From NCBI GenBank assembly GCA_040901985.1, contig JBBDYC010000008.1, positions 80,490 through 144,489 on the forward strand: a DNA stretch of 64,000 nt, in the 5' to 3' direction. The DNA comes from Gemmatimonadaceae bacterium (GTDB lineage Bacteria > Gemmatimonadota > Gemmatimonadetes > Gemmatimonadales > Gemmatimonadaceae). Every line of letters begins with the position of its first letter. Within the stretch, counting starts at the first letter, position 1. The notes under the pieces were generated by a model, which worked only from the letters and a program-made list of their open reading frames with translations, was not told where the DNA came from and did not search any database. The position numbers and the translations under genes were made by a program. Shown piece after piece: positions 1 to 64,000 of the stretch.

Positions 1-989
1 ACCCGCTCGAGTGCCATCAGCGCCTGGGCCGGCGTGGTGTCGGTGAGGAGCACCACGAACTCCTCACCCCCGAACCGCCCGACGATCTGCTCGTCGCGGA
101 GCGTCTCGACGATCCGGTCGGCCACCCCACGCAGGACGTGGTCGCCGGTGGCGTGGCCGTAGGTGTCGTTGACGAGCTTGAAGTTGTCGAGATCCACCAC
201 CGCCACCGAGATGGGATTGCCACGGCGGCGGCTCCCGGCAATCAGCGGCTCAGCGTCGTCAAAGAAGGCGCGGCGGTTCTTGAGGCCGGTCAGCTCGTCC
301 ACCATCGCGAGGTCGGACATCTGCGAGAGCATTGCCTCGAGCCGGAGCGCGCTCCCCTTGGACTCGGCCAGCGCGATGTCGCGCTGCACGAGCACGCGCA
401 CGTTCTCGACGAACTGCCGCCAACTCGACTTGGTGAAGAGCAGCGCGCAGAGGATGAAGACGGCGATCGCCGACGGGAGGATGGGCTGGTGCGCCGCGTC
501 GTAGCGCACCGCCTGCACCAGCAGGGTGCTCATGAACGGGAGAAAGAACGCCATTGACGCCACCGGCGACGACGAGAAGAAGGCGACGGAGCCCGCGCAG
601 AGTCCAGCGAGGAGCATCACGAGGGTGGCGCGCTCGTCGGGGCCGCCGAGCGGGAAGAGGACCAACGCCATGGCGGCCCAGAGGAGGCCGTTGACCAGCG
701 AGTAGGCGAGCGCCCGACGCTCGTTGTTGACGCTCACGTCGGCCGGCCGTGGCCGGCGGCGCAGTCGCCACCAGCTCAGCGCCGGCGGCGTCCAGAGTGC
801 GACCATCACCGCGGTGAATCCGGCCAGCACCGCGCTCTCGATCCTCCCCCAGTAGGCAATCGCAAGCAGGCCCGCGAGCAGGGGGTTGGCGACAAAGACG
901 GCGGGAAGCTGCCGAACCCGGTTCACCGCCTGGGAGACGCGGACCGCCTGCCGCAGGGCCTCGGAGTCGTCGGTGATCGGCAGCTGCAT
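1..989 (-). CDS. Membrane-anchored diguanylate cyclase (GGDEF), 3' end runs off the window
   Basis: Minus-strand frame from ATG at 989 (MQLPITDDSEALRQ...). Hydrophobic TM segments, then DELTGLKNRR, DLDNFKLVNDTYGHATGD and IVGRFGGEEF. Absent from the ORF track because there is no stop in the window. Confidence 0.9.
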   Translation of the reverse strand, partial: MQLPITDDSEALRQAVRVSQAVNRVRQLPAVFVANPLLAGLLAIAYWGRIESAVLAGFTAVMVALWTPPALSWWRLRRRPRPADVSVNNERRALAYSLVNGLLWAAMALVLFPLGGPDERATLVMLLAGLCAGSVAFFSSSPVASMAFFLPFMSTLLVQAVRYDAAHQPILPSAIAVFILCALLFTKSSWRQFVENVRVLVQRDIALAESKGSALRLEAMLSQMSDLAMVDELTGLKNRRAFFDDAEPLIAGSRRRGNPISVAVVDLDNFKLVNDTYGHATGDHVLRGVADRIVETLRDEQIVGRFGGEEFVVLLTDTTPAQALMALER

Positions 990-1092
990 CCAACACGATA
1001 TTGCGCGGGGCCCCAATGGGCCAGACTTTGGGGGTGGTCTCGCCTGTCCCACTTGCAGGATCCTGCAGGATCCCCGATCAGCCGGAGGTCAG

Positions 1093-1650
1093 ATGGAGTT
1101 CATCACCGAGCTTTGGAAGCCGATACTCCTCAGCGGTCTCGCCGTCTTCGTCCTTTCTGCGCTCGCCTGGACGGTGATGCCGCACCACCAGAAGGAGTAC
1201 GCCCGCCTCGCCAACGAGGACGCCGTGGCCGACGCCCTCCGCGCGGGGAATGTGCAACCTGGGCTCTACTCAGTTCCCCACGCCGCCGACTTCAAGGCGC
1301 TGGGAACCCCCGAGATGGTCGCCAAGATGCAACGTGGGCCGGTTGCCTACATCACGGTCGTACCGCCGGGCGTCACCCCAATGGGCCCGACGATGGTGAA
1401 GAGCCTGATCTCGAACCTCGTGGTCTCGGTCTTCGTCGGCTACGTGGCCTATCACGCCCTCCCGGCGGGCACGGAGTACCTCGCCGTATTCCGTGTCGTC
1501 GGCACCGTCGGCTTCATGGCCTACGCGCTCGGCGGAATGGCCGACTCGATCTGGTTCGGCAAGCCGTGGAAGAGCTGGATGCTCCACGCGATGGATAGCC
1601 TGGTCTACGGTCTGGCTATGGGTGGCGTGTTCGGGTGGCTGTGGGTCTGA
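1093..1650 (+). CDS. Conserved hypothetical membrane protein (about 4-5 TM)
   Basis: GGAGG RBS then ATG at 1093; MEFITELWKPILLSGLAVFVLSALAW...; several hydrophobic helices. Confidence 0.75.
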   Translation: MEFITELWKPILLSGLAVFVLSALAWTVMPHHQKEYARLANEDAVADALRAGNVQPGLYSVPHAADFKALGTPEMVAKMQRGPVAYITVVPPGVTPMGPTMVKSLISNLVVSVFVGYVAYHALPAGTEYLAVFRVVGTVGFMAYALGGMADSIWFGKPWKSWMLHAMDSLVYGLAMGGVFGWLWV

Positions 1651-1673
1651 TTCAACTCTCACCTGTAGTTCGA

Positions 1674-2702
1674 TTACATCGCCGGTTGTGCCCGTGACAC
1701 CTCGGCCCGCCCGATCATCCCCTGATCGGTGCCGAACCACAGCAGTCCGCTGTTCTTGTCGAAGTACATATGGCGGATGGTGTTGTTGCCCTCGCGGCCG
1801 ACGAGGGTGCGGCCGAAGAACTGCTTGGTCTTGGGGTCGTAGCCCCAGAGGACCGCGCCGCTGCGGCCGCTCTCGGCCATCCAGAGGCGGTCGCGGTCGT
1901 CGGCGGCCATCCCGTAGGGGAGCGACGCAGGGCCGCCGGGCATCGGGAACTCCTCCACCGCGCCGCCGGTCCGCGGATCGTAGCGGCCGAGGAATCCGCG
2001 CGAGTAGTCCACGTACCAGACGACGTCATCGCTCGTGATCGCGATCCGGCGGCCACGCGCACGCTCGTGCGGCAGGTCCACCGTGCTGAGCTGCATCGTC
2101 GCCGGATCCACGGTGCCGAGCTTGTTGGTGGCGAAGAGATTGAACCACGGCACGCCGCGAGAGTTGATCGCGATTCCGTAGGGCCCCGAGCCGGCACCCG
2201 TCGGGATCAGGGTGATCTTCCCGGTGCGCACGTCGAGGTGCCCAACGTGATGGGAGCGCTGCGCGCTGAACCAGATGTTCCCCTTCTGGTCGAAGACCAT
2301 TGAGTGCGGGTCGCGCACGGCCGGGTCGGGCATCGGGTAGCGGGTGATCACGCCGGTGGCGGGGTCGAGACGGCCGATCATCGCGTTGCGATTTCCGGCG
2401 TACCAGACCTGACCCCGCGGGTCAATGATCAGGGTGTGCGGATGGGTGCCGCTGTCAATCTCAAAGCGGGTGAAGTCGCCGCTGCGCGGGTCGAGCCGGC
2501 CGATATAGTTGCCGGCCTGGCCGACGAACCAGACGCGGCCGTCCGGCGCCACGTACGGGTCACGCGGCCGGCCACCGTACGGCACTTCCCATTCCGTGAA
2601 CGCCGTCTGCGCGGGCTGCTGGGCGGCGGCGGGGTTCGCGATCACGCCAAGGGCGACCGCGAGCGCGGCGACGAAAATCGCTGCGCGGACTGGATTGTGC
2701 AT
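1674..2702 (-). CDS. Vgb (virginiamycin B lyase)-like secreted beta-propeller protein
   Basis: Signal peptide; repeated P-x-x-x-x-x-D-x-x-G-x-(V/I)W-(F/Y) and IGRLDP blades. Confidence 0.8.
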   Translation of the reverse strand: MHNPVRAAIFVAALAVALGVIANPAAAQQPAQTAFTEWEVPYGGRPRDPYVAPDGRVWFVGQAGNYIGRLDPRSGDFTRFEIDSGTHPHTLIIDPRGQVWYAGNRNAMIGRLDPATGVITRYPMPDPAVRDPHSMVFDQKGNIWFSAQRSHHVGHLDVRTGKITLIPTGAGSGPYGIAINSRGVPWFNLFATNKLGTVDPATMQLSTVDLPHERARGRRIAITSDDVVWYVDYSRGFLGRYDPRTGGAVEEFPMPGGPASLPYGMAADDRDRLWMAESGRSGAVLWGYDPKTKQFFGRTLVGREGNNTIRHMYFDKNSGLLWFGTDQGMIGRAEVSRAQPAM

Positions 2703-2838
2703 AGGGGACCTCGCTGTCCGGGGGGTTACAATATGGCCTCTAATTGCCGCGGCGCCCGCTGGACGCCCGACCTCCCAGGGTACGCGCGACGGGCCCCGGA
2801 TGTTCAGCCCGGGGCCCGCTGGCGCTCATTTCACCTTG

Positions 2839-3981
2839 TCAGCGTCCCGTGCCGAAGTTCAGGATCGGCAGCACCCGCATACCCCGCGGGTTATCGCGCA
2901 CGATGTTGACCACGCCGATCTGCATTCCGCGGAGCGATTCGGCGTAGTTCACGAGGCCGAGCGTCAGGCCGTGCTGGGAGCCGCGGACGGCGTTGACCGA
3001 TGAGGCGGAGATGCCGGTGAGCCGTCCGCCGACCTCGGTCCGGAAGAGGATCGGGGCAAAGACGACGCCGCGCGTCGTCTCGGCGCCGACGAGGGCCGCT
3101 GCCGCGCCGCCGGAAAGGCGCGGCGTGCCGATTCCGACGCCGGCGAGGGTGATGCCGTGGATCCTCCCGCCGGCGCCGACGCCGATTCCGGCAATCGTGA
3201 GGCCCGTGAGCCGGCCGCCAGCGCCCACGCCGATGCCGCCCACCGAGATTCCCGTCACCGAGCCGCCGCTCCCGACTCCGACCCCGCCGACCATCAGGCC
3301 CTTGGCGCTTCCGCCGGCCCCGACGCCGATCCCGCCGAGGGCGATCCCCCGGAGCGATCCGCCGGCCGCCGCGCCAACGCCGCCCACCATCAGGCCCTGC
3401 ACGTTCCCGCCGGCGCCGACGCCGATCCCGCCAATTGCCGCGCCGGTGATGTCGCCGCCCGCGCCGGCGCCGACCCCGCCAACGAGGATGCCCTTGGCGC
3501 TCCCGCCAGCCCCCACGCCGATCCCGCCCGCCATCAGGCCGCTCACCTCGCCGCCGGCGCCCACGCCGATCCCGCCGATGGCCGCACCACGCATCCGGCC
3601 GCCCGCCCCTGCGCCAATCCCGCCGAGCATAATCCCGTTGAGTTCATCCGAGGCGCCGACGCCAAAGATCCCGACGCCGATGCCGCTGATCTCCTCTGCG
3701 CCAGTCATCGGCAGGCCCAATGCGAGCCCCTTCACCGTACCGCCGAAGTCGTCGTCGTACGGGCTCCAGATCGTGGCGTTTACGCCGCGGACCAGCTCGA
3801 GGTCAATGTCGCGGTAGTTCAGGCGGATGCCGTCCACGCGCGGGTAGTTGCCGATCGAGATGATGTAGCGGACCGGGGCGCCGCGGTCTTGCGCTCCGAG
3901 TGCGGGACCGCCGAGTGCGGGCGCGAGAAGGGCGGCGGCAACGAGGCCGACGAAGGCGGCCGAGAGGTGTGCGGGGCGCAT
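2839..3981 (-). CDS. Secreted Gly-rich 16-aa repeat protein (LA_2272-like surface repeat protein)
   Basis: Signal peptide; tandem G(I/L)xxGG(I/V)G(V/A)GAGGxxx units; C-terminal GLVNYA..GMQIGVVN..LPILNF. Confidence 0.7.
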   Translation of the reverse strand: MRPAHLSAAFVGLVAAALLAPALGGPALGAQDRGAPVRYIISIGNYPRVDGIRLNYRDIDLELVRGVNATIWSPYDDDFGGTVKGLALGLPMTGAEEISGIGVGIFGVGASDELNGIMLGGIGAGAGGRMRGAAIGGIGVGAGGEVSGLMAGGIGVGAGGSAKGILVGGVGAGAGGDITGAAIGGIGVGAGGNVQGLMVGGVGAAAGGSLRGIALGGIGVGAGGSAKGLMVGGVGVGSGGSVTGISVGGIGVGAGGRLTGLTIAGIGVGAGGRIHGITLAGVGIGTPRLSGGAAAALVGAETTRGVVFAPILFRTEVGGRLTGISASSVNAVRGSQHGLTLGLVNYAESLRGMQIGVVNIVRDNPRGMRVLPILNFGTGR

Positions 3982-4115
3982 AGGGACGGTGGGTCGGGAG
4001 TGGGTACGCGTACGGTCCGACGTACGGCCCGACCTACGGCGACCGACTCAGCGGGTTTCGGGTCGCCAGGCCCGGCCAACGTTCGACCGGGGTGCCGCCC
4101 GGAGGGTTTGAACCC

Positions 4116-5084
4116 TCAGCCGATGGCGCGCATCGCCCGCCGCAGGAGCGTCTTGGCGAGGGTCACCTTGTAGGCATTCCCCGCAAGCGGTGCCACGTCG
4201 TACATCGCGCGCTCGGCCAAGGGGTCGAGACTCTCCTCGTCGAGCCCGCCGGAAGCGATGTCCTCCTCCACCGAGAGGGCCAGCCGCCAGGGCGCCGCTG
4301 CCACGCCGCCCAGCACGACGCGCACGGCGCCGTCGGTGCGGCGGACGGCCGCGCAGGACACGAGGGCAAAGTCCCACGCGCCCCGCTGCATCAGCTTTTC
4401 CCAGTGCTGCGCGCCTCGCGCGGCAGCAGCCGGCAGTTCCACGCCGACAATCAGGTCGCCCGCGCGGAGCGTCGTCTCGCTCTCTCGGTTGGAGCTGGCG
4501 CCGGCGTACAGCTCGGGGATGCTCAGCTGCCGCACCGTGCCATCGCTGCCGGCGACCTCCACGCGGGCGTCGAGCGCCTCGAGCGCCACTGCGGGGTCGG
4601 AGGGGTGGACCGACCGACACGTGCCGTCGGCGACGATCCCGTGGTAGCGGTGCTCGCCGGCAAAGGCGGCACAACTGGTGCCGCCGTTCTTGAAGCACTG
4701 CACGCCGCGCCGCAGGTACCAGCAGTGCTGCCGCTGCGCGAGGTTGCCGGCGAGGGTCCCCATATTGCGGAGCGCCGGCGTCCCCACGCTCGCCGCCGAC
4801 TCGGCGAGGACCGGGAAGCGCGCGCGCAGGTCTGGGTGGGCCGCGAGGTCGGCAATCCGCACCGCCGCGCCGAGGTGCGCGCTGCCGTCGGGCCGGACGA
4901 GGATCCGTCGGGCGTCGGGGAGCGCGCGGACGTCCACCACGCGGTCGGGCGCGACGAGCCCCTCGGCGATCGTGACGAGGAGGTCCGTTCCCGCGCCGAT
5001 GGCAACCGTGCCGGGAGCGGCGAGGGCGGCGAGGGCCGCCTCGCGCGTGGTGGGCCGCTCGTAGCGGAAGGTCCCCTCGCTCAC
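4116..5084 (-). CDS. Xanthine dehydrogenase family FAD-binding (medium) subunit with PaoB/HcrB-type Cys-rich [4Fe-4S] insert
   Basis: GAGTDL, LRNMGTLAGNL, CWYLR..C.KNGG..C...C..HPSD motifs; GTG start at 5084 overlaps the ChaN stop (GTGA). Confidence 0.88.
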   Translation of the reverse strand: MSEGTFRYERPTTREAALAALAAPGTVAIGAGTDLLVTIAEGLVAPDRVVDVRALPDARRILVRPDGSAHLGAAVRIADLAAHPDLRARFPVLAESAASVGTPALRNMGTLAGNLAQRQHCWYLRRGVQCFKNGGTSCAAFAGEHRYHGIVADGTCRSVHPSDPAVALEALDARVEVAGSDGTVRQLSIPELYAGASSNRESETTLRAGDLIVGVELPAAAARGAQHWEKLMQRGAWDFALVSCAAVRRTDGAVRVVLGGVAAAPWRLALSVEEDIASGGLDEESLDPLAERAMYDVAPLAGNAYKVTLAKTLLRRAMRAIG

Positions 5085-6082
5085 GGCTTGGGTTCGGCGA
5101 CGGTGAAAAGCGTGAAGACGACCCAATCGCCAAGCGCGCGGCGCGCACGGCCGTCGGCGGCATCGAGGTCGGTGATGGGAACGAAGCTGACGACAGAAAG
5201 CCGCGCGCGCGGGAGCCGGCGGCGCGTGCGCTCGACCGTCCCCATCCGTCGATCGGAGTGGAACGACCCGTTGGCGTGCACCACCAGGGCGCCGTCTGCC
5301 GCCGCCTCGGCGATGGACTCGCCCATCGTCTCGTCCTTCAGGCACTGCGCCTCGTACATCCGCCAGACCGTCGGTTCGACCTCCTCGGGGGCGAGCTGCA
5401 TCCCGTGGCTGCTGAGGTCGCCCATCTGGGCGCGAAAGCGGCGCCAGTAGTCGTCACGAGGGCAGGAGAGTTCGGTGGCGAACAACGCGCGCTCTTCGGC
5501 GGGGAGGGAGTCGAGGGCGGCGAGCCCCCGGCGCGAGACGAGCTGGGCGAAACGCCGCGGGACATTCCCGGCGACGATCGGCCAGTTGCGGCTGCGGGCG
5601 AACTCGACCATCGGACGGTAGTCGGTGGCGTAGCGGGGCCAGGGTCGCGCCGCGGCGAGGAAGGCCGCCTCGTCGTGGGCGCCGGCCAGATACGCGTCGA
5701 GCGGCTGCTGCGCGTCGCGCTCGAACATCTCGAGGGCGAGGACGATCGGCTCGCTGCGCCGCCGCGCGAGGCCCTCGAGGACGGCTTCCTGCAGGCGATG
5801 CGTGGCGGGGTCGTTGTGCTGCTCGCCGAGGAAGATGATCTGCGCAGTCTTGAGCCTGGCGAGCATCGTCTCGAAGTCCACGAAGCGATTGCGCCGGGTG
5901 TCGTAGACCCGGTGCGGGACGTAGCGGTGGACGATGATTTCGACGGCGGGCGGCTCGGTTGGCGGCTCGACGGAAGGCGCGGCGGCGGGCGCGGCGGCGG
6001 GCGCGGCCTGACCGAGTGCGCCGGTGGAAATGGCGCAACTGGAGGCGAAAATTGCAGTTGTTATAAAGTAATATGCTTTCAT
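5081..6082 (-). CDS. ChaN-family (haem-binding/iron-regulated) exported protein
   Basis: IFLGEQHND, LALEMF, YRPMVEFA, AQCLKDETM and NGSFHS motifs; N-terminal signal-like segment. Confidence 0.82.
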   Translation of the reverse strand: MKAYYFITTAIFASSCAISTGALGQAAPAAAPAAAPSVEPPTEPPAVEIIVHRYVPHRVYDTRRNRFVDFETMLARLKTAQIIFLGEQHNDPATHRLQEAVLEGLARRRSEPIVLALEMFERDAQQPLDAYLAGAHDEAAFLAAARPWPRYATDYRPMVEFARSRNWPIVAGNVPRRFAQLVSRRGLAALDSLPAEERALFATELSCPRDDYWRRFRAQMGDLSSHGMQLAPEEVEPTVWRMYEAQCLKDETMGESIAEAAADGALVVHANGSFHSDRRMGTVERTRRRLPRARLSVVSFVPITDLDAADGRARRALGDWVVFTLFTVAEPKP

Positions 6083-6291
6083 AACTGCTTAACTCCTGAA
6101 TTCGCGCCGCCGGCAGTGCATCGCAAATAAGCCTAGTTGTAAGCAGTAAACAGTGTTAAGCTTCTAAATCTATTTATGGTGCAAATCTGACCGATCTCCT
6201 AAGCGAGACCACTGCTCGCCTCCTTGAAGAGGCGAGTGACGAGGCCGCGCGGCTCGACACCCTCTGCGCCGTCGCGCCTCCGGCGGCCGCG

Positions 6292-7143
6292 TTGGCGCTC
6301 CGGGCGGCTGCCCTTGCCGCCTTGGCTGAAGGTACGCCGCGTGCGCTCGCCCTGCTGGTCGCGGTCCAGGGCTCGTCGGGCCACGCCCTCCCGCCCGACC
6401 TGGCGCGCTGGCGCGCAATCGCCGAGGAGGAGGAGCGTCGGGCCCGCGGTGGGGCGGTCCTCTCGGCGGCACGGGTGGCGGCGCTCAGCGCACCGGTCGT
6501 CGGAAAGGCCGCGCGCGCCGATGCCGATGCGGTTGCCGATTCCGTCGCCGACCCCGTCGCGCTCGACGACGCGCTCCGGCCCGGCGGCGTACCCCGGCCG
6601 GCCTGGCTCCGCGCGGCCGCCGCGGCGGCCGCGATTGACGACCCGGCCACGGGCGATCTCATTGCCGCGCTCCTCCTCTGTGCCGCCGGGACGACCGGCC
6701 GTCTCCTCTTCCTCCCCTTCGCCGCCGTCGAGGCGACCGAGCGCGCGGAGGCAGTCGCCGCCTGGCGCGCCGGCGACCACGACCCGTGGGCACGCGCGGC
6801 ACTCGGCGCCGCGGCAGGGACGGTCCGCCATCTCCGCGTCGCCGTCCACCGGTTCGTCCGCGGGCTCGGTGAGGACGAGGCGCGGCTCGAGACGCTCGGC
6901 CGCGCCGCCATCACCGCACGGCGGGCGCTCGCGCACCTCCGCTCGGAGCTCGCCCTCACCGTGCCGACGCTCGCCGGCCGGCTCGGCGGCTCGCGGCCGG
7001 CGGCGGGGGACGCGCTCGAACGCCTTCGCGAGCTCGGGGTCGCCACCGAAGTCACCGGGCGCGGCCGCGACCGCGTCTTCGCGCTCACTGCCGCGCTCGC
7101 ACTCGTTGCGTCGCCGTCAGAGTTCGGCGTCGAAAAACCGTGA
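6292..7143 (+). CDS. Fic-like protein lacking the catalytic motif, with C-terminal HTH (true start may be near 6187)
   Basis: Frame open upstream to a TAA at 6157 (..LLEEASDEAARLD..); C-terminal LERLRELGVATEVTGRGRDRVF resembles Fic-associated wHTH tails; no HPFxDGNGR. Confidence 0.55.
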   Translation: MALRAAALAALAEGTPRALALLVAVQGSSGHALPPDLARWRAIAEEEERRARGGAVLSAARVAALSAPVVGKAARADADAVADSVADPVALDDALRPGGVPRPAWLRAAAAAAAIDDPATGDLIAALLLCAAGTTGRLLFLPFAAVEATERAEAVAAWRAGDHDPWARAALGAAAGTVRHLRVAVHRFVRGLGEDEARLETLGRAAITARRALAHLRSELALTVPTLAGRLGGSRPAAGDALERLRELGVATEVTGRGRDRVFALTAALALVASPSEFGVEKP

Positions 7144-7174
7144 CCTGAACCGACGCGCACTCGTAGTCCCGGTG

Positions 7175-7729
7175 ATGAGACTCCAACTTCACGCGCTCCT
7201 CGTCGCCGTGGTGACGGTCGCTGGCTGCAGCGGCCCGCCGGCGAGCGAGATCCCGCGCCCGATGACCGAGCGTGAGTACCTCCGTTCGCGCAAGATGATG
7301 GTTCCGGTGCACGGCGTCAGGCGCTCGCAGCTGCGCGACACCTACAACGCGCAGCGCAACGGCGGGCGTGCGCACCTCGCGCTCGACGTGATGGCCCGGC
7401 GCGGCACTCGGGTCGTGGCGGCCGACGCCGGCACCGTCCGCCGCATAGACTCCAACGCGCTCGGCGGACGGACGGTGTATGTGGTGGACCACGCGCAGCG
7501 CTTCGTCCACTACTACGCGCACCTCGACCGCTGGGCCCCAGGCCTCACCGTGGGGATGACGGTCAACCGAGGACAGGTCCTCGGTACGGTTGGCACCACC
7601 GGCAACGCGCCGTCCAACGCCCCACACCTGCATTACCAACTGTTGCGCTACCGAAACACCCGGATGTGGTGGACCGGAGATCCGGTCAACCCGATCCGCT
7701 ACCTGACCAGGCGAGGCCGAGCGAGATGA
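7175..7729 (+). CDS. M23 family metallopeptidase lipoprotein
   Basis: Lipobox VAGC; HLALD, YAHL and PHLHY zinc motifs. Confidence 0.9.
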   Translation: MRLQLHALLVAVVTVAGCSGPPASEIPRPMTEREYLRSRKMMVPVHGVRRSQLRDTYNAQRNGGRAHLALDVMARRGTRVVAADAGTVRRIDSNALGGRTVYVVDHAQRFVHYYAHLDRWAPGLTVGMTVNRGQVLGTVGTTGNAPSNAPHLHYQLLRYRNTRMWWTGDPVNPIRYLTRRGRAR

Positions 7730-8043
7730 CTGCAGCGATGACCGGAAAGGAGCGCGCCGCCCTCCGTTCCGAGTGCAACCGCCTCAAGCCGCAGGTCCAC
7801 ATCGGCCAGGAAGGGATCACTCCCGCGCTCGCCGCGGCGCTCGACGACGCGCTGCGGACACGCGAACTCGTAAAGGTGCAGCTCAACCGGACCGCCGGCG
7901 TCAGCGCGCGGGACGCCGCCGTGTCGCTCGCCAAGCGGGTGCGCGCCGAGGTGATCCAGGTGATAGGGCGGACGACGACGCTCTACCGCCACAACCCGCA
8001 GCTCAAGCGAAAGGCCGGCGCGGCTCCGCCCTGGCGTGACTGA
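7726..8043 (+). CDS. yhbY: YhbY/CRM-domain RNA-binding protein
   Basis: LKPQVHIGQEG, ELVKV, QVIGRTTTLYR; ATGA overlap with the M23 gene. Confidence 0.9.
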   Translation: MTAAMTGKERAALRSECNRLKPQVHIGQEGITPALAAALDDALRTRELVKVQLNRTAGVSARDAAVSLAKRVRAEVIQVIGRTTTLYRHNPQLKRKAGAAPPWRD

Positions 8044-8085
8044 CTGGCGCGACTGGCGCGACTGGCGCTCGCGCGTCCGGCGCGA

Positions 8086-10443
8086 TCAGCGGGCGCGCTC
8101 GAGCGCCGCGAGCACGCGCCAGGGCGTCATCGGCAGTTCCAGCACGTCCACGCCCACCGCGTCGGCCACCGCGCCGGCAATTGCCGGCGCGGTCGGGATG
8201 ATAGCCGGCTCGGCGATCCCGCGCGCGCCGACGTGGTTGGCCTTGGGGTCGGCGCCGTCGAGAAAATGCCCGTCAATCTCGGGGATGTCGGCCATCGTCG
8301 GGATCTTGTAGGAGTGCAGCCCCGTGTTGAGCGGCAGACCCAGCCGCGCGTCGAGCGCACGCTCCTCGAAGAGCGCGAAGCCCAGTCCCTGGATGATTCC
8401 GCCCTCGAGCTGCGACTCGGCGAGCGTCGGGTTCACGATTCGCCCCGCGTCGTGTACGGCAACGATCCGCACCACGCGCACGATCCCGGTCTCGACGTCC
8501 ACCTCGACCTCGGCGAACTGCGCGCCGGTCGTGACGATTCCCGCGTCCTGCGGGTTGGGGCCACGCGAGCCCTGGCCGATGATCATCACGTTGCCGAGCT
8601 TGGCGGTGACGTCGCCGAAGCGCATCGCGCGGTCGGTGTCGCGGACGCGGACCTCGCCGTTGATGGTCTCGAGCGCATCCATCGGCGCGTCGAGCATCCC
8701 GGCGGCCGCCTCGACCAGCGCGCGCCGCGCGTCCTCGGCGGCCATCCGCACCGCGGGCGCCAGCGACGCGACGGTCATCGATCCCCACGAGTTGCCGGCG
8801 TAGGGGCCGCTCGCCGTGTCGCCGATCACCGCGCGCACCTTGGCGAGTTCGTGGCCGAGGGCCTCCGCCGCCACCTGGGTGAGGATCGTCCGCGTGCCGG
8901 TGCCGAGGTCCTGTGATCCGGTGAGGACGTCGGCGGTGCCGTCGGTGTTGATGCGCACCGTGGCGTACGAGGGCGGCCCGCCGCCGGTGGACCAGATCTG
9001 CGCCGCGACGCCCACGCCGCGTCGGAGGTGCGCGCGACCCGCGGGCGCGCCGCTCGCGGAGGTGCTTTCCGCGGCGCTGCCAGTCGCGGCGCGCCTTTCG
9101 CTCCAGCCAAACCGGCGTGCGCCCTCGGCGTAGCACTCGGCAAGCCGATTCCCCGTGTAGGGCCGGTCCTTCTTTTGGTCGCGTGTGGCGAGATTCCTTC
9201 GCCGGAGCTCGAGCGGATCCATCCCGAGAGCGCGCGCGAGCGCGTTCATCGCGATCTCCAGCCCCACCGCGCCCTCGGCGTGGCCCGGTGCGCGGAACGC
9301 CGCCATCGCCGCCGTGTTCACGAACGCGAACGTCTCCTGCGTGCGCACGTTGGGGCAGGCGTAGAGCTCGTGGTAGATCTCCCCCGGGCCGCCCTCCCAG
9401 CCGCCGATGCCGAGGGGCACCTCGGCGACCATCTCGATCGCGGTGAGGGTGCCGTCGCGGCGCGCGCCGAGCGTGACGCGCTGCGCGCTCGCGGGGCGGT
9501 TGCCGGTGTCCAACTGTTCACCCAGGCGGTCCACGACGCAGGCGACCGGACGTCCGAGCCGACGCGCGAAAAGCGCGGCGATGTAGGTGTGGGCGCCGGC
9601 GTAGTTCTTGGCGCCGAAGCCGCCGCCCATCGCCTCGCAGATCACGCGCACGTCGGTGAGCGGTAGCCCAAGCGCCTTGGCGACGTTGTCGCGCACGCGG
9701 TAGATGCCCTGCGTGCTCTCCCAGATCGTGACGCGGTTGTCCTCCCACTCGGCCACCGCGCTGTGCGGTTCAAGCGCGCTGTGGAGTGCGCACGGCGTGC
9801 GCACCTCGCGCGTGACGGTGACATCTGCTGCGGCGAGGCCGGCGACGACGTCGCCGCGCGCGTGTGTGCGCGGCTCGCCGAAGAGCAGGTTGCCCTTGAG
9901 ACCCGGGCGGACGGGTTGCTGTGCCGCGTCGGCGGCGATGGCGTCGGCGACCGTCACCGCGTGCGGCCGCGGCTCGATCTCGACGACCACGGCACGCGCC
10001 GCGCGCTCGGCGATCGCGCGCGTGGTGGCGCAGATGGCGGCAAGCGGTTGCCCGACGTAGGTGACTTCGCTCGAAAAAAGCCGTGTCCGCGCCGGGACGT
10101 CGGCGGCGAGCAGGACGTCGAGCACACCCGGCATCGCGAGTGCGGCGCTGGCGTCGAGCCGCGTGACCCGTCCGCGCGGGACCTTCGCGCGGACCATCAC
10201 CGCGTCGGCTTGGCGGGCCCGGCGCACGTCGGTTGTGTACGGGGAGCGCCCGCGCGCCTTGGCCTCGGCGTCCACGCGCACCGCACGCGCCCCGACGTGC
10301 GTGAGCCGGGCGTCGGGGCCCCACGGTTCAGGTTCGAACGCCGGCACCTCGACCACCAGCTCCTCGGTGCGGCCCTCGACTTCCACCGTGGTCCGGATGA
10401 AGCGCTGTTTCACGTGCGGCTGTTTCGCGCGAGGCTTCTTCAC
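8086..10443 (-). CDS. Xanthine dehydrogenase family molybdopterin-binding (large) subunit
   Basis: MGGGFGAK, AFRAPG, QDLGTG, QLEGGIIQGLG and GARGIAEP motifs; GTG start overlaps the small-subunit stop. Confidence 0.92.
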   Translation of the reverse strand: MKKPRAKQPHVKQRFIRTTVEVEGRTEELVVEVPAFEPEPWGPDARLTHVGARAVRVDAEAKARGRSPYTTDVRRARQADAVMVRAKVPRGRVTRLDASAALAMPGVLDVLLAADVPARTRLFSSEVTYVGQPLAAICATTRAIAERAARAVVVEIEPRPHAVTVADAIAADAAQQPVRPGLKGNLLFGEPRTHARGDVVAGLAAADVTVTREVRTPCALHSALEPHSAVAEWEDNRVTIWESTQGIYRVRDNVAKALGLPLTDVRVICEAMGGGFGAKNYAGAHTYIAALFARRLGRPVACVVDRLGEQLDTGNRPASAQRVTLGARRDGTLTAIEMVAEVPLGIGGWEGGPGEIYHELYACPNVRTQETFAFVNTAAMAAFRAPGHAEGAVGLEIAMNALARALGMDPLELRRRNLATRDQKKDRPYTGNRLAECYAEGARRFGWSERRAATGSAAESTSASGAPAGRAHLRRGVGVAAQIWSTGGGPPSYATVRINTDGTADVLTGSQDLGTGTRTILTQVAAEALGHELAKVRAVIGDTASGPYAGNSWGSMTVASLAPAVRMAAEDARRALVEAAAGMLDAPMDALETINGEVRVRDTDRAMRFGDVTAKLGNVMIIGQGSRGPNPQDAGIVTTGAQFAEVEVDVETGIVRVVRIVAVHDAGRIVNPTLAESQLEGGIIQGLGFALFEERALDARLGLPLNTGLHSYKIPTMADIPEIDGHFLDGADPKANHVGARGIAEPAIIPTAPAIAGAVADAVGVDVLELPMTPWRVLAALERAR

Positions 10444-10898
10444 GTGCGCATCGCGGCGGCGGCCCGCCGCACGGCCTTCACGATCTTCGGGTAGGTCCCG
10501 CAGCGGCAGAGGTTTCCGCTCATCGCCGCGCGGATCTCGTCGTCGGTCGGGTCGGGGGTGGCCGCCAGCAACGCCGCCGCGGCCATCAGCTGTCCGGGTG
10601 TGCAGAACCCGCACTGCACGGCATCCTCGCGGGCGAATGCGTCCTGGAGCGGATGGGCATCGGCGCCGGTGGCGAGACCTTCGATCGTGGTCACCCGCTG
10701 GCCGTCGCACCCGTTGGCGAGCGTGACGCAGGAATAGACCGGGTCGCCGTCGAGGAGCACCGTGCAGGCGCCGCATTCGCCGCGGTCGCAGACGCGCTTG
10801 GTCCCGGTCAGCCCGAAGTGGTTCCGGAGCAGGTCGAGAAGGGTGACGTCGCCCGCGGGGTCCGCCGTCAGCTCGCGGCCGTTCAGATGGAGTCGCAC
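10440..10898 (-). CDS. Xanthine dehydrogenase family 2x[2Fe-2S] (small) subunit
   Basis: GTKRVCDRGECGACTV, QCGFCTPG and GNLCRCGTY. Confidence 0.93.
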   Translation of the reverse strand: MRLHLNGRELTADPAGDVTLLDLLRNHFGLTGTKRVCDRGECGACTVLLDGDPVYSCVTLANGCDGQRVTTIEGLATGADAHPLQDAFAREDAVQCGFCTPGQLMAAAALLAATPDPTDDEIRAAMSGNLCRCGTYPKIVKAVRRAAAAMRT

Positions 10899-11024
10899 CT
10901 CAGGGATTTACCGGGACGCGCGAGGACTGTCCAGCCGCCGTGACGCGTCGGGGTGCCGTACCGTCCTTGGTTCGCCTATCTTCAGCCCGTAGGCGCCCGC
11001 GTTGGCACTCCCACTGAGGACCGC

Positions 11025-11288
11025 ATGCCGTACGTGATCACGGAAGCCTGCATCAACACCAAGGACCGGTCCTGCGTGGACGTCTGTCCGGTGGATTGCA
11101 TATATGAGGGTCCGGACCAGCTCTTCATCCACCCCGACGAGTGCATTGACTGCGGCGCGTGCGAGCCGGAGTGTCCGGTGACGGCAATCTTCCCGGAAGA
11201 GGACGTGCCGGCGAACCTCAAGAGCTACATCGCGCTCAACCGCGAGGTCTTTGAGAAGGAGCCGAAGCCGGGGCGGCCGCAACGCTGA
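11025..11288 (+). CDS. Ferredoxin (FdxA-type 7Fe/8Fe)
   Basis: [33 protein letters not shown]...[13 protein letters not shown]. Confidence 0.93.
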
Positions 11289-11303
11289 CTACCCTTTCCC
11301 CTT

Positions 11304-11915
11304 TCACCTCAAGTCCAGCCTGTCCTTCAGCACAAAGAGCGAGATGATCACGATGTATTGAAGGAAGGTGCTGATCTCGCTCTTCCACGCCTCGGCCCAG
11401 TAGAACTCGCCGTCGCTGCGGCCCGTCGGCGGCCGTGGCATCCAGCGCGGGGTGCGCGCCTTGTAGGCGAGGTACTCGCCGGCGAAGATGCTCTCCAGCA
11501 CGCCCTCCTCATAGCGCACGATGTAGTAGTATTCGAGCGCGAAGATCACCGCGGCGACGGGGAGGAACCAGAGGACGCCGCTCAGCGTGATGATTCCCAT
11601 CCAGATGAGAAAGTTGCCGTTGTAGAGCGGGTTGCGGCTCCAGGCAAAGGGACCGTGGGTGACGAGCTTCTGCACGTCGCGCGAACGGCGGCGGGTCACG
11701 GTGCCGGCCGTCGCCACGCCCCAGAGCCGCCACGCCTCGCCGAGCACCATCAGCGCCGCGGCGATCCAGGTCGTGCACGGCGTCATCCCTCCGCTCGAGA
11801 GGAGCGGGACAAGGAGGAACGGCACCGGCAGCCAGCCGCGGTTGCGGAATATCACGGCGCCGATGCGCGCGGCCTGGGTCTGTTCGGCGGCGCTCGGACC
11901 GGCGGGAGCCGACAT
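11304..11915 (-). CDS. Isoprenylcysteine carboxylmethyltransferase (ICMT/PEMT) family membrane methyltransferase
   Basis: LVTHGPFAWSRNPLYNGN, YEEGVL and Y..Y..RTPRW motifs. Confidence 0.85.
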   Translation of the reverse strand: MSAPAGPSAAEQTQAARIGAVIFRNRGWLPVPFLLVPLLSSGGMTPCTTWIAAALMVLGEAWRLWGVATAGTVTRRRSRDVQKLVTHGPFAWSRNPLYNGNFLIWMGIITLSGVLWFLPVAAVIFALEYYYIVRYEEGVLESIFAGEYLAYKARTPRWMPRPPTGRSDGEFYWAEAWKSEISTFLQYIVIISLFVLKDRLDLR

Positions 11916-12706
11916 CAGCGCACGCTCGCCGTGATGAATCCGGAGAGCAGGGCGTTGAAGGCGGCGGGATGTTCGACGCAGCTGGCGTGGCCGGCGCCGG
12001 GAATCACCGCCAGCTGGCTCTTGGCGATCGCCTTGTGCATCGCCTCCGACTCGGCCACCGGCGTCAGCGCGTCCTCGGCGCCGCAGATGATCAGCGTCGG
12101 CACGAGGATCGTCGCGAGGGTCGGCGTGGAATCGTCGCGCGTGCGCATCGCGTCGAGTGCGTCGGTGATTGCCTCCACGCTGCACGCGCGCATCATTTCG
12201 TCGAGCAGGGCGACGGCCGTTGGCCGCGTCTCACGCGTCGTCTTGCCGACCATTCCGGGGAGCATCTTCTCTGCGACCGCGCCGGCGCCGTGGGCCGCCG
12301 CGAGCGCCTGCATCTCCAAGCGCTTGGCCTTGCCTTCGGCGGAATCGGCGCCGGCCTTCGTGTCGGCGAGCACGAGCGCGGTCACGCGTTCGGGGTGACG
12401 CCGCCAGATCGCGAAGGTGAGGTAGCCGCCCATCGAGAGGCCGCCCACCACCACGTGGTCGAGGCCGAGCGCATCGCAGAACGCCATCGCCCAGTCGGCC
12501 CACGCGTCGAGCGACGGCACGTCCACGCGCTGACTCTCGCCGAACCCCGGGAGGTCGGGCGCGATGAGTCGCACGCCTTCGGGCGGCGCGGCGAGTTGCG
12601 CGGCCCAGAACGACCGGTCGTGCGGGAAGCCGTGGAGCAGGAGCATCGGGAGCCCGGCCCCGGCCTCGTCGAACCCCACCGTCCCCGCCTTGGTGGCGAT
12701 GATCAC
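11915..12706 (-). CDS. Alpha/beta fold hydrolase
   Basis: LLLHGFP, PDLPGFGES, GLSMGG nucleophile elbow, GAGH. Confidence 0.92.
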   Translation of the reverse strand: MIIATKAGTVGFDEAGAGLPMLLLHGFPHDRSFWAAQLAAPPEGVRLIAPDLPGFGESQRVDVPSLDAWADWAMAFCDALGLDHVVVGGLSMGGYLTFAIWRRHPERVTALVLADTKAGADSAEGKAKRLEMQALAAAHGAGAVAEKMLPGMVGKTTRETRPTAVALLDEMMRACSVEAITDALDAMRTRDDSTPTLATILVPTLIICGAEDALTPVAESEAMHKAIAKSQLAVIPGAGHASCVEHPAAFNALLSGFITASVR

Positions 12707-13821
12707 AGCTCCTTCCCCCCGGGCACCGGCATCTCGACCGTCGGCAGCGGCGGCAACTCGTCGTCCACCCAGAGCGTCCGCACCGCCACGACGGCGGTGG
12801 CAAGGAGCGGGATGGCCACAAAGAGGCCGAGGAAGCCGAACACGTACGCCATCACCACCTGGGTGATGAGCGTCAGCGCCGGCGGCAGGTCGAGCTGCTC
12901 GCTCATCAGGTACGGGATGAGGAGATTGTTCTCGAGGAACTGGATGCCCCAGTAGACGGCGGCTACCGTGAGCGCTTTTTCCGGGGAGTCCACGAAGCCC
13001 ATCAGCACGGCCGGCACGCCAGCCAATAGCGGCCCGATGTTGGGAATGAACTCAAAGAGGCCGGCGAGCACGCCGAGCGGCAGCGCTGCGCGCACGTCGA
13101 GGAGCAAGAGGACGAGCGTCGTCACGGCGCCGATCACCAACATCGCAATCAACTGCGTGGCGAACCAGGTGCGGAGGACGGTGCCGAGCTTGGCGAGGAG
13201 TTCGGCAACGCGGTCGCGACGCTCCAGCGGTACGAGGAGGAGGGCGCCGCGGCGATAGACGCCGGGGTCGGCGGCGACGTACAGCGCAAGGAAGATCACG
13301 AGGACGACGGCCGCGGCGACGAGCACCGTGGACTGCAGCACGCCGAACGCAAAATCGGTGAGCTGCGGGGCGTTCTTGGAGACCATCGCCACGAGCCGGC
13401 TCCCGCCAGCGCTGTCGGCAGGCGCGATCATATCGAGCAGCTGGGGCTGGCTCGCCACAAGCGCGTTCTCGATCTTCACCAGCGCCTCGGGGAGCTTGGT
13501 GCGCAGTTCGTGCGACTGCTCGACGAGCGCCGGGCCTGACCAGACGACGAAGACCACAAAAAGTCCGACGATGCCGAAGACCACGCCGGCGGCGACGATC
13601 TGCCGCCGGATCTGTGCGCGGGCGCAGATCCAGTCCACCGCCCGCGCCGCCGAGAGCCCGAGGAGGATGCCGAGGAAGGCGGTGAGGACGAGGAACCGCG
13701 CCGCCCAGAGGAGTTGGAGGGCGACCAGGGTTGCGACCACGATGAGGGCGGCGCGGACGAGGTCGGTGGAGCCGAGCGGACGCTCTGGGCGCGGGGCTTG
13801 GATGCTGGAGGTCAGGCGCAT
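12703..13821 (-). CDS. AI-2E family transporter
   Basis: Multi-TM; FIPNIGP, QFLENNLLIP and GFLGLFVAIPL. Confidence 0.9.
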   Translation of the reverse strand: MRLTSSIQAPRPERPLGSTDLVRAALIVVATLVALQLLWAARFLVLTAFLGILLGLSAARAVDWICARAQIRRQIVAAGVVFGIVGLFVVFVVWSGPALVEQSHELRTKLPEALVKIENALVASQPQLLDMIAPADSAGGSRLVAMVSKNAPQLTDFAFGVLQSTVLVAAAVVLVIFLALYVAADPGVYRRGALLLVPLERRDRVAELLAKLGTVLRTWFATQLIAMLVIGAVTTLVLLLLDVRAALPLGVLAGLFEFIPNIGPLLAGVPAVLMGFVDSPEKALTVAAVYWGIQFLENNLLIPYLMSEQLDLPPALTLITQVVMAYVFGFLGLFVAIPLLATAVVAVRTLWVDDELPPLPTVEMPVPGGKEL

Positions 13822-13927
13822 CGGGACGAGGTGGAGGTGGCCAGCCCGGAGAAGTAGGCGGGTGCGGATGCGTGGGGCAAGGGCCCCACCGTTAGATTGG
13901 GGTCACCCCGCACCCAAGCCCATTTTC

Positions 13928-15100
13928 GTGTCTCGCGCCGCCGCCCCCGCCGCCACCTACCTCGACTCGGACTCCGGGGTCGAACAATGGCTCGCGGACG
14001 CGCGCAAGGCATCGCGCATCGCGCTCGACACCGAGGGGGCGAGCTTCCATCGGTTCGTGGACCGGATCTATCTCCTCCAGCTCTCCACTGCCGACCGGCA
14101 CGCGATCATTGACCCCCTCTCGATCCGCAAGCCGGGGTTGCTCGGCGAGATTGTCGAGGATCCGAAGATTGAGGTCGTCTTTCACGATGCCGACTACGAC
14201 CTCCGACTGCTCTACCAGGACTACGGTTGGCAGATCCGGAACGTCTTCGACACGCGGATCGCGGCGCAGCTCCTCGGGTTGAAGGCGTTCGGCCTCGCCT
14301 CGCTCCTCGAGCAGCGCTTCGGCGTGAAGCTCAACAAGAAGCATCAGCGCGCCGACTGGTCCATGCGCCCGCTCACCGCCGACATGCTCGATTACGCCGC
14401 GCAGGACACGATCCACCTGCTCGGCCTGCGCGACCAGCTGCACGACGAGCTGAAGGCGAAGCGCCGGCTGTCCTGGGCGAAGGAGGAGTTCGAGCGGCTC
14501 GAATCCATCCGCTGGGCGGCGGACGAGTCGGGGAACGGGTTCCTGAAGGTGAAGGGCGCGCGCGACCTTGCGCGGCGCGAGCTGGCGGTCTTCCGCGAAC
14601 TCGTCCAGTGGCGGGACGCGGCGGCGTTGCGGCTCGACCGCGCCACCTTCCGCGTCGTGTCGAACGAGGTGCTCTTCGAGGCGGCGCGGACGAACCCTGG
14701 GACGAAGGCCGCGCTCGGCAAGATCAAGGGGATGCCGCGCGGGATCCTCGAGCGCTCGGGCGACGAGATGCTCGCCGCGGTGGCGCGCGGACTCGCGGTG
14801 GCCGAGGGCGACCTCCCGAAGTTCCCGAAGTCGGCGCGGTGGGACCGCGACCCCGACTTCGACCACAAGGTCGGGGCGTTGAAGGCGGTGCGCGACGCGG
14901 CGGCGGCGCGGCTCGACCTCGACCCCGGCGTGCTCTGCTCGCGCGAGCGGATGGAGACGGTCGCGCGCCTGCTGCCGGCCGAACCCGATGCGCTCGCGAC
15001 GATCCCAGAGTTCCGGCGCTGGCAGGTCGAGGAGCTCGGCGCGGGGTTCGTCGGCGCGCTCAAGCCGTGGCGGAAGAAGGAGTCGCCGTACCGGGAGTGA
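13928..15100 (+). CDS. rnd: Ribonuclease D (3'-5' exonuclease plus HRDC)
   Basis: ALDTE, VFHDADYD, FDTRIAA, DWSMRPL..MLDYAAQD; HRDC region. Confidence 0.9.
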   Translation: MSRAAAPAATYLDSDSGVEQWLADARKASRIALDTEGASFHRFVDRIYLLQLSTADRHAIIDPLSIRKPGLLGEIVEDPKIEVVFHDADYDLRLLYQDYGWQIRNVFDTRIAAQLLGLKAFGLASLLEQRFGVKLNKKHQRADWSMRPLTADMLDYAAQDTIHLLGLRDQLHDELKAKRRLSWAKEEFERLESIRWAADESGNGFLKVKGARDLARRELAVFRELVQWRDAAALRLDRATFRVVSNEVLFEAARTNPGTKAALGKIKGMPRGILERSGDEMLAAVARGLAVAEGDLPKFPKSARWDRDPDFDHKVGALKAVRDAAAARLDLDPGVLCSRERMETVARLLPAEPDALATIPEFRRWQVEELGAGFVGALKPWRKKESPYRE

Positions 15101-15113
15101 GCGGGGCGCGTCC

Positions 15114-15449
15114 CTAGAATCCGAGGTACGCCCTGACCCGCGGCTCGATCCGCTCCGGCGACCAGGGCGGCGACCAGACGAGATTCATCGTCACCGCGCC
15201 CACGCCGGCAATCGCCTTCAACTGCTCCTCGGCGTCCTTCATTATCTCCGGCCCTGACGGACAGCCCGGCGACGTGAGCGACATATCCACGTCCACGTCG
15301 TTTCCCTCGACACGGATCTCGTAGATCAGCCCGAGGTCGAGGATGTTGAGGTTGAGCTCGGGGTCCTTCACGCGCCGGAGCGCGAGCTTCACCTGGTCCT
15401 CGGTGAGCGCGGGCGTGGCGTCGGGCAGCGGGGCGGTGGTCTCGCTCAT
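15114..15449 (-). CDS. DUF59/SufT-like Fe-S cluster assembly factor
   Basis: VKDPELNLNILDLGLIY, TSPGCP and LVWSPPW. Confidence 0.92.
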   Translation of the reverse strand: MSETTAPLPDATPALTEDQVKLALRRVKDPELNLNILDLGLIYEIRVEGNDVDVDMSLTSPGCPSGPEIMKDAEEQLKAIAGVGAVTMNLVWSPPWSPERIEPRVRAYLGF

Positions 15450-16792
15450 TGCGGTCGCTCGAGGTCGCTGGCGTCGGGACTCGACGGGGCGGCCTGCCGC
15501 GGCAGGGTCGTCGGCCGGCGTTCGGCGACGCGCGTCGGCGGGCGCCAGTCGGCCGCCTGGTCCACCCGGAAGGTGCGCGGCCAGGCCACCTGGCGGAGCG
15601 TCGGCACATCCATAATCGAGAGCGCGGCCGCGTCGGCCACGTCGTGCCGCACGTCGGCGATGATGATCCCCGGCCGCCGCGCGCGCGCCGCGTGCACGCG
15701 GTTGGTCATCAGCACCACGAAGAGCTGACGGTCGGGGTCAATCCAGATCGAGGTCCCGGTGTACCCGACGTGTCCGTACGCGTTGGCGCCGAGGAACTCG
15801 CCCGACCCGCGCTCGCCGGCGGCGACCTCCCAGCCGAGCGTGCGGTTGTCGCGCACGTGCGTGGTGAAGAGGCGCACGGTCGAGTCGGCAATCAGCCGCA
15901 CGCCGTTGTAGATGCCGCGATTCACCATCATCTGGGCGAAGATTGCCACGTCGGTGGCGCTGCCGAAGAGTCCGGCGTGTCCGGAGACGCCGCCGAGCGT
16001 GTACGCCGACTCGTCGTGCACCTCGGCGCAGAGCGAGTAGCCGCGCGGCGGGTTCGTCTCGGTCGGCGCGATGCGCGCGCGCACCTCACCCGGTGGCCGG
16101 AAGAAGGTGTCGTGCATCCCCAGCGGCGCGAAGATGCGCGTCTCGGCAAGGCGATCGAGCGGCATCCCGCTCAGGCGCTCGATCACCTTGCCCATTATCG
16201 CCGCGCCGAGGTCGGAATAGGTCATCGTGTGCATCGGCGGGAGCTGCGCCGGCGCCTGCATCATCTGTTGCCACGCTTCCTCGGGGGAGTTCGCGGTGAG
16301 CCAGAGGCGGCGGCCGGCGGGGAGGCCGGCGTGATGGCTCAACAGGTGGCGGACGCGGATCCGTTGCTTCCCCGGACCGGTGAACTCGGGAAGGATGTCC
16401 ACCACCCGCGCGTCGAGGTCGAGCTTCCCTTCGTCGTAGAGGATCATCGCCGCCGTGGCAATGACAATCGGCTTGGTGAGCGAGGCGAGGTCGTAGATCG
16501 TCTGTTGCGCGCCCACCGGCGTGCTGCCGTTGGACCAGCTTTGCCGGCCGTACCCCTTCTGCCAGACGGCCGCGCCGTTCCGCCCGATGACGACGGCCGC
16601 CCCGGGGTACGCGCCGGCGGCAATCCCCCGCCCGATGATCCGGTCCACCTCGGCCAACCGTTCGGCGCTCATCCCGACCGTCCAGGGCGCGCGGACGGGG
16701 ACTCCGGCTGGGGCCTGCGGCGCCTGCGGCGCCTGGGGCGCCGGGCGCTGCAGGAGGAGGGTTCCGGCCAGGGAGACGAGCGGGAGCAGCAT
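15446..16792 (-). CDS. Serine hydrolase, beta-lactamase/class C-like
   Basis: DLASLTK (SxxK), YSD, GHAGLF and GHVGYTG; signal-like N-terminus from ATG 16792. Confidence 0.88.
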   Translation of the reverse strand: MLLPLVSLAGTLLLQRPAPQAPQAPQAPAGVPVRAPWTVGMSAERLAEVDRIIGRGIAAGAYPGAAVVIGRNGAAVWQKGYGRQSWSNGSTPVGAQQTIYDLASLTKPIVIATAAMILYDEGKLDLDARVVDILPEFTGPGKQRIRVRHLLSHHAGLPAGRRLWLTANSPEEAWQQMMQAPAQLPPMHTMTYSDLGAAIMGKVIERLSGMPLDRLAETRIFAPLGMHDTFFRPPGEVRARIAPTETNPPRGYSLCAEVHDESAYTLGGVSGHAGLFGSATDVAIFAQMMVNRGIYNGVRLIADSTVRLFTTHVRDNRTLGWEVAAGERGSGEFLGANAYGHVGYTGTSIWIDPDRQLFVVLMTNRVHAARARRPGIIIADVRHDVADAAALSIMDVPTLRQVAWPRTFRVDQAADWRPPTRVAERRPTTLPRQAAPSSPDASDLERPQ

Positions 16793-16865
16793 ATGCCTCA
16801 GTCTAGCCCGGCCCCGCCGGGAGGCAACCCTTGTACCGGGGGGTGTGACCCATCCAGTGTAAGGT

Positions 16866-17441
16866 ATGGCCACCGACCCCCTCACCATCCGACGCGCCAT
16901 CGCCGGCGACGAGTCGGCGTTGCGCTCGCTCTGGGTGGAGCACGCGCCACGCATTGACGCGGTCGTGCGGCGGTTGGTGGGCGACCCGGATCAGGCGGCG
17001 GACATCGCGCAGGAGGTCTGGATCCAGATCTTCCGCGCGCTCCCCAGCTGGCGGGGGGATTCGCAGTTCTCCACCTGGGCGCACCGGATTGCGGTGAATC
17101 GGACGCTGAACGCACTGCGCACCGTGCGGCGGCTGGCGAAGATCGAGGTGGTGATGGAGGACGACACGGTCTCGGTGGACGACGATCCGGATCGCCCTTT
17201 CCTCGCCCAGTCAATAGACGAGGCGGTACAGCAACTTTCTCCCGGCGCGCGGACGGTGTTCGTGATGCACGACGTGGACGGATACACGCACGAGGAAATC
17301 GCCCAGGAACTGGGCATCACCACGGGCGGTTCGAAGTCACAGCTCTTCAAGGCACGCGCGAAGCTCCGCCGGCTGCTCGCGCATTTGGTGGATGCCCCAT
17401 CCCCGGCGAAGGACCAGGAACATGTCACACCTTTCGATTGA
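16866..17441 (+). CDS. ECF RNA polymerase sigma factor
   Basis: DIAQEVW, FSTWAHRIAVN and YTHEEIA..LG...G.SKSQL.KAR. Confidence 0.93.
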   Translation: MATDPLTIRRAIAGDESALRSLWVEHAPRIDAVVRRLVGDPDQAADIAQEVWIQIFRALPSWRGDSQFSTWAHRIAVNRTLNALRTVRRLAKIEVVMEDDTVSVDDDPDRPFLAQSIDEAVQQLSPGARTVFVMHDVDGYTHEEIAQELGITTGGSKSQLFKARAKLRRLLAHLVDAPSPAKDQEHVTPFD

Positions 17442-18198
17442 CCGACTGGCCGCGATTGCGGACGACACCCCGACCCCGGACGAGGCGACGCATCTCGCCG
17501 GGTGCTGGGATTGCCGGGCCGAGGTCGCGGCGTACCGCCGACTGGCGCGGATGAGCGCGATGGCGCCCTTGCCGACGGAGCCGCTGACCGCGTGGTCGCG
17601 GCTGGCACCGCAGCTGCGCGCCGAGGGCTTGATCACCGACGCCGCGGGGGCCGCGGGCGGTGCGGCAGCGGGCGGCGCAGGCGGCGGCGCAGGCGGCGCA
17701 GGCGGCGGGCGTCGCGATGCAGGCGTCGTCCCGCTCTTCTCGCGCAGGCCGATACTGCAGAGCTGGGCCGTGCGCGCGGCGGCGGGGCTCGCGCTGGTGC
17801 TCGGCGGCGCGCTGGTCGGCCGGCTCTCGACCGGGGTGCCGTTTGGGACCGCCGGGGGCGATCTGCTGGCCGGCGCGTCACCGGTGCCGGCGGCCTTTGC
17901 CTCGAGCGACGAGGCGCTGGAGGTGCTGACGGTGGCGCAGCAGCGGTACCAGTCGGCGGCGGCGTTCCTCGCATCGCAGGACACCTCCGCGCGCTTCATC
18001 GGGATGAACCAGGATTCGTATCGGGCGCGACTCGCCGCGCTCGACGAGATTGCCGCGACCGCGCGCGCCGCGCTCTACCGCGCGCCGCAGGATCCGATGC
18101 TCAACCAGTACTACCTGACCACGCTCGGCGCGCGCGAGGCGACGCTGCGGGAGATCGGGGCCAGCCTGCCGGAGACGCGCCGGCTGGAGCGGTACTGA
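17422..18198 (+). CDS. Putative ZAS-type transmembrane anti-sigma factor
   Basis: HLAGCWDC (HxxxCxxC), Gly/Ala linker, one TM; overlaps the sigma 3' end. Confidence 0.78.
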   Translation: MSHLSIDRLAAIADDTPTPDEATHLAGCWDCRAEVAAYRRLARMSAMAPLPTEPLTAWSRLAPQLRAEGLITDAAGAAGGAAAGGAGGGAGGAGGGRRDAGVVPLFSRRPILQSWAVRAAAGLALVLGGALVGRLSTGVPFGTAGGDLLAGASPVPAAFASSDEALEVLTVAQQRYQSAAAFLASQDTSARFIGMNQDSYRARLAALDEIAATARAALYRAPQDPMLNQYYLTTLGAREATLREIGASLPETRRLERY

Positions 18199-19421
18199 TG
18201 CGGCGCGCGCTGCTCGTTGCCGCCGCCGCTGGCGCGGTCGCTGCCGCCGCTGTCGCCCTCGCGCCGTCGCTTGCGCGCACGCTGGCGCTCGCTGCCCAGC
18301 AGCAGCCGTCGCGCGACAGCGTGGCGCGCCGCCTGCCCTATGTGTTCCGCGACACGGTGACGGTACGTCGGCTGACCGTCGGCAATGAGGCGGAGGTGCA
18401 GCGCGTCGTGAGCGAACTGCTCGAACGCGAGGCGCACCTCGTGCGGCAGCTCACGTTGCTCCCGCTGACCGAGGTGCAGTCGCGCGAGGCGCTTTCCACC
18501 GAGCTCCAGCGGGTGGCGCGCGAGGCCTTCACGATGATGAGCGTCATCGAATCGCGCTGTATGGGCGAGCGCGTCAGCGTCCCGACCGGATACCTCGGGA
18601 TCAACTTCGACACCGAGGTGCAGGTGCAGGACCGCCGAGTGACGTTGGAGCGTTCGGTGGTCACGAGCGTCGAGCCGGGGTCGCCGGCGCAGCGCGCCGG
18701 GATCCAGTCGGGCGACTACCTCATCGCGATCGCCGGCCGCGAGTTTCGAACCAGGATCCCCGACCTTTCCGACGTCCTTGAACCGGGCCGGCGCGTGGCG
18801 GTGCGGTACGAACGTGCCGGGACGCCGCAGGAAGTGACGCTGACGGTCACCCCGCGACCGGAGAGCTTCGTGTCGTCGTGCCCGCGGTTCGAACGCGCCA
18901 TGCAGCCGCTCCGCGCCGGCGTCGTCGGCCGGGTGTGGATGACCGACTCGACCGACTCGCGCGGAAACCGATTTGCCTTCGTGGTGACGCCCAAGCCGCC
19001 CGCGCCGCTCCCGTCGCGCGTAACGGCCCAGACGCCGCCGACACCGGCTGTCGCGCCGGCGCCCCCCACGCCCCCCGTTCCGTCGCAGGTGATGGTCTTC
19101 GGGTCGGGCGCGGCGTTCGGCGGTCGGATCTCCTACTTCGGCGGCGCGCAGTTCCGCGTGCTCGACGACGACTGGCGCAACGTCCTCGGCCTGCGCGCCA
19201 ACGTGGTCGGCGTTCTCGTCAACGAGGTCGCGCCCGGCTCGGCTGCCGCGCAGGCGGGGCTCAAGGTCGGCGACGTGGTCACCACGGTCAACGGCTCGCA
19301 GGCCACGTCGCCGTTCGTGGTCTCGCGACTCCTCGGCGTCAGCGAGGACCTGCGCGCGACACTGCAGATTGTCCGCGCGCGCGAGCGGCGGACGGTGACG
19401 ATGAGCTGGGGTGCGCGCTGA
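18198..19421 (+). CDS. Exported double-PDZ domain protein
   Basis: Signal peptide; GYLGI..VEPGSPAQRAGIQSGD and VAPGSAAAQAGLKVGD; no trypsin domain seen. Confidence 0.85.
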   Translation: MRRALLVAAAAGAVAAAAVALAPSLARTLALAAQQQPSRDSVARRLPYVFRDTVTVRRLTVGNEAEVQRVVSELLEREAHLVRQLTLLPLTEVQSREALSTELQRVAREAFTMMSVIESRCMGERVSVPTGYLGINFDTEVQVQDRRVTLERSVVTSVEPGSPAQRAGIQSGDYLIAIAGREFRTRIPDLSDVLEPGRRVAVRYERAGTPQEVTLTVTPRPESFVSSCPRFERAMQPLRAGVVGRVWMTDSTDSRGNRFAFVVTPKPPAPLPSRVTAQTPPTPAVAPAPPTPPVPSQVMVFGSGAAFGGRISYFGGAQFRVLDDDWRNVLGLRANVVGVLVNEVAPGSAAAQAGLKVGDVVTTVNGSQATSPFVVSRLLGVSEDLRATLQIVRARERRTVTMSWGAR

Positions 19422-19439
19422 GCCGACGCCCGCGCGGCG

Positions 19440-20285
19440 TCAGGGCGTGATGCGACCCGGCGGAAGGGCGTAGACGAGGCGGATCGTGCGACGGTCCGCC
19501 TCGCTCAGTTCCGTCACCTTGACCTGCGGCGCCATCACGTGCGTGGTGTCGCGCACGTGGTCGAGACCGAGCAAATGCCCCACCTCGTGGCGCGCGATCG
19601 CCCGCACGCCGTCGCGGCCGAGCAGCCGGCCATCGGGCTGGTGCAGGGCGAGCTCGATCGTCCCGCGGACGATCCACCCGTGCTGGTCGTGCGCCCAGTG
19701 GGTCTGACCCGTCTTCCGCTCCTCGAACCGATCCACCCAGGTGACACGGATCGTGGCGCGCGCCGAGTCGGGGGTGAAGGTGAAGAGAAGCGGAACGCCG
19801 GCGTCGCTCCAGGCGCTGAAGGCGTCGTGCACGAGGCCGAGATGCGCGTGCTCGAACCCTGGAAGTGGCGACTCCTGCACCCAGATGCGCATCGGCTCGC
19901 CCGGACGCTCCGGCCAGCGGTAGTTCCAGCCGTCGCGCGCCGCCAGCAGCTCGGCGAGATACGTGCCATCGAGGCGCGCGTCGAGCGTGAAGCGGATGTG
20001 GTCGAGGTCGCGCTCTGGCGCGCCGAGCGCGGACTCCTCGAACACCTGCGTCTCCGCCTCGTCGAAGACTTCCGCTTGTTGCTCGGCATCAGCGGCCAGC
20101 CGCGCGAGGGCGCTATCTGTGGCGAGCTGGATGAAGTGCGCAGTCGCGTCGGGGCGCTGGCGCCACCAGAGACCGGCGACGACGAGGACGACGATCAGTA
20201 GGATCGCCGCAAGCCGAAAGCCAGCCGAAGAGGGGGGAGCGCCACTCACACGGGAAACGTACTCATTGACGAGTCGTGAGTACAC
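19440..20285 (-). CDS. Matrixin (M10)-family metalloprotease, membrane-anchored (alternative start GTG 20249)
   Basis: [11 protein letters not shown] plus Met-turn (HVM); N-terminal TM. Confidence 0.85.
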
Positions 20286-20299
20286 GACGAACGTCCGGG

Positions 20300-21391
20300 A
20301 TGAGGTTCGAACTCGGACTCTACTCGTTCGTCGAGAACACCGCCGGCGCCGACGGGCGCACGCTGCCGCCCCGCGAGCGGATCGCGCATCTCCTGGAGGA
20401 GGTCGAGCTCGCCGACCAGGTCGGCCTTGAGGTCTTCGGCATCGGCGAGCACCATCGCCCGGACTATCTCGTCTCGACGCCGGCCGTGGTCCTCGCCGCC
20501 GCGGCGATGCGGTCCAGCCGCATCCGGCTGACCAGCGCGGTCTCGGTCATCAGTTCCGACGACCCGGTGCGTGTGTTCCAGGAGTTCGCCACGCTCGACC
20601 TCCTGTCGAACGGCCGCGCCGAGATCATGGCAGGACGCGGGTCGTTCATCGAGTCGTTCCCGCTCTTCGGGTACGACCTCAAGGACTACGATTCGCTCTT
20701 CAGTGAGAAGCTCGAGCTGCTGCTGAGGATCCGCCGCGACGACCGCGTGATCTGGACGGGCCGGCACCGCGCCGCGCTTGACGACCAGCCGATCTATCCG
20801 CGTCCGGTGCAGGCACCAATCCCGGTGTGGGTGGCAGTGGGGGGCACGCCGGAGTCGGTGGTGCGCGCGGCGTCGCTCGGGCTGCCGATGGCGTTGGCAA
20901 TCATCGGCGGCTCGCCGGAGCGCTTTGTGCCATTCGTGGACCTCTATCGCGAGGCGTGGGCCAAGGCGGGCCACAAGGCGGAGGATCTTCAGGTGAGCAT
21001 CAACTCGCACGGCTTCCTTGCCGACTCGTCGGGCGCGGCGGCCGAGGCAGCGTGGCCGCCCTACCTGGACGTGATGGGACGGATTGGCCGTGAGCGCGGG
21101 TGGCCGCCCCCGACGCGCCGCCAGTTCGACGCCGAGCGGTCGCCCAAGGGCGCACTGTTCATCGGCGACCCGCCGGAGGTCATTGACAAGATCCTCTGGG
21201 AGCACGAGCTCTTCGGCCACACGCGCCACCTCATCCAATTCAGCGTCGGCACGATGCCGCACTCGCAGATGCTGCGCGCGATCGAGCTCTATGGCACAGT
21301 CGTCGCGCCGGCGGTGCGGAAGGCGCTGGGCGTGACCGCACCGCCGGCCAGTGCCACGGTCAGTGGCGCCCGAGCCGCACGCCCAGATTGA
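20300..21391 (+). CDS. LLM class flavin-dependent oxidoreductase
   Basis: [41 protein letters not shown]. Confidence 0.92.
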
Positions 21392-24260
21392 CCACGCGGC
21401 CGTCGAGCGGACCCCAGACATCGGTCGTCCAGCGCCCGCCGACGCCACGCGCCGGCAGCAACAGCGGCGATTCCTTCGTCTGGCGGAAATCGAGCAGGTT
21501 CTCGCCGTTCACGAAGAGGCGCACGGAGCCAATCCGCCGCTCGACCATCAGGCCGAGGTGGACGTACGGCACGCTCTCCGTGCGGTACGGGTCGTCGCCG
21601 AGCGACTGCACGCCGGTGCGGTAGACCTCGACCGCGATCCGCCCCAGTCCCTCGGCTTCCCACGCGCCGACGAATCCGACGCTGTGCTCCGGCGTGAGCG
21701 GGACCTCGCGGCGCGCGCCGGTGGCGGGGTCCGCCTCGGTGGCGCGCAGCCAGGTGTATGAGGCGCTCAGGTGGAATGGTGCCGGCCGAGCGCGCACCAT
21801 CAGCTCGGCGCCGTGCGTGCGCGTCGGCGCATCCACGTTGATGAGTTCGACGGCGCCCGGGACGCCCGCGACCTCGCGGTAGCCGATCGGGTCCCGGATT
21901 TCCGACGCGAAGAGAGACGCGTAGAGCTCGATTGCCGCGAAGGCGCCGCCGAGATCCACCGAGCCGCTCCGCGCGCGCTCGACCCGCAGGCCGTCCAGTG
22001 GCTCGAGGGGCGTGAGGCCGACCACCTCAACCTCCTCGGTGAATGGCGTCGGCCCGAAGAATCCCGTCCCGCCGGAGGCGCGCAGCGACCAGGTTGGCGT
22101 GAGCCGCCAGAGGGCCGAGAGCCGCGGCGACCATTGCGCACCGTACTCGCTGTGCACATCCACGCGCGCGCTCGCCGAGAGCGCCAGCCGCGCGCCGACG
22201 TCCACAGTGTGTTGCGCGAAGAGCCCGGGAGTGCTGTGGACGAAGTCGAACTGGCCCAGGTCGTCGGCGCGGAATCGCTCCTGCTGCAGCGCGGCGCCGA
22301 GTACCCAGACGCCTCCCGCGCCGACGCCCGTCACCGCCGCCTCGCCGAACCAGGTGAAGTGCAGGTCGCGCTCCTGTACCGCGCCGAAGGTGTGCCGGTG
22401 ATCCTGCGCCGACGCGGACGCGCGCACGGTGACGACATTCGAGGTTGTCAGCCAGCGCACGACCCCGCCGGCGTCAAATCGTCCGGTCCGCAATCGCTCG
22501 GGATGCGAGCTGCCGTCGGCCACGGAGTCGCCGGGCACGGTGCCCCCGGCGCGCTCTTCGAGCGTGGTACCGAGCGTGAACATCGCCGAGTGGCCGGCCG
22601 GACTCCGCCAGTGCACGCGCGGACGAAGCACCACGCGCTCGTAGCGCGCAACGTCGGTCCAGCCGTCGTGGTCGCGATCCACACGCCCTTGGGAATGGAC
22701 GCCGGTGAGGAGCGTGTACCCCCAGCGCTCATTGACCGCATCCGACGCAAAGGCCACGGCGTCCCTGCCGTCGAGGCTGGTGCCGTTGAGGAGAAGCTCT
22801 CGTACCGGTTCGCCCTCGGGCGTACGCGAGACGAGGTTGATCACCCCGCCGAGCGCCGACCCGCCGTAGAGCGCCGAGGAGACGCCCTTGATCACCTCGA
22901 CCGCGCCAAGGTCCATCGGCGGGATCTGCAGCAGGCCGAGGCCGCCGGTCTGCGCGCCGTACAACGGGAGCCCGTCCACGAGCATCTGCGTGTAGCGGCC
23001 GCGCAGCCCCTGGATGCGGACGTTCGCGCCGCCGAGTCCGGGCGCGGTCGTCTGCACCCGTAGCCCCGGGGTCTCGTTCAGCATCATCGTGATGTCGCCC
23101 GGCGTCATCAGGAGCTTCTCCTCGACCTCCTCGCCGTCGAGGCGATCCACGCGCAGCGGCTCATCCTCGATGCGGCGCGTGCTGCGGGTGGCGCTGATGA
23201 CGACGGTCCGCGTCGTGACCGGCGCGCGCACGGTGTCGGGCGCGGGTGGCTTGGTCGGCGTTGGCGGGGTCTCCTGGGCGCCAAGCGCATCGGTGAGCCC
23301 GGCAATCGTCGCCAGCACCACGACCGACCGCGCAAGGTTCGAGAGCACCACCTCGGCGTTGCGGCGGAGCCCGTCACGCCGGGCCCGCTTGAGCGCGCTG
23401 TTCCGGAATGCGGCGCTGAACCCCGGCTGGTCGAGCGAAAGAATCTCCTCGGCGAGCGTCCGAGCGTCCTTCGTGGCAATCATCGGGCGCGGGAGGAACG
23501 CGGCGTCCCTGGGCGCAGTCGCAAACTTCACGTTCCACGGACAGACGTCCTGGCAGATGTCGCAGCCGAAGAGATGCTCGCCCACGTCAGCGCGCCGTCC
23601 GGCCGGGATCTCCCCGCGGAGTTCAATCGTGAGGTAGGAGATGCACCGTCGCGCGTCCATCACGCCCGGCTCGATGAAAGCGGCGGTGGGGCAGGCGTCG
23701 AGGCAGCGGGTGCAGCTGCCGCAGTGCTCGGTGTCAAAGGGCGCGTCGGGGGCAAGCTCGAGATCCACGAAGAGCGCGCCGATGAAGAAGAACGATCCGC
23801 GCTCCGGATGGATGAGCATCGTGTTCTTGCCGAACCAGCCGAGTCCGGCCTGGCGGGCGAGGTCGCGCTCGAGGATCGGGCCGGTGTCCACGTAAGCGCG
23901 CCCGCGCACGTTCTCGCCGCGCTCGGCGCGCATCCAGTCGAGGAGCGTGTCGAGTCGGTCCCAGATCAGCCGATGGTAGTCGTCGCCGCGGGCGTACTTG
24001 GCGATCGGGCCGTCCGGCTGGCGACCGCCGTAGTCGAGCGCGACGACGATGGCCGAGCGCATCCCGGGCTCGGGGAAGGTGGTGTCGCTGCGGAGCTCGG
24101 CGCCGCGCTCGAGATAGCCCATCGTCCCGTGGTGCCCCTCGGCGATCCACCGAGTGAACGCCTCGTGCGTGCCGACCGGCCCGAGTCGCGCGATGCCGGC
24201 GAGGTCGAAGCCGAGTCCGAGCGCCTGTGCCTTGAGGCGGGCCTCGAACGTGGCGCTCAC
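21360..24260 (-). CDS. queG: Epoxyqueuosine reductase QueG (24260-~23340) in frame with a TonB-dependent receptor (~23348-21360)
   Basis: QueG motifs [38 protein letters not shown] and [12 protein letters not shown]. No stop follows; then a signal-like segment, plug motifs ([38 protein letters not shown]) and a beta-barrel ending NLGVRL. Confidence 0.85.
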
Positions 24261-24499
24261 CCGATGCGCGCCGCCCAGCGCGCGTAACGGACCACGTCCT
24301 CCGGCGGCGGCAGGGCGTCGTGGTCCCCGTACGCCGTGTACATCCGCCACCGCACATAGTCGCGCGACGGGAGCGGGAGGAATGGGAAGCGCGCATACCA
24401 GCGATTCCGCCGGAAGCGCCACGCCACGACGAGCAACGCCCGCGCGAGGGCGGGGTTGATCAGCGCGCGCGGAATGAGCCTGAGGATGAGCGAGAGCAT
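24257..24499 (-). CDS. Small hypothetical protein
   Basis: PFLPLPSRDYVRWRMYTAYG; stop overlaps the queG GTG start. Confidence 0.65.
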   Translation of the reverse strand: MLSLILRLIPRALINPALARALLVVAWRFRRNRWYARFPFLPLPSRDYVRWRMYTAYGDHDALPPPEDVVRYARWAARIG

Positions 24500-24533
24500 C
24501 GGTTGGCGGTGAATATACGTATCTTCCCGTCCC

Positions 24534-25850
24534 ATGTGGCTCTACCGGGCGATGCCGATCCTCTCCGAGATCGCGGTGCGCGCGTACTACCGCGTGACCG
24601 TGGCCGGCGCGCGCGTCCCGGCGCACGGGCCGGTGCTGATCGTCGCCAACCACAACAACTCGCTGGTGGACCCGGCGCTCGTCGCCGCAACCGCGGGGCG
24701 CGACGTGCGCTTTCTCGCCAAGGCACCGCTCTTCACGCACCCGCTGATCGGCTGGGTGGTCCGGGGCGTGGGGTCGGTGCCGGTCTATCGACAGATTGAC
24801 GACCCCACGAAGGTTGCCCAAAATCTCGACTCGTTCCGGGACGTCCACCAGGTGCTCGCGGCGGGCGACGTCGTCGGGATCTTCCCCGAGGGGATCAGTC
24901 ATTCGGCGTCGCGGCTGGCACCGCTCAAGACGGGTGCGGCGCGCATCGCGATCGGCGCCGCGGCGAAGCTCGGTCGCGACTTCCCGGTGATCGCGGTCGG
25001 CCTCGTCTTTCGCGACCGCGACCTGTTCCGCTCTGAGGCGCACGTTATCATCGGCGACGCCTTCCCGTGGCACGACCTCGTCGGCGACCTGACCAATCGC
25101 AACGCGGTGCGCGAGCTGACCGAGCGGATCGAGCGTTCGATGCGGCGCGTCTCGGTGAACCTCGAGCAATGGGAGGACGAGCCGCTCGTCCGCACCGCCG
25201 AGGAAGTCTGGCGCGCCGAGTTCGGAGCGGCGGCGGACGCCTCGCCGGCGGCGGAGGTGGACCGGCTGCGGATCACCGCCGACGCGCTCCAGGCGTTGCG
25301 GGAGGGCGGGGCGGAGTCGTGGCGCGAGACGGCAGTCGAACTGCGCGGACACGGCCGCGCACTCCGCGCACTGGGACTCACACCGGCCTCGCTGATCGAG
25401 GATGTCACGGTTGGTGATGCGATCCGCTGGGGTGCGGCGCGGCTTCCACTCCTCCTGGTCCTGCCGGTCTCGGCGCTCGGTGGCATCTTCTTTTGGGTGC
25501 CGAAGGAAGTGACGGCACGGGCCGCGGCGCGGATTGCCGCCAAGGAGGGACCCGACGCGTTGGTCACGCATCGGGTCCTCACCGGAGCGATCGTCTTTCC
25601 CCTCTGGTTCGTCCTGACAAGCATCCCGGTCGCTTGGTGGCGCGGGTGGATGCTGGGCGCGGCGTTCCTCCTCGTCCAGCCGCTCTGGGCCTTTGCCGCG
25701 CTCGCCGTGGGCGAGCGCCGGCAGCGGATCTGGCTCGCCGTGCGCCGCTACTTCCTGCGGCATCGGGTCCGGCAGCGGATCGTCCAGTTGCGCGAGCGGC
25801 AACGCGCCCTCGCCGAGCGGCTCCGTGCGCTCCTCGCCGCGGCAGGGTAA
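24534..25850 (+). CDS. Lysophospholipid/glycerol-phosphate acyltransferase family protein with C-terminal TMs
   Basis: ANHNNSLVD, FLAK, FPEG and KTGAAR. Confidence 0.88.
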   Translation: MWLYRAMPILSEIAVRAYYRVTVAGARVPAHGPVLIVANHNNSLVDPALVAATAGRDVRFLAKAPLFTHPLIGWVVRGVGSVPVYRQIDDPTKVAQNLDSFRDVHQVLAAGDVVGIFPEGISHSASRLAPLKTGAARIAIGAAAKLGRDFPVIAVGLVFRDRDLFRSEAHVIIGDAFPWHDLVGDLTNRNAVRELTERIERSMRRVSVNLEQWEDEPLVRTAEEVWRAEFGAAADASPAAEVDRLRITADALQALREGGAESWRETAVELRGHGRALRALGLTPASLIEDVTVGDAIRWGAARLPLLLVLPVSALGGIFFWVPKEVTARAAARIAAKEGPDALVTHRVLTGAIVFPLWFVLTSIPVAWWRGWMLGAAFLLVQPLWAFAALAVGERRQRIWLAVRRYFLRHRVRQRIVQLRERQRALAERLRALLAAAG

Positions 25851-25862
25851 ACTTCAGCGGCT

Positions 25863-26843
25863 ATGGCATCCAAGCGAACCAAGACCACCTCCACGCGCGG
25901 CGCGCCGCGCCCGGCGACGACCAAGCCGGCGCGCACGGCCGGCGGCAAGCCGGTCGATCCGGCGCAGATGGACGCGGCGGCGCAGGAATCGGTCGCGGCG
26001 CTGAAGGAGCGGATTGACGAAGGCCGCCGCGCTTCCGGCCATTTCGCGGCGCTCCCAGATGAGCATTTTCAGCGCCGCGCGCACGACGACTTGATCGGCG
26101 ACTTCTCGTGGGCGCTCACCGAGGACGCCAAGCTCCTCGAGTACGGCGGCCCGCGGGCGGACTTCCGGAGCACCGATCCCTGGCGCGTGATGCGGATCAC
26201 GTCGGAGTTCATCGAGGGGTTCGACAAGCTGGCGCAGATCGAAAAAGGCGTGAGCATCTTCGGGTCGGCGCGTACGCATCCCGACGACCCGCAGTACATC
26301 GCCGCCGTCGAGACGGCGCGCCTCCTCGGCCGCCAGGGCTTCAGCATCATCACCGGCGCCGGCCCCGGGATCATGGAGGCGGCCAACAAGGGCGCGCGGC
26401 TCGCCGAGGCGCCGTCCATCGGCTGCAACATCCAGCTCCCGTTCGAGCAGGGTGCCAACCCGTTCGTGGACACCCTCGTCTCGTTCCGCTACTTCGCGGT
26501 GCGCAAGACGATGTTCATCAAGTACTCCAGCGCATTCATCATCTTCCCCGGCGGGTTCGGCACCTTCGACGAGCTCTTCGAGGCGCTGACGCTGATCCAG
26601 ACCGGCAAGATCTCGCAGTTCCCGGTGGTGCTCTTCGGCACGCACTACTGGGCGGGGCTGGTCCGCTGGCTCACGTCGCGCGTGCTCGCCGAGCGGAAGA
26701 TCGCGCCGGGCGATATGGACCTGATGGTGGTGACCGACGACCCCGCCGAGGCGGCGCGCGTCGTCTCCGAGGCCTATGAACTGCAGCTCAAGACGGCCCG
26801 CAAGCGGGCGGAGGCGGTGACGCGTGTCGCGAGGGACGTCTGA
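25863..26843 (+). CDS. LOG family (TIGR00730-type) nucleotide phosphoribohydrolase
   Basis: [22 protein letters not shown] and PGGFGTFDE. Confidence 0.92.
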
Positions 26844-26844
26844 C

Positions 26845-28053
26845 GTGAAACGTCGCGTGCGTGGAGGGTTCAAGGCTTCGCGGGCCACGCCGGCCGGGAA
26901 CAAGGCGGCGCAGAAGCGGCAGGCCGAGCGGCGCGAGGCCGCCAGCCCCAAGGTCGGCACCAAGGCGCAGAGCTCCTTTCTCCGCGGCAAGCGGATCAAC
27001 CCGCGCAAGCTCGACGGCACCGAGAGCGTGGTCGAGCTCGTCGAGGGCACCTTCCAGAGCTACAACTCCGGGCGACTGCGCGAGGCCTGCGCGCTCTTCA
27101 ACGAACTGATGCTCGAGAAGGACGTCACTGTCGGGATGACGCTCACCGGCGCGCTGACGCCGGCCGGGCTCGGGATGAGCACGATCATCCCGCTGATGGA
27201 GGCGGGGTTCGTGGACTGGATCATCTCCACCGGGGCGAATCTCTACCACGACACGCACTTCGGGCTCGGCCTCTCGATGCACCGCGGGAATCCGCAGGCA
27301 TCGGACACCGTGTTGCGCGAGGAGGGCGTGGTCCGCATCTACGACGTCTTCTTCGACTATGACGTCCTGCTGAGCACCGACGCGTTTTTCCGGAAGATCA
27401 TCCGGGCCCCGGAATTCCAGCGGACGATGTCGAGCGCCGAGTTCCATCATCTCTGCGGCAAGTACCTGGTGGAGCGCGAGAAGGCGCTGGGGATGCCGCA
27501 GAAGTCGCTCCTCGCGGCGGCGTACCGCTGCGGCGTGCCGATCTACACCTCGTCGCCCGGCGACTCGAGCATCGGGATGAACATCGCCGCGCTCGCGCTC
27601 GAGGGCGGCAGCTGCATCCTCGACCCCAACCAGGACGTGAACGAGACGGCGGCGATCGTGCTGCACGCCAAGCGACGGGGCGGGAAGAGCGCGGTGCTGA
27701 TCGCCGGCGGCGGGAGCCCCAAGAACTTTGCGCTCCAGACCGAGCCGCAGATCCAGGAGGTGCTCGGCATTGATGAGAAGGGGCACGACTTCTTCCTGCA
27801 GGTCACCGACGCGCGGCCGGACACCGGCGGCCTCAGCGGCGCGACGCCGGCCGAGGCGGTGAGCTGGGGGAAGATTGACCCCGACCGGTTGCCGGATGCG
27901 GTGGTCTGCTACCTCGACGCGACGATCGCGCTGCCGATCCTGACGAGCTACGCGCTTGCCAAGCGGAAACCGCGGCGGCTCCGGCGGCTCTACGACAAGC
28001 GCAAGGCGATGATGGCGACGCTGCGGCGAGAGTTTGCGAAGGCGAACGGGTAA
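26845..28053 (+). CDS. Deoxyhypusine synthase-like protein (probable homospermidine pathway, SpeY-type)
   Basis: [17 protein letters not shown] and [18 protein letters not shown]. Confidence 0.88.
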
Positions 28054-28099
28054 GCGAAGCGCGGCCTTCGCCTGCGGACGGTGCGCGACCACGTGGAGA

Positions 28100-29509
28100 T
28101 TATCGAGAGGGAAACTTCCGGCTCCAGGCGTCGAACTCGCTTGGGAGCAAGCCGTAGCGTGTAGCTGATGCGTCGTTGAGGTTCCGGAGCGTCGTTGCCG
28201 TGAGTTCGGCAAATACAGGAACGTCTGGTTCGTCAATGCCGTGCTCCCGCGCCCAAGACTCAACATTGACCGCGGTCGGTGCTAGGCTCTTGCGCACGGT
28301 GTCCGCGATGGCGTGGCGCATCTCGGCGCGATAGCGGAGCTGCAGCGGGTGCGGCGGTGTTGCGGCCTCGCGCGCCACGCTGTAGAGCTGTGCGGAACGC
28401 TCGTACGCGTAGATGTACAGGTCCCGCATCGGCTCGACCCGCGACAGCTCGTAGACCGCGAGTGTGGCGTGAACGTATTCGTCCTCGGCGACGTCAACGA
28501 ACGTGAGAGGGCAGAGATTGGCGTCAATGAGCGGAATGTTCGCGGTCAGGCGAGCGGTACGCTTGTTCACGTCCGCGAAGGGCTGGAGGTAGGGCAGGTG
28601 GACAAGCAGGAAGAATGAGCGCTCGAACGGGTCGGCAATCGCGTTGGCGACGTTGACGATGCGCTCGAAGCACTCGGCAATGAGATGCGGATCCTCGGTG
28701 GGGACGTACGTCGTGCCGGTGATGCTCACCGGACGCTGGCGCAATCGCCCTTCGTCGCGTGCGTCTGCGAGCAGCCCTTCAGAAAGGGCTCCGTGCAGCG
28801 AGCGAATTGTGTGTGCGGTGATTCCCGCTTCCGCCCGCCCGTCCACGAGGTATTCGATTGCAGCCTTGTGGTTGAGGATCATCTGTGCCTCAGTCGCGTC
28901 CTTGCCTTCCGCACGTTGGCCGAACTCAATGAGCTTCTGCGTGTCGATGCGCGAGTAGGTATTCCCCTCGAGGCGGCTTGAGGCCCAGGACAGGTCAATG
29001 AGCAAGCGCGATAGGATTTCACGGGCAAAGGTCCCGGCCGGCCGCTCTTCCGGAGTCCGACCGAGTTGCAGTAGATGCGCGCGCGCGCTCCGGGGGAGGT
29101 ACGCGGATCCTTCCACGTTTGGAGCATAGTTCTCGAGCCACGCGCGGTTATATCCAACGTATTTGCGAACGCCGCGCGGTTGCCGGATCCGGGCGATTGC
29201 CTCCGCTCCCTCTTGGCTCAGCCAGTGCGGGGTTTTTGGATCCGGTTTAGGGGTCGGCCCTGACTCGCTTGGACGCGGGAGATCGGGACCCGGCAGATAT
29301 TTCGTGCCGCGTCCTCGACCTTCGGTGAGCACGCTGGTGGGCGGTGCTTTCTTCAGTCGGTAGTTCACCGCGTACGGTTCGAGCGCGATGCCGTGCGAGG
29401 TTCTGAGTCGATCGGCGAGTTCCCCTGCCGAGAGTCCAGCGGGGTGCTGTGCAATGATGCCAAGAAGAAAGTCGAGCTCTTGGCGGATGTTCTTTCTTGT
29501 CCCGGTCAC
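28100..29509 (-). CDS. Fic family protein with N-terminal HTH, variant motif YLQPFADVNKRTAR
   Basis: SSRLEGNT, MILNHKAA, Fic loop PFxDxNxRxxR; visibly lower GC than its neighbours. Confidence 0.88.
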   Translation of the reverse strand: MTGTRKNIRQELDFLLGIIAQHPAGLSAGELADRLRTSHGIALEPYAVNYRLKKAPPTSVLTEGRGRGTKYLPGPDLPRPSESGPTPKPDPKTPHWLSQEGAEAIARIRQPRGVRKYVGYNRAWLENYAPNVEGSAYLPRSARAHLLQLGRTPEERPAGTFAREILSRLLIDLSWASSRLEGNTYSRIDTQKLIEFGQRAEGKDATEAQMILNHKAAIEYLVDGRAEAGITAHTIRSLHGALSEGLLADARDEGRLRQRPVSITGTTYVPTEDPHLIAECFERIVNVANAIADPFERSFFLLVHLPYLQPFADVNKRTARLTANIPLIDANLCPLTFVDVAEDEYVHATLAVYELSRVEPMRDLYIYAYERSAQLYSVAREAATPPHPLQLRYRAEMRHAIADTVRKSLAPTAVNVESWAREHGIDEPDVPVFAELTATTLRNLNDASATRYGLLPSEFDAWSRKFPSR

Positions 29510-29525
29510 ATAAACTCCGACAAAG

Positions 29526-29573
29526 TTATCGATATTTACCGATATTTTGTCGATATGTCAAGATTATCGATAA
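29526..29573 (-). promoter_or_regulatory. Putative sigma70 promoter of the fic gene overlapped by four TT(A/G)(T/C)CGATA(T/A) boxes
   Basis: Minus-strand TTGACA at 29561-29556; boxes at 29526, 29536, 29547 and 29564 (the last is the perfect palindrome TTATCGATAA). Confidence 0.55.
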
Positions 29574-29927
29574 ACAATCTGGCCACTGGCTGGCAGAGAA
29601 CCGGGATTGCAGGGTCAAGGTAAGCGGTAGAGAAGAAGCCCTCGGCGCGATGGTATGCGACGACGAGAACCCGATGCCGACGAGGCCAAGCCGACTGGAC
29701 TGACCGGCAATGCGCTCGGCGACCGCAGAGCTAACGGCACACACGCATACCGAGCGCATTGCCCCTATGATCTCAATCGGGCGGTGGACGAAATCGCACG
29801 CGCGTTCCTGGCGGGTAGGATTTCGCACGCTTCCGAGCGGCGGGGTCCACTTCAATACTCCCTGCCGCTTCCAAGGATTTCAGTGCCGAATTGAGGTGGC
29901 CGCTGTGGAAGTCGGTCTGGTCAGCAG

Positions 29928-30086
29928 GTGAGTGCGATGACGGCCACGCTTGATGCGAGTCTCGCCGCGTGGCGGGCGCGCCCGCTCAGCGGCTCGTATC
30001 GTTATCTCCTCTTCGATGCGCGCGTCATCCGCGTCTTCCCGAATGAGGCGAGTCTCGTGCGCCTCACGAGTGCGCTCGCCACGTGG
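29928..30086 (+). mobile_element. IS256-family transposase remnant (internally deleted)
   Basis: LAAWRARPL..YRYLLFDA joined directly to VIRVFPNEASLVRL, motifs normally far apart in IS256 transposases. Confidence 0.6.
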
Positions 30087-30398
30087 GCCGCGAAGAAGCG
30101 ACGCTGGGGTGTGCCGCGGCTCACGAACAAGATGCGCCGGCTCGGGTTTTGCGCGAATCCGAAGCGGATTGCCCGGATGTGTCGCGAGGGGCGGCTGTTG
30201 CTCAAGCGCCGGAAGGGCCGGAAGCGGGTGGCCGTGGTACGCGTGCCGCACCTCGTGCCCACCGGTCCCAATCAGCGCTGGAGCATGGACTTCGTGCACG
30301 TTCGGCTGGCCGATGGACGCCCGTTCCGCGTGCTGACGATGCTCGACGAGGGGACCAGTGAGTCGCCCGCCTTGGACGTTGGCCGCAGTCTCACCGCG
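30087..30398 (+). mobile_element. IS3-family OrfB transposase fragment
   Basis: RWGVPRL...NPKRIAR..REGRL...PNQRWSMDFVH.RLADGRPFRVLT.LDE. Confidence 0.8.
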
Positions 30399-30399
30399 C

Positions 30400-30720
30400 G
30401 CCCAACCGTCCGCGTGGCATGCGACGGCAGGCCGAGCCCGCCACCATCAATGCGCTACCCGCAATCGTCCCGGCGCCGAGGCTGGCGCCCACCGAGGCCA
30501 GCCGCCGGTGGGCGGCGCTCCTGCAACAGGTCTTCGAGGTCGACCCGCTCGCCTGCCCGGCGTGCCACGGCACGATGCGGATTGTCGCGTGCATCACCCA
30601 AGCCTCGGTAATCGACCGGATCCTCACGCACCTTCGCGCCCGCGCCGCGACCGCGGCACACGCCGGCGCGCGGAGTCCCCCCTCGACCCGGGCTCCGACG
30701 GCGCCGGGCGCCCGCCAGCC
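30400..30720 (+). mobile_element. IS91/ISCR-like rolling-circle transposase C-terminal fragment
   Basis: NRPRGMRR...WAALLQQVFEVDPLACPACHGTMRIVACI...IDRILTHL. Confidence 0.72.
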
Positions 30721-30742
30721 CTCGCGTGGTCGGCGGTCGCGC

Positions 30743-31447
30743 CTAGCGTGCCTCGACCCTGAAGGTGAGTGGGAACTCGACGAGTTGGCGGACCGGCTTC
30801 GTGCCGATGCGCGCCGGACGGAACCGCATCCGCGGCAACGCCGAGCGGACCGCCTCGCTGAACGCCGCGTGCGTACTCTCAATGACGACAACCGTCGCGG
30901 GCTCCACGCGACCGTTGGTCCCGACGACGAACCGCACGCGCGCCACGCCTTCGACCCGCTGACGGCGCAACGCGTCCGGGTAGCGCGGGAGCGGTGAGCT
31001 CGGCAGCAGCGCCGCAGGGACGTCCACTTCGCTCGCGCCGAGCGCACCGTCCAGCGGCGTCCCGGCCGGGAAGAACTCGCCGGTGCCTGGCTCGCCGGTC
31101 GGCTCGCCAGCAGAGATCACCGGCGCCGACGTGACGGGCTCTGAGGCCGGCGCCGGGATCGTGGACGGAACCTCGCTCACGACCGGCAGCGTCGGCTGCG
31201 GCGCAGTCGTGGGCTCGACCGTCGGCTGAGTCGGCTTGGGCGCGACCGGCGCCGGGGGCGCTGGACGCGGCTGCGAGAACGGCGCGAGCGGAACCACCCG
31301 CGTCGGCATCGGGTCCGCGATACCCATACGCTCCGCGGTGGCGACGATCGCCAACGTCAGCACGAGTCCGTGCAACGTCAGACTGAGGGCGGTCCCCGGT
31401 GCGCTTCGATCGGGCACGGGCCGCGACGCAATGAGCATCCTGAACAT
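30743..31447 (-). CDS. Energy transducer TonB family protein
   Basis: TM with SxxxH (SLTLH), Pro-rich linker, C-terminal PRYPDAL..EG...FVV..NGRV...FRPA. Confidence 0.9.
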   Translation of the reverse strand: MFRMLIASRPVPDRSAPGTALSLTLHGLVLTLAIVATAERMGIADPMPTRVVPLAPFSQPRPAPPAPVAPKPTQPTVEPTTAPQPTLPVVSEVPSTIPAPASEPVTSAPVISAGEPTGEPGTGEFFPAGTPLDGALGASEVDVPAALLPSSPLPRYPDALRRQRVEGVARVRFVVGTNGRVEPATVVVIESTHAAFSEAVRSALPRMRFRPARIGTKPVRQLVEFPLTFRVEAR

Positions 31448-31574
31448 CGCTCCTCCGGGTCGGTGATGCCTCCTATTTCACCATACCCGTGTTCCATTGC
31501 TGCAGTGTCGCGCGAAGATTACGTCGGGATGAATGTCGGGTGACGCTTTGTCTGCCTCCGGAACGTGCGCTCGG

Positions 31575-33035
31575 TCACACGAGCATCCCCGCCAACGACG
31601 CCGACATAAAGGCCGCCAGATTCCCCGCAATCATTGCCCGCAGGCCGAGCCCGGCGATCTCGCTCTTTCGTTCCGGCGCCAGGCCGCCGATGCCGCCAAT
31701 CTGGATGGCGATGGACGAGAAGTTCGCGAAGCCGAGCAGCGCGTAGGTGAGGATGATTGCCGAGCGCGGGTCGAGCACCTGGCCGGCGGCGAGGTCGGCA
31801 CCGAACTGCGCATAGGCGACGAACTCGTTGAGCGACGCCTTGATGCCGATCAGGCTGCCGACGTAGGCGGTGTCGGCCCACGGCACGCCCATCACCCAGG
31901 CGAGCGGCCTCAGGAAGAAGCCGAGGATTCCCTGCAGGCTGAGGTCGGGGTAGCCAACGAACCCACCGGTCCAGCCAAGCAGGAAGTTGAGTAGCGCGAC
32001 GAGGGCGACGAACGCCATCAGCATTGCGGCGACGTTGATCGCGAGCTGCACGCCCTGCGCGGCGCCGTTGGCCGCCGCCTCGATCACGCCGCCGTCGGGC
32101 GAGCCCTTGCCCACGTTGAGGAACGACCAGCGCCCTGGCTTCTTCGGCGCGTCTTTCATCGCGCCCGCGGCGTCGCCGATCCCGCTCTGCGTCACCGGCA
32201 CTCCCGTCTCCGGCAGGAGGATCTTCGAGAGCACGAGTCCGGCCGGCGCATTCATCACGCTCGCCGCGAGCAGGTGGCTCGCGATCCCCGGGAACCAGCC
32301 CGAGAGCATTCCGACGTATGCGGCGAGCACGCCGCCGGCCACCGTCGCAAAGCCGCCGACCATCACCGTGTTGAGTTCGCTGCGCGTCATCGAGCCGATG
32401 AACGGCTTGATCAGCAGCGGCGACTCCGTCTGTCCGAGGAAGATGTTCCCCGACGCGCTGAGCGTCTCGGCTCCCGACGTCTTGAGCGTCTTCTGCATCA
32501 CCCAAGCGAGACTCTTCACGATCAGCTGCATCACGCCGAGGTAGTAGAGCACCGACATCAACGCCGAGAAGAAGATGATGGTCGGCAGGACATTGAAGGC
32601 GAAGTAAGCGCCGGTCTGGGCGACCATCGCCGCCGCCCCCTCGTCCGCGGCCCCGGCCGCCGGCACCACCGGCACGGTGGACTGCACCAGGTTCCCGAAG
32701 ACGAAGCGCGCGCCCTGCTCCTGGAAGCCGAGGAGTCCGGTGATCGCCGCCCCGACCTTCTGGAAGACCACCCGTCCGACCTCGGTCTTGAGGACAATCA
32801 GGCCGAATACGGCCTGCAGGCCGACGCCCGACGCGACGAGTTTCCAGTTGATTGCCTTGCGATTGTATGACATCGCGACGGCGAGCGCGAGCATCGTCGC
32901 GATGCCGACAAGCCCCATCAGGCGGCTGGTGAACGGGACGTCGAGGCCGGCCTGTGCGTCGGCAAGACGTTCGGCGGCGGTCTGGAGCAGGGGGATCACG
33001 GTCGCGCTGGACGGCACGAGCATCGAGGTCTCCAC
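31575..33035 (-). CDS. NupC/CNT concentrative nucleoside transporter
   Basis: LPTIIFFSAL, NIFLGQTE, GFATVAG, NEFVAY and GFANFSSIAIQIGG. Confidence 0.93.
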   Translation of the reverse strand: METSMLVPSSATVIPLLQTAAERLADAQAGLDVPFTSRLMGLVGIATMLALAVAMSYNRKAINWKLVASGVGLQAVFGLIVLKTEVGRVVFQKVGAAITGLLGFQEQGARFVFGNLVQSTVPVVPAAGAADEGAAAMVAQTGAYFAFNVLPTIIFFSALMSVLYYLGVMQLIVKSLAWVMQKTLKTSGAETLSASGNIFLGQTESPLLIKPFIGSMTRSELNTVMVGGFATVAGGVLAAYVGMLSGWFPGIASHLLAASVMNAPAGLVLSKILLPETGVPVTQSGIGDAAGAMKDAPKKPGRWSFLNVGKGSPDGGVIEAAANGAAQGVQLAINVAAMLMAFVALVALLNFLLGWTGGFVGYPDLSLQGILGFFLRPLAWVMGVPWADTAYVGSLIGIKASLNEFVAYAQFGADLAAGQVLDPRSAIILTYALLGFANFSSIAIQIGGIGGLAPERKSEIAGLGLRAMIAGNLAAFMSASLAGMLV

Positions 33036-33095
33036 GGGGAGCGGATCGGACGCGGAACGGGGATGGCGGGGCCGGAGTGAAGCTACGGCCGGCGG

Positions 33096-33569
33096 TCAGC
33101 CGCCGCGAGCGGCGCGCCAGGCGGCCAGCGCGCCAGCGGCGCTGCGCTGGACCTTCGCGCGCAGGAGCGGCGACCAGCCGAGTGCCCAGCCGATCGGGCC
33201 GAGCGCCTGGCGGGACCAGCGCCAGAACGAGAAGCGGTCAATGTGCCGGACAATCCGCTGATCGCGGAAGTGGAACTCGGCGCGGATGCGGTTGTGCACC
33301 TTTCGGCCGGTGGCGGAGAAGGTGTACCGCGCCTCCCAGCGCGCGCTTCCCGTGGCGTCGTCGGCCGCGACGTCGGAGAACTCGACCTGCAGGTCCCGTC
33401 CGCGTGCAACGAGCATCGCCCACATCGCGCCGACCTCGGCCCCGCGGAGGTCGGGAAACGCGGGGTCGGAGAAATGGGCGTCGGGGTGGTAGCACGCCGC
33501 CATTGCCTCGGCGTCACGCCGTTGGAAGGCGTGGTAGAAGTGCTCAATCAGCTGTCGGTGCGCCAGCAT
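33096..33569 (-). CDS. NTF2/SnoaL-like family protein
   Basis: FY.AF..RDAEAM..CYHPD..FSDPAF, WEARYTF..TGR.V.N, HIDRFSF. Confidence 0.85.
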   Translation of the reverse strand: MLAHRQLIEHFYHAFQRRDAEAMAACYHPDAHFSDPAFPDLRGAEVGAMWAMLVARGRDLQVEFSDVAADDATGSARWEARYTFSATGRKVHNRIRAEFHFRDQRIVRHIDRFSFWRWSRQALGPIGWALGWSPLLRAKVQRSAAGALAAWRAARGG

Positions 33570-33781
33570 CCCGATATATATGAACGCCGGGTCGTCGCGG
33601 CACCATTACCGAGCGCCGCGGCTGGGACGCCGCCTTCATAGGCGGCGCGGCCGAGGAAGCCGCTGGCGATCGTCTGGAGGAATCGCACCGGCGTACCACC
33701 GCGCGCCACTCCCAGCAGCAGCCCGGCGGCGAGGTCGAAGATGCCGGCAACGAAACCGCCGACGAGGATCGGACGAAGCAC
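33548..33781 (-). pseudogene. Probably 3'-truncated membrane protein fragment
   Basis: MLRPILVGGFVAGIFDL...LQTIASGFLGRAAYEGG..AALG, then hydrophobic character is lost and the frame overlaps the next gene's start. Confidence 0.45.
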
Positions 33782-33863
33782 TGCAAGCTCCGGGAGACGG
33801 GAAGTCCGTTCACTCTACCGCCGCTGCCGGATTCCTGTCACAGGCATCGGTTCGCCGCGTCCG

Positions 33864-34235
33864 TCAGCTCACCGTGGACGTGCAGTGCCCGCAGCGGGTG
33901 GCGCGGATCGGGATGTCGGAGAGGCAGTGCGGGCACTCCTTGGTGGACGGCGGCGGCGGTACCGGCGACGGCGCGCGATTCATCCTGTTCATTGCCTTGA
34001 TCAGGAGGAAGATGCAGAACGCGACAATCGTGAAATCCACGACCGTGTTGATGAACGACCCGTAGGCGATGACCGCCGCGCCCGCCTCCCTGACCTGGGC
34101 AATCGAGGTCAGTCCCGCGGTCTTCGACGGCTCGAGGCTGATGAAGAGGTCGCGGAAGTTGACGTTCCCGAGGAGCTTGCCGAGCGGGGGCATCAGCAGG
34201 TCGGCGACGAGCGAACTGACGATCTTGCCGAACCC
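33864..34235 (-). pseudogene. mscL: Large-conductance mechanosensitive channel MscL with C-terminal zinc ribbon, N-terminus missing
   Basis: FGKIVSSLVADLLMPP...YGSFINTVVDF.IVAF.IF and CPHC..CGHC present. The usual (K)EFxxF..RGNVVDLAVG N-terminus is absent, and no start codon is seen immediately upstream. Confidence 0.75.
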
Positions 34236-34314
34236 ATCGAGCGCTCCGGTTCCGGCGTGGTACAGCGGTGTCGGCAGCTTCCGAAAAGCTACGACCGTGC
34301 CCGCCCCGCCCGCC

Positions 34315-34989
34315 CTACTTGGCGAACACTTTCTGGGAGAGCTGCTGCATCGCGTCCATTGCCGTCTTCGGCGCCTCGCCCTTGACCAGCCAGGAGACAG
34401 CGAACGCGATGATCGCGACCGTTTCGGGCCAGAAGATGTCGACGCCGGTGAGCATCGAACTCGCCGCCCAGAGCACGGCGAGGATCATCACGATCCCACA
34501 GGCGAGGCAGATGTCATCGCGCCGGCGCTTGTCGGGCGGACGGTCGGCTCGCGCGGGGATGCTCGACTTTCGGAAGAGCCAGACCGCGAAGACGATGAAG
34601 CAGATGAAGAGGCCCACCGCCGAGACGTAATGGATGACCGTCGTGGTCTCGCTCCACCACGTCGGCGGCATGACGCCGTCAGGCGCCGTGGTCGGGAAGA
34701 GCGCCACGCCGATCGCGGCAAGGCCGGCGACCTTCCCAATCCGCCGGTCCGCCAAGTCGTCCTTGTAGCCGCGATAGGTGACGAGAAAAAGCGCCAGCGC
34801 GAAGAGCACGCCGACAAACATCCCGACGGCGCCCGTGTGATAGTAGGCGCTGACCGACGGCAGGAGCTGCCAGGGCTCGAGGCCGTCGGTCGGGCGGATC
34901 CCCGCCAGGCCGTAGATGAGGAACGGCAGGAGCAGGCCGAGGTAGCCGATGAGCTGTTGATGCGCCTTCTGTGTGAGACCGGGCGACAT
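34315..34989 (-). CDS. Hypothetical multi-pass membrane protein (DUF998-like)
   Basis: SVSAYYHT, GVALFPT, IHYVSA and E..A..AF.VSWLVKGE; about 6 TM. Confidence 0.7.
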   Translation of the reverse strand: MSPGLTQKAHQQLIGYLGLLLPFLIYGLAGIRPTDGLEPWQLLPSVSAYYHTGAVGMFVGVLFALALFLVTYRGYKDDLADRRIGKVAGLAAIGVALFPTTAPDGVMPPTWWSETTTVIHYVSAVGLFICFIVFAVWLFRKSSIPARADRPPDKRRRDDICLACGIVMILAVLWAASSMLTGVDIFWPETVAIIAFAVSWLVKGEAPKTAMDAMQQLSQKVFAK

Positions 34990-35015
34990 GCGGCTACCGC
35001 GGACCTCGCAGCACG

Positions 35016-35519
35016 TCAGGGTGTGCGGGTCGCCGGAGGTGTAGGGGGCGGCGCAGTGACGGGAAGGATCACTGCCACGCCGCCATTCGCCGAGCAGCGC
35101 GTGGCGCTCGGCTGGCCGGTCAGGTAGGTCCCGTCCTTGCATCGCATCGTCGCGTCGGCGGGCGGCGGGCCACTGTTCGTTGCGGTCGTTCCCTCCGTGG
35201 CGCGCGATTCGGCCGCCGGTGAGGCAAGCTGCGACGGCGTAGCGCGCGGCGGCGGCACCACGAGCTTTACGCCGCCGCGTGTCGCGCACTCCGCGGTCGT
35301 CGCCGGCGCAACGACGAAGCTGCCGTCGTTGCAGAGCGCGACCGCGTTGGCCGGGGGCGGAGCAGGGGCCGGGGTCGCGGCCTCGGGTGGGGGCACGGGT
35401 GGCGCGGCGACTGGTGCCGGCGGCGCGCTCGGCTGCGGGCGCGCGGGCGCACCCTGCGCCTCAAGCGCCGCTGCGGCGAGGAGTACGGTCAGCGAGGCAA
35501 ATACAATGCGTTGGGTCAT
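35016..35519 (-). CDS. Secreted Pro-rich protein with two C(N/K)DG...C...GGV modules (DUF3761-like)
   Basis: Signal peptide; ALCNDGS..ECATRGGV and MRCKDGT..RCSANGGV; ATG overlaps the upstream stop. Confidence 0.65.
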   Translation of the reverse strand: MTQRIVFASLTVLLAAAALEAQGAPARPQPSAPPAPVAAPPVPPPEAATPAPAPPPANAVALCNDGSFVVAPATTAECATRGGVKLVVPPPRATPSQLASPAAESRATEGTTATNSGPPPADATMRCKDGTYLTGQPSATRCSANGGVAVILPVTAPPPTPPATRTP

Positions 35520-38500
35520 GGGCTGTTCACGGTGATGGTGCTGTTGTACGTCTGGTAGTTGGTCGCGGAGATGCTGACATTCGCCGTGCCGCCCGAGACT
35601 CGCTTGAGCCAGAAGGACACGCTGTACTGGTCCTGCGGCACCACGACGCTGGTGATCGGCGTACTCGCTGTCCCGCCGGAAACGAACTGCAGGTTGGCGT
35701 CCACGCTGAGCGTGAACGTCGTGGCCGCGCTGACGTAGCGAATCGTACTGTTCGGCGCCCTGGTGTAGAGCGTCACCTGCACCGAATCGCTGTTGAGCGT
35801 CGTCGGCCAGCCGCCGATGCCGTCCACACGGCCCTGGCCGACGACGACCGGGCCGAGGACGGAATTGTGGCCTGTCGCGCTGAAGGTAATCGTGTCCACT
35901 CCCGCGGCGATCCCGCTCAGGCGGAAGTCGCGATAGTAACTGCTGGCCGGGATCGTCACGGTGTCGGCGGTGCTCGTGGCGGCGGTCTTGTGGGCGAGCG
36001 CGACCGCGAGCGGCGACGTCTGCCAGTCCGGAGTGTAGACGTACTCCGTGCTCCACTGCCCGATCCCCAGCTGCACCGGTGTGGTCCAGCTCAGCGTGAG
36101 CGAGGGGGTCGTGACGGAGAAGTTCAGGGTACCCGTGCCGTACCGGTACGACTCGACGCGGGCGTCGGTCGCCGAGAGCTGGGCGCTACCGGCGGCCACC
36201 GGGTGGTAGCGGGCGCTGTTGTTGTAGTAGCCGCCCGCCGGAATGGTCACCGTCGCCGAGTCCACTGTCGCGACCTCTACGCTTGACGAGGCAAGCGTGA
36301 CGACGACCGGCTCATTCACGTAGTGCGAGGTGCCATTCGCGTCGGTCGCGTAGACGGTGATGGTCTGCGGGCCGGAGGTGGTCCGTACCGAGGTGCTCGC
36401 GTAGATGACGAACTTCGGCGCGGTCACCTCCTGGTTCACGGTCGCGCCACTGTACCCGAGCGCGCTCGCCTGAATCTGGATGGTCCCGACCACGTCGTGC
36501 GCGGTGATCTGGAAGTAGGTGTAGTAGGCCCCGACCGGGATGATCACGCTGTCCGGCACCGTCGCCACCGACCGGTCGGTGCTGACAAGGTAGACGACGA
36601 GCGGCGAGTCCGTGATGTAGTTCGGCACCTGTACGTAGGCGCCGTACTGACCATTGTTCTGCCGCATCCCGAGGCGCGGCGTGCCATTGTAGAGCGAGAG
36701 CGACGGTCCAGTGACGGTCGTGGTGTTCGTCGTGTCCGCCGCGTAGCCACTGGCCAGCGAGTCCGTGACGATCATTGCCGCGGTGCCGGGGCCGACGAAG
36801 GCCACGCCAGCGCTCGCGTAGTACTGCGTGGGCAGGATGCGAACGGACGCCGCCGTCGGCTGGATGACCGAGCTGTTGGTGGACGTCACCTCCACGACCA
36901 CCGTGTCGAGCACGTAGTGGCTGGTCCCCACGCTGTCCGTCGCGTAGACGAGGAAGCTCGTCGGCGGCGAGGTCGTCGTCGCGCTTCCCGGGAGGTTCGA
37001 CGCCACCAATCGAGTGGACGTCACCCTCACGATTGCCGTGTCGGGGAGGTAATCGGGTGCCGAGGCGATCAGTGTGTCAACGCCGAAACCGAGGCCGGCG
37101 GTCCCGAAGTAGCGGTAGTACGTCCCCGCCGGGATGTCCGGCGTGGTAGTCGTCAGCGAATCGATCGCCGCGTTGGTCTGCGTGATCGTCACCGGGATCG
37201 TGTCGGAGCGGGACGTCGGGATGGAGACGTAGAACTGCTGGGGGTGCGACGCCTGACGCCGTCCGAGGCGATAGGTCGAGAAGCTGAAGCTGAGTTTCGG
37301 CACGCGGACGGTATACGAGACCGTGTCCGCCCCGTGCCCCGGCGCGCTCGCGATGACCTGTGCCGTCCCGACCCCGACGATGGTCACCGGGGTGCCGCTC
37401 ACGTAGTACTGGCCGGCCGGGATCGTGTCGAGGGGCACCACCCGCACGACATTCGTGTCGGTCGAGACGTAGGTGATCTCGAGCGGCGCGAGCCGGTAAT
37501 AGGCGTACCCGGTCGAATCGGTGGAGTACACCGTCACGCTCGTCGGCGCCGCGAAGTTGTCGTAGGTGCCGCCGCCAGACAGCGAGACCTTCGGTGTCGT
37601 CACGCGGAAGGTCGCGGTGTCGGGCTCGTGCCCGGCCGTCGTCGCGATCAGCGTCACCTGACCGACCGCCAGCCCCGCGAGGTTGAAGTACTGGTAGTAG
37701 CTGCCCGCCGGGATCACGACCGAGTCGGGGACCCCGGCAATCGCCGGGTCGGAGTTCTGGATGAATACCGTGCGTGCCGTCGCCGTATAGTTGGGGATCT
37801 GGACGTACGCATTCCGGTACTCCTGGCCCGCGCCCACGCGCAGTTGCGAGAAGCCGAACGAGAGCTTCGGCCCGTTCACCGTGATCTGCACGGAGTCCAC
37901 CCCGTGGCCGGCCGCCGAGGCGCGAATCCAAGCCGAGCCGATTTCGCCTCCGGGGACGATCCTCACGTCACTCGTGTAATACGCACCGGCGTTCACGGTC
38001 GCGCTCGGTGTGTTAACGCGCACGATCATCGTGTCCGAGGACTCGATCGCGACGACCAGCGGGTTGACGCGATAGTAGGCGGTCCCGACCGAGTCGCGCA
38101 CGTACACGGTCAGGTTGCTCTCCGGCGACGTCGTCGTCCGCGTCTGGTTGCAGCAGAGGTCAATCTTGGGCGTCGAGACCGTGAGGAGAATCGAGTCGGC
38201 GGTGAATCCGGGTGCAGTCGCCGTGACGTAGACCGACCCGGGGACCTTGCCCACCAAGGTGTAGTAGGCGTAGTACCCGCCCGGTGGGATCGTGATGGTC
38301 GATGTCGCCGTCGCGATCGTCGTGTCGCTGCTGGTCATCGTGATCGTGAGCCCGGTGCTCAGATACGTCGGCACCTGGACCCAGAGGTCGGACCGGAACT
38401 GTCCGGCGCCGAGTCGCCACGCCGTGCCGTACGCGTCGAGCACCGCCGCATAGGTGTTGACGGTGGAACTCTGTCCGCTGACACCAGTCGCGACCGGCGT

Positions 38501-41500
38501 CACGGTCGTACCGCCGCCGGCGAGCGCAGTGATCACGACATTGGCCGAGAGCTGGCCGCCCGGGATGAAGGCGGGGTCGGGCGAGATCTCGACGCGTCCC
38601 GCCGTCCCGTACGCGTAGGTGATGTACGTGCCGCCCGCCGGCGACGGGTCGGTGAGCAGGACCTGTGTGCCCACCTCGTCCGTCGCGACGAGCGAGTACG
38701 ACGAGCTGCTGAAGCGCACGGTCGCCTGCACGGCGAGCGACGCCGTGTCACCGGCATATCCGCTGCCCCCGCCGTCGGTGGCAAAGACCTGGGTGAGCCC
38801 GGCGCTGCGGCCGTTGAGCGTCGCGTTCCCCGCGGTTGCACCCGCCGAGATCGTGATGGATGACTGCGAGAAGTAAGCGAACGTGTCGGCCACCGCGAGG
38901 TTCACGGTCACCGGCCCGGTGTGCGGCTTGCTGAGGTAGATCGGGATCGAGACCGAGGCCGAGCGGCCAATCGAGAGCGTGTCGCGGCCGAACGAGATGA
39001 CCGCCGGGACATCGCCGCCAACCGTAATCGTCGCGCCGTTGGAGACGAGCGAGTCCTTGTGCGCCGTGATGATCGCCGTCCCGTTCGCCATACCGGTCAC
39101 GAGCCCGGTTGCGGCATCCACCGTCGCGACGGCCGTCGTGCCCGACACAAAGGTGACGCCGCTGATGGACTGCAGGTAGGAGCCGTCGGGATCCAGGCCG
39201 CGCGCGGTCAGCAGGACCACGCCGCCCGCCGAGATTGATGCGCTGGTGGGCGTCAGCTCGATGCTCGCCAGCACCTGCTGTACCCGCAGCGAGGCGCTGC
39301 CGAGGACGCCCTGCGCGGTGGCGCGGATCGAGGTGAGTCCGTTGGCCAGCGCCTCCGCGCGCGCAGTCGCCGTACCCACCGAATCAAGCACCGCCACCGA
39401 CGGGTTGGACGACTCCCAGGTGAAGATGATGCCGGACATCGGCGCGTCGAGGGTGTCGTACGCCACCGCGCGGTAACTGCGGGTGCGGCCGAGCGCCACG
39501 ACCGTGAAGGTGTCGGTGACGACGAAGCCGATCGAGTCGCGCACGACGGCGATCCGCGTGATCGGTGTCTTGATCGTCACGTTCGCGCTGCCGTAGATCG
39601 TGCCGGCGGTCGCGCGGATCTGGGTGGATCCGAGTCCGACGCCCGTCACGACGCCCGCGGTGTCCACTCCGGCGATCGCCGAGGAGACGACGCTCCAGGT
39701 GAAGGTTGGCTGGGTGAGCATCGGCACGCCGAGTCCGTCCACGGCCTGCGCGTCGAAGTCGAACGAGGCGCCGAGGTAGATCTCCTTCGCGCCCGGCGTC
39801 ACGGTCACCGACGAGAGCCGCTGGTCCACGACGATGCGGGTCGAATCCCGCGTCCCGCCGGCCTCGACCACGTGGATCCAGGCGGCGCCGGGCGCCACGG
39901 CAGTGACGACGCCCGTCGTGTCCACGCTCGCGATCGCCGGCGCATCGCTGCTCCAGGTGTAGCTCCCTTCCACGATGTTCAGGGCGACGTCGCGCGACTG
40001 CACCGTCAGCGCGGTCGTCTCGCCGAGCGACACCAGCGTGTCGAGCGCCGGCGACACGTCGGTTGTGACGATTGGCCCGATCCCGTCGTTCGCGAGCACC
40101 TCGACCGGAGAGCCCTTCAGCCCGTCGGACGAGACGGTCATTGTCTGCGTGCCGCTGGCTTCGCTGAGTGTCCACGTGACGGCCGCTCGGCCCCCCGAAT
40201 CGGTCGGGGTCGAGGCCGAACCGCCGGTCCCTTCGCCCACGGTAAAGGTCACGGTGACGCCAGGGACGCCATTGCCGAACGCGTCCACCACCCGCGCGAC
40301 CACCGGCTCCGGCAGGGTGTCGCCCGGCGGCGCCGTCTGCCCGCCGCCGGACTCGACATAAAGGGAGTCCGCTGCCGCCGCCGTGACCGTGAACGCCAGT
40401 GTCGTTGCGCCGACGAGCCCGCCCGCCGTCGCCTGCAGCGTGTAGTTCCCGCGAATGGTGAGCGTGAGCGAATCGAAGGTCGCGACACCGGCCACGGCGA
40501 CGACGCGCGTCCGGCCGCCAAGCGTCGCGCCCGCCGAGCCGGACGCGATGGCAATCATCACGCTATCGGTGAACGTCGGCACCAGCACGCCTTCGGCGTC
40601 CCGCGCCTCCACGACGACCGGCGACAGCACTGCCCCGGCCTCGACGGACTCCGGCGGCTGCGTGGTCACCGCCAGTTGCGTCGGGCCGCTCCACTCGGCG
40701 GTCGCGTTGACCACGAGCGAGGTCGCGCCCGTCGCGCTCACGGTCACTGACTGCGTGCCGACCGTGGCGCCGAGCGTCCAGCGGAACGCCGCCTGACCGA
40801 GCGTGTCCGTGACCAGTGTGGCGGATGACACACTGCCACCGCCCGTCGTCACCGCCACCGTCAGCGATTCGGCGGCCATCCCGAGTCCGTCCGTCGCGTT
40901 GAGCCGCACGCGGATCGAATCGGCGAGCGGCTGCCCGGTGTCGCCGGTCTGGTTGCCGCCGGCGAGGAGCGCGATGGCGCTCGGCTTCGGCAGGATCATC
41001 ACGATCCCGACTGCCTCGGCGCTGCCGTCCACGAGCGCGGCGCGGATGCGTGCCGCCCCACGTGCGGGGAGCGTGCTTCCGGCTCCGGCGGGAGTGACGG
41101 TCGCGCGCGTCGGGTCGAGCGCGCTGTACACGATCGGTGCCGTGGAGACAACGCTGTCGCCCGCAACGTGATAGGCCGTCGCGGTGAAGCTGAACGGGTC
41201 GCCGGCGATGAGGGTGATTGTATCCGGCGCAATCGTGATCGAGTCGGCGTTCGCCCCAGGTCCGGTGTAGGTGAGCGGTACCTCGGTGGGGGCGGGTGCC
41301 ACCCCGCCCGTGCTCGTCGGCACGGCAATCACGTCCACCGGGCCGCCGCGGAAGACGGTGTCGCCGGCGGCGTTGATGTAGCGAAGGAAGAGTCGGAGCG
41401 GCTCGCCGGTCGCCGGCGCCGAGTTCGAAAGCTCGATCCTCAGGGCGAGCGAGAGCTCCTGCTGTCCGGCTGGGAACAGAACGACCGTGTCGAGCGCGAC

Positions 41501-41752
41501 CGCGCCGCTGGTGCGCAGGAAGAGAATGCGCACGCGCTCGAAGGGAACGACGGAACCGGCTCCCGCCTCGATCGAGGCCAGTGGCCCGGGGAACGCGGCG
41601 ATGAACGACAGCCCGGTGGCGTAGCGCGGAGTGACGCCGTCGAGCGGCCCGGTGACCTCACGCCCGCAACTGAGGAGCGAGAGCGCAAACAGTCCACCCA
41701 GCAACAACGCCGGGCGGACGGTCAGGGCGGAGCCTCGGAGTGAACCCTTCAC
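35516..41752 (-). CDS. Large surface lipoprotein with tandem Ig-like (Big_1/Big_2-like) and Calx-beta-like repeats
   Basis: Lipobox LLSC; WSS..P.IASVD..GVVTAV repeats; repeated IPAGxYY modules; Thr/Val/Ser-rich; 2078 aa. Confidence 0.85.
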   Translation of the reverse strand: MKGSLRGSALTVRPALLLGGLFALSLLSCGREVTGPLDGVTPRYATGLSFIAAFPGPLASIEAGAGSVVPFERVRILFLRTSGAVALDTVVLFPAGQQELSLALRIELSNSAPATGEPLRLFLRYINAAGDTVFRGGPVDVIAVPTSTGGVAPAPTEVPLTYTGPGANADSITIAPDTITLIAGDPFSFTATAYHVAGDSVVSTAPIVYSALDPTRATVTPAGAGSTLPARGAARIRAALVDGSAEAVGIVMILPKPSAIALLAGGNQTGDTGQPLADSIRVRLNATDGLGMAAESLTVAVTTGGGSVSSATLVTDTLGQAAFRWTLGATVGTQSVTVSATGATSLVVNATAEWSGPTQLAVTTQPPESVEAGAVLSPVVVEARDAEGVLVPTFTDSVMIAIASGSAGATLGGRTRVVAVAGVATFDSLTLTIRGNYTLQATAGGLVGATTLAFTVTAAAADSLYVESGGGQTAPPGDTLPEPVVARVVDAFGNGVPGVTVTFTVGEGTGGSASTPTDSGGRAAVTWTLSEASGTQTMTVSSDGLKGSPVEVLANDGIGPIVTTDVSPALDTLVSLGETTALTVQSRDVALNIVEGSYTWSSDAPAIASVDTTGVVTAVAPGAAWIHVVEAGGTRDSTRIVVDQRLSSVTVTPGAKEIYLGASFDFDAQAVDGLGVPMLTQPTFTWSVVSSAIAGVDTAGVVTGVGLGSTQIRATAGTIYGSANVTIKTPITRIAVVRDSIGFVVTDTFTVVALGRTRSYRAVAYDTLDAPMSGIIFTWESSNPSVAVLDSVGTATARAEALANGLTSIRATAQGVLGSASLRVQQVLASIELTPTSASISAGGVVLLTARGLDPDGSYLQSISGVTFVSGTTAVATVDAATGLVTGMANGTAIITAHKDSLVSNGATITVGGDVPAVISFGRDTLSIGRSASVSIPIYLSKPHTGPVTVNLAVADTFAYFSQSSITISAGATAGNATLNGRSAGLTQVFATDGGGSGYAGDTASLAVQATVRFSSSSYSLVATDEVGTQVLLTDPSPAGGTYITYAYGTAGRVEISPDPAFIPGGQLSANVVITALAGGGTTVTPVATGVSGQSSTVNTYAAVLDAYGTAWRLGAGQFRSDLWVQVPTYLSTGLTITMTSSDTTIATATSTITIPPGGYYAYYTLVGKVPGSVYVTATAPGFTADSILLTVSTPKIDLCCNQTRTTTSPESNLTVYVRDSVGTAYYRVNPLVVAIESSDTMIVRVNTPSATVNAGAYYTSDVRIVPGGEIGSAWIRASAAGHGVDSVQITVNGPKLSFGFSQLRVGAGQEYRNAYVQIPNYTATARTVFIQNSDPAIAGVPDSVVIPAGSYYQYFNLAGLAVGQVTLIATTAGHEPDTATFRVTTPKVSLSGGGTYDNFAAPTSVTVYSTDSTGYAYYRLAPLEITYVSTDTNVVRVVPLDTIPAGQYYVSGTPVTIVGVGTAQVIASAPGHGADTVSYTVRVPKLSFSFSTYRLGRRQASHPQQFYVSIPTSRSDTIPVTITQTNAAIDSLTTTTPDIPAGTYYRYFGTAGLGFGVDTLIASAPDYLPDTAIVRVTSTRLVASNLPGSATTTSPPTSFLVYATDSVGTSHYVLDTVVVEVTSTNSSVIQPTAASVRILPTQYYASAGVAFVGPGTAAMIVTDSLASGYAADTTNTTTVTGPSLSLYNGTPRLGMRQNNGQYGAYVQVPNYITDSPLVVYLVSTDRSVATVPDSVIIPVGAYYTYFQITAHDVVGTIQIQASALGYSGATVNQEVTAPKFVIYASTSVRTTSGPQTITVYATDANGTSHYVNEPVVVTLASSSVEVATVDSATVTIPAGGYYNNSARYHPVAAGSAQLSATDARVESYRYGTGTLNFSVTTPSLTLSWTTPVQLGIGQWSTEYVYTPDWQTSPLAVALAHKTAATSTADTVTIPASSYYRDFRLSGIAAGVDTITFSATGHNSVLGPVVVGQGRVDGIGGWPTTLNSDSVQVTLYTRAPNSTIRYVSAATTFTLSVDANLQFVSGGTASTPITSVVVPQDQYSVSFWLKRVSGGTANVSISATNYQTYNSTITVNSP

Positions 41753-41834
41753 CCCCCTAACGTACGGGTCCTGCCCGGGGGACTACAAGTATGGATGTAA
41801 CAGGCCGACCGTGACCCCAGTCACATCTGCCCCC

Positions 41835-43487
41835 TCATTGCGGGGGCGGTGGGGTCTGGCGCGTGGCCCGGGCACAGTCGCGCCAGACGCCCGGCGTCTG
41901 CTGCTGCCCGAAGGCCGGCAGGGGGTCGAGAATCTCCCGCGGCATCCGCTCGGGGTCCTCACTCGCGAGGTAGGTGAGCATCGCGGTCAGCGTGGCGTTG
42001 TTCTTGAGGTCTGACTCGACCACCTTGTCGAAGGTATCGCGGTCGGTGTGCCAGGTGGTGAAGGAATAGTCCCACGAGAGCGCGCCGAGGTTGAAGCCGG
42101 GCGCCCGGTGACAGACGAAGCTGGCGTGGTCGGTGCCGCCGGTGGCCTGCGGCCCGGTCGGCGACCAGCGAATCCAGCGGGTGATCTCGCTGGGGATCTC
42201 GCCGAGGTAGCGCTCGATCCGGCCCGCCGCGCCGGGGAAGGGGCCGGCGCTCATATTCACGACGCGGCCGGTGCCATTGTCCTGGTTCCAGAGTGCCTGC
42301 AGTCCGGCGACGACCTCCGGATGGTCCTCCGAGAAGGCCCGCGACCCGTTCAGGCCCTGCTCCTCGCCGCTCCAGTGCCCGACGATGATGGTGCGCTTGG
42401 GCTGCGGATAGGCCTGGCGGAGGATGCGCACCGCCTCGAGCATCGTGATCGTGCCGGTCCCGTTGTCGGTCGCGCCGGAGGCGGCGGACCACGAGTCGAA
42501 GTGCGCCGAGAGCATCACGTACTCATTGGGTTTCTCGCTGCCGCGGATCTCGGCGACGACGTTGAAGACCGGACGCTCGCCGAGGCGCTCGCTGTCAGTG
42601 AAGACGCGGACGCGCGGCGCCTGGCCGTTCTGCACCATCCGCATCAGGAGTCCGTAGTCCTCGCATCCGATCGCGAATGCCGGAATCCCCTGATTGGCCG
42701 AGCCGAAAACTTTCATGATGCCCGGGTAGTTGGAGAACTGGAAGGCGAAGACTCCGACCGCCCCGGCGTCCTTGAGCTTGCGCCAAATGCGCTGGGCGCC
42801 GCCAGCGGCGGTATTCATCGCGGTCCACTCGGTCTGGATCGCCTGCTGCGCCGCCGTGATGCGGGCGATCTCCTCCGGTGTGCCGAACTCCTGCCATTGG
42901 CCGGGCGAGCGGCAGGAGAGCCGCGCCGCGCTCATCAGGTAGATCTTCCCGCGGACGTTGGGCAGCCAGGCATCGAACTGCTCCGGCGTGGTGAAGCCGG
43001 CCGGCGGCGCGATCACCTCTGCCTCGATCGGCCGACCACCGGTGGACGGGCTCCAGGCGAGGGCGGTGGCCTCGAGCGTGCGCACGCGCGGCGCGAGAAG
43101 GTCCACGTGCGTGACGCCGCGGCTCCACCCTTCCCACGTGCCGTAGCGCTCCTTGCGGGCGCTGACGCCCCATCCCGCGTACTGCCGCACGATCCAGTCC
43201 TGCGATGCTTCCATCTGCGGCGAGCCGGTGAGGCGCTGGCCGAGCGGGTCGAGCAGTTGCTGGGCGAGTGTCATCGCCTGCGAGCGGTTCATCCCCTCGT
43301 CCCAGATGCGCTGGATGACGGCATCGGTTGCCGGGGTCCGGCGGATGTGCGCCGGGTAGCTGTCGGGTGGGATTGGGTCGGCGAGTCGGTTGCGCGCGCC
43401 CATCGGGGGCTGGGCGGCTCCGGCTGGCGGCTGGGCGGAGAGCGACGCGGCGGCAATGGCGAGCAGGACGAGGGCGCTGCGGAACAC
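41835..43487 (-). CDS. M28 family aminopeptidase/carboxypeptidase Q-like, secreted
   Basis: SAHFDSW, GATDNGTG, SGEEQGL.GS, TDHASF and WHT..DT; signal peptide from GTG 43487. Confidence 0.9.
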   Translation of the reverse strand: MFRSALVLLAIAAASLSAQPPAGAAQPPMGARNRLADPIPPDSYPAHIRRTPATDAVIQRIWDEGMNRSQAMTLAQQLLDPLGQRLTGSPQMEASQDWIVRQYAGWGVSARKERYGTWEGWSRGVTHVDLLAPRVRTLEATALAWSPSTGGRPIEAEVIAPPAGFTTPEQFDAWLPNVRGKIYLMSAARLSCRSPGQWQEFGTPEEIARITAAQQAIQTEWTAMNTAAGGAQRIWRKLKDAGAVGVFAFQFSNYPGIMKVFGSANQGIPAFAIGCEDYGLLMRMVQNGQAPRVRVFTDSERLGERPVFNVVAEIRGSEKPNEYVMLSAHFDSWSAASGATDNGTGTITMLEAVRILRQAYPQPKRTIIVGHWSGEEQGLNGSRAFSEDHPEVVAGLQALWNQDNGTGRVVNMSAGPFPGAAGRIERYLGEIPSEITRWIRWSPTGPQATGGTDHASFVCHRAPGFNLGALSWDYSFTTWHTDRDTFDKVVESDLKNNATLTAMLTYLASEDPERMPREILDPLPAFGQQQTPGVWRDCARATRQTPPPPQ

Positions 43488-43503
43488 GGGTGACTCCGGT
43501 GAG

Positions 43504-44073
43504 TTAGTTGACCTTCGCGTCCTTCCACTTGATGTTGCAGCCGATGCTTGGGATCTGCTCCCCTTCCACCGGCCGGCCGGCGAGCACCGCGTCGAGCGCC
43601 GCGCGCACGTCGCGGCCGGTGACGGGCACGCCGTTCTGGGGTCGGCTGTCGTCGAGCTGTCCGCGGTACACCAGCGTCCTCGCCTTGTCGAAGACGTAGA
43701 ACTCCGGCGTGCAGGCGGCTTGGTATGCCTTGGCCACCGCCTGCGACTCGTCGAAGAGATACGGGAAGGTGTAGCCGCGCCGCTTCGCCTCGCGCGCCAT
43801 CTCGGCAGGTGAGTCGTCGGGCGTCGAGACGATGTCGTTCGAGCTGATCGCCACCACCGCCACCTTGCGCGGTTGGTAGTCGGCGCCAAGGCGCGCCAGC
43901 TCCGCCGCCACGTGCTTCACGTACGGACAGTGGTTGCAGATGAACATCACCAGGAATGCGTCGGACGTCGCGTAGTCGTCGAGCGAGACCGAGCGGCCGT
44001 CAACGACGTTCGGGAGCGAGAAGCCCGGCGCAACGGTGCCGAGCGCGAGCATCGTGCTGGCGGTGCGGACCAC
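43504..44073 (-). CDS. Thioredoxin family (AhpC/TSA-like) protein
   Basis: MFICNHCPYV, FPYLFDE.Q, ACTPEF and SIGCNIKW. Confidence 0.92.
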   Translation of the reverse strand: MVRTASTMLALGTVAPGFSLPNVVDGRSVSLDDYATSDAFLVMFICNHCPYVKHVAAELARLGADYQPRKVAVVAISSNDIVSTPDDSPAEMAREAKRRGYTFPYLFDESQAVAKAYQAACTPEFYVFDKARTLVYRGQLDDSRPQNGVPVTGRDVRAALDAVLAGRPVEGEQIPSIGCNIKWKDAKVN

Positions 44074-44101
44074 TGGGTGACCCCCTTTCGCGGCGTTGGA
44101 G

Positions 44102-44566
44102 CTAGAAGCGGAAGCCCGCGCCGATCGTCAGCCAGTTCGTCGCCGGGTCGTTCAGGGTCGTGTTGTACGACGCGGTCAACTCGAACTTGAGGAATCCGAC
44201 GGACACGTTCGGCGAGAGTCCGAACTTCTCGCTGTCGCTGAAGTAGGCCGCCTCGATGCCGAGGTCAACCATCGGGACGAGAAAGAAGTGCGGGCCCGCC
44301 TGCAGCGTGAAGAAGTCGAGGTCGTCGGCGCCCGCCGCCGTGGGGGCGAACCGGTTCCAGGTGGCGCTCCCCATCAGCTTGACGAGCCCGAGCGGGACGC
44401 CGACGCGGCCGTACGCCCCGAAGCCGCTGTCGTACGACTCGGCGAAGTCGCCGGTCGGCATCGCACTGTGGGCGCCAAGCCGGATGTCGAAGACGGGGAC
44501 CTGGGCCCGGAGGGGCGCGGTCGTCGCGAGCAGGAGGCCGAGGGCGGCGAGCAGGCGGCGGGTCAT
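44102..44566 (-). CDS. Small outer-membrane beta-barrel protein
   Basis: Signal peptide; alternating beta strands; C-terminal GAGFRF. Confidence 0.75.
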   Translation of the reverse strand: MTRRLLAALGLLLATTAPLRAQVPVFDIRLGAHSAMPTGDFAESYDSGFGAYGRVGVPLGLVKLMGSATWNRFAPTAAGADDLDFFTLQAGPHFFLVPMVDLGIEAAYFSDSEKFGLSPNVSVGFLKFELTASYNTTLNDPATNWLTIGAGFRF

Positions 44567-44649
44567 TGGCGTGAACCTCAGGTGGTCAGTGGAAGAAGGT
44601 CGCAGGCGTTGTACCACGATGGGCGTGATCGGTTCAGGGTACCGCGGCG

Positions 44650-45258
44650 TCAGGCCTCGTGCCGCATCTCCTGCTGGAGGCTCCGCCACGCCCAGACGGT
44701 GAGGCCGATCCCGAGCGCAAACACGGCGGCAAAGACGAGCACGTTGCGCTCGAGGAACGCCTCTCCAAGATAGACCACGACGAGGACGTAGGGGAGTTCG
44801 GCGAGGAGGATGATCAGCAGGTAGCGCGGGAAGGGGTAGCGGACGAGGCCCAGCACGTAGCTCGGCAGCTCCGACTGCAGCGCAATGCGGAAGAGCAGGA
44901 TGCTCCGCCACCGCGCCCTGGTTCCAAAGAACGTCTCGTAGCGGTGGAGCCGTGCGCCGGGGAGCAGGCGGATCACCGCACGACGGCCGAGCGTGCGCGC
45001 GAGCCAATAGCCGAGCGTGCCGCCGAGCGTCCCGCCGAGCCAGAGCAGGAGGAGCGTCGTCGTCGGTCCCCAGACGTAGACGCCGATTGGCACCAGCGCC
45101 GTGCTCGAGAAAAAGGTGAGCGTGGCCGAGACGCCGGCGAGGAGCAGGAAGAGCAGCTTCCCGCCGCGTGGGTACTCGGTGATCAGCGCCTCGGCGGCCT
45201 TGAGCGTCTCGAGCACCGCCTGGTGCAACGGGTCGAAGGTCGCGACGGCGACTGCCAC
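44650..45258 (-). CDS. DedA/TVP38 (VTT domain) membrane protein (possible CTG start at 45315)
   Basis: G..LGGTLGYWLAR.LGR, SYVLGLVR.PF.RY; frame open 19 more codons to a CTG with a GAGG RBS. Confidence 0.8.
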   Translation of the reverse strand: MAVAVATFDPLHQAVLETLKAAEALITEYPRGGKLLFLLLAGVSATLTFFSSTALVPIGVYVWGPTTTLLLLWLGGTLGGTLGYWLARTLGRRAVIRLLPGARLHRYETFFGTRARWRSILLFRIALQSELPSYVLGLVRYPFPRYLLIILLAELPYVLVVVYLGEAFLERNVLVFAAVFALGIGLTVWAWRSLQQEMRHEA

Positions 45259-45356
45259 CGCGAGGACGGTGGCGATCAGGAGGATCCGGCGGAAGTGGAG
45301 CGGGTGGTTGACCAGGTCTGCCTCGCGGCGCGGACGGGTGCGCCGTAATCTAGGCG

Positions 45357-46523
45357 ATGAGCCGCAACCCGCTCTTCATCCTGACGGTCCTCTCGTTGCT
45401 CGTCGTGCTCTCCGAGTGGATCGTCCGGCGCACCGCGCTCCGCCACGTCGGGTCGGCGCTGGTCGTCATCATCCTCGGCGCCGTCGTGTCGAATCTGGGG
45501 CTCATCCCCACCAGTTCCACGCCCGATGCCCCGGTGCCCGTCTACGACGCGGTGTTCGGCGTCGTCGCGCCGATCGCGATTTTCTGGCTCCTGCTCGCCG
45601 TCAACCTGCGGGACGTGCTGAAGGCGGGGCTTCCCCTGATCGCACTCTTCGCGGTCGGCGCGCTGGGGACGATGCTCGGCGTCTTCGCCGGGATGGCGCT
45701 CGTGGACGGCGCCGAGCGAATCGGGCCGCTCTACAACGCCGTCGGCGGAATGTTCACCGGGACGTACATCGGCGGGAGCATCAACTTCAACGCGGTCGCG
45801 CTGGAGTACGGCGTGATGCGCGACGGCCTGCTGTATGGCGGCACGGTGGCGGTGGACAACGTCATCACGACGCTCTGGATTGCCGCGACGCTGGCGCTGC
45901 CACGCCTGTTGCTTCCGATTTGGCGTGGCGTGCGCCCCCGCCCGGACGGCGCGGCGGTCGCGGCGCCCATCATTGACGTGGCCGCCGAGATTGAGACGAT
46001 TGACCCGCGGAAGCTCGCGCTCGTCCTCGCGCTAGGCACCGGCGCGCTCCTGGTGTCCCGCGTGGCGGCCGACGCGTTGGCGCGTGCCGGCGCCAACGTG
46101 CCATCCATCCTGATCATCACCGTCCTCGCGCTCGCGCTGGCGCAGGTCCGCGCGGTGAGCGCGCTGCCGGGCTCGCGCGTGGCCGGGATGTACGCCGTCT
46201 ATCTCTTCCTCGCCGTGATCGGGGCGTTCTGCGACATCGGCGCGATGGCGGGGCTGGGCGCGCTCGGCGCGACCCTGTTGGTCTTTGCGCTGGTTACCGT
46301 GCTCGTGCACGGCGTGGTCACGTTCGGCGCGGCGTGGCTCTTCAAGCTGGATCTCGACGGCGCCGCCGTGGCGTCGCAGGCGAATGTCGGGGGCGCGACG
46401 TCGGCGCTGGCGCTGGCGAAGAGTCTTGGCCGCGAGGACCTGCTCCTGCCGGGAATCCTGCTCGGCTCGCTCGGGAATGCGATCGGGACATTCCTGGCGT
46501 TCCTGATGGCGCGGCTGCTGTGA
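45357..46523 (+). CDS. DUF819 family membrane protein
   Basis: GTYIGGSINF.AV and ASQANVGG..SA; about 11 TM. Confidence 0.85.
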   Translation: MSRNPLFILTVLSLLVVLSEWIVRRTALRHVGSALVVIILGAVVSNLGLIPTSSTPDAPVPVYDAVFGVVAPIAIFWLLLAVNLRDVLKAGLPLIALFAVGALGTMLGVFAGMALVDGAERIGPLYNAVGGMFTGTYIGGSINFNAVALEYGVMRDGLLYGGTVAVDNVITTLWIAATLALPRLLLPIWRGVRPRPDGAAVAAPIIDVAAEIETIDPRKLALVLALGTGALLVSRVAADALARAGANVPSILIITVLALALAQVRAVSALPGSRVAGMYAVYLFLAVIGAFCDIGAMAGLGALGATLLVFALVTVLVHGVVTFGAAWLFKLDLDGAAVASQANVGGATSALALAKSLGREDLLLPGILLGSLGNAIGTFLAFLMARLL

Positions 46524-46609
46524 GGGTGGGGGGCGGGCCGAGCATTGCCGGCTCGCCGATTGCGCGTCCATATTCGGCGGGCGTCATTCCGGATCATTCA
46601 GGAGGCACG

Positions 46610-47248
46610 ATGAAGCCGCTCAGGTTCAGTGTCATCGTCGGGGCGATCGCGCTCTTGGCCGCCGCATCGTCCACCGGCTGTCGGCGCGCGATCGTCATCG
46701 TGCCGCAGACGGAGCGCGGCTACACGGCGACCGACACGCTCTGGGGTCGCTACAAGGGCAACAACGTGCGGGTCACCTTTCGCTTCGACACGCTTTGGCG
46801 CCGGGACACCGTGACGCGCCTCGACACGCTCTGGCGCGCTGGCACGCGAACGCTCGTGCGAGTGGACACGCTGCTCGTGCTGCACGTGGATACCGTCGTG
46901 CGCCGGGACACCGTCCGGGTGACGGTGCGCGACACCATCCGGGTCACGGTGCGCGACACCATCCGGGTCACGGTGCGCGACACGGTGCGGCTGGCGGGCC
47001 GACGTCAGCTCTTCGTGCCGCCAGGTCAATACCCGCCCGACGGCCAGTGCCGGGTGTGGGTCCACGACCTTCCGCCGGGGCGGCAGGCGGCCGCGGCCCC
47101 GTGTAACGCGCTCGGCACGATTCCGGCCGGGGCGTTCATCCTGTTCCGTGGTGACGCGTGGGACTTTGACTACGACTGGGTGGAGGAGGCGCGTCGTGGC
47201 GCTGTGCCGCCGGAGATCGTCGCGCTCAAGCGGCGAGGCGGAAGATAG
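46610..47248 (+). CDS. Hypothetical lipoprotein with DT-x-R/V repeats and PPGQYPP.GQCRVW domain
   Basis: GGAGG RBS; lipobox STGC; repeats of RDT(I/V)RVTV. Confidence 0.7.
   Translation: MKPLRFSVIVGAIALLAAASSTGCRRAIVIVPQTERGYTATDTLWGRYKGNNVRVTFRFDTLWRRDTVTRLDTLWRAGTRTLVRVDTLLVLHVDTVVRRDTVRVTVRDTIRVTVRDTIRVTVRDTVRLAGRRQLFVPPGQYPPDGQCRVWVHDLPPGRQAAAAPCNALGTIPAGAFILFRGDAWDFDYDWVEEARRGAVPPEIVALKRRGGR
46904..46990 (+). repeat. 24-bp coding tandem repeat (about 3.5 copies)
   Basis: cgcgacaccatccgggtcacggtg units encoding RDTIRVTV. Confidence 0.85.
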
Positions 47249-47377
47249 CGGACTGACGGGGGGGGCACGACGCGCTTCCGTCGGCGGTTCGCCTACGGCG
47301 AATCTCCGACAGGCCGCGGTCGAACCCCCGATTGCGCGAGCGACCCCGATGTCCGAGCATGAGGACGGGAGCCCAGT

Positions 47378-48316
47378 ATGACACTCGTGCCTCCGAGTGA
47401 CCTCGACTTCGCGCTCGCTCCATTGCCGTCGGCGCGGACGCCGGAGTGGCGCACAATCCTCGTCGCCACCGACGGATTGCCCGACTCCGACGTCGCAGTG
47501 TTACTCGCGCAGACAGTCGCCGCGCGTTCGGGCGCGATGCTACACGCGATTGCAGTCTGCGACCGGCAGACGATGGTCTACGACCGGAGTGCGCCGGAGT
47601 TTGATGTACTGACGGGGTCGGTCGCCGCCGACGAGCGCGCCGCGGTCGTGACCGGGCAACTCGCCCGGCTGCTTCTCGCGGATGCCTGTCCGCTCGTGGT
47701 CCGCTACGGCGGCGTCGCCGAGGAGGTGCGGCGGCAGGCCAGCGACCTGCGCGCCGACCTCATCGTTGCGGGCCGGGGCCGGCATGGGTTGCTCGCGCGC
47801 CTGCGCGGAGAGGGACACGTCTTGCAGGTGATTCGCGCGGCGCCCTGTTCGGTGCTCGCCGTCGAGGGGGCAGCGGTGTTGCCGCGACGCGTCGTTGTCG
47901 GTATCGACTTCAGCCCACACGGCGCGGACGTTGCGCGCACCGCTGTGCGTCTCGCCGCGGACGAAGCGACGATTTATCTCATGCACGTGAAACCGGACCC
48001 GCCGTTTGGGATTCCACATCCCGGTCGCTGGTTGGAGTCGTACGAGGAGGGTGTCCGAGCTGGCCTCGAGCGGCTCCGGCAGCAGTTGGCGCTCCCGCCG
48101 TCCCGCGCGGTGGAAATCATTGTCGTTCACGGTCACCCCGGGGATGCGCTGGTCGCCTTCGCGCGATCCGCGCAGGCCGACCTGATTGCGGTCGGCCGAC
48201 ACGGGGCGGGATTCCTCGATCGGATGCTGATCGGAAGCGTGACCGCCCGCCTGGTGCATTCGGGAAGCTGCTCGCTCCTTGTCGTGCCGGCGGCGTTCTC
48301 CGACGTGCGGGCGTAA
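47378..48316 (+). CDS. Tandem universal stress protein
   Basis: ILVATDG...ADLIVAG.GRHG; VVGIDFS...ADLIAVGRHG....IGSVT..LV.....LLVVP. Confidence 0.9.
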   Translation: MTLVPPSDLDFALAPLPSARTPEWRTILVATDGLPDSDVAVLLAQTVAARSGAMLHAIAVCDRQTMVYDRSAPEFDVLTGSVAADERAAVVTGQLARLLLADACPLVVRYGGVAEEVRRQASDLRADLIVAGRGRHGLLARLRGEGHVLQVIRAAPCSVLAVEGAAVLPRRVVVGIDFSPHGADVARTAVRLAADEATIYLMHVKPDPPFGIPHPGRWLESYEEGVRAGLERLRQQLALPPSRAVEIIVVHGHPGDALVAFARSAQADLIAVGRHGAGFLDRMLIGSVTARLVHSGSCSLLVVPAAFSDVRA

Positions 48317-48323
48317 TCGGCAG

Positions 48324-49679
48324 TCAGAGCGCTGACGGATAGGTTTCCGGGAGCTCGTCCGCATCCAACTGCCAGGTCGGCGTACGTTCCAGCGGCTCCA
48401 CCGCGCGCGTGCGGTCGTGATGGAAGACGACGTCGAACTGGTCACTCAGGCGCGCGTGGTAGTAGTGGCTCATCCGTTCCGTCTCCGGTCGGTAGATGAC
48501 GCCAATGAAGCGCTCGAGCCGCGGTGAGCCGAGCGCTGCGCGCACGGCCGCGTGCTCCCTGAGGTCGAGGGCGAAGCGATCGATCCCCATCGCGTGGAAG
48601 AGCGCTTCGTAGCTTTCCGGAAGGGCCGGCCGCACGCGCATGCGCTGCGCCGGTGCGCCCCAGTCCGACGCGGCTGTCACGCTCCCTTCATAGGTCGTGA
48701 AGCCAACGAGTAGCGCGTCGCGGCCGTGCGCCTTGCGCACGAGGTGGCCAAGGTTGGTCTCGCCGCGTGCCGAGGCCTCGGTGGCACTCGCGTCACCGAG
48801 GTGCGAGTTGTGTGCCCAGACCACCACCCGGCTCGGCTCGATGCCGGGGCGGTGCCGGTCGAGGTGCGCCACGAGCTGTTCGAGCGTCTCCGCCATATGC
48901 GTGTCGCGGAGGTTCCAGGACGCGGCCCCGCCGTGGTACATCACGCGGTAGTAGCGTTCCGCCTGCACCACCACGCGCGCGTTCTGCTCGGCGTGAAAGA
49001 GCTGCTCGGCGGCGATGCGGTCGTCGAGCGCCGCGTATTCGGACGCCTTGGCCCGCAGCTCCACCAGTTGGCGCACCACCTCTGATTCACAGGACGCTTC
49101 GGAATCCACGAGGGTGGCGTAGCCATAATGTTGCGGATCCGACCCGTACCGCGTGAAGCAGTCGTACCGCCGGAGCGCGCGCAGAGCCGCTGCCGGGTCG
49201 ACGGTGCGCAGATAGGCCACCACGGCCTCGATGGAGGCGTGCAGGCTGTAGAGATCGAGTCCATAGAATCCGACCCGCCGTGCGGGCCGCGCGTCGTTGA
49301 ACGCGCGCAGCCAGCCCACGAAGTCGAGCACGTCGGCGTTGCGCCACATCCACTGCGGGAATCGCGCAAAGTCGGCCAGCGCCTCCTCGGCGTCGCCTAT
49401 CGACGGGTCGCCGCGTACAAAGCGGTTGACGCGATAGGCATGCGGCCAGTCGCCCTCGATCGCGACGGCGGAGAATCCCTGCTCGCGGATGAGGCGCTTG
49501 GTGAGTTCCGCCCGGATCCGGTAGAATTCGTGCGTGCCGTGCGATGCCTCGCCGATGAGCACAAAGCGGCACCCCTCGACACGCCGGAGCAGGGCATCAA
49601 AGTCGCTCGGCGCTCCGGTGAGACGCACCGCCGCCGCGCGGAGATCGTCGAGCGCGGTGCGGGCGAGTGACGAGTTCAT
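48324..49679 (-). CDS. Erythromycin esterase family protein
   Basis: IGEASHGTHEFY, EGDWP, FPQWMWRN, WNLRDTHM and WAHNSHLGD. Confidence 0.92.
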   Translation of the reverse strand: MNSSLARTALDDLRAAAVRLTGAPSDFDALLRRVEGCRFVLIGEASHGTHEFYRIRAELTKRLIREQGFSAVAIEGDWPHAYRVNRFVRGDPSIGDAEEALADFARFPQWMWRNADVLDFVGWLRAFNDARPARRVGFYGLDLYSLHASIEAVVAYLRTVDPAAALRALRRYDCFTRYGSDPQHYGYATLVDSEASCESEVVRQLVELRAKASEYAALDDRIAAEQLFHAEQNARVVVQAERYYRVMYHGGAASWNLRDTHMAETLEQLVAHLDRHRPGIEPSRVVVWAHNSHLGDASATEASARGETNLGHLVRKAHGRDALLVGFTTYEGSVTAASDWGAPAQRMRVRPALPESYEALFHAMGIDRFALDLREHAAVRAALGSPRLERFIGVIYRPETERMSHYYHARLSDQFDVVFHHDRTRAVEPLERTPTWQLDADELPETYPSAL

Positions 49680-49691
49680 GGAGACCGTCGC

Positions 49692-51074
49692 TCAGCGCGA
49701 CCTGGCCGGCAGGGCCGCCGCGTGGGGTGTCAGGTGCTCGGTGAACCAGTCACTCGCGAGCTGCGTAACCTTTGCCATCGAGTCCGGCTCCTCGAAGAGG
49801 TGGCCTGCGCCGGGGACGATCGCCAGTTCGGCGTGCGCGGCCCGCATGCGTTCGCGCGCGGTGCGGTTGAGCTGCAGCACGTCCCGATCGTCGCCACCCA
49901 CGATGAGCAGCGTCGGGGCCGTCACCGCCGCAAGCGACGGGCCGGCGAGGTCGGGACGTCCGCCACGCGACACGACGGCGTAAATGACCGAGCCGCGATC
50001 GGCGGCGGCGCTCAACGCGGCCGCAGCCCCGGTGCTCGCCCCGAAGTAGCCAATCGGTAGGGCATCGACCGCCTCGACCGTGCCGAGCCAGTCGGTGACG
50101 TCGACCAGGCGCTTCGCCAGGAATGGGATGTCGAATCGCAACTCCGCCGTCGTCCGATCAATCACGTCCTCGCGCGGGGTCAACAGGTCGAAAAGGAGCG
50201 TGGCGAAACCGTGCGCACGTAGCGCCGCCGCCACCTCGCGGTTGCGCGGACTCAGCCGACTGCTCCCGCTTCCGTGCGCGAAGACGACGAGGCCGACCGC
50301 GGGCCCTCGCGGCAGGTCGAGCTCACCGGTGAGCTCGCCCGACCGCAACGGAATCTGGACCGTGCGCGCGTCGGGACTCGAGGTCCGAGTCGTCGCCGGG
50401 CCCGATGCGTGGGGGTCCGCCTGGTCGAGGAGGGAGATGACCTCCTCGTCGGTCACCTGCGCGAAGTCACGGTACCAGACGCCGACCGCAAGGAACTCGG
50501 CGGGGGACTCCACGCACTCCACCTCGTCAGCGACGGATTGGAGGGCGTCGCGCGTGGCAGCGGCGATCACGGGCGCCGCCACGATTACGCGCGCGGGATG
50601 AAGCTGGCGCAGAGCGGCGATTGCCGAGAACATCGTCGCGCCAGTCGCGATGCCATCATCAACCAGCACGAGGATCTTCCCGGCGAGGTCGGCCGGGGGC
50701 CGGCCGCGGCGATATACCGCCTCACGGCGCGCGAGCTCGGCGGTCTCGCGACGGGTCACGGCATCTACGTGGTGGCGGGGGACCTCGTGGGCGGCGAGCA
50801 CCTCGGGGTTCATCCATCGCACACCGCCCGACGCGACCGCTCCCATCGCAAACTCCTCGTGCCCCGGCAGTCCAAGTTTACGGACGATGAACAGGTCAAG
50901 TGGTTGCCGGAGGGCTCGGGCGACCTCGAACGCAACGGGGACGCCGCCGCGCGGCAATGCCAGGATGACGACGTTCGACCGTCCCGTCAGGTGGCGCAGT
51001 CGCTCGGCGAGCTGCGTTCCCGCCTGGCGGCGGTCGTCGAACCGCGGGGACCCGTACCGAATCATGCTCCACAT
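49692..51074 (-). CDS. Phosphoribosyltransferase fused to dienelactone-hydrolase-like alpha/beta domain
   Basis: LALPRGGVP and LVDDGIATG (PRPP loop); FAHGSGSSR.SPRN, GASTG and GAGHLFEE. Confidence 0.9.
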   Translation of the reverse strand: MWSMIRYGSPRFDDRRQAGTQLAERLRHLTGRSNVVILALPRGGVPVAFEVARALRQPLDLFIVRKLGLPGHEEFAMGAVASGGVRWMNPEVLAAHEVPRHHVDAVTRRETAELARREAVYRRGRPPADLAGKILVLVDDGIATGATMFSAIAALRQLHPARVIVAAPVIAAATRDALQSVADEVECVESPAEFLAVGVWYRDFAQVTDEEVISLLDQADPHASGPATTRTSSPDARTVQIPLRSGELTGELDLPRGPAVGLVVFAHGSGSSRLSPRNREVAAALRAHGFATLLFDLLTPREDVIDRTTAELRFDIPFLAKRLVDVTDWLGTVEAVDALPIGYFGASTGAAAALSAAADRGSVIYAVVSRGGRPDLAGPSLAAVTAPTLLIVGGDDRDVLQLNRTARERMRAAHAELAIVPGAGHLFEEPDSMAKVTQLASDWFTEHLTPHAAALPARSR

Positions 51075-51225
51075 CCGTCGACTGGTACTCTCAGTGTACG
51101 CCGCTGTCGTCCGGGGCGCAGTCGGCGTATTCCCGCACGTGGAATCGGCATTTCACCGACAGATTGCGCTGGGCGATGACCCCTCCTTGAAGGTGTACGG
51201 CGCCATCCTTGCATAGGAGGTTGAA

Positions 51226-51672
51226 ATGCTCGCCCGCGACATCATGACGCTTGAACCGGCCGTCGTCACGGCCACTGACACGGTGCCCGTGGCGGCACAG
51301 TTGATGCGCACCCGAGACGTCGGGATGTTGCCGGTCGTCGACGATCTCGTGCATCGGCGTCTCGTCGGTGTGCTCACCGACCGAGACATCGTCCTCCGGT
51401 ACGTCGCGCCGGAGCACGGCCGGCTGGCCAGCGTACGGGACCATATGACGCGCGAGCCGATGGTCACGGCCACCGCGACGAGCACCATCGCGGAAGTCGT
51501 CGCGAGGATGTCGCGGCACCAGGTGCGACGCCTGCCGGTCGTCGACGCGAACGATGCGGTGATTGGCGTGATCGCACAGGCCGACATCGCGCTCAAGGTG
51601 CGGCCGCACGACGCCGACCTGGTCGATCACCTCACCGAGGCGATCTCGCGGCCCGGCGCGCTGGTGCACTGA
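51226..51672 (+). CDS. CBS domain pair protein
   Basis: AGGAGG RBS; LPVVD...GVLTDRDI; VRRLPVVD....GVI..DI. Confidence 0.92.
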   Translation: MLARDIMTLEPAVVTATDTVPVAAQLMRTRDVGMLPVVDDLVHRRLVGVLTDRDIVLRYVAPEHGRLASVRDHMTREPMVTATATSTIAEVVARMSRHQVRRLPVVDANDAVIGVIAQADIALKVRPHDADLVDHLTEAISRPGALVH

Positions 51673-52140
51673 GCGGATTGCTGTAGGCTGACCGCCTAGG
51701 TGATTCCCGCGCGCGGGTTCAGGGAATCCCGTATTGGTCGGCCGGCAGCCGGGACGCAGATTCCGCTTGCGTTCGCGAGACGGTTTCTCGCGGATGGATC
51801 CTTCCCACAGGACGCTGGCGGAAGGGCGCTTGGCGGAGTTCGACAACGTCAGGCAGGTCGTGAGGTCGCTGGACACGATCGAGGCCCCGAATACGGGGCA
51901 CCTGAGTCGGGACCGTCCGACGAGGGCAAGGGACGCGGTGAGGCCATGTATCGCGTGGCGAGTCGAAACAGAGATCCGGGTTCCACCAGCGGAAGCGACC
52001 CTCGCACGGCAGCGATGCTACGGTGCGAGGGTCGCTCTTCAATTGGGCCGAGCCAACAGCGAGGTGTTCCCCGGCACGGACTTGAGCCTGCCGGATGATC
52101 CATCGTCATCAGGGGCTCGCGTCCGGCGCTCGCCGGGCCG

Positions 52141-52968
52141 CTAGAATCCCTTGCGTGCCTCTGCTTCGCTGGGGAATACGGCGAGAATCGTGGAGAAGCC
52201 GGAGATGTCGAACACCTCCCGGACCGTGTCGTTGAGGCCGAACGTGCGCAGGGCGCCTCCCGTCGCGGTCATCCGCTTGGCGGCGCCGAGCAGGACGCGG
52301 AGTCCAGCGCTGCTGATGTAGTCAAGCGCGGTGAAGTCCACCGCGAGCTTCCGCGCGCCACCGGCGAGGATCGCGTCGAGGACCTGCTGGGCCTCGGGCG
52401 ACGTGACGCTGTCGAGATTGCCGGCCAAGGCCACGATTGTGACGTCATCCTGCGTGCGCGTCGTGATCTCCATCAACCTCCCTCCGCGATGACCGTCTGC
52501 CACCCCACCTGCCAGGAGCTTCACCAGGACCACGACATTGCTGTCGCCGCGGCGGTGGTAGCTGACCTCGTCCACCAATCGCCGGACCAGATGAATGCCG
52601 AGTCCGCCGATCGGCCGCTCCACCAAGGACAGCTTGGTATCGGGCGCGGCCCTGCCGACCGGGTCGAACGGCTTGCCATTGTCGGTAAGCGTGACCGTCA
52701 ACCGATCCGATTGTAGATCCACGTCAATCGTCACCTCGCCGTCCTCGCGCTCGGCCAATCCGTACGTCACGGTATTGGCCAGCAGCTCGTCCAGCACGAC
52801 GTTCATACTGCGCCGGATCGCCGCCGGCAAGGCGTGCGCATCCGTGAAGTCCGCAAAGGTCGCATTGACCTTGGCGACCTCACCGGGATCCCTGCCGATT
52901 GACATCCGGAAGCCTGCTGGCATCTCGCCCTCCGGCGTGCCGCTCAATGACGCTGGCCACGCCGTCAT
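52141..52968 (-). CDS. RsbW-like anti-sigma kinase (HATPase_c) fused to RsbV-like STAS anti-anti-sigma domain
   Basis: DELLANTV.YG, TDNGKPFDP and GGLGIHLV; then MEITTR...GNLDS...DF..LDYISSAGLRVL. Confidence 0.88.
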   Translation of the reverse strand: MTAWPASLSGTPEGEMPAGFRMSIGRDPGEVAKVNATFADFTDAHALPAAIRRSMNVVLDELLANTVTYGLAEREDGEVTIDVDLQSDRLTVTLTDNGKPFDPVGRAAPDTKLSLVERPIGGLGIHLVRRLVDEVSYHRRGDSNVVVLVKLLAGGVADGHRGGRLMEITTRTQDDVTIVALAGNLDSVTSPEAQQVLDAILAGGARKLAVDFTALDYISSAGLRVLLGAAKRMTATGGALRTFGLNDTVREVFDISGFSTILAVFPSEAEARKGF

Positions 52969-53114
52969 CTGTCAACCTCCGGTCCCCTGTCCGGCATTTG
53001 CCGAGGGGGCGCTGGCGGGTGCACGTTTCCCCGGCTCCCCCCCCCCCTCGCCACCGCCTCGGGCCCCCACCCGTCCGATGGACGTTTCCAACCTTTGGCG
53101 CCCTGGACTGTACT

Positions 53115-53672
53115 TTGGTCGAGTCCCCCGCTGCGGCTACGGAAGACGAACAGGACCGAGCGCTCGTCCGGAGGTGCCTGGATGGCGAACGGAACGCGGC
53201 CAGCGATCTGGTGGATCGCTATCAGCGTCGCCTGTTCAATGTCGCGTTCCGGATGCTCGGCAACGTGCAGGACGCGGAGGACGTCACCCAGACGGTGTTC
53301 GGCAATGCGTTCGTCTCGCTGGGGAGCTTCGACCCGAAGTACCGGTTCTTCAGCTGGATCTATCGGATGGCGGTCAACGAGTCGTTGAACACGCTCAAGC
53401 GCCGGAAGCGGATGGTCACGTTGGAGGACCACCTGGCCATCCCGGCGCCGGGCGGCGGAACTGATGATGCATTGGAGGCGGAGGATCGAGTGGAAAAGGC
53501 GCTGATGGACCTCAAGCCTGACGATCGGGCCGTGGTGGTGCTCCGGCACTTCGTGTCGTTCTCCTACGAGGAGATGGCCGACGTGCTGGAGGTGCCCGTC
53601 CGTACCGTCAAGTCGCGCCTCTTCACGGCACGGGAACGGCTGCGCCAGGCGTTGCTCGGGCGGGGCGCCTGA
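53115..53672 (+). CDS. ECF RNA polymerase sigma factor (start approximate, TTG 53115)
   Basis: DAEDVTQTVF, FFSWIYRMAVN and SYEEMA.VL....TVKSRLFTAR. Confidence 0.92.
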   Translation: MVESPAAATEDEQDRALVRRCLDGERNAASDLVDRYQRRLFNVAFRMLGNVQDAEDVTQTVFGNAFVSLGSFDPKYRFFSWIYRMAVNESLNTLKRRKRMVTLEDHLAIPAPGGGTDDALEAEDRVEKALMDLKPDDRAVVVLRHFVSFSYEEMADVLEVPVRTVKSRLFTARERLRQALLGRGA

Positions 53673-53674
53673 CG

Positions 53675-54931
53675 ATGCTGAGCGCGGACCAGATTGAGCT
53701 GATCCATCGGGAGATCGATGGTGAGAACACGCCGGAGGCGAGTGCCGCGTTCCGGTCGTTGCTGGAGAGGGACCAGGAAGCGCGCGCCCTCGCGGCGGAC
53801 CTGCGGGACCTTGCCGCGCTCCTTGGCCGGGAACAGGAACGCGCGCCGCCGCCGCATCTCCGGCCAACGATTCTCGAGGCGCTGGCACTGCAAACGCGAG
53901 CATCACCGAGGACTGCATCGGCATGGATGGCCCCGCAGGCGATCGTTCAACGGCTTGTTTCCCAGTGGCGAGTTTCCCTAAGGCGAATGGAGGAGGCGAT
54001 GATTACGAAGAAGGCGCTGATCGTCGGGACCACCGTGGTGGCGATAGTCGCCGTCATCGGCGGCGTCGTGGTCGGGTACCCACCGAGCGGCGACGAAGCC
54101 GGCACGATCGGCGGGGTCCAGCAGGCGGCACGGTATCGCGGACGGCCGATGACCGAGGCCGATGTGACCATCGCGAACCCCGAGATCCAGGTGCTGTTCC
54201 AGAACCACGATGTCCTGACCCTGGTCAAGAGCGACGTCTTCCGCTCGGCGATGCGGAACGACGCGTTCAGGGAGTTGCAGTCCAGCGAGGCCTTCCGCCA
54301 ACTGATGGCGAGCGATGCGTATCGCCAGTTGATGGCGAGCGATGCCTACCGCCAGTTGATGGCGAGCGAGGCCTATCGCGAGCTGGCGTCGAGCGAGGCC
54401 TATCGCGAACTGGCGTCGAGCGAGGCCTACCGCGAGCTGATGTCCAGTGACGCCTATCGCTCGTTGCAGTCCAACGAGGCGTACCGCGCGCTGCAGGCGC
54501 AGGACGCGTTCCGCAACGTGCAGTCCAGCGAGGCGATGCGCGCGCTCCAGGCCAACGAGGCCTACCGGTCGTTGCAGGCGAATGAGGCGTACCGCGCGGC
54601 GATGGCCAGCGAGGCCTTCCGCGCCGTGCAGGCCAACGATGCGTTCCGCGCCGTGCAGGCCAACGAGGCGTATCGTGCGGTGATGGCGAACGACGCGTTC
54701 CGTGCGGTGATGGCGAACGACGCGTTCCGTGCGGTGATGGCGAACGACGCGTACCGCGCGGCAATGGCCAGCGATGCGTTCCGTTCCGTGATGGCGAACG
54801 ATGCGTTCCGCGCGGTGATGGCGAACGATGCGTACCGGCAGCTCCAGTCGGCCGAGATGTTCCGCGCACTGTCGAGGAGCGCACAGATGTCCGAGGCGTT
54901 CATGAGCCAGGCGATGCGCGTCGTGCAGTAA
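53675..54931 (+). CDS. Putative anti-sigma factor: zinc-free ASD-like N-terminus, one TM, extracytoplasmic 9-aa helical repeat array
   Basis: LIHREIDGE...LERDQEAR..APPPHLR, directly after the ECF gene; TM ALIVGTTVVAIVAVIGGVVV; (S/N)(D/E)A(F/Y)Rxxxx repeats. Confidence 0.78.
   Translation: MLSADQIELIHREIDGENTPEASAAFRSLLERDQEARALAADLRDLAALLGREQERAPPPHLRPTILEALALQTRASPRTASAWMAPQAIVQRLVSQWRVSLRRMEEAMITKKALIVGTTVVAIVAVIGGVVVGYPPSGDEAGTIGGVQQAARYRGRPMTEADVTIANPEIQVLFQNHDVLTLVKSDVFRSAMRNDAFRELQSSEAFRQLMASDAYRQLMASDAYRQLMASEAYRELASSEAYRELASSEAYRELMSSDAYRSLQSNEAYRALQAQDAFRNVQSSEAMRALQANEAYRSLQANEAYRAAMASEAFRAVQANDAFRAVQANEAYRAVMANDAFRAVMANDAFRAVMANDAYRAAMASDAFRSVMANDAFRAVMANDAYRQLQSAEMFRALSRSAQMSEAFMSQAMRVVQ
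54176..54900 (+). repeat. 27-bp (9-aa) coding tandem repeat array, about 24-27 units
   Basis: For example gcgaacgacgcgttccgtgcggtgatg repeated; units SDAYRQLMA, SEAYRELAS, NDAFRAVMA. Confidence 0.92.
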
Positions 54932-54952
54932 CGGCACCAGCAGCAGGGTTCG

Positions 54953-54994
54953 GCGCTGGCCCCGGCTCCCTCTAACGGGAGTCGGGGCCAGCGC
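54953..54994 (+). terminator. 18-bp GC-rich stem-loop after the repeat gene (terminator or mRNA-stabilising hairpin)
   Basis: gcgctggccccggctccc-tctaac-gggagtcggggccagcgc, followed by gtactttcc (weak U tract). Confidence 0.65.
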
Positions 54995-55010
54995 GTACTT
55001 TCCGGCCACT

Positions 55011-58007
55011 GTGGCCAAGAATCAACTGCGAGTCGCTAGGGGCGCCGGCTGCGGGCGCGTCCGGGGGGTCCTGGCCCTCCTCGTTTGCGTCGGCGCGGTT
55101 GCGCCGTCCGGTCTTGCCGCGCAGTTCCAGGCGGTTGAGACCGCCAGTATGCGGCTGGTGTACACCTCGCCGCTCCAGTCCTACCTCGTGCCGCAGGTGA
55201 CCGCGAGCTTCGAGAATGCGCTGCGGTTCCACCGCCAGCTCTTCGACTATGCGCCGGGAGGCCGGATCAACGTGCTGATGCACGACCTCTGGCACTACGG
55301 CAACGCGGGGGCGCGTCCGGTGCCGGAGAACCACGTCACCATAGGGATCGCGCCGTACGGACACGACTACGAGTCGGCGCCCGCTCCCGAACGAATGGCG
55401 TCGTCGATGAACCACGAGCTGGCGCACATCGTCACCACCGACAAAGCGACCCGGTCCGACCGGTTCTTCCGCTCGATCTTCTTCGGCAAGGTCACGCCAA
55501 ACGCGGAAGTGCCGCCCTCGATGCTCTACAGCTACCTGACCACGCCGCGCTGGTACGCGCCGCGCTGGTACCTCGAGGGAATCGCCACCTATCTCGAGAC
55601 GTGGATGAACGGCGGGCTGGGGCGTGCCATCGGTCCCTACGACGAGATGGTCTTCCGCACCCTCGTCCGCGACAGCCTCACGATGTACGACGTCGTCGGG
55701 CTCGAATCCGAGGGCACGACAATCGATTTCCAGGTGGGCGTGAACTCGTATCTCTACGGGACGCGGTTCATCAGCTATCTCGCGCTCCAGTACGGAAACG
55801 ACTCCTTGCTGGGGTGGGTCAATCGGTCCGAGGGCAGCAAGCGGTACTTCTCGTCGCAGTTCAGGAACGTGTTCGGGAGGTCGCTCGCGGACGAGTGGTC
55901 GCGATGGATTGACTGGGAGCGCGAGTGGCAGCGAGACAACCTGGCGGCGATTCAGCGGCACCCGACCACCGTTGCGCGACCGCTCACCAATCGGGTGCTC
56001 GGATCGGTGTCCCGCGCGTACTACGACCCGGCAAAGGGCAGCGTCCTCGTGGCCGTTCGCTATCCGGGCCAGGAAGCCCACATCGCCAGCATTGACGTCG
56101 CGTCCGGACGGTTCACGCGGGTCGGCGACATCACCGCCGCGGGGGGTCTGTCCGTGACGTCGCTGGTGTTCGATGCGGCGACGCGGACGCTCTTCTACAC
56201 CACCAACAACGCGGACTATCGTCACATACTCTCGATGGACCTCGAGACGGGCCGCTCCACGGTCCTGCTCAAGAACGGGCGCATCGGCGACCTCGCCTTC
56301 AACGCGGCGGACCGTTCCTTGTGGGGCGTCCGGCACGACAACGGGTTCTCGACGCTGGTGCGCCTTCCGCATCCGTACAGCGAGTGGCATCAGGTCCACA
56401 CGCTGCCGTACGGCAGGGACCTCTTCGACCTGGACGTCTCGCCGGACGGCACGGCCCTCATCGGGTCGATGTCGGAGATAAGCGGGGACACTCGCCTCGT
56501 GCGGATGAACATCGCCACGCTTCTTTCGGGCGATGCCGCGCACGAGGTGCTCTTCGAGTTCGGCCAGTGGTCGCCGTCGAACTTCGTCTTCTCCCAGGAC
56601 GGGCGGTACATCTTCGGCTCGTCCTACTACTCCGGCGTCTCCAACATCTTCCGGTACGAAGTCACGACGCGGGAGATGGAGGCCGTGACCAATGCGGAGA
56701 CGGGCTTCTTCAAGCCGTTGCCCATCTCCGATGACTCCCTCGTCGTCTTCGCCTACTCGGGCACCGGATTCGTGCCCTCGATGATCCCGAACGCGGTGAC
56801 GGATAGCGTGAGCGCGATTCAATTCCTCGGCAACGAGATCGCCGAGCGACGGACCGAGGTGCAGTCGTGGATGCCGCCGCCCGTCTCCGACATCAACGTT
56901 GATGCGCTGACGACGGCGACCGGCACCTACAGCACGGCGCGGAATTTCAAGTTGGACAACGCGTACCCGGTCGTGGAGGGATACGAGGATGCGCTGGGCA
57001 ACACTGCCGTCGCCGGCGGCGTGCGGCTCAACTTCTCGGACCGGATCGGAGCGACGGGGCTCGAGTTCACCGCGTCGTACTCTCCCGACGAGGACCTCGA
57101 CGAGTACGAGCACCTTCACCTGCGCGCGGTCTTCCGCCACTGGAACTGGAAGGTCTCGGCGGCGCTCAATCGGGCCGACTTCTACGACCTCGTCGGCCCG
57201 ACGAAGGTGAGCCGTCGTGGCTATTCGCTGGCGCTCCAGTACCAGGGCAATGTCTTCTACGATGGCCCGCGGAGCCTGGGCTACACGTTGCAGGCGGCGG
57301 GGTACGGCGACCTGGCGATCGTGCCGGAGTTCCAGAATGTCGCGGCGTCGTTCGACAAGCTCGCGTCGTTCTCCGGCGACCTCGCGTACAAGTCCCTCCG
57401 GCGGTCGCTTGGCGCCATTGACGACGAGCTCGGTGCGACGTGGGGAGCGGGGATTCGCGGCAACTACGTGAACGCGACGCTGCACCCACGCGTGAGCATG
57501 GATGCGTCGAGGGGATTCCTCCTGCCGCTGGATCACTCGTCGCTCTGGTTCCGCGCCTCGGCGGGGTCGGCGCTCGGCCCCGACCGGGCCGACCCATTCG
57601 CGCGGTTCTACTTCGGTGGGTTCGCCAACAACTGGGTGGACTACCGGGCAATCAAGCAGTTTCGGAACACCGAGGCCTTCCCGGGCCTCGACATCAACGA
57701 GATTGGCGGCGCCACGTACGCCAAGGCGCAGGTGGAGTGGATGTCACCGCCCCTCCGCTTTCGGAGCGTCGGCATCCCGAGCGCGTATTTCCGCTGGGCC
57801 GGACTGTCGCTGTTCGCGAGTGGGCTTGCCACCGACGTGGATGACGCGACGGCCAGGCGTACCTTCACAAGCGCGGGGGCGCAGGTGGACCTCCGACTCG
57901 TCACGATCTCCCATCTCGAGTCCACCTTCTCCGTCGGCTACGGCGTGGCGAAGGGGCAGGGCGTCCCGCTCAGCAACGCCCTGATGGTTTCGTTCAAGAT
58001 CATGTGA
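55011..58007 (+). CDS. Outer-membrane protein: gluzincin-like peptidase domain, beta-propeller, C-terminal beta-barrel
   Basis: Signal peptide ending LAAQ; HELAH...PRWYLEGIATY.E; TolB/WD-like blades (VSPDG, FSQDGRYI); amphipathic C-terminal strands. Confidence 0.75.
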   Translation: MAKNQLRVARGAGCGRVRGVLALLVCVGAVAPSGLAAQFQAVETASMRLVYTSPLQSYLVPQVTASFENALRFHRQLFDYAPGGRINVLMHDLWHYGNAGARPVPENHVTIGIAPYGHDYESAPAPERMASSMNHELAHIVTTDKATRSDRFFRSIFFGKVTPNAEVPPSMLYSYLTTPRWYAPRWYLEGIATYLETWMNGGLGRAIGPYDEMVFRTLVRDSLTMYDVVGLESEGTTIDFQVGVNSYLYGTRFISYLALQYGNDSLLGWVNRSEGSKRYFSSQFRNVFGRSLADEWSRWIDWEREWQRDNLAAIQRHPTTVARPLTNRVLGSVSRAYYDPAKGSVLVAVRYPGQEAHIASIDVASGRFTRVGDITAAGGLSVTSLVFDAATRTLFYTTNNADYRHILSMDLETGRSTVLLKNGRIGDLAFNAADRSLWGVRHDNGFSTLVRLPHPYSEWHQVHTLPYGRDLFDLDVSPDGTALIGSMSEISGDTRLVRMNIATLLSGDAAHEVLFEFGQWSPSNFVFSQDGRYIFGSSYYSGVSNIFRYEVTTREMEAVTNAETGFFKPLPISDDSLVVFAYSGTGFVPSMIPNAVTDSVSAIQFLGNEIAERRTEVQSWMPPPVSDINVDALTTATGTYSTARNFKLDNAYPVVEGYEDALGNTAVAGGVRLNFSDRIGATGLEFTASYSPDEDLDEYEHLHLRAVFRHWNWKVSAALNRADFYDLVGPTKVSRRGYSLALQYQGNVFYDGPRSLGYTLQAAGYGDLAIVPEFQNVAASFDKLASFSGDLAYKSLRRSLGAIDDELGATWGAGIRGNYVNATLHPRVSMDASRGFLLPLDHSSLWFRASAGSALGPDRADPFARFYFGGFANNWVDYRAIKQFRNTEAFPGLDINEIGGATYAKAQVEWMSPPLRFRSVGIPSAYFRWAGLSLFASGLATDVDDATARRTFTSAGAQVDLRLVTISHLESTFSVGYGVAKGQGVPLSNALMVSFKIM

Positions 58008-59020
58008 CGACCGTCGTCGCGCTCGCCGTCAGCGTCTTGCCGATCTTCCTGTTCCTCGGCGCGCTGGTGCTCATTGACAGCTACAAGCTTGTCGCGCTGC
58101 GGGCGGTCCTGCTCTCGGTCGCCGCCGGCGTCGCCGCAGGCCTTGCCAGCTACGCGGTGAATGTCTGGCTCCGGCCGGCGCTCGGGCTGGCCCCGTCGCA
58201 ATACTCGATGTACGTCGCACCCGTCGTCGAGGAGACGCTCAAGGCCGCGTATGTCGTGTACCTGCTGTCGAGAAGCAAGGTCGGGTTCGTTGTGGACGCC
58301 GCCATCTATGGATTCGGCATCGGCACCGGCTTCGCCTTTCTGGAGAACCTCTACTATCTGCTCGTGAGTCCCGACGCCGCGATCTGGACCTGGATCGTGC
58401 GGGGCTTCGGCACCGCGGTGATGCACGGCGGCGCCACCGCCATCCTCGCGATGGTCGCCAAGACGCTGCACAATCGCCTCGATGGCTTCAGGCCGTACCT
58501 CCTGTTGCCGGGTCTCCTCGTGGCCGTGGTCCTCCACTCGCTGTACAACCAGTTCCTCCTGCAACCGCTGATCGCGACGGCGTTGATCGTGTTGGTCTTT
58601 CCCTATGTCAGCATCGCCATCTTCCAGCAGAGCGAGCGCGACACGAAATCGTGGTTGGGCAGCGGGTTCGACACCGACCAGGAGCTGCTCAGGGCCATTC
58701 GCACGGGGCAGGTGGCGGCGACGCCGGCGGGGAAGTATCTCCTGACCGTACGCAGTCGCTTCTCCCCGGAGGTCATCGTGGATATGCTGTGCCTCCTCCG
58801 ACTGCGCGCCGAGCTGGGCATCCGCGCCAAGGGCATCCTGATGCTGCGCGAGGCCGGATTCGATCCCGAGCCGGACCCCGCCGTGAAGCGCACGTTCGAG
58901 GAACTGCGGTATCTGGAACGGAGCATCGGGAAAACCGGGATGCTCTCCCTGCATCCGTTCCTCCACACCAGCACGCGCGACCTCTGGCAACTCAATCTGC
59001 TTGACGAGATGCAGGGATGA
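58004..59020 (+). CDS. PrsW-family glutamic-type intramembrane protease with C-terminal soluble extension
   Basis: APVVEETLK (EExxK), GFAFLEN (FxxxE), AVMHG and LHSLYN motifs; GTGA overlap. Confidence 0.88.
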   Translation: MTTVVALAVSVLPIFLFLGALVLIDSYKLVALRAVLLSVAAGVAAGLASYAVNVWLRPALGLAPSQYSMYVAPVVEETLKAAYVVYLLSRSKVGFVVDAAIYGFGIGTGFAFLENLYYLLVSPDAAIWTWIVRGFGTAVMHGGATAILAMVAKTLHNRLDGFRPYLLLPGLLVAVVLHSLYNQFLLQPLIATALIVLVFPYVSIAIFQQSERDTKSWLGSGFDTDQELLRAIRTGQVAATPAGKYLLTVRSRFSPEVIVDMLCLLRLRAELGIRAKGILMLREAGFDPEPDPAVKRTFEELRYLERSIGKTGMLSLHPFLHTSTRDLWQLNLLDEMQG

Positions 59021-60264
59021 GCGACTCCCCCACGCCGTCGAGGGGCACCCAGACCACGCTCCGCGCCCTGCCAAAGGCGCTGGTCGTCGGCCGGGCCGGC
59101 GCGGATGCCGCAGCCCTCGTCCGTAGCGTCGAGGCAGAAGGGTATCTCGTGTTCGCGGCTGTCCAGGCCGACGACGCACTGCAGCGACTTCGCGCCGCAC
59201 GGTTCGACTTGGTGTTGCTGGATGCGGACGTACCCGCGATGGGCGGGCCGCAGTTCGTCGAGACGCTGCGGAGTGATGCCGAGCTGGCGAGCGTTCCCGT
59301 CCTCGTGATCTCGGCGGCGGACGATACGGATGCCATCGAGCGGTGCCTCGAGAAGGGCGCCGACGACTATCTCCCCAAGGTGTTTGGTCCGGCCGTGCTG
59401 CGGGCCCGCGTCAGCGCGGCGCTGGACCGTCGGCGCCTACGGGACAACGTGAAGCTGCGGCGCGAGATGGATGTCGCGCGGAACATCCAGCGGGACTTTC
59501 TCCCCGAGTCACTCCCCGCCGTGCGCGGCGTGCAACTCGAGGCCGCATTGCATCCGGCGCGTCAGGTCTCCGGCGACTTTTACGACGCGTTCACCCTGGC
59601 GCCCTCCGGCAACCTCGTCCTGGTCGTTGGGGATGTGTGCGACAAGGGGGTCGGCGCGGCGTTGTTCATGGCCCTCTTCCGCAGTCTCATCCGTGCGTCC
59701 GCGGATCCAGTGGGTGGCGGCGCGATCCAGATGATTGGTGGCCGGCGCACGCTCGTGATGCAGTCGCTGGAGGCCGCCACGCCGGCCGACCTGTTGACGC
59801 GGGTCGCGGGTTTTACCAACAACTACATCGCGAGGTTGCACGGACGCACCAATATGTTCGCCACCGTCTTTCTGGCGGTGCTCGATCCGGCCTATGGCAC
59901 GCTCAACTATGTCAACGCCGGCCACGAGCCGGCGCTCGTGATCGCCCCGGACGGGACGATGCGGGAACTGCGACCGACTGGTCCGGCGCTCGGGATGATG
60001 CCGGATTCGGTGTTCACGGCGGTTGGGGGAACGCTCGAGAGCGGAGAGACGCTCTTTGCGTTCACGGACGGATTGGCCGAGGCGCGGAGCCCGACCGGCG
60101 AGGTGTACGGCAGCGAGCGGTTGCGGCAGGTGGTGCGCTCGCACGCCAGCGGATCGGCATCGGAGCTCGTGACGGGCGTCATTGATGCGCTCAAGGCGTT
60201 CACGCGGCAGGCCGAGCCGCACGATGACCTGACCTTGCTTGCGGCGAAACGCACGAGCGGGTGA
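59017..60264 (+). CDS. Receiver domain plus PP2C/SpoIIE phosphatase (RsbU/RsbP-like)
   Basis: LVLLD...ISA...GADDYLPK; ARNIQRDFLP, SGDFYD, GDVCDKG, FTDGL.E and DDLT; ATGA overlap. Confidence 0.92.
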   Translation: MSDSPTPSRGTQTTLRALPKALVVGRAGADAAALVRSVEAEGYLVFAAVQADDALQRLRAARFDLVLLDADVPAMGGPQFVETLRSDAELASVPVLVISAADDTDAIERCLEKGADDYLPKVFGPAVLRARVSAALDRRRLRDNVKLRREMDVARNIQRDFLPESLPAVRGVQLEAALHPARQVSGDFYDAFTLAPSGNLVLVVGDVCDKGVGAALFMALFRSLIRASADPVGGGAIQMIGGRRTLVMQSLEAATPADLLTRVAGFTNNYIARLHGRTNMFATVFLAVLDPAYGTLNYVNAGHEPALVIAPDGTMRELRPTGPALGMMPDSVFTAVGGTLESGETLFAFTDGLAEARSPTGEVYGSERLRQVVRSHASGSASELVTGVIDALKAFTRQAEPHDDLTLLAAKRTSG

Positions 60265-60303
60265 GTGGGCGTGCTGGAATCGCCGTTCGGCGACCGTAGG
60301 GCG

Positions 60304-61095
60304 TCATCCCGGTTCCATCGTTCCCACCACGCTCTGGACAAAGTTCAACCGCGAGTAGTCACCCGCACTCGCAATTCCCGTCAGGTCCTCCCGTCCCAGG
60401 ACATCATCCCGAATCGCGCGCTCGCTCCACCCCCGCCGCGCGCGGTCCTCGATCGCCGCGATCGTCTCCTCGATCCAGTCTGCCTTGGCGCAGAGGTCGG
60501 CAATGGGGTCCGCGAGGATGCCGCGATGCCCATCGAACACCCGCCGCGGCTTGAGCGCAATCACGTCGCGCAGCGCCCCGACCTGGGCCCGCAAGTCCTC
60601 GCCTCGATGGGCGATCCGCACCTTCACGCCGATGAACAGGTCGCCGCCGAAAAGCGTTTCGCGCTCGGCGTCCCACACCACGTGATGATCGCTCGAATGG
60701 CCGCGCGCCGGCCTGAGCTCCAGCGCCGGATGCGCGAACGGCGTGATTGGCGCGCGCAGCGGTTCCGGCACGCCCCAGCAGATCCGCCGGTATAGGCCAA
60801 TCGGCCCAGGCACGCGCGCGATGGTAATGGAGTCCGGCGCAACCCCGATTGGCACGCCCCGCCTCGCCAGGCGCTCGATGTTGCCGGCGTGATCCTCGTG
60901 CGCGTGCGTCACGAGACATCCCTCCACCGGGTTGGCGTCGAGCCACGCCGAGACCTCGCGCCCGACATCCGGGAACCCCGTATCAATGAGCACGCCGCGC
61001 GTGACGTAGGCGCTGACGCCATACCGCATCAGCCGGCTGGCGACGGACGAGAGCTCGAGCTGGACGACGTCGCCGTGGGAGATTGCGCGGAGCAT
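60304..61095 (-). CDS. MBL-fold metallo-hydrolase
   Basis: LIDTG, THAHEDHAG, GHSSDH, GGDL and DGH. Confidence 0.9.
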   Translation of the reverse strand: MLRAISHGDVVQLELSSVASRLMRYGVSAYVTRGVLIDTGFPDVGREVSAWLDANPVEGCLVTHAHEDHAGNIERLARRGVPIGVAPDSITIARVPGPIGLYRRICWGVPEPLRAPITPFAHPALELRPARGHSSDHHVVWDAERETLFGGDLFIGVKVRIAHRGEDLRAQVGALRDVIALKPRRVFDGHRGILADPIADLCAKADWIEETIAAIEDRARRGWSERAIRDDVLGREDLTGIASAGDYSRLNFVQSVVGTMEPG

Positions 61096-61124
61096 CCGTG
61101 AACGCTACACGGAATGCCGTTGGA

Positions 61125-61153
61125 TTGCCGCCCGGCCCTCCGGGCGTTATACT
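61125..61153 (+). promoter_or_regulatory. Putative sigma70 promoter of greA
   Basis: TTGCCG (61125-61130), 17-bp spacer, TATACT (61148-61153). Confidence 0.6.
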
Positions 61154-61178
61154 CCCTCCTCCGACAAGCACGCTGTCC

Positions 61179-61208
61179 GACGCCCGGCCTCGCAGGTCGG
61201 GCGTTTTA
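61179..61208 (+). terminator. Intrinsic terminator-like hairpin in the greA leader
   Basis: gacgcccggcct-cgc-aggtcgggcgtt followed by tta. Confidence 0.6.
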
Positions 61209-61243
61209 TGCTACTCCCCCGCCACGTCCCCGAGGGCCGCTCC

Positions 61244-61714
61244 GTGATCGAGGCGCTCAAGCAGAAGCTGACCGACGAGGCGGAGAAGCTCCGCGTCGAG
61301 CTCAACATCACGCTGCCGCAGGAGATCCGAAAGGCGGTCGAGCTGGGCGACCTGCGCGAGAACTCGGAGTACAAGGCCGCGCTCGAGCGCCAGCAGTTCG
61401 TCCAGGCGCGCCTCGGTCAGCTCACGCAGCGGCTCTCGAAACTCTCGAGCATCGACGAGACGCAGATCTCCGCCGACGCGGTCGGCCTTGGCTCGACGGT
61501 GGTCGTCGTGGACCAGGAGAGCAAGGAGCGGGAGACCTACAGGATGATCTTCGGCGACGCCGAGGATTTCGAGGACGGGCAGGTGACGATGTCGTCACCG
61601 ATCGGACGCGCGCTGCTCGGCAAGAAGGTCGGCGAACTGGTGCTGTTGAGACTGCCGGAGCGCACGCGCAAGATGAAGGTCGTGGACCTAACGACGATCC
61701 ACGACGGCCTCTGA
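61244..61714 (+). CDS. greA: Transcription elongation factor GreA/GreB family
   Basis: A.ELGDLRENSEY.AA and SSPIGRALLGK.VG. Confidence 0.9.
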   Translation: MIEALKQKLTDEAEKLRVELNITLPQEIRKAVELGDLRENSEYKAALERQQFVQARLGQLTQRLSKLSSIDETQISADAVGLGSTVVVVDQESKERETYRMIFGDAEDFEDGQVTMSSPIGRALLGKKVGELVLLRLPERTRKMKVVDLTTIHDGL

Positions 61715-62287
61715 GCCGGCGGCGTCGGGGCCGGGTTCCGCGATTGCCGAGTCGAGGGCGGCGAGCAGCGCGGCATCGTCGGCCTTCACCGCGCCGAGGT
61801 GCTTCCAGCGGAGGACGCCGCCGCGGTCAATGAGAAAGGTGCTCGGCACGCCGATGGCGAGGAACGTTGTCGAGACGCGGTCGTTCGCGTCGAGCCAGAG
61901 CGGATAGGTCGCGCCGAGGTCGCGCGCAAAGCCGGCGATGTTCGCGGTGTCGCCGTGCGCATCAATGCTCACGCCGGCCACCACCAGCCCGCGCGCGGCG
62001 TACGCCTGGTGCAGCGCCTCAAGTGCGGGGATCTCCTCGCGACAGGGTTTGCACCAGGTGGCCCAGATGTTGAGGAGCACGACCTGGCCGCGCAGGTCGG
62101 CGAGCGCGATTGGCGCGCCGTCGAGCCTGGTCGCCGCGTATGCGGGCGCCGGCTGTCCCACGGTGACGGCCCCGCGCGGCCCACGCGTGCCGGCCGGGTC
62201 GCACGCGACGGATGTGCCAAGCGTCGCGACCGCGGTGATCGCGATCCACCTCAAAGCGCCGGCGCGCGCCGCGGCGAACCGCCTCAC
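61688..62287 (-). CDS. TlpA/ResA-like disulfide reductase lipoprotein
   Basis: LNIWATWCKPCREEIP and GVPSTFLID; GTG start overlaps the upstream stop. Confidence 0.9.
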   Translation of the reverse strand: MRRFAAARAGALRWIAITAVATLGTSVACDPAGTRGPRGAVTVGQPAPAYAATRLDGAPIALADLRGQVVLLNIWATWCKPCREEIPALEALHQAYAARGLVVAGVSIDAHGDTANIAGFARDLGATYPLWLDANDRVSTTFLAIGVPSTFLIDRGGVLRWKHLGAVKADDAALLAALDSAIAEPGPDAAGSEAVVDRR

Positions 62288-63540
62288 GGTGCAACGGTGC
62301 GCAGCGTCGCCGCCTGGACGGCGCTCGGCGCGCCCGGCGCGCCCGGCAAGGTCCACGCCAGCAGTACGCCATCGCCGAGACGCGTCATCCGCGGGAATCC
62401 GCTCGACCGCGTGCCGCTGGAGTTGCTGATGACGATTGGATCCTCCATCGTCCCGTCGCGCATCACGCGGCGCACCTTCACGTAGGCGGTGTCGGCGCCG
62501 CCGCGTTCAAGCCAGCTGACCAGCACGGCTTCGTCGAGCCACTGCAGGCCAACGCGGCCGGCGGGCGTGCCTTCGTCAATGCGGATCGGGGCGCCGAAGG
62601 TCGTGCCGGCGTCGGTGGAGAAGGCGAGCAACACCTTGGCGGTGTCGCGAGCGCCGGTGAACCACGCCACGGCCAGGCGCTCGCCGTCGGCGACGATCGC
62701 CGGCCCGTTCACCGGACAGGCGTTGATCACCCAGTGGTCGTCGTGGACGGCGTGCGGCGCCGTCCATTCCCCGTTGACCTGCCGCAGGATGGAGATGTCG
62801 CGCACCTCCGTGTCGCTCCGGTCGCGGTACACGACGACCGGGCCGCGCGCGGTCATCGCGGCGGCGGTCTGGCAGCAGTCGCAGACGCGGGTGTCGAGAA
62901 TCCGCTTGGTGGAATCGGCAATGGCGGCGCCCCACGCATTCACCGACAGATGCATCGGTCCGGGGCCGTGGTCGTGACCGGCGGGCGCCGGCGTGTCGCC
63001 CACACCGGCGCTGCCGTCGAGAAAGAAGATGGACGCGCCGCCATCGCGGTCGGGAAGGATCGAGACAAACCCGTGCTCGGCCGGGATCCCGCCGCGATGT
63101 GGTTGCACCGACGTCTTCCAGGTGGCACCGCCGTCGCGCGACTCCGCGAGGCGCACGTCATAGGCGTAGCGTCCGGAGCCGCTGCGCTGGAGCCAGTGCG
63201 CGAGGAAGCGTCCGTCGGAGAGCGCGACGACCGACGGGAAGTCGGCCCAGTTCACGAAGAGATCGCGCCGTCGCACCACGTCGCTTGGCGCCGACCACGC
63301 GCCGTCGGCGCCGCGGACCGCGAGTCGCAACGCGTGGGCGCCGTCGGCGGTCGGCTCGAGCCAGCTCATCAGCACACGGCCATCGGCGGTGGTGAAGAGG
63401 TTCGGTTCGGCGGCGCCGGTCGCAGTGGGCGAGGGCTCGACGGCGAGTGTCAGCGGCGGGGCCGAAGCGCGCTCGACCGGGCCGCAGGCGGCGACGCCGA
63501 CGAGCGTGCCGAACGCGACGGTAATGACGGAACGACGCAC
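62284..63540 (-). CDS. BNR/Asp-box (sialidase-like) beta-propeller lipoprotein
   Basis: Lipobox VAAC; FVNWADFP, SRDGGATW, STDAGTTF, VCDCCQT and CPVNGP. Confidence 0.8.
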   Translation of the reverse strand: MRRSVITVAFGTLVGVAACGPVERASAPPLTLAVEPSPTATGAAEPNLFTTADGRVLMSWLEPTADGAHALRLAVRGADGAWSAPSDVVRRRDLFVNWADFPSVVALSDGRFLAHWLQRSGSGRYAYDVRLAESRDGGATWKTSVQPHRGGIPAEHGFVSILPDRDGGASIFFLDGSAGVGDTPAPAGHDHGPGPMHLSVNAWGAAIADSTKRILDTRVCDCCQTAAAMTARGPVVVYRDRSDTEVRDISILRQVNGEWTAPHAVHDDHWVINACPVNGPAIVADGERLAVAWFTGARDTAKVLLAFSTDAGTTFGAPIRIDEGTPAGRVGLQWLDEAVLVSWLERGGADTAYVKVRRVMRDGTMEDPIVISNSSGTRSSGFPRMTRLGDGVLLAWTLPGAPGAPSAVQAATLRTVAP

Positions 63541-63553
63541 GGGACTCCCGGGG

Positions 63554-64000
63554 TCAAGGATCTACACTGAATATACGCGCGACCGTGCGCTCATACTCGG
63601 CGACGGCCGCTCGTTCGCCGGCCTCGGTCCAGCCGAGCCGCTTGGCCATCAGCCCCGCCACGCGCGGCGCGAGGCCGCGTCCCTGGTCGCGCAGCTCGAA
63701 TGCCATCGTGGTCCGATGGATCATCACGTCAGCGAGCGTCTCGGCGAACTCGGCCTCGACGGCGTGCTGCACGTCTCGCTCGCGCCAGGCGAGGCCCGGT
63801 ACGAGCGTCAGGTCGGAACTCTCGGCGGGCGGCCGCTCGCCGGGCAGGGGTGCAGTTGTGGTGTCGCAGGGCTTCGACTTGACGCCGATTGCCCGTACCG
63901 CCGCGTCCACGATCTGCTCGGCCATTGCGCGGAAGGTCGTGAGCTTGCCGCCGGTGACCGTGAGCACGCCGCGCGCCGAGAGACGGATCGAATGCTCGCG
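63554..64000 (-). CDS. glpD: FAD-dependent glycerol-3-phosphate dehydrogenase/oxidase, C-terminal part (5' end outside the window)
   Basis: REHSI...GVLTVTGGKLTTFRAMAE, E.A.TL.DV..RTT, MA..LGW. Confidence 0.82.
   Translation of the reverse strand, partial: REHSIRLSARGVLTVTGGKLTTFRAMAEQIVDAAVRAIGVKSKPCDTTTAPLPGERPPAESSDLTLVPGLAWRERDVQHAVEAEFAETLADVMIHRTTMAFELRDQGRGLAPRVAGLMAKRLGWTEAGERAAVAEYERTVARIFSVDP

Follow-up and report, generated by a model that had tools for sequence, protein, structure and literature searches.

Conserved in-frame fusion of QueG to a TonB-dependent receptor across a predicted internal signal peptide

The window, i.e. the whole stretch of 64,000 nucleotides that was analyzed, contains an unbroken open reading frame on the minus strand that runs from 24260 to 21360 and encodes 966 residues followed by one terminal stop. 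The initial annotation had described a queG gene that reads without a stop into a complete TonB-dependent receptor, and this was borne out, as QueG, plug and barrel were all matched within the 966-codon frame. The GTG start of queG at 24260 overlaps the TGA of a small upstream ORF (GTGA), and a promoter and terminator scan yielded nothing above chance. Below, G000 denotes the source genome of the window, other G0xx numbers denote genomes of the genus, and P0xxx numbers denote protein clusters at 90% identity. Named homologues (P0011) and Atlas clusters point to Gemmatimonadota as the phylum of G000. The locus comprises the following features:

21360..24260, minus strand: single ORF for QueG, an internal predicted signal peptide and a TonB-dependent receptor, 966 aa (ORF and translation; fused in 11 clusters)
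23334..24260, minus strand: QueG, residues 1-309 (TIGR00276, PDB 5d08, model, eight Fe-S cysteines, DYH and DTG motifs)
Residues 290-309, minus strand: basic last helix of QueG and putative n-region of the signal peptide (11/11 clusters with a net charge of +4 to +6)
23277..23333, minus strand: Met-less h-/c-region of the putative signal peptide, residues 310-328, with a predicted cut after Ala328 (own profile; core and small -1 residue in 11/11)
23274..23276, minus strand: Gln329, predicted N-terminus of the receptor after the cut (invariant in 11/11 clusters, flanks poorly conserved)
23211..23273, minus strand: short Pro/Thr-rich linker, residues 330-350 (sequence; 45% mean identity)
23187..23210, minus strand: putative TonB-box-like motif RTVVISAT, residues 351-358 (sequence, and place just ahead of the plug)
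22842..23165, minus strand: plug domain, residues 366-473 (PF07715, E 1.8e-18)
21372..22805, minus strand: beta-barrel, residues 486-963, 22 long strands in the model (PF00593, E 2e-24, match 510-922; Atlas model TM 0.97)
24257..24535, minus strand: upstream ORF of 80-92 aa without a known family (stop overlaps the queG start; syntenic in 5/5 relatives examined)

The QueG half matches TIGR00276 over residues 10-319 with 295 bits (cut-off 200) and PDB 5d08 with an E-value of 4.7e-44. A model of residues 1-328, built from 80 sequences, reached a pLDDT of 96.7 and a TM-score of 0.83 to Bacillus subtilis QueG (5d08). The eight cysteines that hold two [4Fe-4S] clusters (C180/183/186/190/206/233/236/240), the DYH motif (Y95-H96) and the DTG motif of the catalytic loop (D125) are invariant or nearly so among the 80 sequences. 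One report (PMC5175355) describes a cobalamin requirement and a HEAT-like RNA-binding domain for QueG. The full six-helix form of this domain in the B. subtilis enzyme is absent from the fusion, and the alignment stops at residue 306 versus chain position 336 of 437. Most unfused QueG proteins of the genus also end part-way into this domain. The short form is thus the norm in the genus, which indicates that the truncation was not caused by the fusion. In the model, residues 289-327 form one unbroken helix, so that the last helix of QueG passes directly into the hydrophobic segment. G000 harbors one queG copy and also encodes tgt and queA. By sequence and model, the QueG half of the fusion looks intact.

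The downstream half, which looks intact as well, contains the plug and the 22-strand barrel of a TonB-dependent receptor according to PF07715, PF00593 and the models. The fold of the full-length chain was poor overall (pLDDT 45.9) and only its barrel, with 22 long strands, was read from it; an Atlas model gave a TM-score of 0.97 to TonB-receptor clusters. A C-terminal phenylalanine, the kind of aromatic end residue expected for BAM, is present in 9 of the 11 clusters and absent in G000, which ends in VRLGRH, and in G019.

The fusion was found in 11 protein clusters including that of the window. The ten others (P0002-P0010 and P0014) share 59-72% identity with it, originate from four source collections and include the proteins of G019 and G063. 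Among 55 genomes of the genus three are fused (G000, G019 and G063), and they share the in-frame junction. Comparison with related genomes, which the initial annotation had proposed as a check, recovered the in-frame fusion in G019, G063 and further clusters. The sign of error that it had named was that relatives would have a stop codon after [11 protein letters not shown]; this is seen only in unfused members of the genus, whose receptor is encoded separately or was not detected. In most genus members a stop lies a few codons past the RN motif. The receptor gene adjoins queG in G023 and G041, separated by a stop and its own start, and lies about 6 kb downstream of queG in G022. Positions 21000-23561 are covered, with 0 differences and no gap, by a contig from run X1, which is possibly the source sample and in that case not an independent one. 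Among 400 genomes of the family, a tally that counts the unpublished genome G213 and for which five candidates were scored per genome, no fused gene turned up beyond the genus. None of 80 metagenome homologues of the receptor adjoins queG, which limits a codon test on the junction to the three genomes with DNA. As judged from these comparisons the fusion is real, conserved and lineage-restricted.

A receptor tree with 25 rows unites the 11 fused proteins and the split receptors of G023 and G022 in one clade (support 100/99), and forcing the fused receptors together was rejected (p-AU 0.0003). A QueG tree of 38 rows places the fused proteins in three groups with weak backbone support. The simplest reading of these sequences is a single fusion that was later split again; several independent fusions may be the alternative history. 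Loss of the stop, the spacer and the start between genes that were already adjacent is the likely origin of the fusion. Insertion of a cassette at queG was rejected as its origin, since no displaced queG 3' end was detected and G000, like each of five relative loci, has one copy. DNA identity falls after codon 250.

At the junction, the codons GAG-GTG-GTG reported earlier at 23354-23346 were found in that position as codons 303-305, and the signal-like segment comes next. Across the 11 clusters, the QueG core has a mean pairwise identity of 82% and the last helices of QueG one of 80%. The value drops to 29% in residues 310-328, reaches 100% at Gln329, and is 45% for the linker and 82% for the plug. 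The length from the QueG motif to the glutamine varies from 13 to 39 residues. All 11 clusters nevertheless contain a hydrophobic 10-mer (KD 2.0-3.2), alanine or serine at position -1, glutamine at +1 and an upstream net charge of +4 to +6. The sequence and length of the h- and c-regions thus vary, yet the core and the residues at -1 and +1 are kept, which points to selection on the properties of a signal and not on its sequence. By our own rules and profile, the features of a signal peptidase I substrate (basic n-region, h-region and small residue at -1) are present in 11/11 clusters. The profile was self-trained on N-terminal signals of G000, with a bonus for glutamine in the seeding. It scored the junction at 8.1 in G000 and at 8.6-16.9 in the ten relatives, compared to a 10th percentile of 8.8 and a median of 12.4 in the training set. 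In G000 the residue at -3 is leucine, which 97 of the 245 profile members have there too.

Glutamine occupies +1 in 162 of the 245 members of this self-trained set, in which it was favored by the seeding. Without the bonus, glutamine follows 16 of 72 N-terminal A-x-A motifs in G000, compared to 2.5% internally. This enrichment resembles the Q-rule of Bacteroidetes (PMC5837995), in the available part of which the phylum Gemmatimonadota is not mentioned. Plant-type glutaminyl cyclase (PF05096) was not found in G000; proteins of M28 type would be candidates for this activity. In G023 the split orthologue starts from an ATG of its own, with an N-terminal signal of the same ending (PATA/QQAPP). Two LepB and one RseP are encoded in G000. 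A programmed frameshift that ends QueG was discarded as a candidate: no slippery heptamer or homopolymer occurs in 3/3 genomes, and the first off-frame stop lies 66-84 codons on or is absent within 300.

These features suggest that one chain is made and probably cut by signal peptidase I after Ala328, with QueG on the cytoplasmic side and the receptor destined for the outer membrane. QueG would fold in the cytoplasm. Its last helix, rich in arginine and lysine, would serve as the n-region, and the hydrophobic stretch behind it would engage Sec like an internal signal-anchor. The receptor would then be translocated, cut before Gln329 and assembled by BAM, whereas QueG with its hydrophobic tail of about 19 residues would either stay tethered to the inner membrane or be freed by RseP. 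A linker of about 20 residues is too short to span the periplasm. A working barrel would thus require release, and a receptor left uncut would fail to arrive in the outer membrane. According to two reports on RodZ (PMC5674894; PMC9360617), SecA is able to target an internal hydrophobic segment. The fusion may persist because the peptidase restores two proteins, and the two halves need not have a common function. The initial annotation had offered either a polyprotein with an internal signal or overlapping genes with an internal start. The first is consistent with all comparative evidence; for the second no support was found.

Under that second possibility, translation of the receptor would begin mainly at an internal in-frame codon, GTG304 or GTG305, and its N-terminal signal would be an ordinary one. 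The cell would tolerate the long QueG chain as a by-product, to be trimmed or degraded. With Val305 as the start, the signal peptide would be a normal one of 24 residues. In-frame GTG codons are present at the junction in 3/3 fused genomes with DNA, and Val305 is GTG in all three. However, this GTG also occurs in 20 of 27 unfused queG genes, and the start contexts of GTG304, 305, 314 and 315 lie at the 5th, 2nd, 11th and 7th percentile of called starts, compared to the 38th, 58th and 45th for the stand-alone receptors of G023, G022 and G041. In favor of an internal start, queG itself begins at a start that is only at the 16th percentile, and a Shine-Dalgarno motif is missing from most genes called in G000. 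Against it, the GAGG at -6 has a spacing seen in 4 of 1325 ATG starts. In G019, Met290 is an ATG at the 36th percentile, but the corresponding codon in G000 is CTC. Moreover, an internal start would not abolish the long chain, as queG has no stop, and QueG, present as a sole copy, would still be born fused. Initiation within the junction is thus regarded as an unlikely main source of the receptor, and the cut polyprotein is preferred.

The fusion might instead couple supply and use, if the receptor imported cobalamin or a queuosine precursor for QueG. Such a link had been suggested speculatively from the sequence, and it agrees with the cobalamin dependence of QueG (PMC5175355), with the presence of BtuB models and structures among the top matches of the receptor, and with the broad agreement between the trees of the two halves. 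However, the receptor scores only 85.8 bits with the BtuB model TIGR01779 (cut-off 599.7), and Cir scores equal to BtuB, at 16-17% identity. A better BtuB candidate of G000 (290 bits, also below the cut-off) is located on contig C14, 2.9 kb behind the single cobalamin riboswitch of the genome, whereas no Rfam match and hence no such riboswitch was found in the window. The recurrent neighbors at 117 loci of receptor homologues are MerR regulators (15), cation efflux proteins (11) and ArsR (4). A heavy-metal P-type ATPase, a metal-sensing repressor and a cupredoxin occur near homologues in 3-4 of these loci, and several homologues start with a His/acidic stretch. No heavy-metal genes of that kind lie beside the fusion in G000 itself. 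The identity of the receptor as a B12 importer was rejected on the BtuB score, the location of the riboswitch and the neighbors, and judging from the loci of its homologues a heavy metal would be a likelier substrate than B12. Nor does anything place QueG and the receptor in one complex or pathway, as B12 context is lacking and the cargo is interchangeable across lineages, unrelated cargo being joined to QueG in the same way. Supply-use coupling is accordingly held to be very improbable.

Slightly less credible still is a chain that is not cut, which would be a single protein, anchored in the inner membrane or cytoplasmic, with one half not working. The marginal signal score in G000, the missing terminal phenylalanine in G000 and G019, and the patchy occurrence of the fusion, which was seemingly split again or lost in close relatives, would fit this. 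But both halves are equally conserved over 11 clusters, all Fe-S cysteines and the plug are intact, and the residues at -1 and +1 are held while their flanks drift. Finally, a sequencing error or a private loss of the stop codon, as could be read from the stop that most genus members have behind the RN motif, carries a negligible probability, since the same junction recurs in ten other clusters from four source collections, neither a Met nor a remnant of a spacer remains and the spanning contig shows no variant; G019, G063, the other clusters and the X1 contig exclude an error of sequencing.

The junction is not confined to the receptor. Long QueG proteins (176) were collected by a search centered on the QueG-receptor fusion, which biases the fraction with an internal signal, and the best 120 of the 176 were classified. 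Fewer than 150 residues follow QueG in 29 of these; the other 91 have cargo at the C-terminus, and in 50 of the 91 a signal comes immediately behind QueG. A simple rule had flagged 51, from which four were dropped as false (P0031, P0040, P0057 and P0064) and to which three missed ones were added (P0015, P0105 and P0109). In the same best 120 of 176, five cargo families comprise more than one cluster: TonB receptors (10), DUF305 (7), TPR proteins (24) and two unnamed cargos (2 and 4), the latter two carried by a QueG type that is presumably Bacteroidota-like. Three singleton cargos (an esterase, a beta-lactamase-like protein and Omp85) are possibly private. For the TPR cargo, queG lies upstream in 34 of 39 Acidobacteriota loci; 4 of the 34 are clean fusions, 2 are continuous across the junction but have a frame break ahead of it, and 28 are split. 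The TPR junctions are of at least two types, and several contain an ATG or GTG.

The design is not specific to QueG either, as it was also found with MiaA-PBP4 and TetR-TolC. In a control with MiaA, a signal joins the enzyme to an S13 peptidase (PBP4) in 6 of 39 long proteins, representing 6 clusters; this control is small, and our own profile put 24 of the 39 in the class without cargo, so that no enrichment for QueG is claimed. A scan of 1954 called genes of G000 revealed a TetR-signal-TolC gene whose junction contains no stop in 48 of 55 genomes of the genus and whose signal ends in Ala-Gln in 30/30 loci read. Of the 30 loci, 28 retain an internal GTG (genome expectation 0.71), and the median best start context is 0.9 compared to -0.9 for a random window. 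This makes a second start more plausible there than for QueG. No TatC-LptD fusion was found in G000, where the TatC frame of 523 codons is too short. Taken as a whole, the sequences leave it evenly balanced whether bacteria of several phyla routinely process polyproteins composed of a cytoplasmic enzyme, an internal signal and an exported protein, a class that tools for annotation and localization would miss. In that case QueG would serve repeatedly as carrier, since its basic last helix could act as n-region as it stands. Unrelated exported cargo, such as the TonB receptor, DUF305 and the TPR protein, would have been fused to it independently many times, with two proteins restored by signal peptidase I.

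The fused QueG resembles the enzymes of B. subtilis (5D08) and Streptococcus thermophilus (5D6S) in family score (TIGR00276), fold, eight Fe-S cysteines and DTG motif, but differs from them in that it ends within the HEAT-like domain and is followed by a putative signal peptide. Stand-alone TonB receptors of the same subfamily (those of G023, G022 and G041 and of the 80 metagenome loci) share the plug, the barrel, the linker and a signal that ends in a small residue and glutamine. Unlike the fused receptors they have their own start and n-region, and many are extended at the N-terminus or have a His/acidic stretch, neither of which occurs in the fused clade. Neither a QueG fusion nor a general account of such fusions was found in the open-access literature. 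RodZ-type proteins (PMC5674894) share the predicted topology of the precursor and the SecA route for an internal segment. However, RodZ is not cut, whereas a peptidase motif closes the segment between QueG and the receptor, and the receptor, as cargo, has to move on from the inner membrane. The TetR-TolC fusion shows the same merging of the end of an upstream protein with a downstream signal peptide. QueG differs from it as a housekeeping tRNA enzyme that is functionally unrelated to its cargo and has conserved cargo from five or more families.

Among known cases the closest is the FbcH cytochrome b-c1 precursor of Bradyrhizobium japonicum, in which one ORF encodes two proteins and an internal signal peptide is cut in processing. 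It shares with the QueG-receptor gene the design of a conserved ORF in which two complete proteins flank an internal signal, but its products are two inner-membrane subunits of one complex, whereas the fusion described here joins a soluble cobalamin/Fe-S enzyme to an outer-membrane barrel. Textbook Sec export involves an N-terminal signal and unfolded cargo. If the proposed processing is true, a cofactor-loaded enzyme of 300 residues ahead of the signal of an outer-membrane barrel departs from this scheme, and internal cleavable signals would be handled by bacteria far more widely than in the one or two known cases. It would also explain odd domain pairings in databases without functional links, and would be a warning against deducing function from 'Rosetta stone' fusions. 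The fused gene and its split orthologue, side by side, offer a simple test system.

In the gene joining QueG to a TonB-dependent receptor, DNA identity between the source genome and G019, a relative carrying the same fusion, falls to 0.53 at window positions 23360-23510 (codons 251-300), compared with 0.76-0.88 in the preceding codons. The fall begins directly past the CPWNVKF motif, and this stretch is possibly just a variable region. The last 32 bases of the receptor (window 21360-21391) are shared with a luciferase-like monooxygenase gene that converges on it, and a terminal Phe is absent from its C-terminus in both the source genome and G019. The stand-alone receptor orthologue of the relative G022 (G022:C35:41-1927, L034) contains one in-frame TGA.

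Two features lie upstream of the fused gene with nearly no spacer between them:
24257-24535, minus strand: ORF of 80-92 aa from an unnamed Gemmatimonadota family, divergent from the acyltransferase gene
24534-25850, plus strand: acyltransferase gene

The short AT-rich stretch between them is also kept in G019. Further along, a TonB-like gene (window 30743-31447) is preceded by a segment (28100-30611) with what look like a Fic-like gene and the remnant of an IS3-like element; in G019 and in G063, which shares the fusion, the TonB-like gene adjoins the conserved block with neither of these present.

QueG is also joined through a predicted internal signal to other cargo, as found in the following loci (L) and protein clusters (P):
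L160, L170, L185, L196 (also L164, L194), Acidobacteriota: TPR
P0011-P0013, P0016-P0019: DUF305
P0044, P0052: unnamed cargo
P0058, P0063, P0065, P0066: a second unnamed cargo
P0015, P0039, P0071: esterase, beta-lactamase-like protein and Omp85 barrel

Alongside the fused Acidobacteriota QueG/TPR loci, which show at least two junction types, 28 are split.

Internal signals were likewise predicted elsewhere in the source genome. Outside the window, a single gene encodes a TetR repressor, an internal signal and a TolC-family channel (G000:C8:8680-10671, L219), and reads without a stop in 48 of 55 genomes of the genus. Two further loci have a predicted internal signal:
G000:C2:152201-155413 (L221): N-terminal part of 170 residues (no Pfam match), internal signal with an Ala-Gln end, then beta-lactamase-like and amidohydrolase domains
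G000:C18:12653-14674 (L220): BatD-like exported protein, internal lipoprotein-like signal (…GVGA|C), then a TPR domain

An apparent GT2-signal-DUF3108 fusion (G000:C4:50703-52265, L222) was discounted because its frame crosses a run of N. In six clusters from the protein database (P0126, P0127, P0131-P0134), with identities to P0126 of 51-56%, MiaA is followed by an internal signal and then, in the same chain, by a peptidase of family S13 (PBP4/DacB).

Follow-up and report, generated by a model that had tools for sequence, protein, structure and literature searches.

Do the six genes of this locus belong together, and if so, what do they do? The window, that is, the whole 64,000-nucleotide stretch of DNA that was analyzed, carries the features listed in Table 1. 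An earlier note on this DNA proposed that the six genes encode a trans-envelope signalling system, and all six ORFs were found at the positions that it gave (52141..60264). Five of them are co-directional. The gap of about 80 bp is 79 nt and the GTGA and ATGA overlaps are present, while the gap given as 3 bp is 2 nt.

Table 1. Genes and sequence elements of the locus, numbered from the first nucleotide of the window
Feature	Positions	Strand	Basis or remarks
RsbW-like Ser kinase in frame with RsbV-like STAS domain	52141..52968	-	HATPase_c_2 86.6 bits, STAS 66.7 bits
ECF-type promoter motif CCAAC-N16-TGTA	53088..53115	+	TTG start 2 nt behind GTA, upstream of predicted +1 (about 53123)
ECF sigma factor, about 185 aa	53115..53672	+	Sigma70_r2, r4_2; TIGR02937
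Long isoform, 418 aa	53675..54931	+	anti-sigma-like domain, linker, TM helix, GTIG leader, 9-aa helical repeats
Internal Shine-Dalgarno GGAGGAGG and in-frame ATG (53999)	53989..54001	+	45/45 fused genes
Predicted short isoform, 310 aa, without anti-sigma domain	53999..54931	+	equals stand-alone repeat gene of other lineages
GTIG motif, residues 143-146	54101..54112	+	candidate site-1 cleavage site, common to stand-alone anti-sigmas
27 in-register 9-residue units, [SN]-[DE]-A-[FY]-R-x-hydrophobic	54176..54928	+	predicted chain of short helices
Long G+C hairpin, then short U-rich tail	54955..54992	+	covariation, folding z-scores
Signal peptide, HExxH...E zinc peptidase, TolB-like propeller, 16-strand BamA-like barrel, no POTRA	55011..58007	+	998 aa
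PrsW-family intramembrane protease	58004..59020	+	EExxK 76-80, FxxxEN 110-115, H141, HxxxN 178-182
Degenerate receiver domain fused to SpoIIE/PP2C phosphatase	59017..60264	+	REC and SpoIIE matches

Conservation and distribution of the locus

Is this gene neighborhood conserved, as the earlier note wanted checked? It was found that all seven modules are present in 27 of the 28 fully flanked close loci and that distant loci, with GC contents of 0.31-0.71, are also syntenic; the loci are related, so that such counts overstate independence. The genes flanking the locus in the window recur in none of 54 loci, and the gene order differs among lineages. The most constant core consists of three genes that occur together almost one to one, encoding a leader-bearing, membrane-anchored protein with a hypervariable tail, PrsW, and a protein combining a zinc peptidase, a propeller, and a BamA-like barrel. 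Where 1.3 kb or more of sequence lies upstream of the barrel gene, 59 of 60 distant loci have the leader-bearing gene, and PrsW is encoded in 41 of the 42 distant loci having enough downstream DNA. In the 22 fully flanked distant loci, the leader and PrsW are present in all 22, the ECF sigma factor in 20, RsbV in 18, RsbW in 16, and PP2C in 5. The repeat protein, the barrel protein, and PrsW persist without an ECF gene, twice in one 96%-complete genome; the ECF-less metagenome loci were viewed over at most 8 kb on each side.

In a survey of 301 genomes of the phylum, 11 had the leader and 13 had a complete or nearly complete PrsW orthologue. Every leader lies on a PrsW-bearing contig, and one genome (G115) has two of each. 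The distribution in the phylum is patchy (11/301), and none of the five genomes of the same genus as the window has the leader. A plasmid search gave one weak partial match. A PrsW-barrel fusion protein was found (P0143, a cluster of four). An apparent barrel-PrsW fusion in L012 was an artefact of an N gap, and a weak repeat-profile match in G102 has no cluster genes nearby. The earlier note did not recognize this combination as a described system, and a literature search, with most subscription papers outside its scope, found no description either. The locus forms one conserved and apparently undescribed unit. Judging from the sequences, it is one copy of a putative bacterial envelope system that is widespread and unstudied.

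Expression signals and a probable nested start in the repeat gene

The 418-aa protein had been described as an anti-sigma-like transmembrane protein with a long ectodomain of 9-residue repeats. One TM helix followed by 27 in-register units (residues 168-410, DNA period 27 nt) was indeed seen, while the anti-sigma match is weak (NF052375, E 1.4e-7, 31.8 bits, cut-off 100). The anti-sigma-like N-terminal domain is helical, lies at +1 to the sigma gene, has weak matches only, and carries no zinc-binding motif. A single-sequence fold of the whole protein was poor (pLDDT 43) and was kept out of the fold searches. Matches of the repeats to Plasmodium_HRP, BACK, and STI1 were taken as compositional or as leads.

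In most distant loci, the anti-sigma and the repeat protein are encoded by separate genes (33 separate vs 18 fused rows), and the fusion state changed at least three times on the tree. All 45 fused genes have an internal Shine-Dalgarno sequence of -5 kcal/mol or stronger, compared with 20% of 2381 control internal ATGs. This element and its ATG are present in the fusions L055, L085, L094, L099, and L111 too. Since a strong ribosome-binding site and an ATG are kept inside the fused gene, two isoforms are predicted. Thus, the repeat-protein gene of the window probably makes two proteins, the shorter one by translation from 53999.

What drives this gene? The ECF sigma factor matches Sigma70_r2 and r4_2 and exceeds the TIGR02937 cut-off (101 vs 42.9 bits); its start is likely the TTG at 53115, which gives 185 aa. 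It is below the thresholds for SigW orthologues (NF007223, 118 bits vs cut-off 209; TIGR02948, 116 vs 243), and a term search over the accessible part of PMC7826278 returned no ECF group with PrsW, STAS, SpoIIE, or a barrel in such a context. The promoter motif CCAAC-N16-xGTA was found at 43 sites in the close loci and precedes the ECF gene in 29 of 39 distant loci. Of the ECF-bearing loci, 14 of 32 have it before the stand-alone repeat gene as well, vs 0 of 7 ECF-less loci. The promoter overlaps the start codon of the sigma gene, which in 68 of 77 loci lies 0-4 nt behind the GTA. Reading the promoter as leaderless fits poorly, because the start codon is often TTG and lies so close behind the -10 motif; positions were numbered by analogy with the -35 elements of SigW and SigE (PMC6713349). 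A strict promoter search of the genome gave a single site, at the locus itself, with 22 loose matches besides.

The hairpin after the repeat gene shows compensatory changes in 7 of 10 consensus pairs (29 sequences), and its folding z-score is below -3 in 33 of 56 distant loci vs 3 of 56 controls. An Rfam search for it gave no match. Together with the ECF-type promoter it brackets the repeat gene, and it may act as a leaky terminator or an mRNA stabilizer.

Leader motif and variable tail

The leader of the repeat protein is conserved: a basic N-terminus and a TM helix are followed by G[TSA][IMFV]G and then by [KR][YH]...D[VI]xL. The stand-alone anti-sigmas have G[TSA][MILF] 9-20 aa past the TM helix in 28 of 30 cases vs 18 of 112 control windows, and a related motif lies 8-15 aa past the helix in 74 of 74 leaders, although this shared motif has few residues, and the sequences in which it was counted are those from which its pattern was derived. 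Three shorter anti-sigmas (L080, L091, and L095), in which A replaces the G, were excluded from the count by a length filter. The second motif was found in 68 of the 74 leaders and in none of the 30 anti-sigmas. The G[TSA]-hydrophobic motif, 8-20 residues past the helix in both the anti-sigma and the repeat protein, is a candidate for a shared PrsW site.

The conserved part of the repeat protein adjoins the inner membrane, and the far ends are unrelated between lineages. The tails are 168-739 aa long, about a fourfold spread, with periods of 9, 11, 12, 18, 34, or none. They are amphipathic, near-neutral, rich in Met, Leu, and Phe, poor in Cys and Trp, and mostly helical; some are beta-type or non-repetitive (L129, L072). 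The tails have no recognized toxin domain, and a Pfam search of the repeat protein gave no TPS beta-helix domain. In the nearest Atlas clusters of the repeats, STI1-HOP_DP occurs in 10-25% of members (scores 0.79-0.82), which is a lead only.

PrsW, the barrel protein, and the partner switch

The assignment of PrsW was right: the protein matches PF13367 (74.8 bits, cut-off 23.5) and has all catalytic motifs, which are kept in 83 of 83 homologues. It does not reach the Bacillus PrsW equivalog NF033739 (22.9 vs 225), and its C-terminal domain of about 130 aa belongs to no Pfam family. The genome encodes site-2 M50 proteases. Given these proteases and the conserved juxtamembrane motif, it is plausible that PrsW cuts the anti-sigma.

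The 998-aa protein was said to combine an HExxH..E peptidase, a propeller, and an outer-membrane barrel. HELAH lies at residues 135-139 with E189, and the zinc-peptidase motifs are kept in 127 of 127 homologues. The AF2 model (75 sequences; pLDDT 94.9, pTM 0.92) bears out the folds: an alpha/beta domain lies at the N-terminus, the propeller matches TolB (Z 22.9), and the barrel resembles that of Deinococcus BamA 8xnb (Z 19.7, 290 aligned, rmsd 3.9). Sixteen strands were counted in the DSSP string of the model. A Pfam search of the whole protein gave no match, PF01103 included. A PDB sequence search gave none for the single protein, and its profile matched propellers only. In the fold searches, propeller matches filled the lists and masked the peptidase domain.

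The kinase, the STAS antagonist (TIGR00377, 82.4 vs 53.45), and the PP2C phosphatase are all present and make up the RsbU/V/W partner-switch set. The fused, divergent RsbW-RsbV gene is a single frame here, but this is not a general feature; the fusion is sporadic, with one frame in just 15 of 44 loci. RsbV keeps its own Shine-Dalgarno sequence and ATG (52473), so free RsbV is probably made too. The REC and SpoIIE domains of the phosphatase are present as described, but the receiver is degenerate: the acidic pair is missing in nearly all homologues, visual inspection of 33 aligned REC domains showed it in 2, and REC is absent in 6 of 39 loci. A second phosphorylation input through REC is thus not supported. 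Since loci without an ECF gene retain the partner-switch genes, and in some loci with an ECF gene these are out of range, the ECF sigma factor is probably not the target of the RsbW/RsbV switch.

A proposed processing model and its alternatives

What may the locus do? I propose, with a probability of roughly 45%, that PrsW sets the repeat protein free, that the barrel protein then handles or exports it, and that the anti-sigma reports on that step. The locus would provide one abundant and hypervariable protein with its own route of processing and handling, to which a sigma factor is connected. The repeat protein would enter the inner membrane as a type II precursor, to be cut by PrsW at or near G-T. 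In the periplasm, the propeller and peptidase of the Omp85-like protein would take up the released piece via its second motif; the piece would then be trimmed and passed to the surface, or degraded. The anti-sigma would be cut by the same PrsW and then by a site-2 protease, so that sigma activity would track PrsW activity. The ECF sigma factor would transcribe the anti-sigma gene, the repeat gene, and the downstream genes from just inside its own start, and hence without positive feedback. In this genome, one gene would give a bulk short form and a minor long form with the anti-sigma domain. The RsbW/RsbV/PP2C switch may act post-transcriptionally on the machinery, like BtrUVW on Bordetella secretion, and not on the ECF sigma factor. 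Three points count against the model: 18 of the 32 ECF-bearing loci have no promoter motif before the repeat gene, the barrel protein has neither POTRA domains nor a VRGY-type loop motif, which leaves translocation putative, and the mostly helical tails are unlike two-partner secretion cargo. A further-reaching version is tentative and somewhat doubtful. In it, the locus would represent a new diderm export or sorting class, in which a dedicated PrsW removes the N-terminal TM-GTIG leader, and a POTRA-less Omp85 barrel with its own zinc peptidase is responsible for the maturation and export of a hypervariable helical-repeat protein (a surface coat, a fibre, or a source of repeated peptides). The shared site on the anti-sigma would couple transcription to throughput, and several lineages would have reached the nested-start cargo/anti-sigma gene independently.

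Does the repeat protein transmit a signal instead? The earlier note let a signal pass from the outer-membrane protein along a repeat rod to PrsW. The PrsW motifs are kept, but the rod fits poorly, since the conserved part adjoins the inner membrane and the far end is unrelated and varies fourfold in length; moreover, the repeat protein is usually encoded by a separate gene and has no anti-sigma domain. That a periplasmic sensor or rod touches the outer-membrane peptidase, and that its clipping or movement licenses the PrsW cut of the anti-sigma, is unlikely but deserves weight: the ECF gene is present in nearly all fully flanked distant loci, repeated fusions show that the repeats are able to function as the ectodomain of an anti-sigma, and site-2 proteases are encoded in the genome. 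Yet the three-gene core survives without the ECF gene, the sole strict promoter site leaves little output besides the repeat protein, and the promoter, the strong Shine-Dalgarno sequence, and the hairpin mark the repeat gene as encoding an abundant product. It is quite unlikely that the tails act in the periplasm as a sponge or holdase that captures unfolded proteins or membrane-active peptides, that the barrel-anchored peptidase degrades these, and that the load on the sponge triggers PrsW and sigma. The composition of the tails, the STI1-HOP_DP lead, and the response of B. subtilis PrsW to membrane-active peptides (PMC8767453) agree with such quality control, while the beta-type or non-repetitive tails do not, and the patchy spread is unusual for housekeeping.

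Is PrsW the protease that acts at the G-T site? A cut by signal peptidase I, as described for site 1 of RsiP (PMC8844934), would suit the residue two before the G, which is often V, A, or L and fits the -3/-1 rule. Glu at -3 in 11 of 74 leaders, the window's own among them, and the distance of 8-20 aa from the helix argue against it. FecR and FoxR cleave themselves at Gly-Thr. Such self-cleavage is hard to reconcile with G-A, which cannot do the N-O acyl shift and is present in 11 of the 74 leaders and in 4 of the 30 anti-sigmas. As PrsW is nearly always adjacent with intact motifs, I regard either route, with another substrate left for PrsW, as quite unlikely. A chance cluster of unrelated regulatory genes might be argued from the common families of all parts and the differing gene order, but it is refuted by the synteny of close and distant loci, the flanking genes that do not recur, and the shared promoter and hairpin.

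If the processing model is true, the propeller-Omp85 proteins, so far catalogued but unstudied, acquire a substrate and a function, PrsW acts as a leader peptidase of Gram-negative bacteria, and a short cleavage motif becomes available for testing. The nested-start gene would make both a regulator and its regulated product. The locus would also be a compact system for studying the role of a partner switch that holds no sigma factor.

Comparison with known systems

The locus resembles the B. subtilis SigW/RsiW/PrsW/RasP system in its ECF sigma factor with a single-pass anti-sigma at +1, its four-motif PrsW, the SigW-like -35 (AACxTT) and -10 (xGTA) elements, and the genomic M50 proteases. The site at which PrsW cleaves RsiW lies between small residues and outside the membrane (PMC8767453). 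In contrast, the present system is diderm, its PrsW shares an operon with the genes for an Omp85-like peptidase and for a hypervariable protein that bears the leader, its ECF gene can be lost, and its regulon seems to be the locus alone. PrsW together with a variable C-terminal part is also known from polymorphic toxin export, where PrsW was proposed as the releasing peptidase (Zhang et al. 2012, PMC3482391); in those systems toxin domains are fused to PrsW, while here PrsW is a separate gene beside low-complexity repeat tails and an outer-membrane barrel partner. Like myxosortase MrtX, a CPBP-family protease by which MYXO-CTERM proteins are sorted (PMC11980579), the system pairs a CPBP-superfamily intramembrane protease with variable proteins that have a short conserved motif beside a TM helix. 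In the MYXO-CTERM system, the signal lies at the C-terminus and includes an invariant Cys, each genome encodes dozens of substrates, and type II secretion is used, whereas the leader here is N-terminal, without a conserved Cys, and one or two substrates are encoded in the locus.

For the "WD40-Omp85" subfamily, the accessible part of Heinz and Lithgow 2014 (PMC4104836) proposes a BamA/BamB-like role. There, too, a TolB-like propeller replaces POTRA on an Omp85-type 16-strand barrel, a likeness by fold only, with PF01103 silent; in contrast to the locus here, neither an HExxH peptidase nor PrsW (0 occurrences in the main text) is named in that part of the account, and partner genes are not named there either. 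Two-partner secretion (TpsB/TpsA) differs in having two POTRA domains where the model here has a peptidase and a propeller, and the cargo candidate here is predicted to be helical, without a TPS beta-helix domain. Cell-surface signalling (FecA/FecR/FecI; IutY, PMC5411451) likewise combines an outer-membrane protein, an anti-sigma, and an ECF sigma factor in one locus, with proteolytic activation of the kind proposed here, but the present locus has no TonB-dependent 22-strand receptor and no FecR domain; its barrel is 16-stranded and BamA-like, with a peptidase. The Bordetella btr locus, in which BtrUVW controls secretion beside the ECF sigma factor BtrS (PMC7498569), also unites an ECF sigma factor, an export-coupled anti-sigma (the secreted BtrA), and a partner switch, where the coupling to export is a proposal for the present locus. 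It differs in controlling a type III injectisome and in having a soluble anti-sigma, with no PrsW and no Omp85-peptidase. In summary, the parts of the three-gene core all belong to known families and I infer their function, but the core fails a defining feature of every compared system and, by this comparison, would be categorically new.

Genes and Proteins of the Locus

All six ORFs that the earlier note had claimed are present as it described them. The minus-strand frame matches RsbW-STAS in Pfam and NCBIfam, and the ECF sigma factor, the PrsW-family protease and the REC-SpoIIE protein are backed by these databases too. The 418-aa repeat protein has a weak anti-sigma match, a single TM helix and 27 nine-residue units in register. 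A Pfam search with the 998-aa barrel protein gave no match, and its AF2 model (75 input sequences) is confident, with a pLDDT of 94.9. In the fold search, the modelled propeller resembled TolB (Z 22.9) and the barrel resembled Deinococcus BamA (Z 19.7, 290 aligned residues, rmsd 3.9). The surrounding genome (G000) is 2.64 Mb in size and 99.97% complete.

Features of the module, its surroundings and related loci (window positions unless a locus or genome is named)
Feature	Position	Strand
ORF with short DT[IV]RVTVR repeats after a signal-like stretch; no relation to the module	46334-47248
Adjoining stress-type genes: USP, erythromycin-esterase family, PRTase-hydrolase fusion, CBS pair	47378-51672
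Stretch of GC 0.66 (0.68-0.72 on either side)	52001-60000
RsbW-RsbV	52141-52968	-
TGCACGTT-like motif between rsbW and ECF	53020-53027
ECF sigma factor (likely TTG start at 53115)	53115-53672
Repeat protein	53675-54931	+
Nested in-frame ATG	53999	+
Hairpin	54955-54992
Hairpin loop CTAAC and tail xGTAcTT	54973-55001
Barrel protein	55011-58007	+
PrsW	58004-59020
REC-SpoIIE/PP2C	59017-60264
Thr-rich motif TPxRGTxTTLR, N-terminal to the REC domain	59017-59075
Distant peptidase-barrel paralog without leader gene or PrsW	G000:C1:121751
Second PP2C/RsbW/RsbV set	G000:C9:28415-30809
Non-coding stretch ahead of a stand-alone repeat gene	L052:6396-6566
Extra Ser/Thr kinase and second STAS gene upstream of rsbW (Balneolaceae)	L055:3031-7033
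Leader-bearing genes on both sides of one barrel gene	L124:6860-7909 and 10924-11904

Conservation and Distribution

Is this neighbourhood conserved in other genomes, as the earlier note asked? The barrel protein was found at 54 loci in genome contigs (close loci), labelled Gemmatimonadota (52), Balneolaceae (1) and Ramlibacter (1), and those closest to the window's own belong to Gemmatimonadota. All seven modules are present in 27 of the 28 close loci with full flanks. The window's flanking genes (metallo-beta-lactamase fold, GreA, CBS and PRTase) lie beside the module in none of the 54, so that PRTase and CBS, the two genes tested from the adjoining stress-type stretch, are not syntenic with it.

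The distant set comprises the best 80 of 554 metagenome loci from a wider alignment, with GC from 0.31 to 0.71. Among these 80, upstream DNA of at least 1.3 kb is available for 60 loci, and in 59 of them a gene bearing the leader (the conserved N-terminus of the repeat protein) is near the barrel gene; for PrsW the figure is 41 of the 42 loci with at least 600 bases downstream. The 22 fully flanked ones have leader (22), PrsW (22), ECF (20), RsbV (18), RsbW (16) and PP2C (5). One protein, P0143, carries PrsW and barrel in one polypeptide. Named barrel-protein relatives, as proteins only, come from Woeseiaceae, Saprospiraceae, Bacteroidales, Cloacimonetes and Thiomargarita, and named leader relatives from Thermoanaerobaculia and Acidobacteriota.

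In a phylum survey of 301 genomes, 11 carry the leader and 13 a full or near-full PrsW orthologue; PrsW is on the leader's contig in all 11 leader-bearing genomes, and one genome (G115) has two of each. Neither leader nor PrsW orthologue was found in five same-genus genomes. The lower GC of the module's stretch and its absence from these congeners suggest transfer or repeated loss.

Fusion with a Predicted Nested Start

The window's repeat gene is a fusion of an anti-sigma domain with a leader-tail protein, and an in-frame ATG is nested just ahead of the TM helix. The two parts share a frame in 46 of the 54 close loci and are two genes in most distant loci. In the 45 fused genes where the pattern located the nested ATG, the SD is always -5 kcal/mol or stronger, and 38 of them reach -7 or beyond. 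For 2381 other internal ATGs, the corresponding shares are 20% and 5%. Outside this count are three cut genes, one pattern miss, one N-gap gene, two stand-alone genes and L055 (Balneolaceae). The five residues preceding the nested ATG take 33 different forms with a constant purine run; since the residues vary and the run stays, selection seems to act on the RNA at the nested start.

In a tree built quickly from 62 barrel-protein rows (L099 not among them), the fused state needs four changes, at least three of them forced by well-supported branches, and some may represent losses. L085/L094, L111, L099 and L055, the other fusions, have also kept the strong SD and the start. Of 44 loci, 15 have RsbW and RsbV in one frame, and RsbV retains its SD; this is a weaker case of the same kind. 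When translated, the non-coding stretch in L052 shows 40% identity to the fused protein's linker. This linker may thus have been recruited from intergenic DNA; alternatively, L052 could represent a secondary split.

Promoter Motif and Hairpin

Of the close loci, 43 have the motif CCAAC-N16-xGTA at the ECF start, as do 29 of 39 distant loci (from the best 80 of 554). It also precedes the repeat gene where this stands alone, in 14 of 32 ECF-bearing versus none of seven ECF-less loci, and is found ahead of the fused gene of L055 and of L099. A single strict site is present in this genome. The first in-frame start codon is 0-4 nt past GTA in 68 of 77 loci. The motif aligns with the -35 numbering of SigW and SigE (PMC6713349), by which +1 in the window is predicted near 53123, downstream of the TTG. 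Thus, a transcript driven by the sigma factor would be without the sigma start codon.

The hairpin 3' of the repeat gene shows compensatory changes at 7 of 10 pairs across 29 sequences, and z falls below -3 at 33 of 56 distant loci versus 3 of 56 controls. Taken together, the promoter, the strong SD and the hairpin make the repeat protein the likely main product. In Gemmatimonadota, the hairpin loop and tail are similar to the sigma motif, with a spacer of 17 nt; among distant loci, no strict sigma site turned up ahead of the barrel gene. The TGCACGTT-like motif could be spotted by eye in several of the homologous intergenic regions and is possibly a promoter element, either of the divergent gene or for basal expression of the sigma factor.

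A Motif Common to Leader and Anti-sigma

The leader consists of basic residues, a TM helix, Pro-Pro, G[TSA][IMFV]G and [KR][YH]...D[VI]xL, in this order. The tails (168-739 aa) show no relation between lineages; of 59, 28 have a period of 9 or its multiples, seven another period and 24 none that is clear, and that of L129 is beta-type. The stand-alone anti-sigma (about 250-270 aa) has a helical N-terminal domain, a TM helix and then a beta-rich domain. G[TSA][MILF] lies 9-20 aa beyond the TM helix in 28 of 30 (29 metagenome proteins of 220-330 aa and that of L052) versus 18 of 112 control windows taken from these proteins, and the downstream motif [KR][YH]...D[VI]xL is in 68 of 74 leaders and no anti-sigma (0/30), with patterns derived from the same, mutually related sequences on which they were counted. 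Three shorter anti-sigmas, dropped from the count, have A instead of G. The Gly is the second most conserved anti-sigma column. The G[TSA] motif may be a site common to two substrates of one protease, and the downstream motif a second signal of the repeat protein alone.

Optional Regulatory Layers

The genome of L053 (G303; 96% complete; its contig is the same as in G115) carries leader, barrel and PrsW at two loci, and gave no ECF match at E 1e-25 with the query used and no promoter motif. Partner-switch genes are kept in seven metagenome loci (from the best 80 of 554) without ECF within the flanks, while L072, L074, L082 and L088 have an ECF with RsbW/RsbV not in range. The REC acidic pair is present in only 2 of 33 aligned copies, and the REC domain is missing in 6 of 39. 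The regulatory layers thus appear to be optional. The earlier note had suggested a second phosphorylation input; through the REC domain, such an input is not supported. Because the switch genes and the ECF can occur separately and the REC is degenerate, the ECF is an unlikely target of RsbW. Bordetella has BtrU/V/W in one locus with an ECF and an anti-sigma that is exported, and there secretion is what the switch controls (PMC7498569). The Thr-rich motif ahead of the degenerate REC domain is kept in many homologs and is a possible Ser/Thr phosphorylation site.

Proposed Mechanism

The reading I favor, at a probability of roughly 0.45, is that PrsW frees the membrane-anchored repeat protein by a cut at G-T, and that the Omp85-like protein would receive it with its propeller and peptidase, to trim, export or degrade it. 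The anti-sigma would be cut at the same motif and next by a site-2 protease (M50 genes are present in the genome), so that transcription would track PrsW activity. In the window's genome, one gene would provide both substrates. The signal rod spanning the periplasm, as the earlier note read the repeats, is a less probable alternative, and a periplasmic holdase with a quality-control protease is rather improbable. A Gly-Thr site is also where FecR and FoxR cleave themselves. The site-1 cut of RsiP is made by signal peptidase, as described in the part of PMC8844934 available. Cleavage of either kind is slightly more doubtful here than the holdase. For fused toxins, PrsW has been proposed to be the peptidase that releases them (PMC3482391).

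Comparison with Known Systems

A literature search found no description of the module. The main text and part of the supplement of the ECF reclassification (PMC7826278) list no ECF group with such a context, and the remaining tables could hold one. Two-partner secretion, with its TPS beta-helix, is not the class of this module. As far as the available parts of PMC5411451 and PMC11980579 go, it is a member of neither cell-surface signalling nor the CTERM system. The barrel fits the WD40-Omp85 architecture; the part of PMC4104836 available names no peptidase or partner for that subfamily. The module works partly like SigW/RsiW/PrsW, as far as the available part of PMC8767453 describes it, but its sigma factor is not a SigW orthologue.
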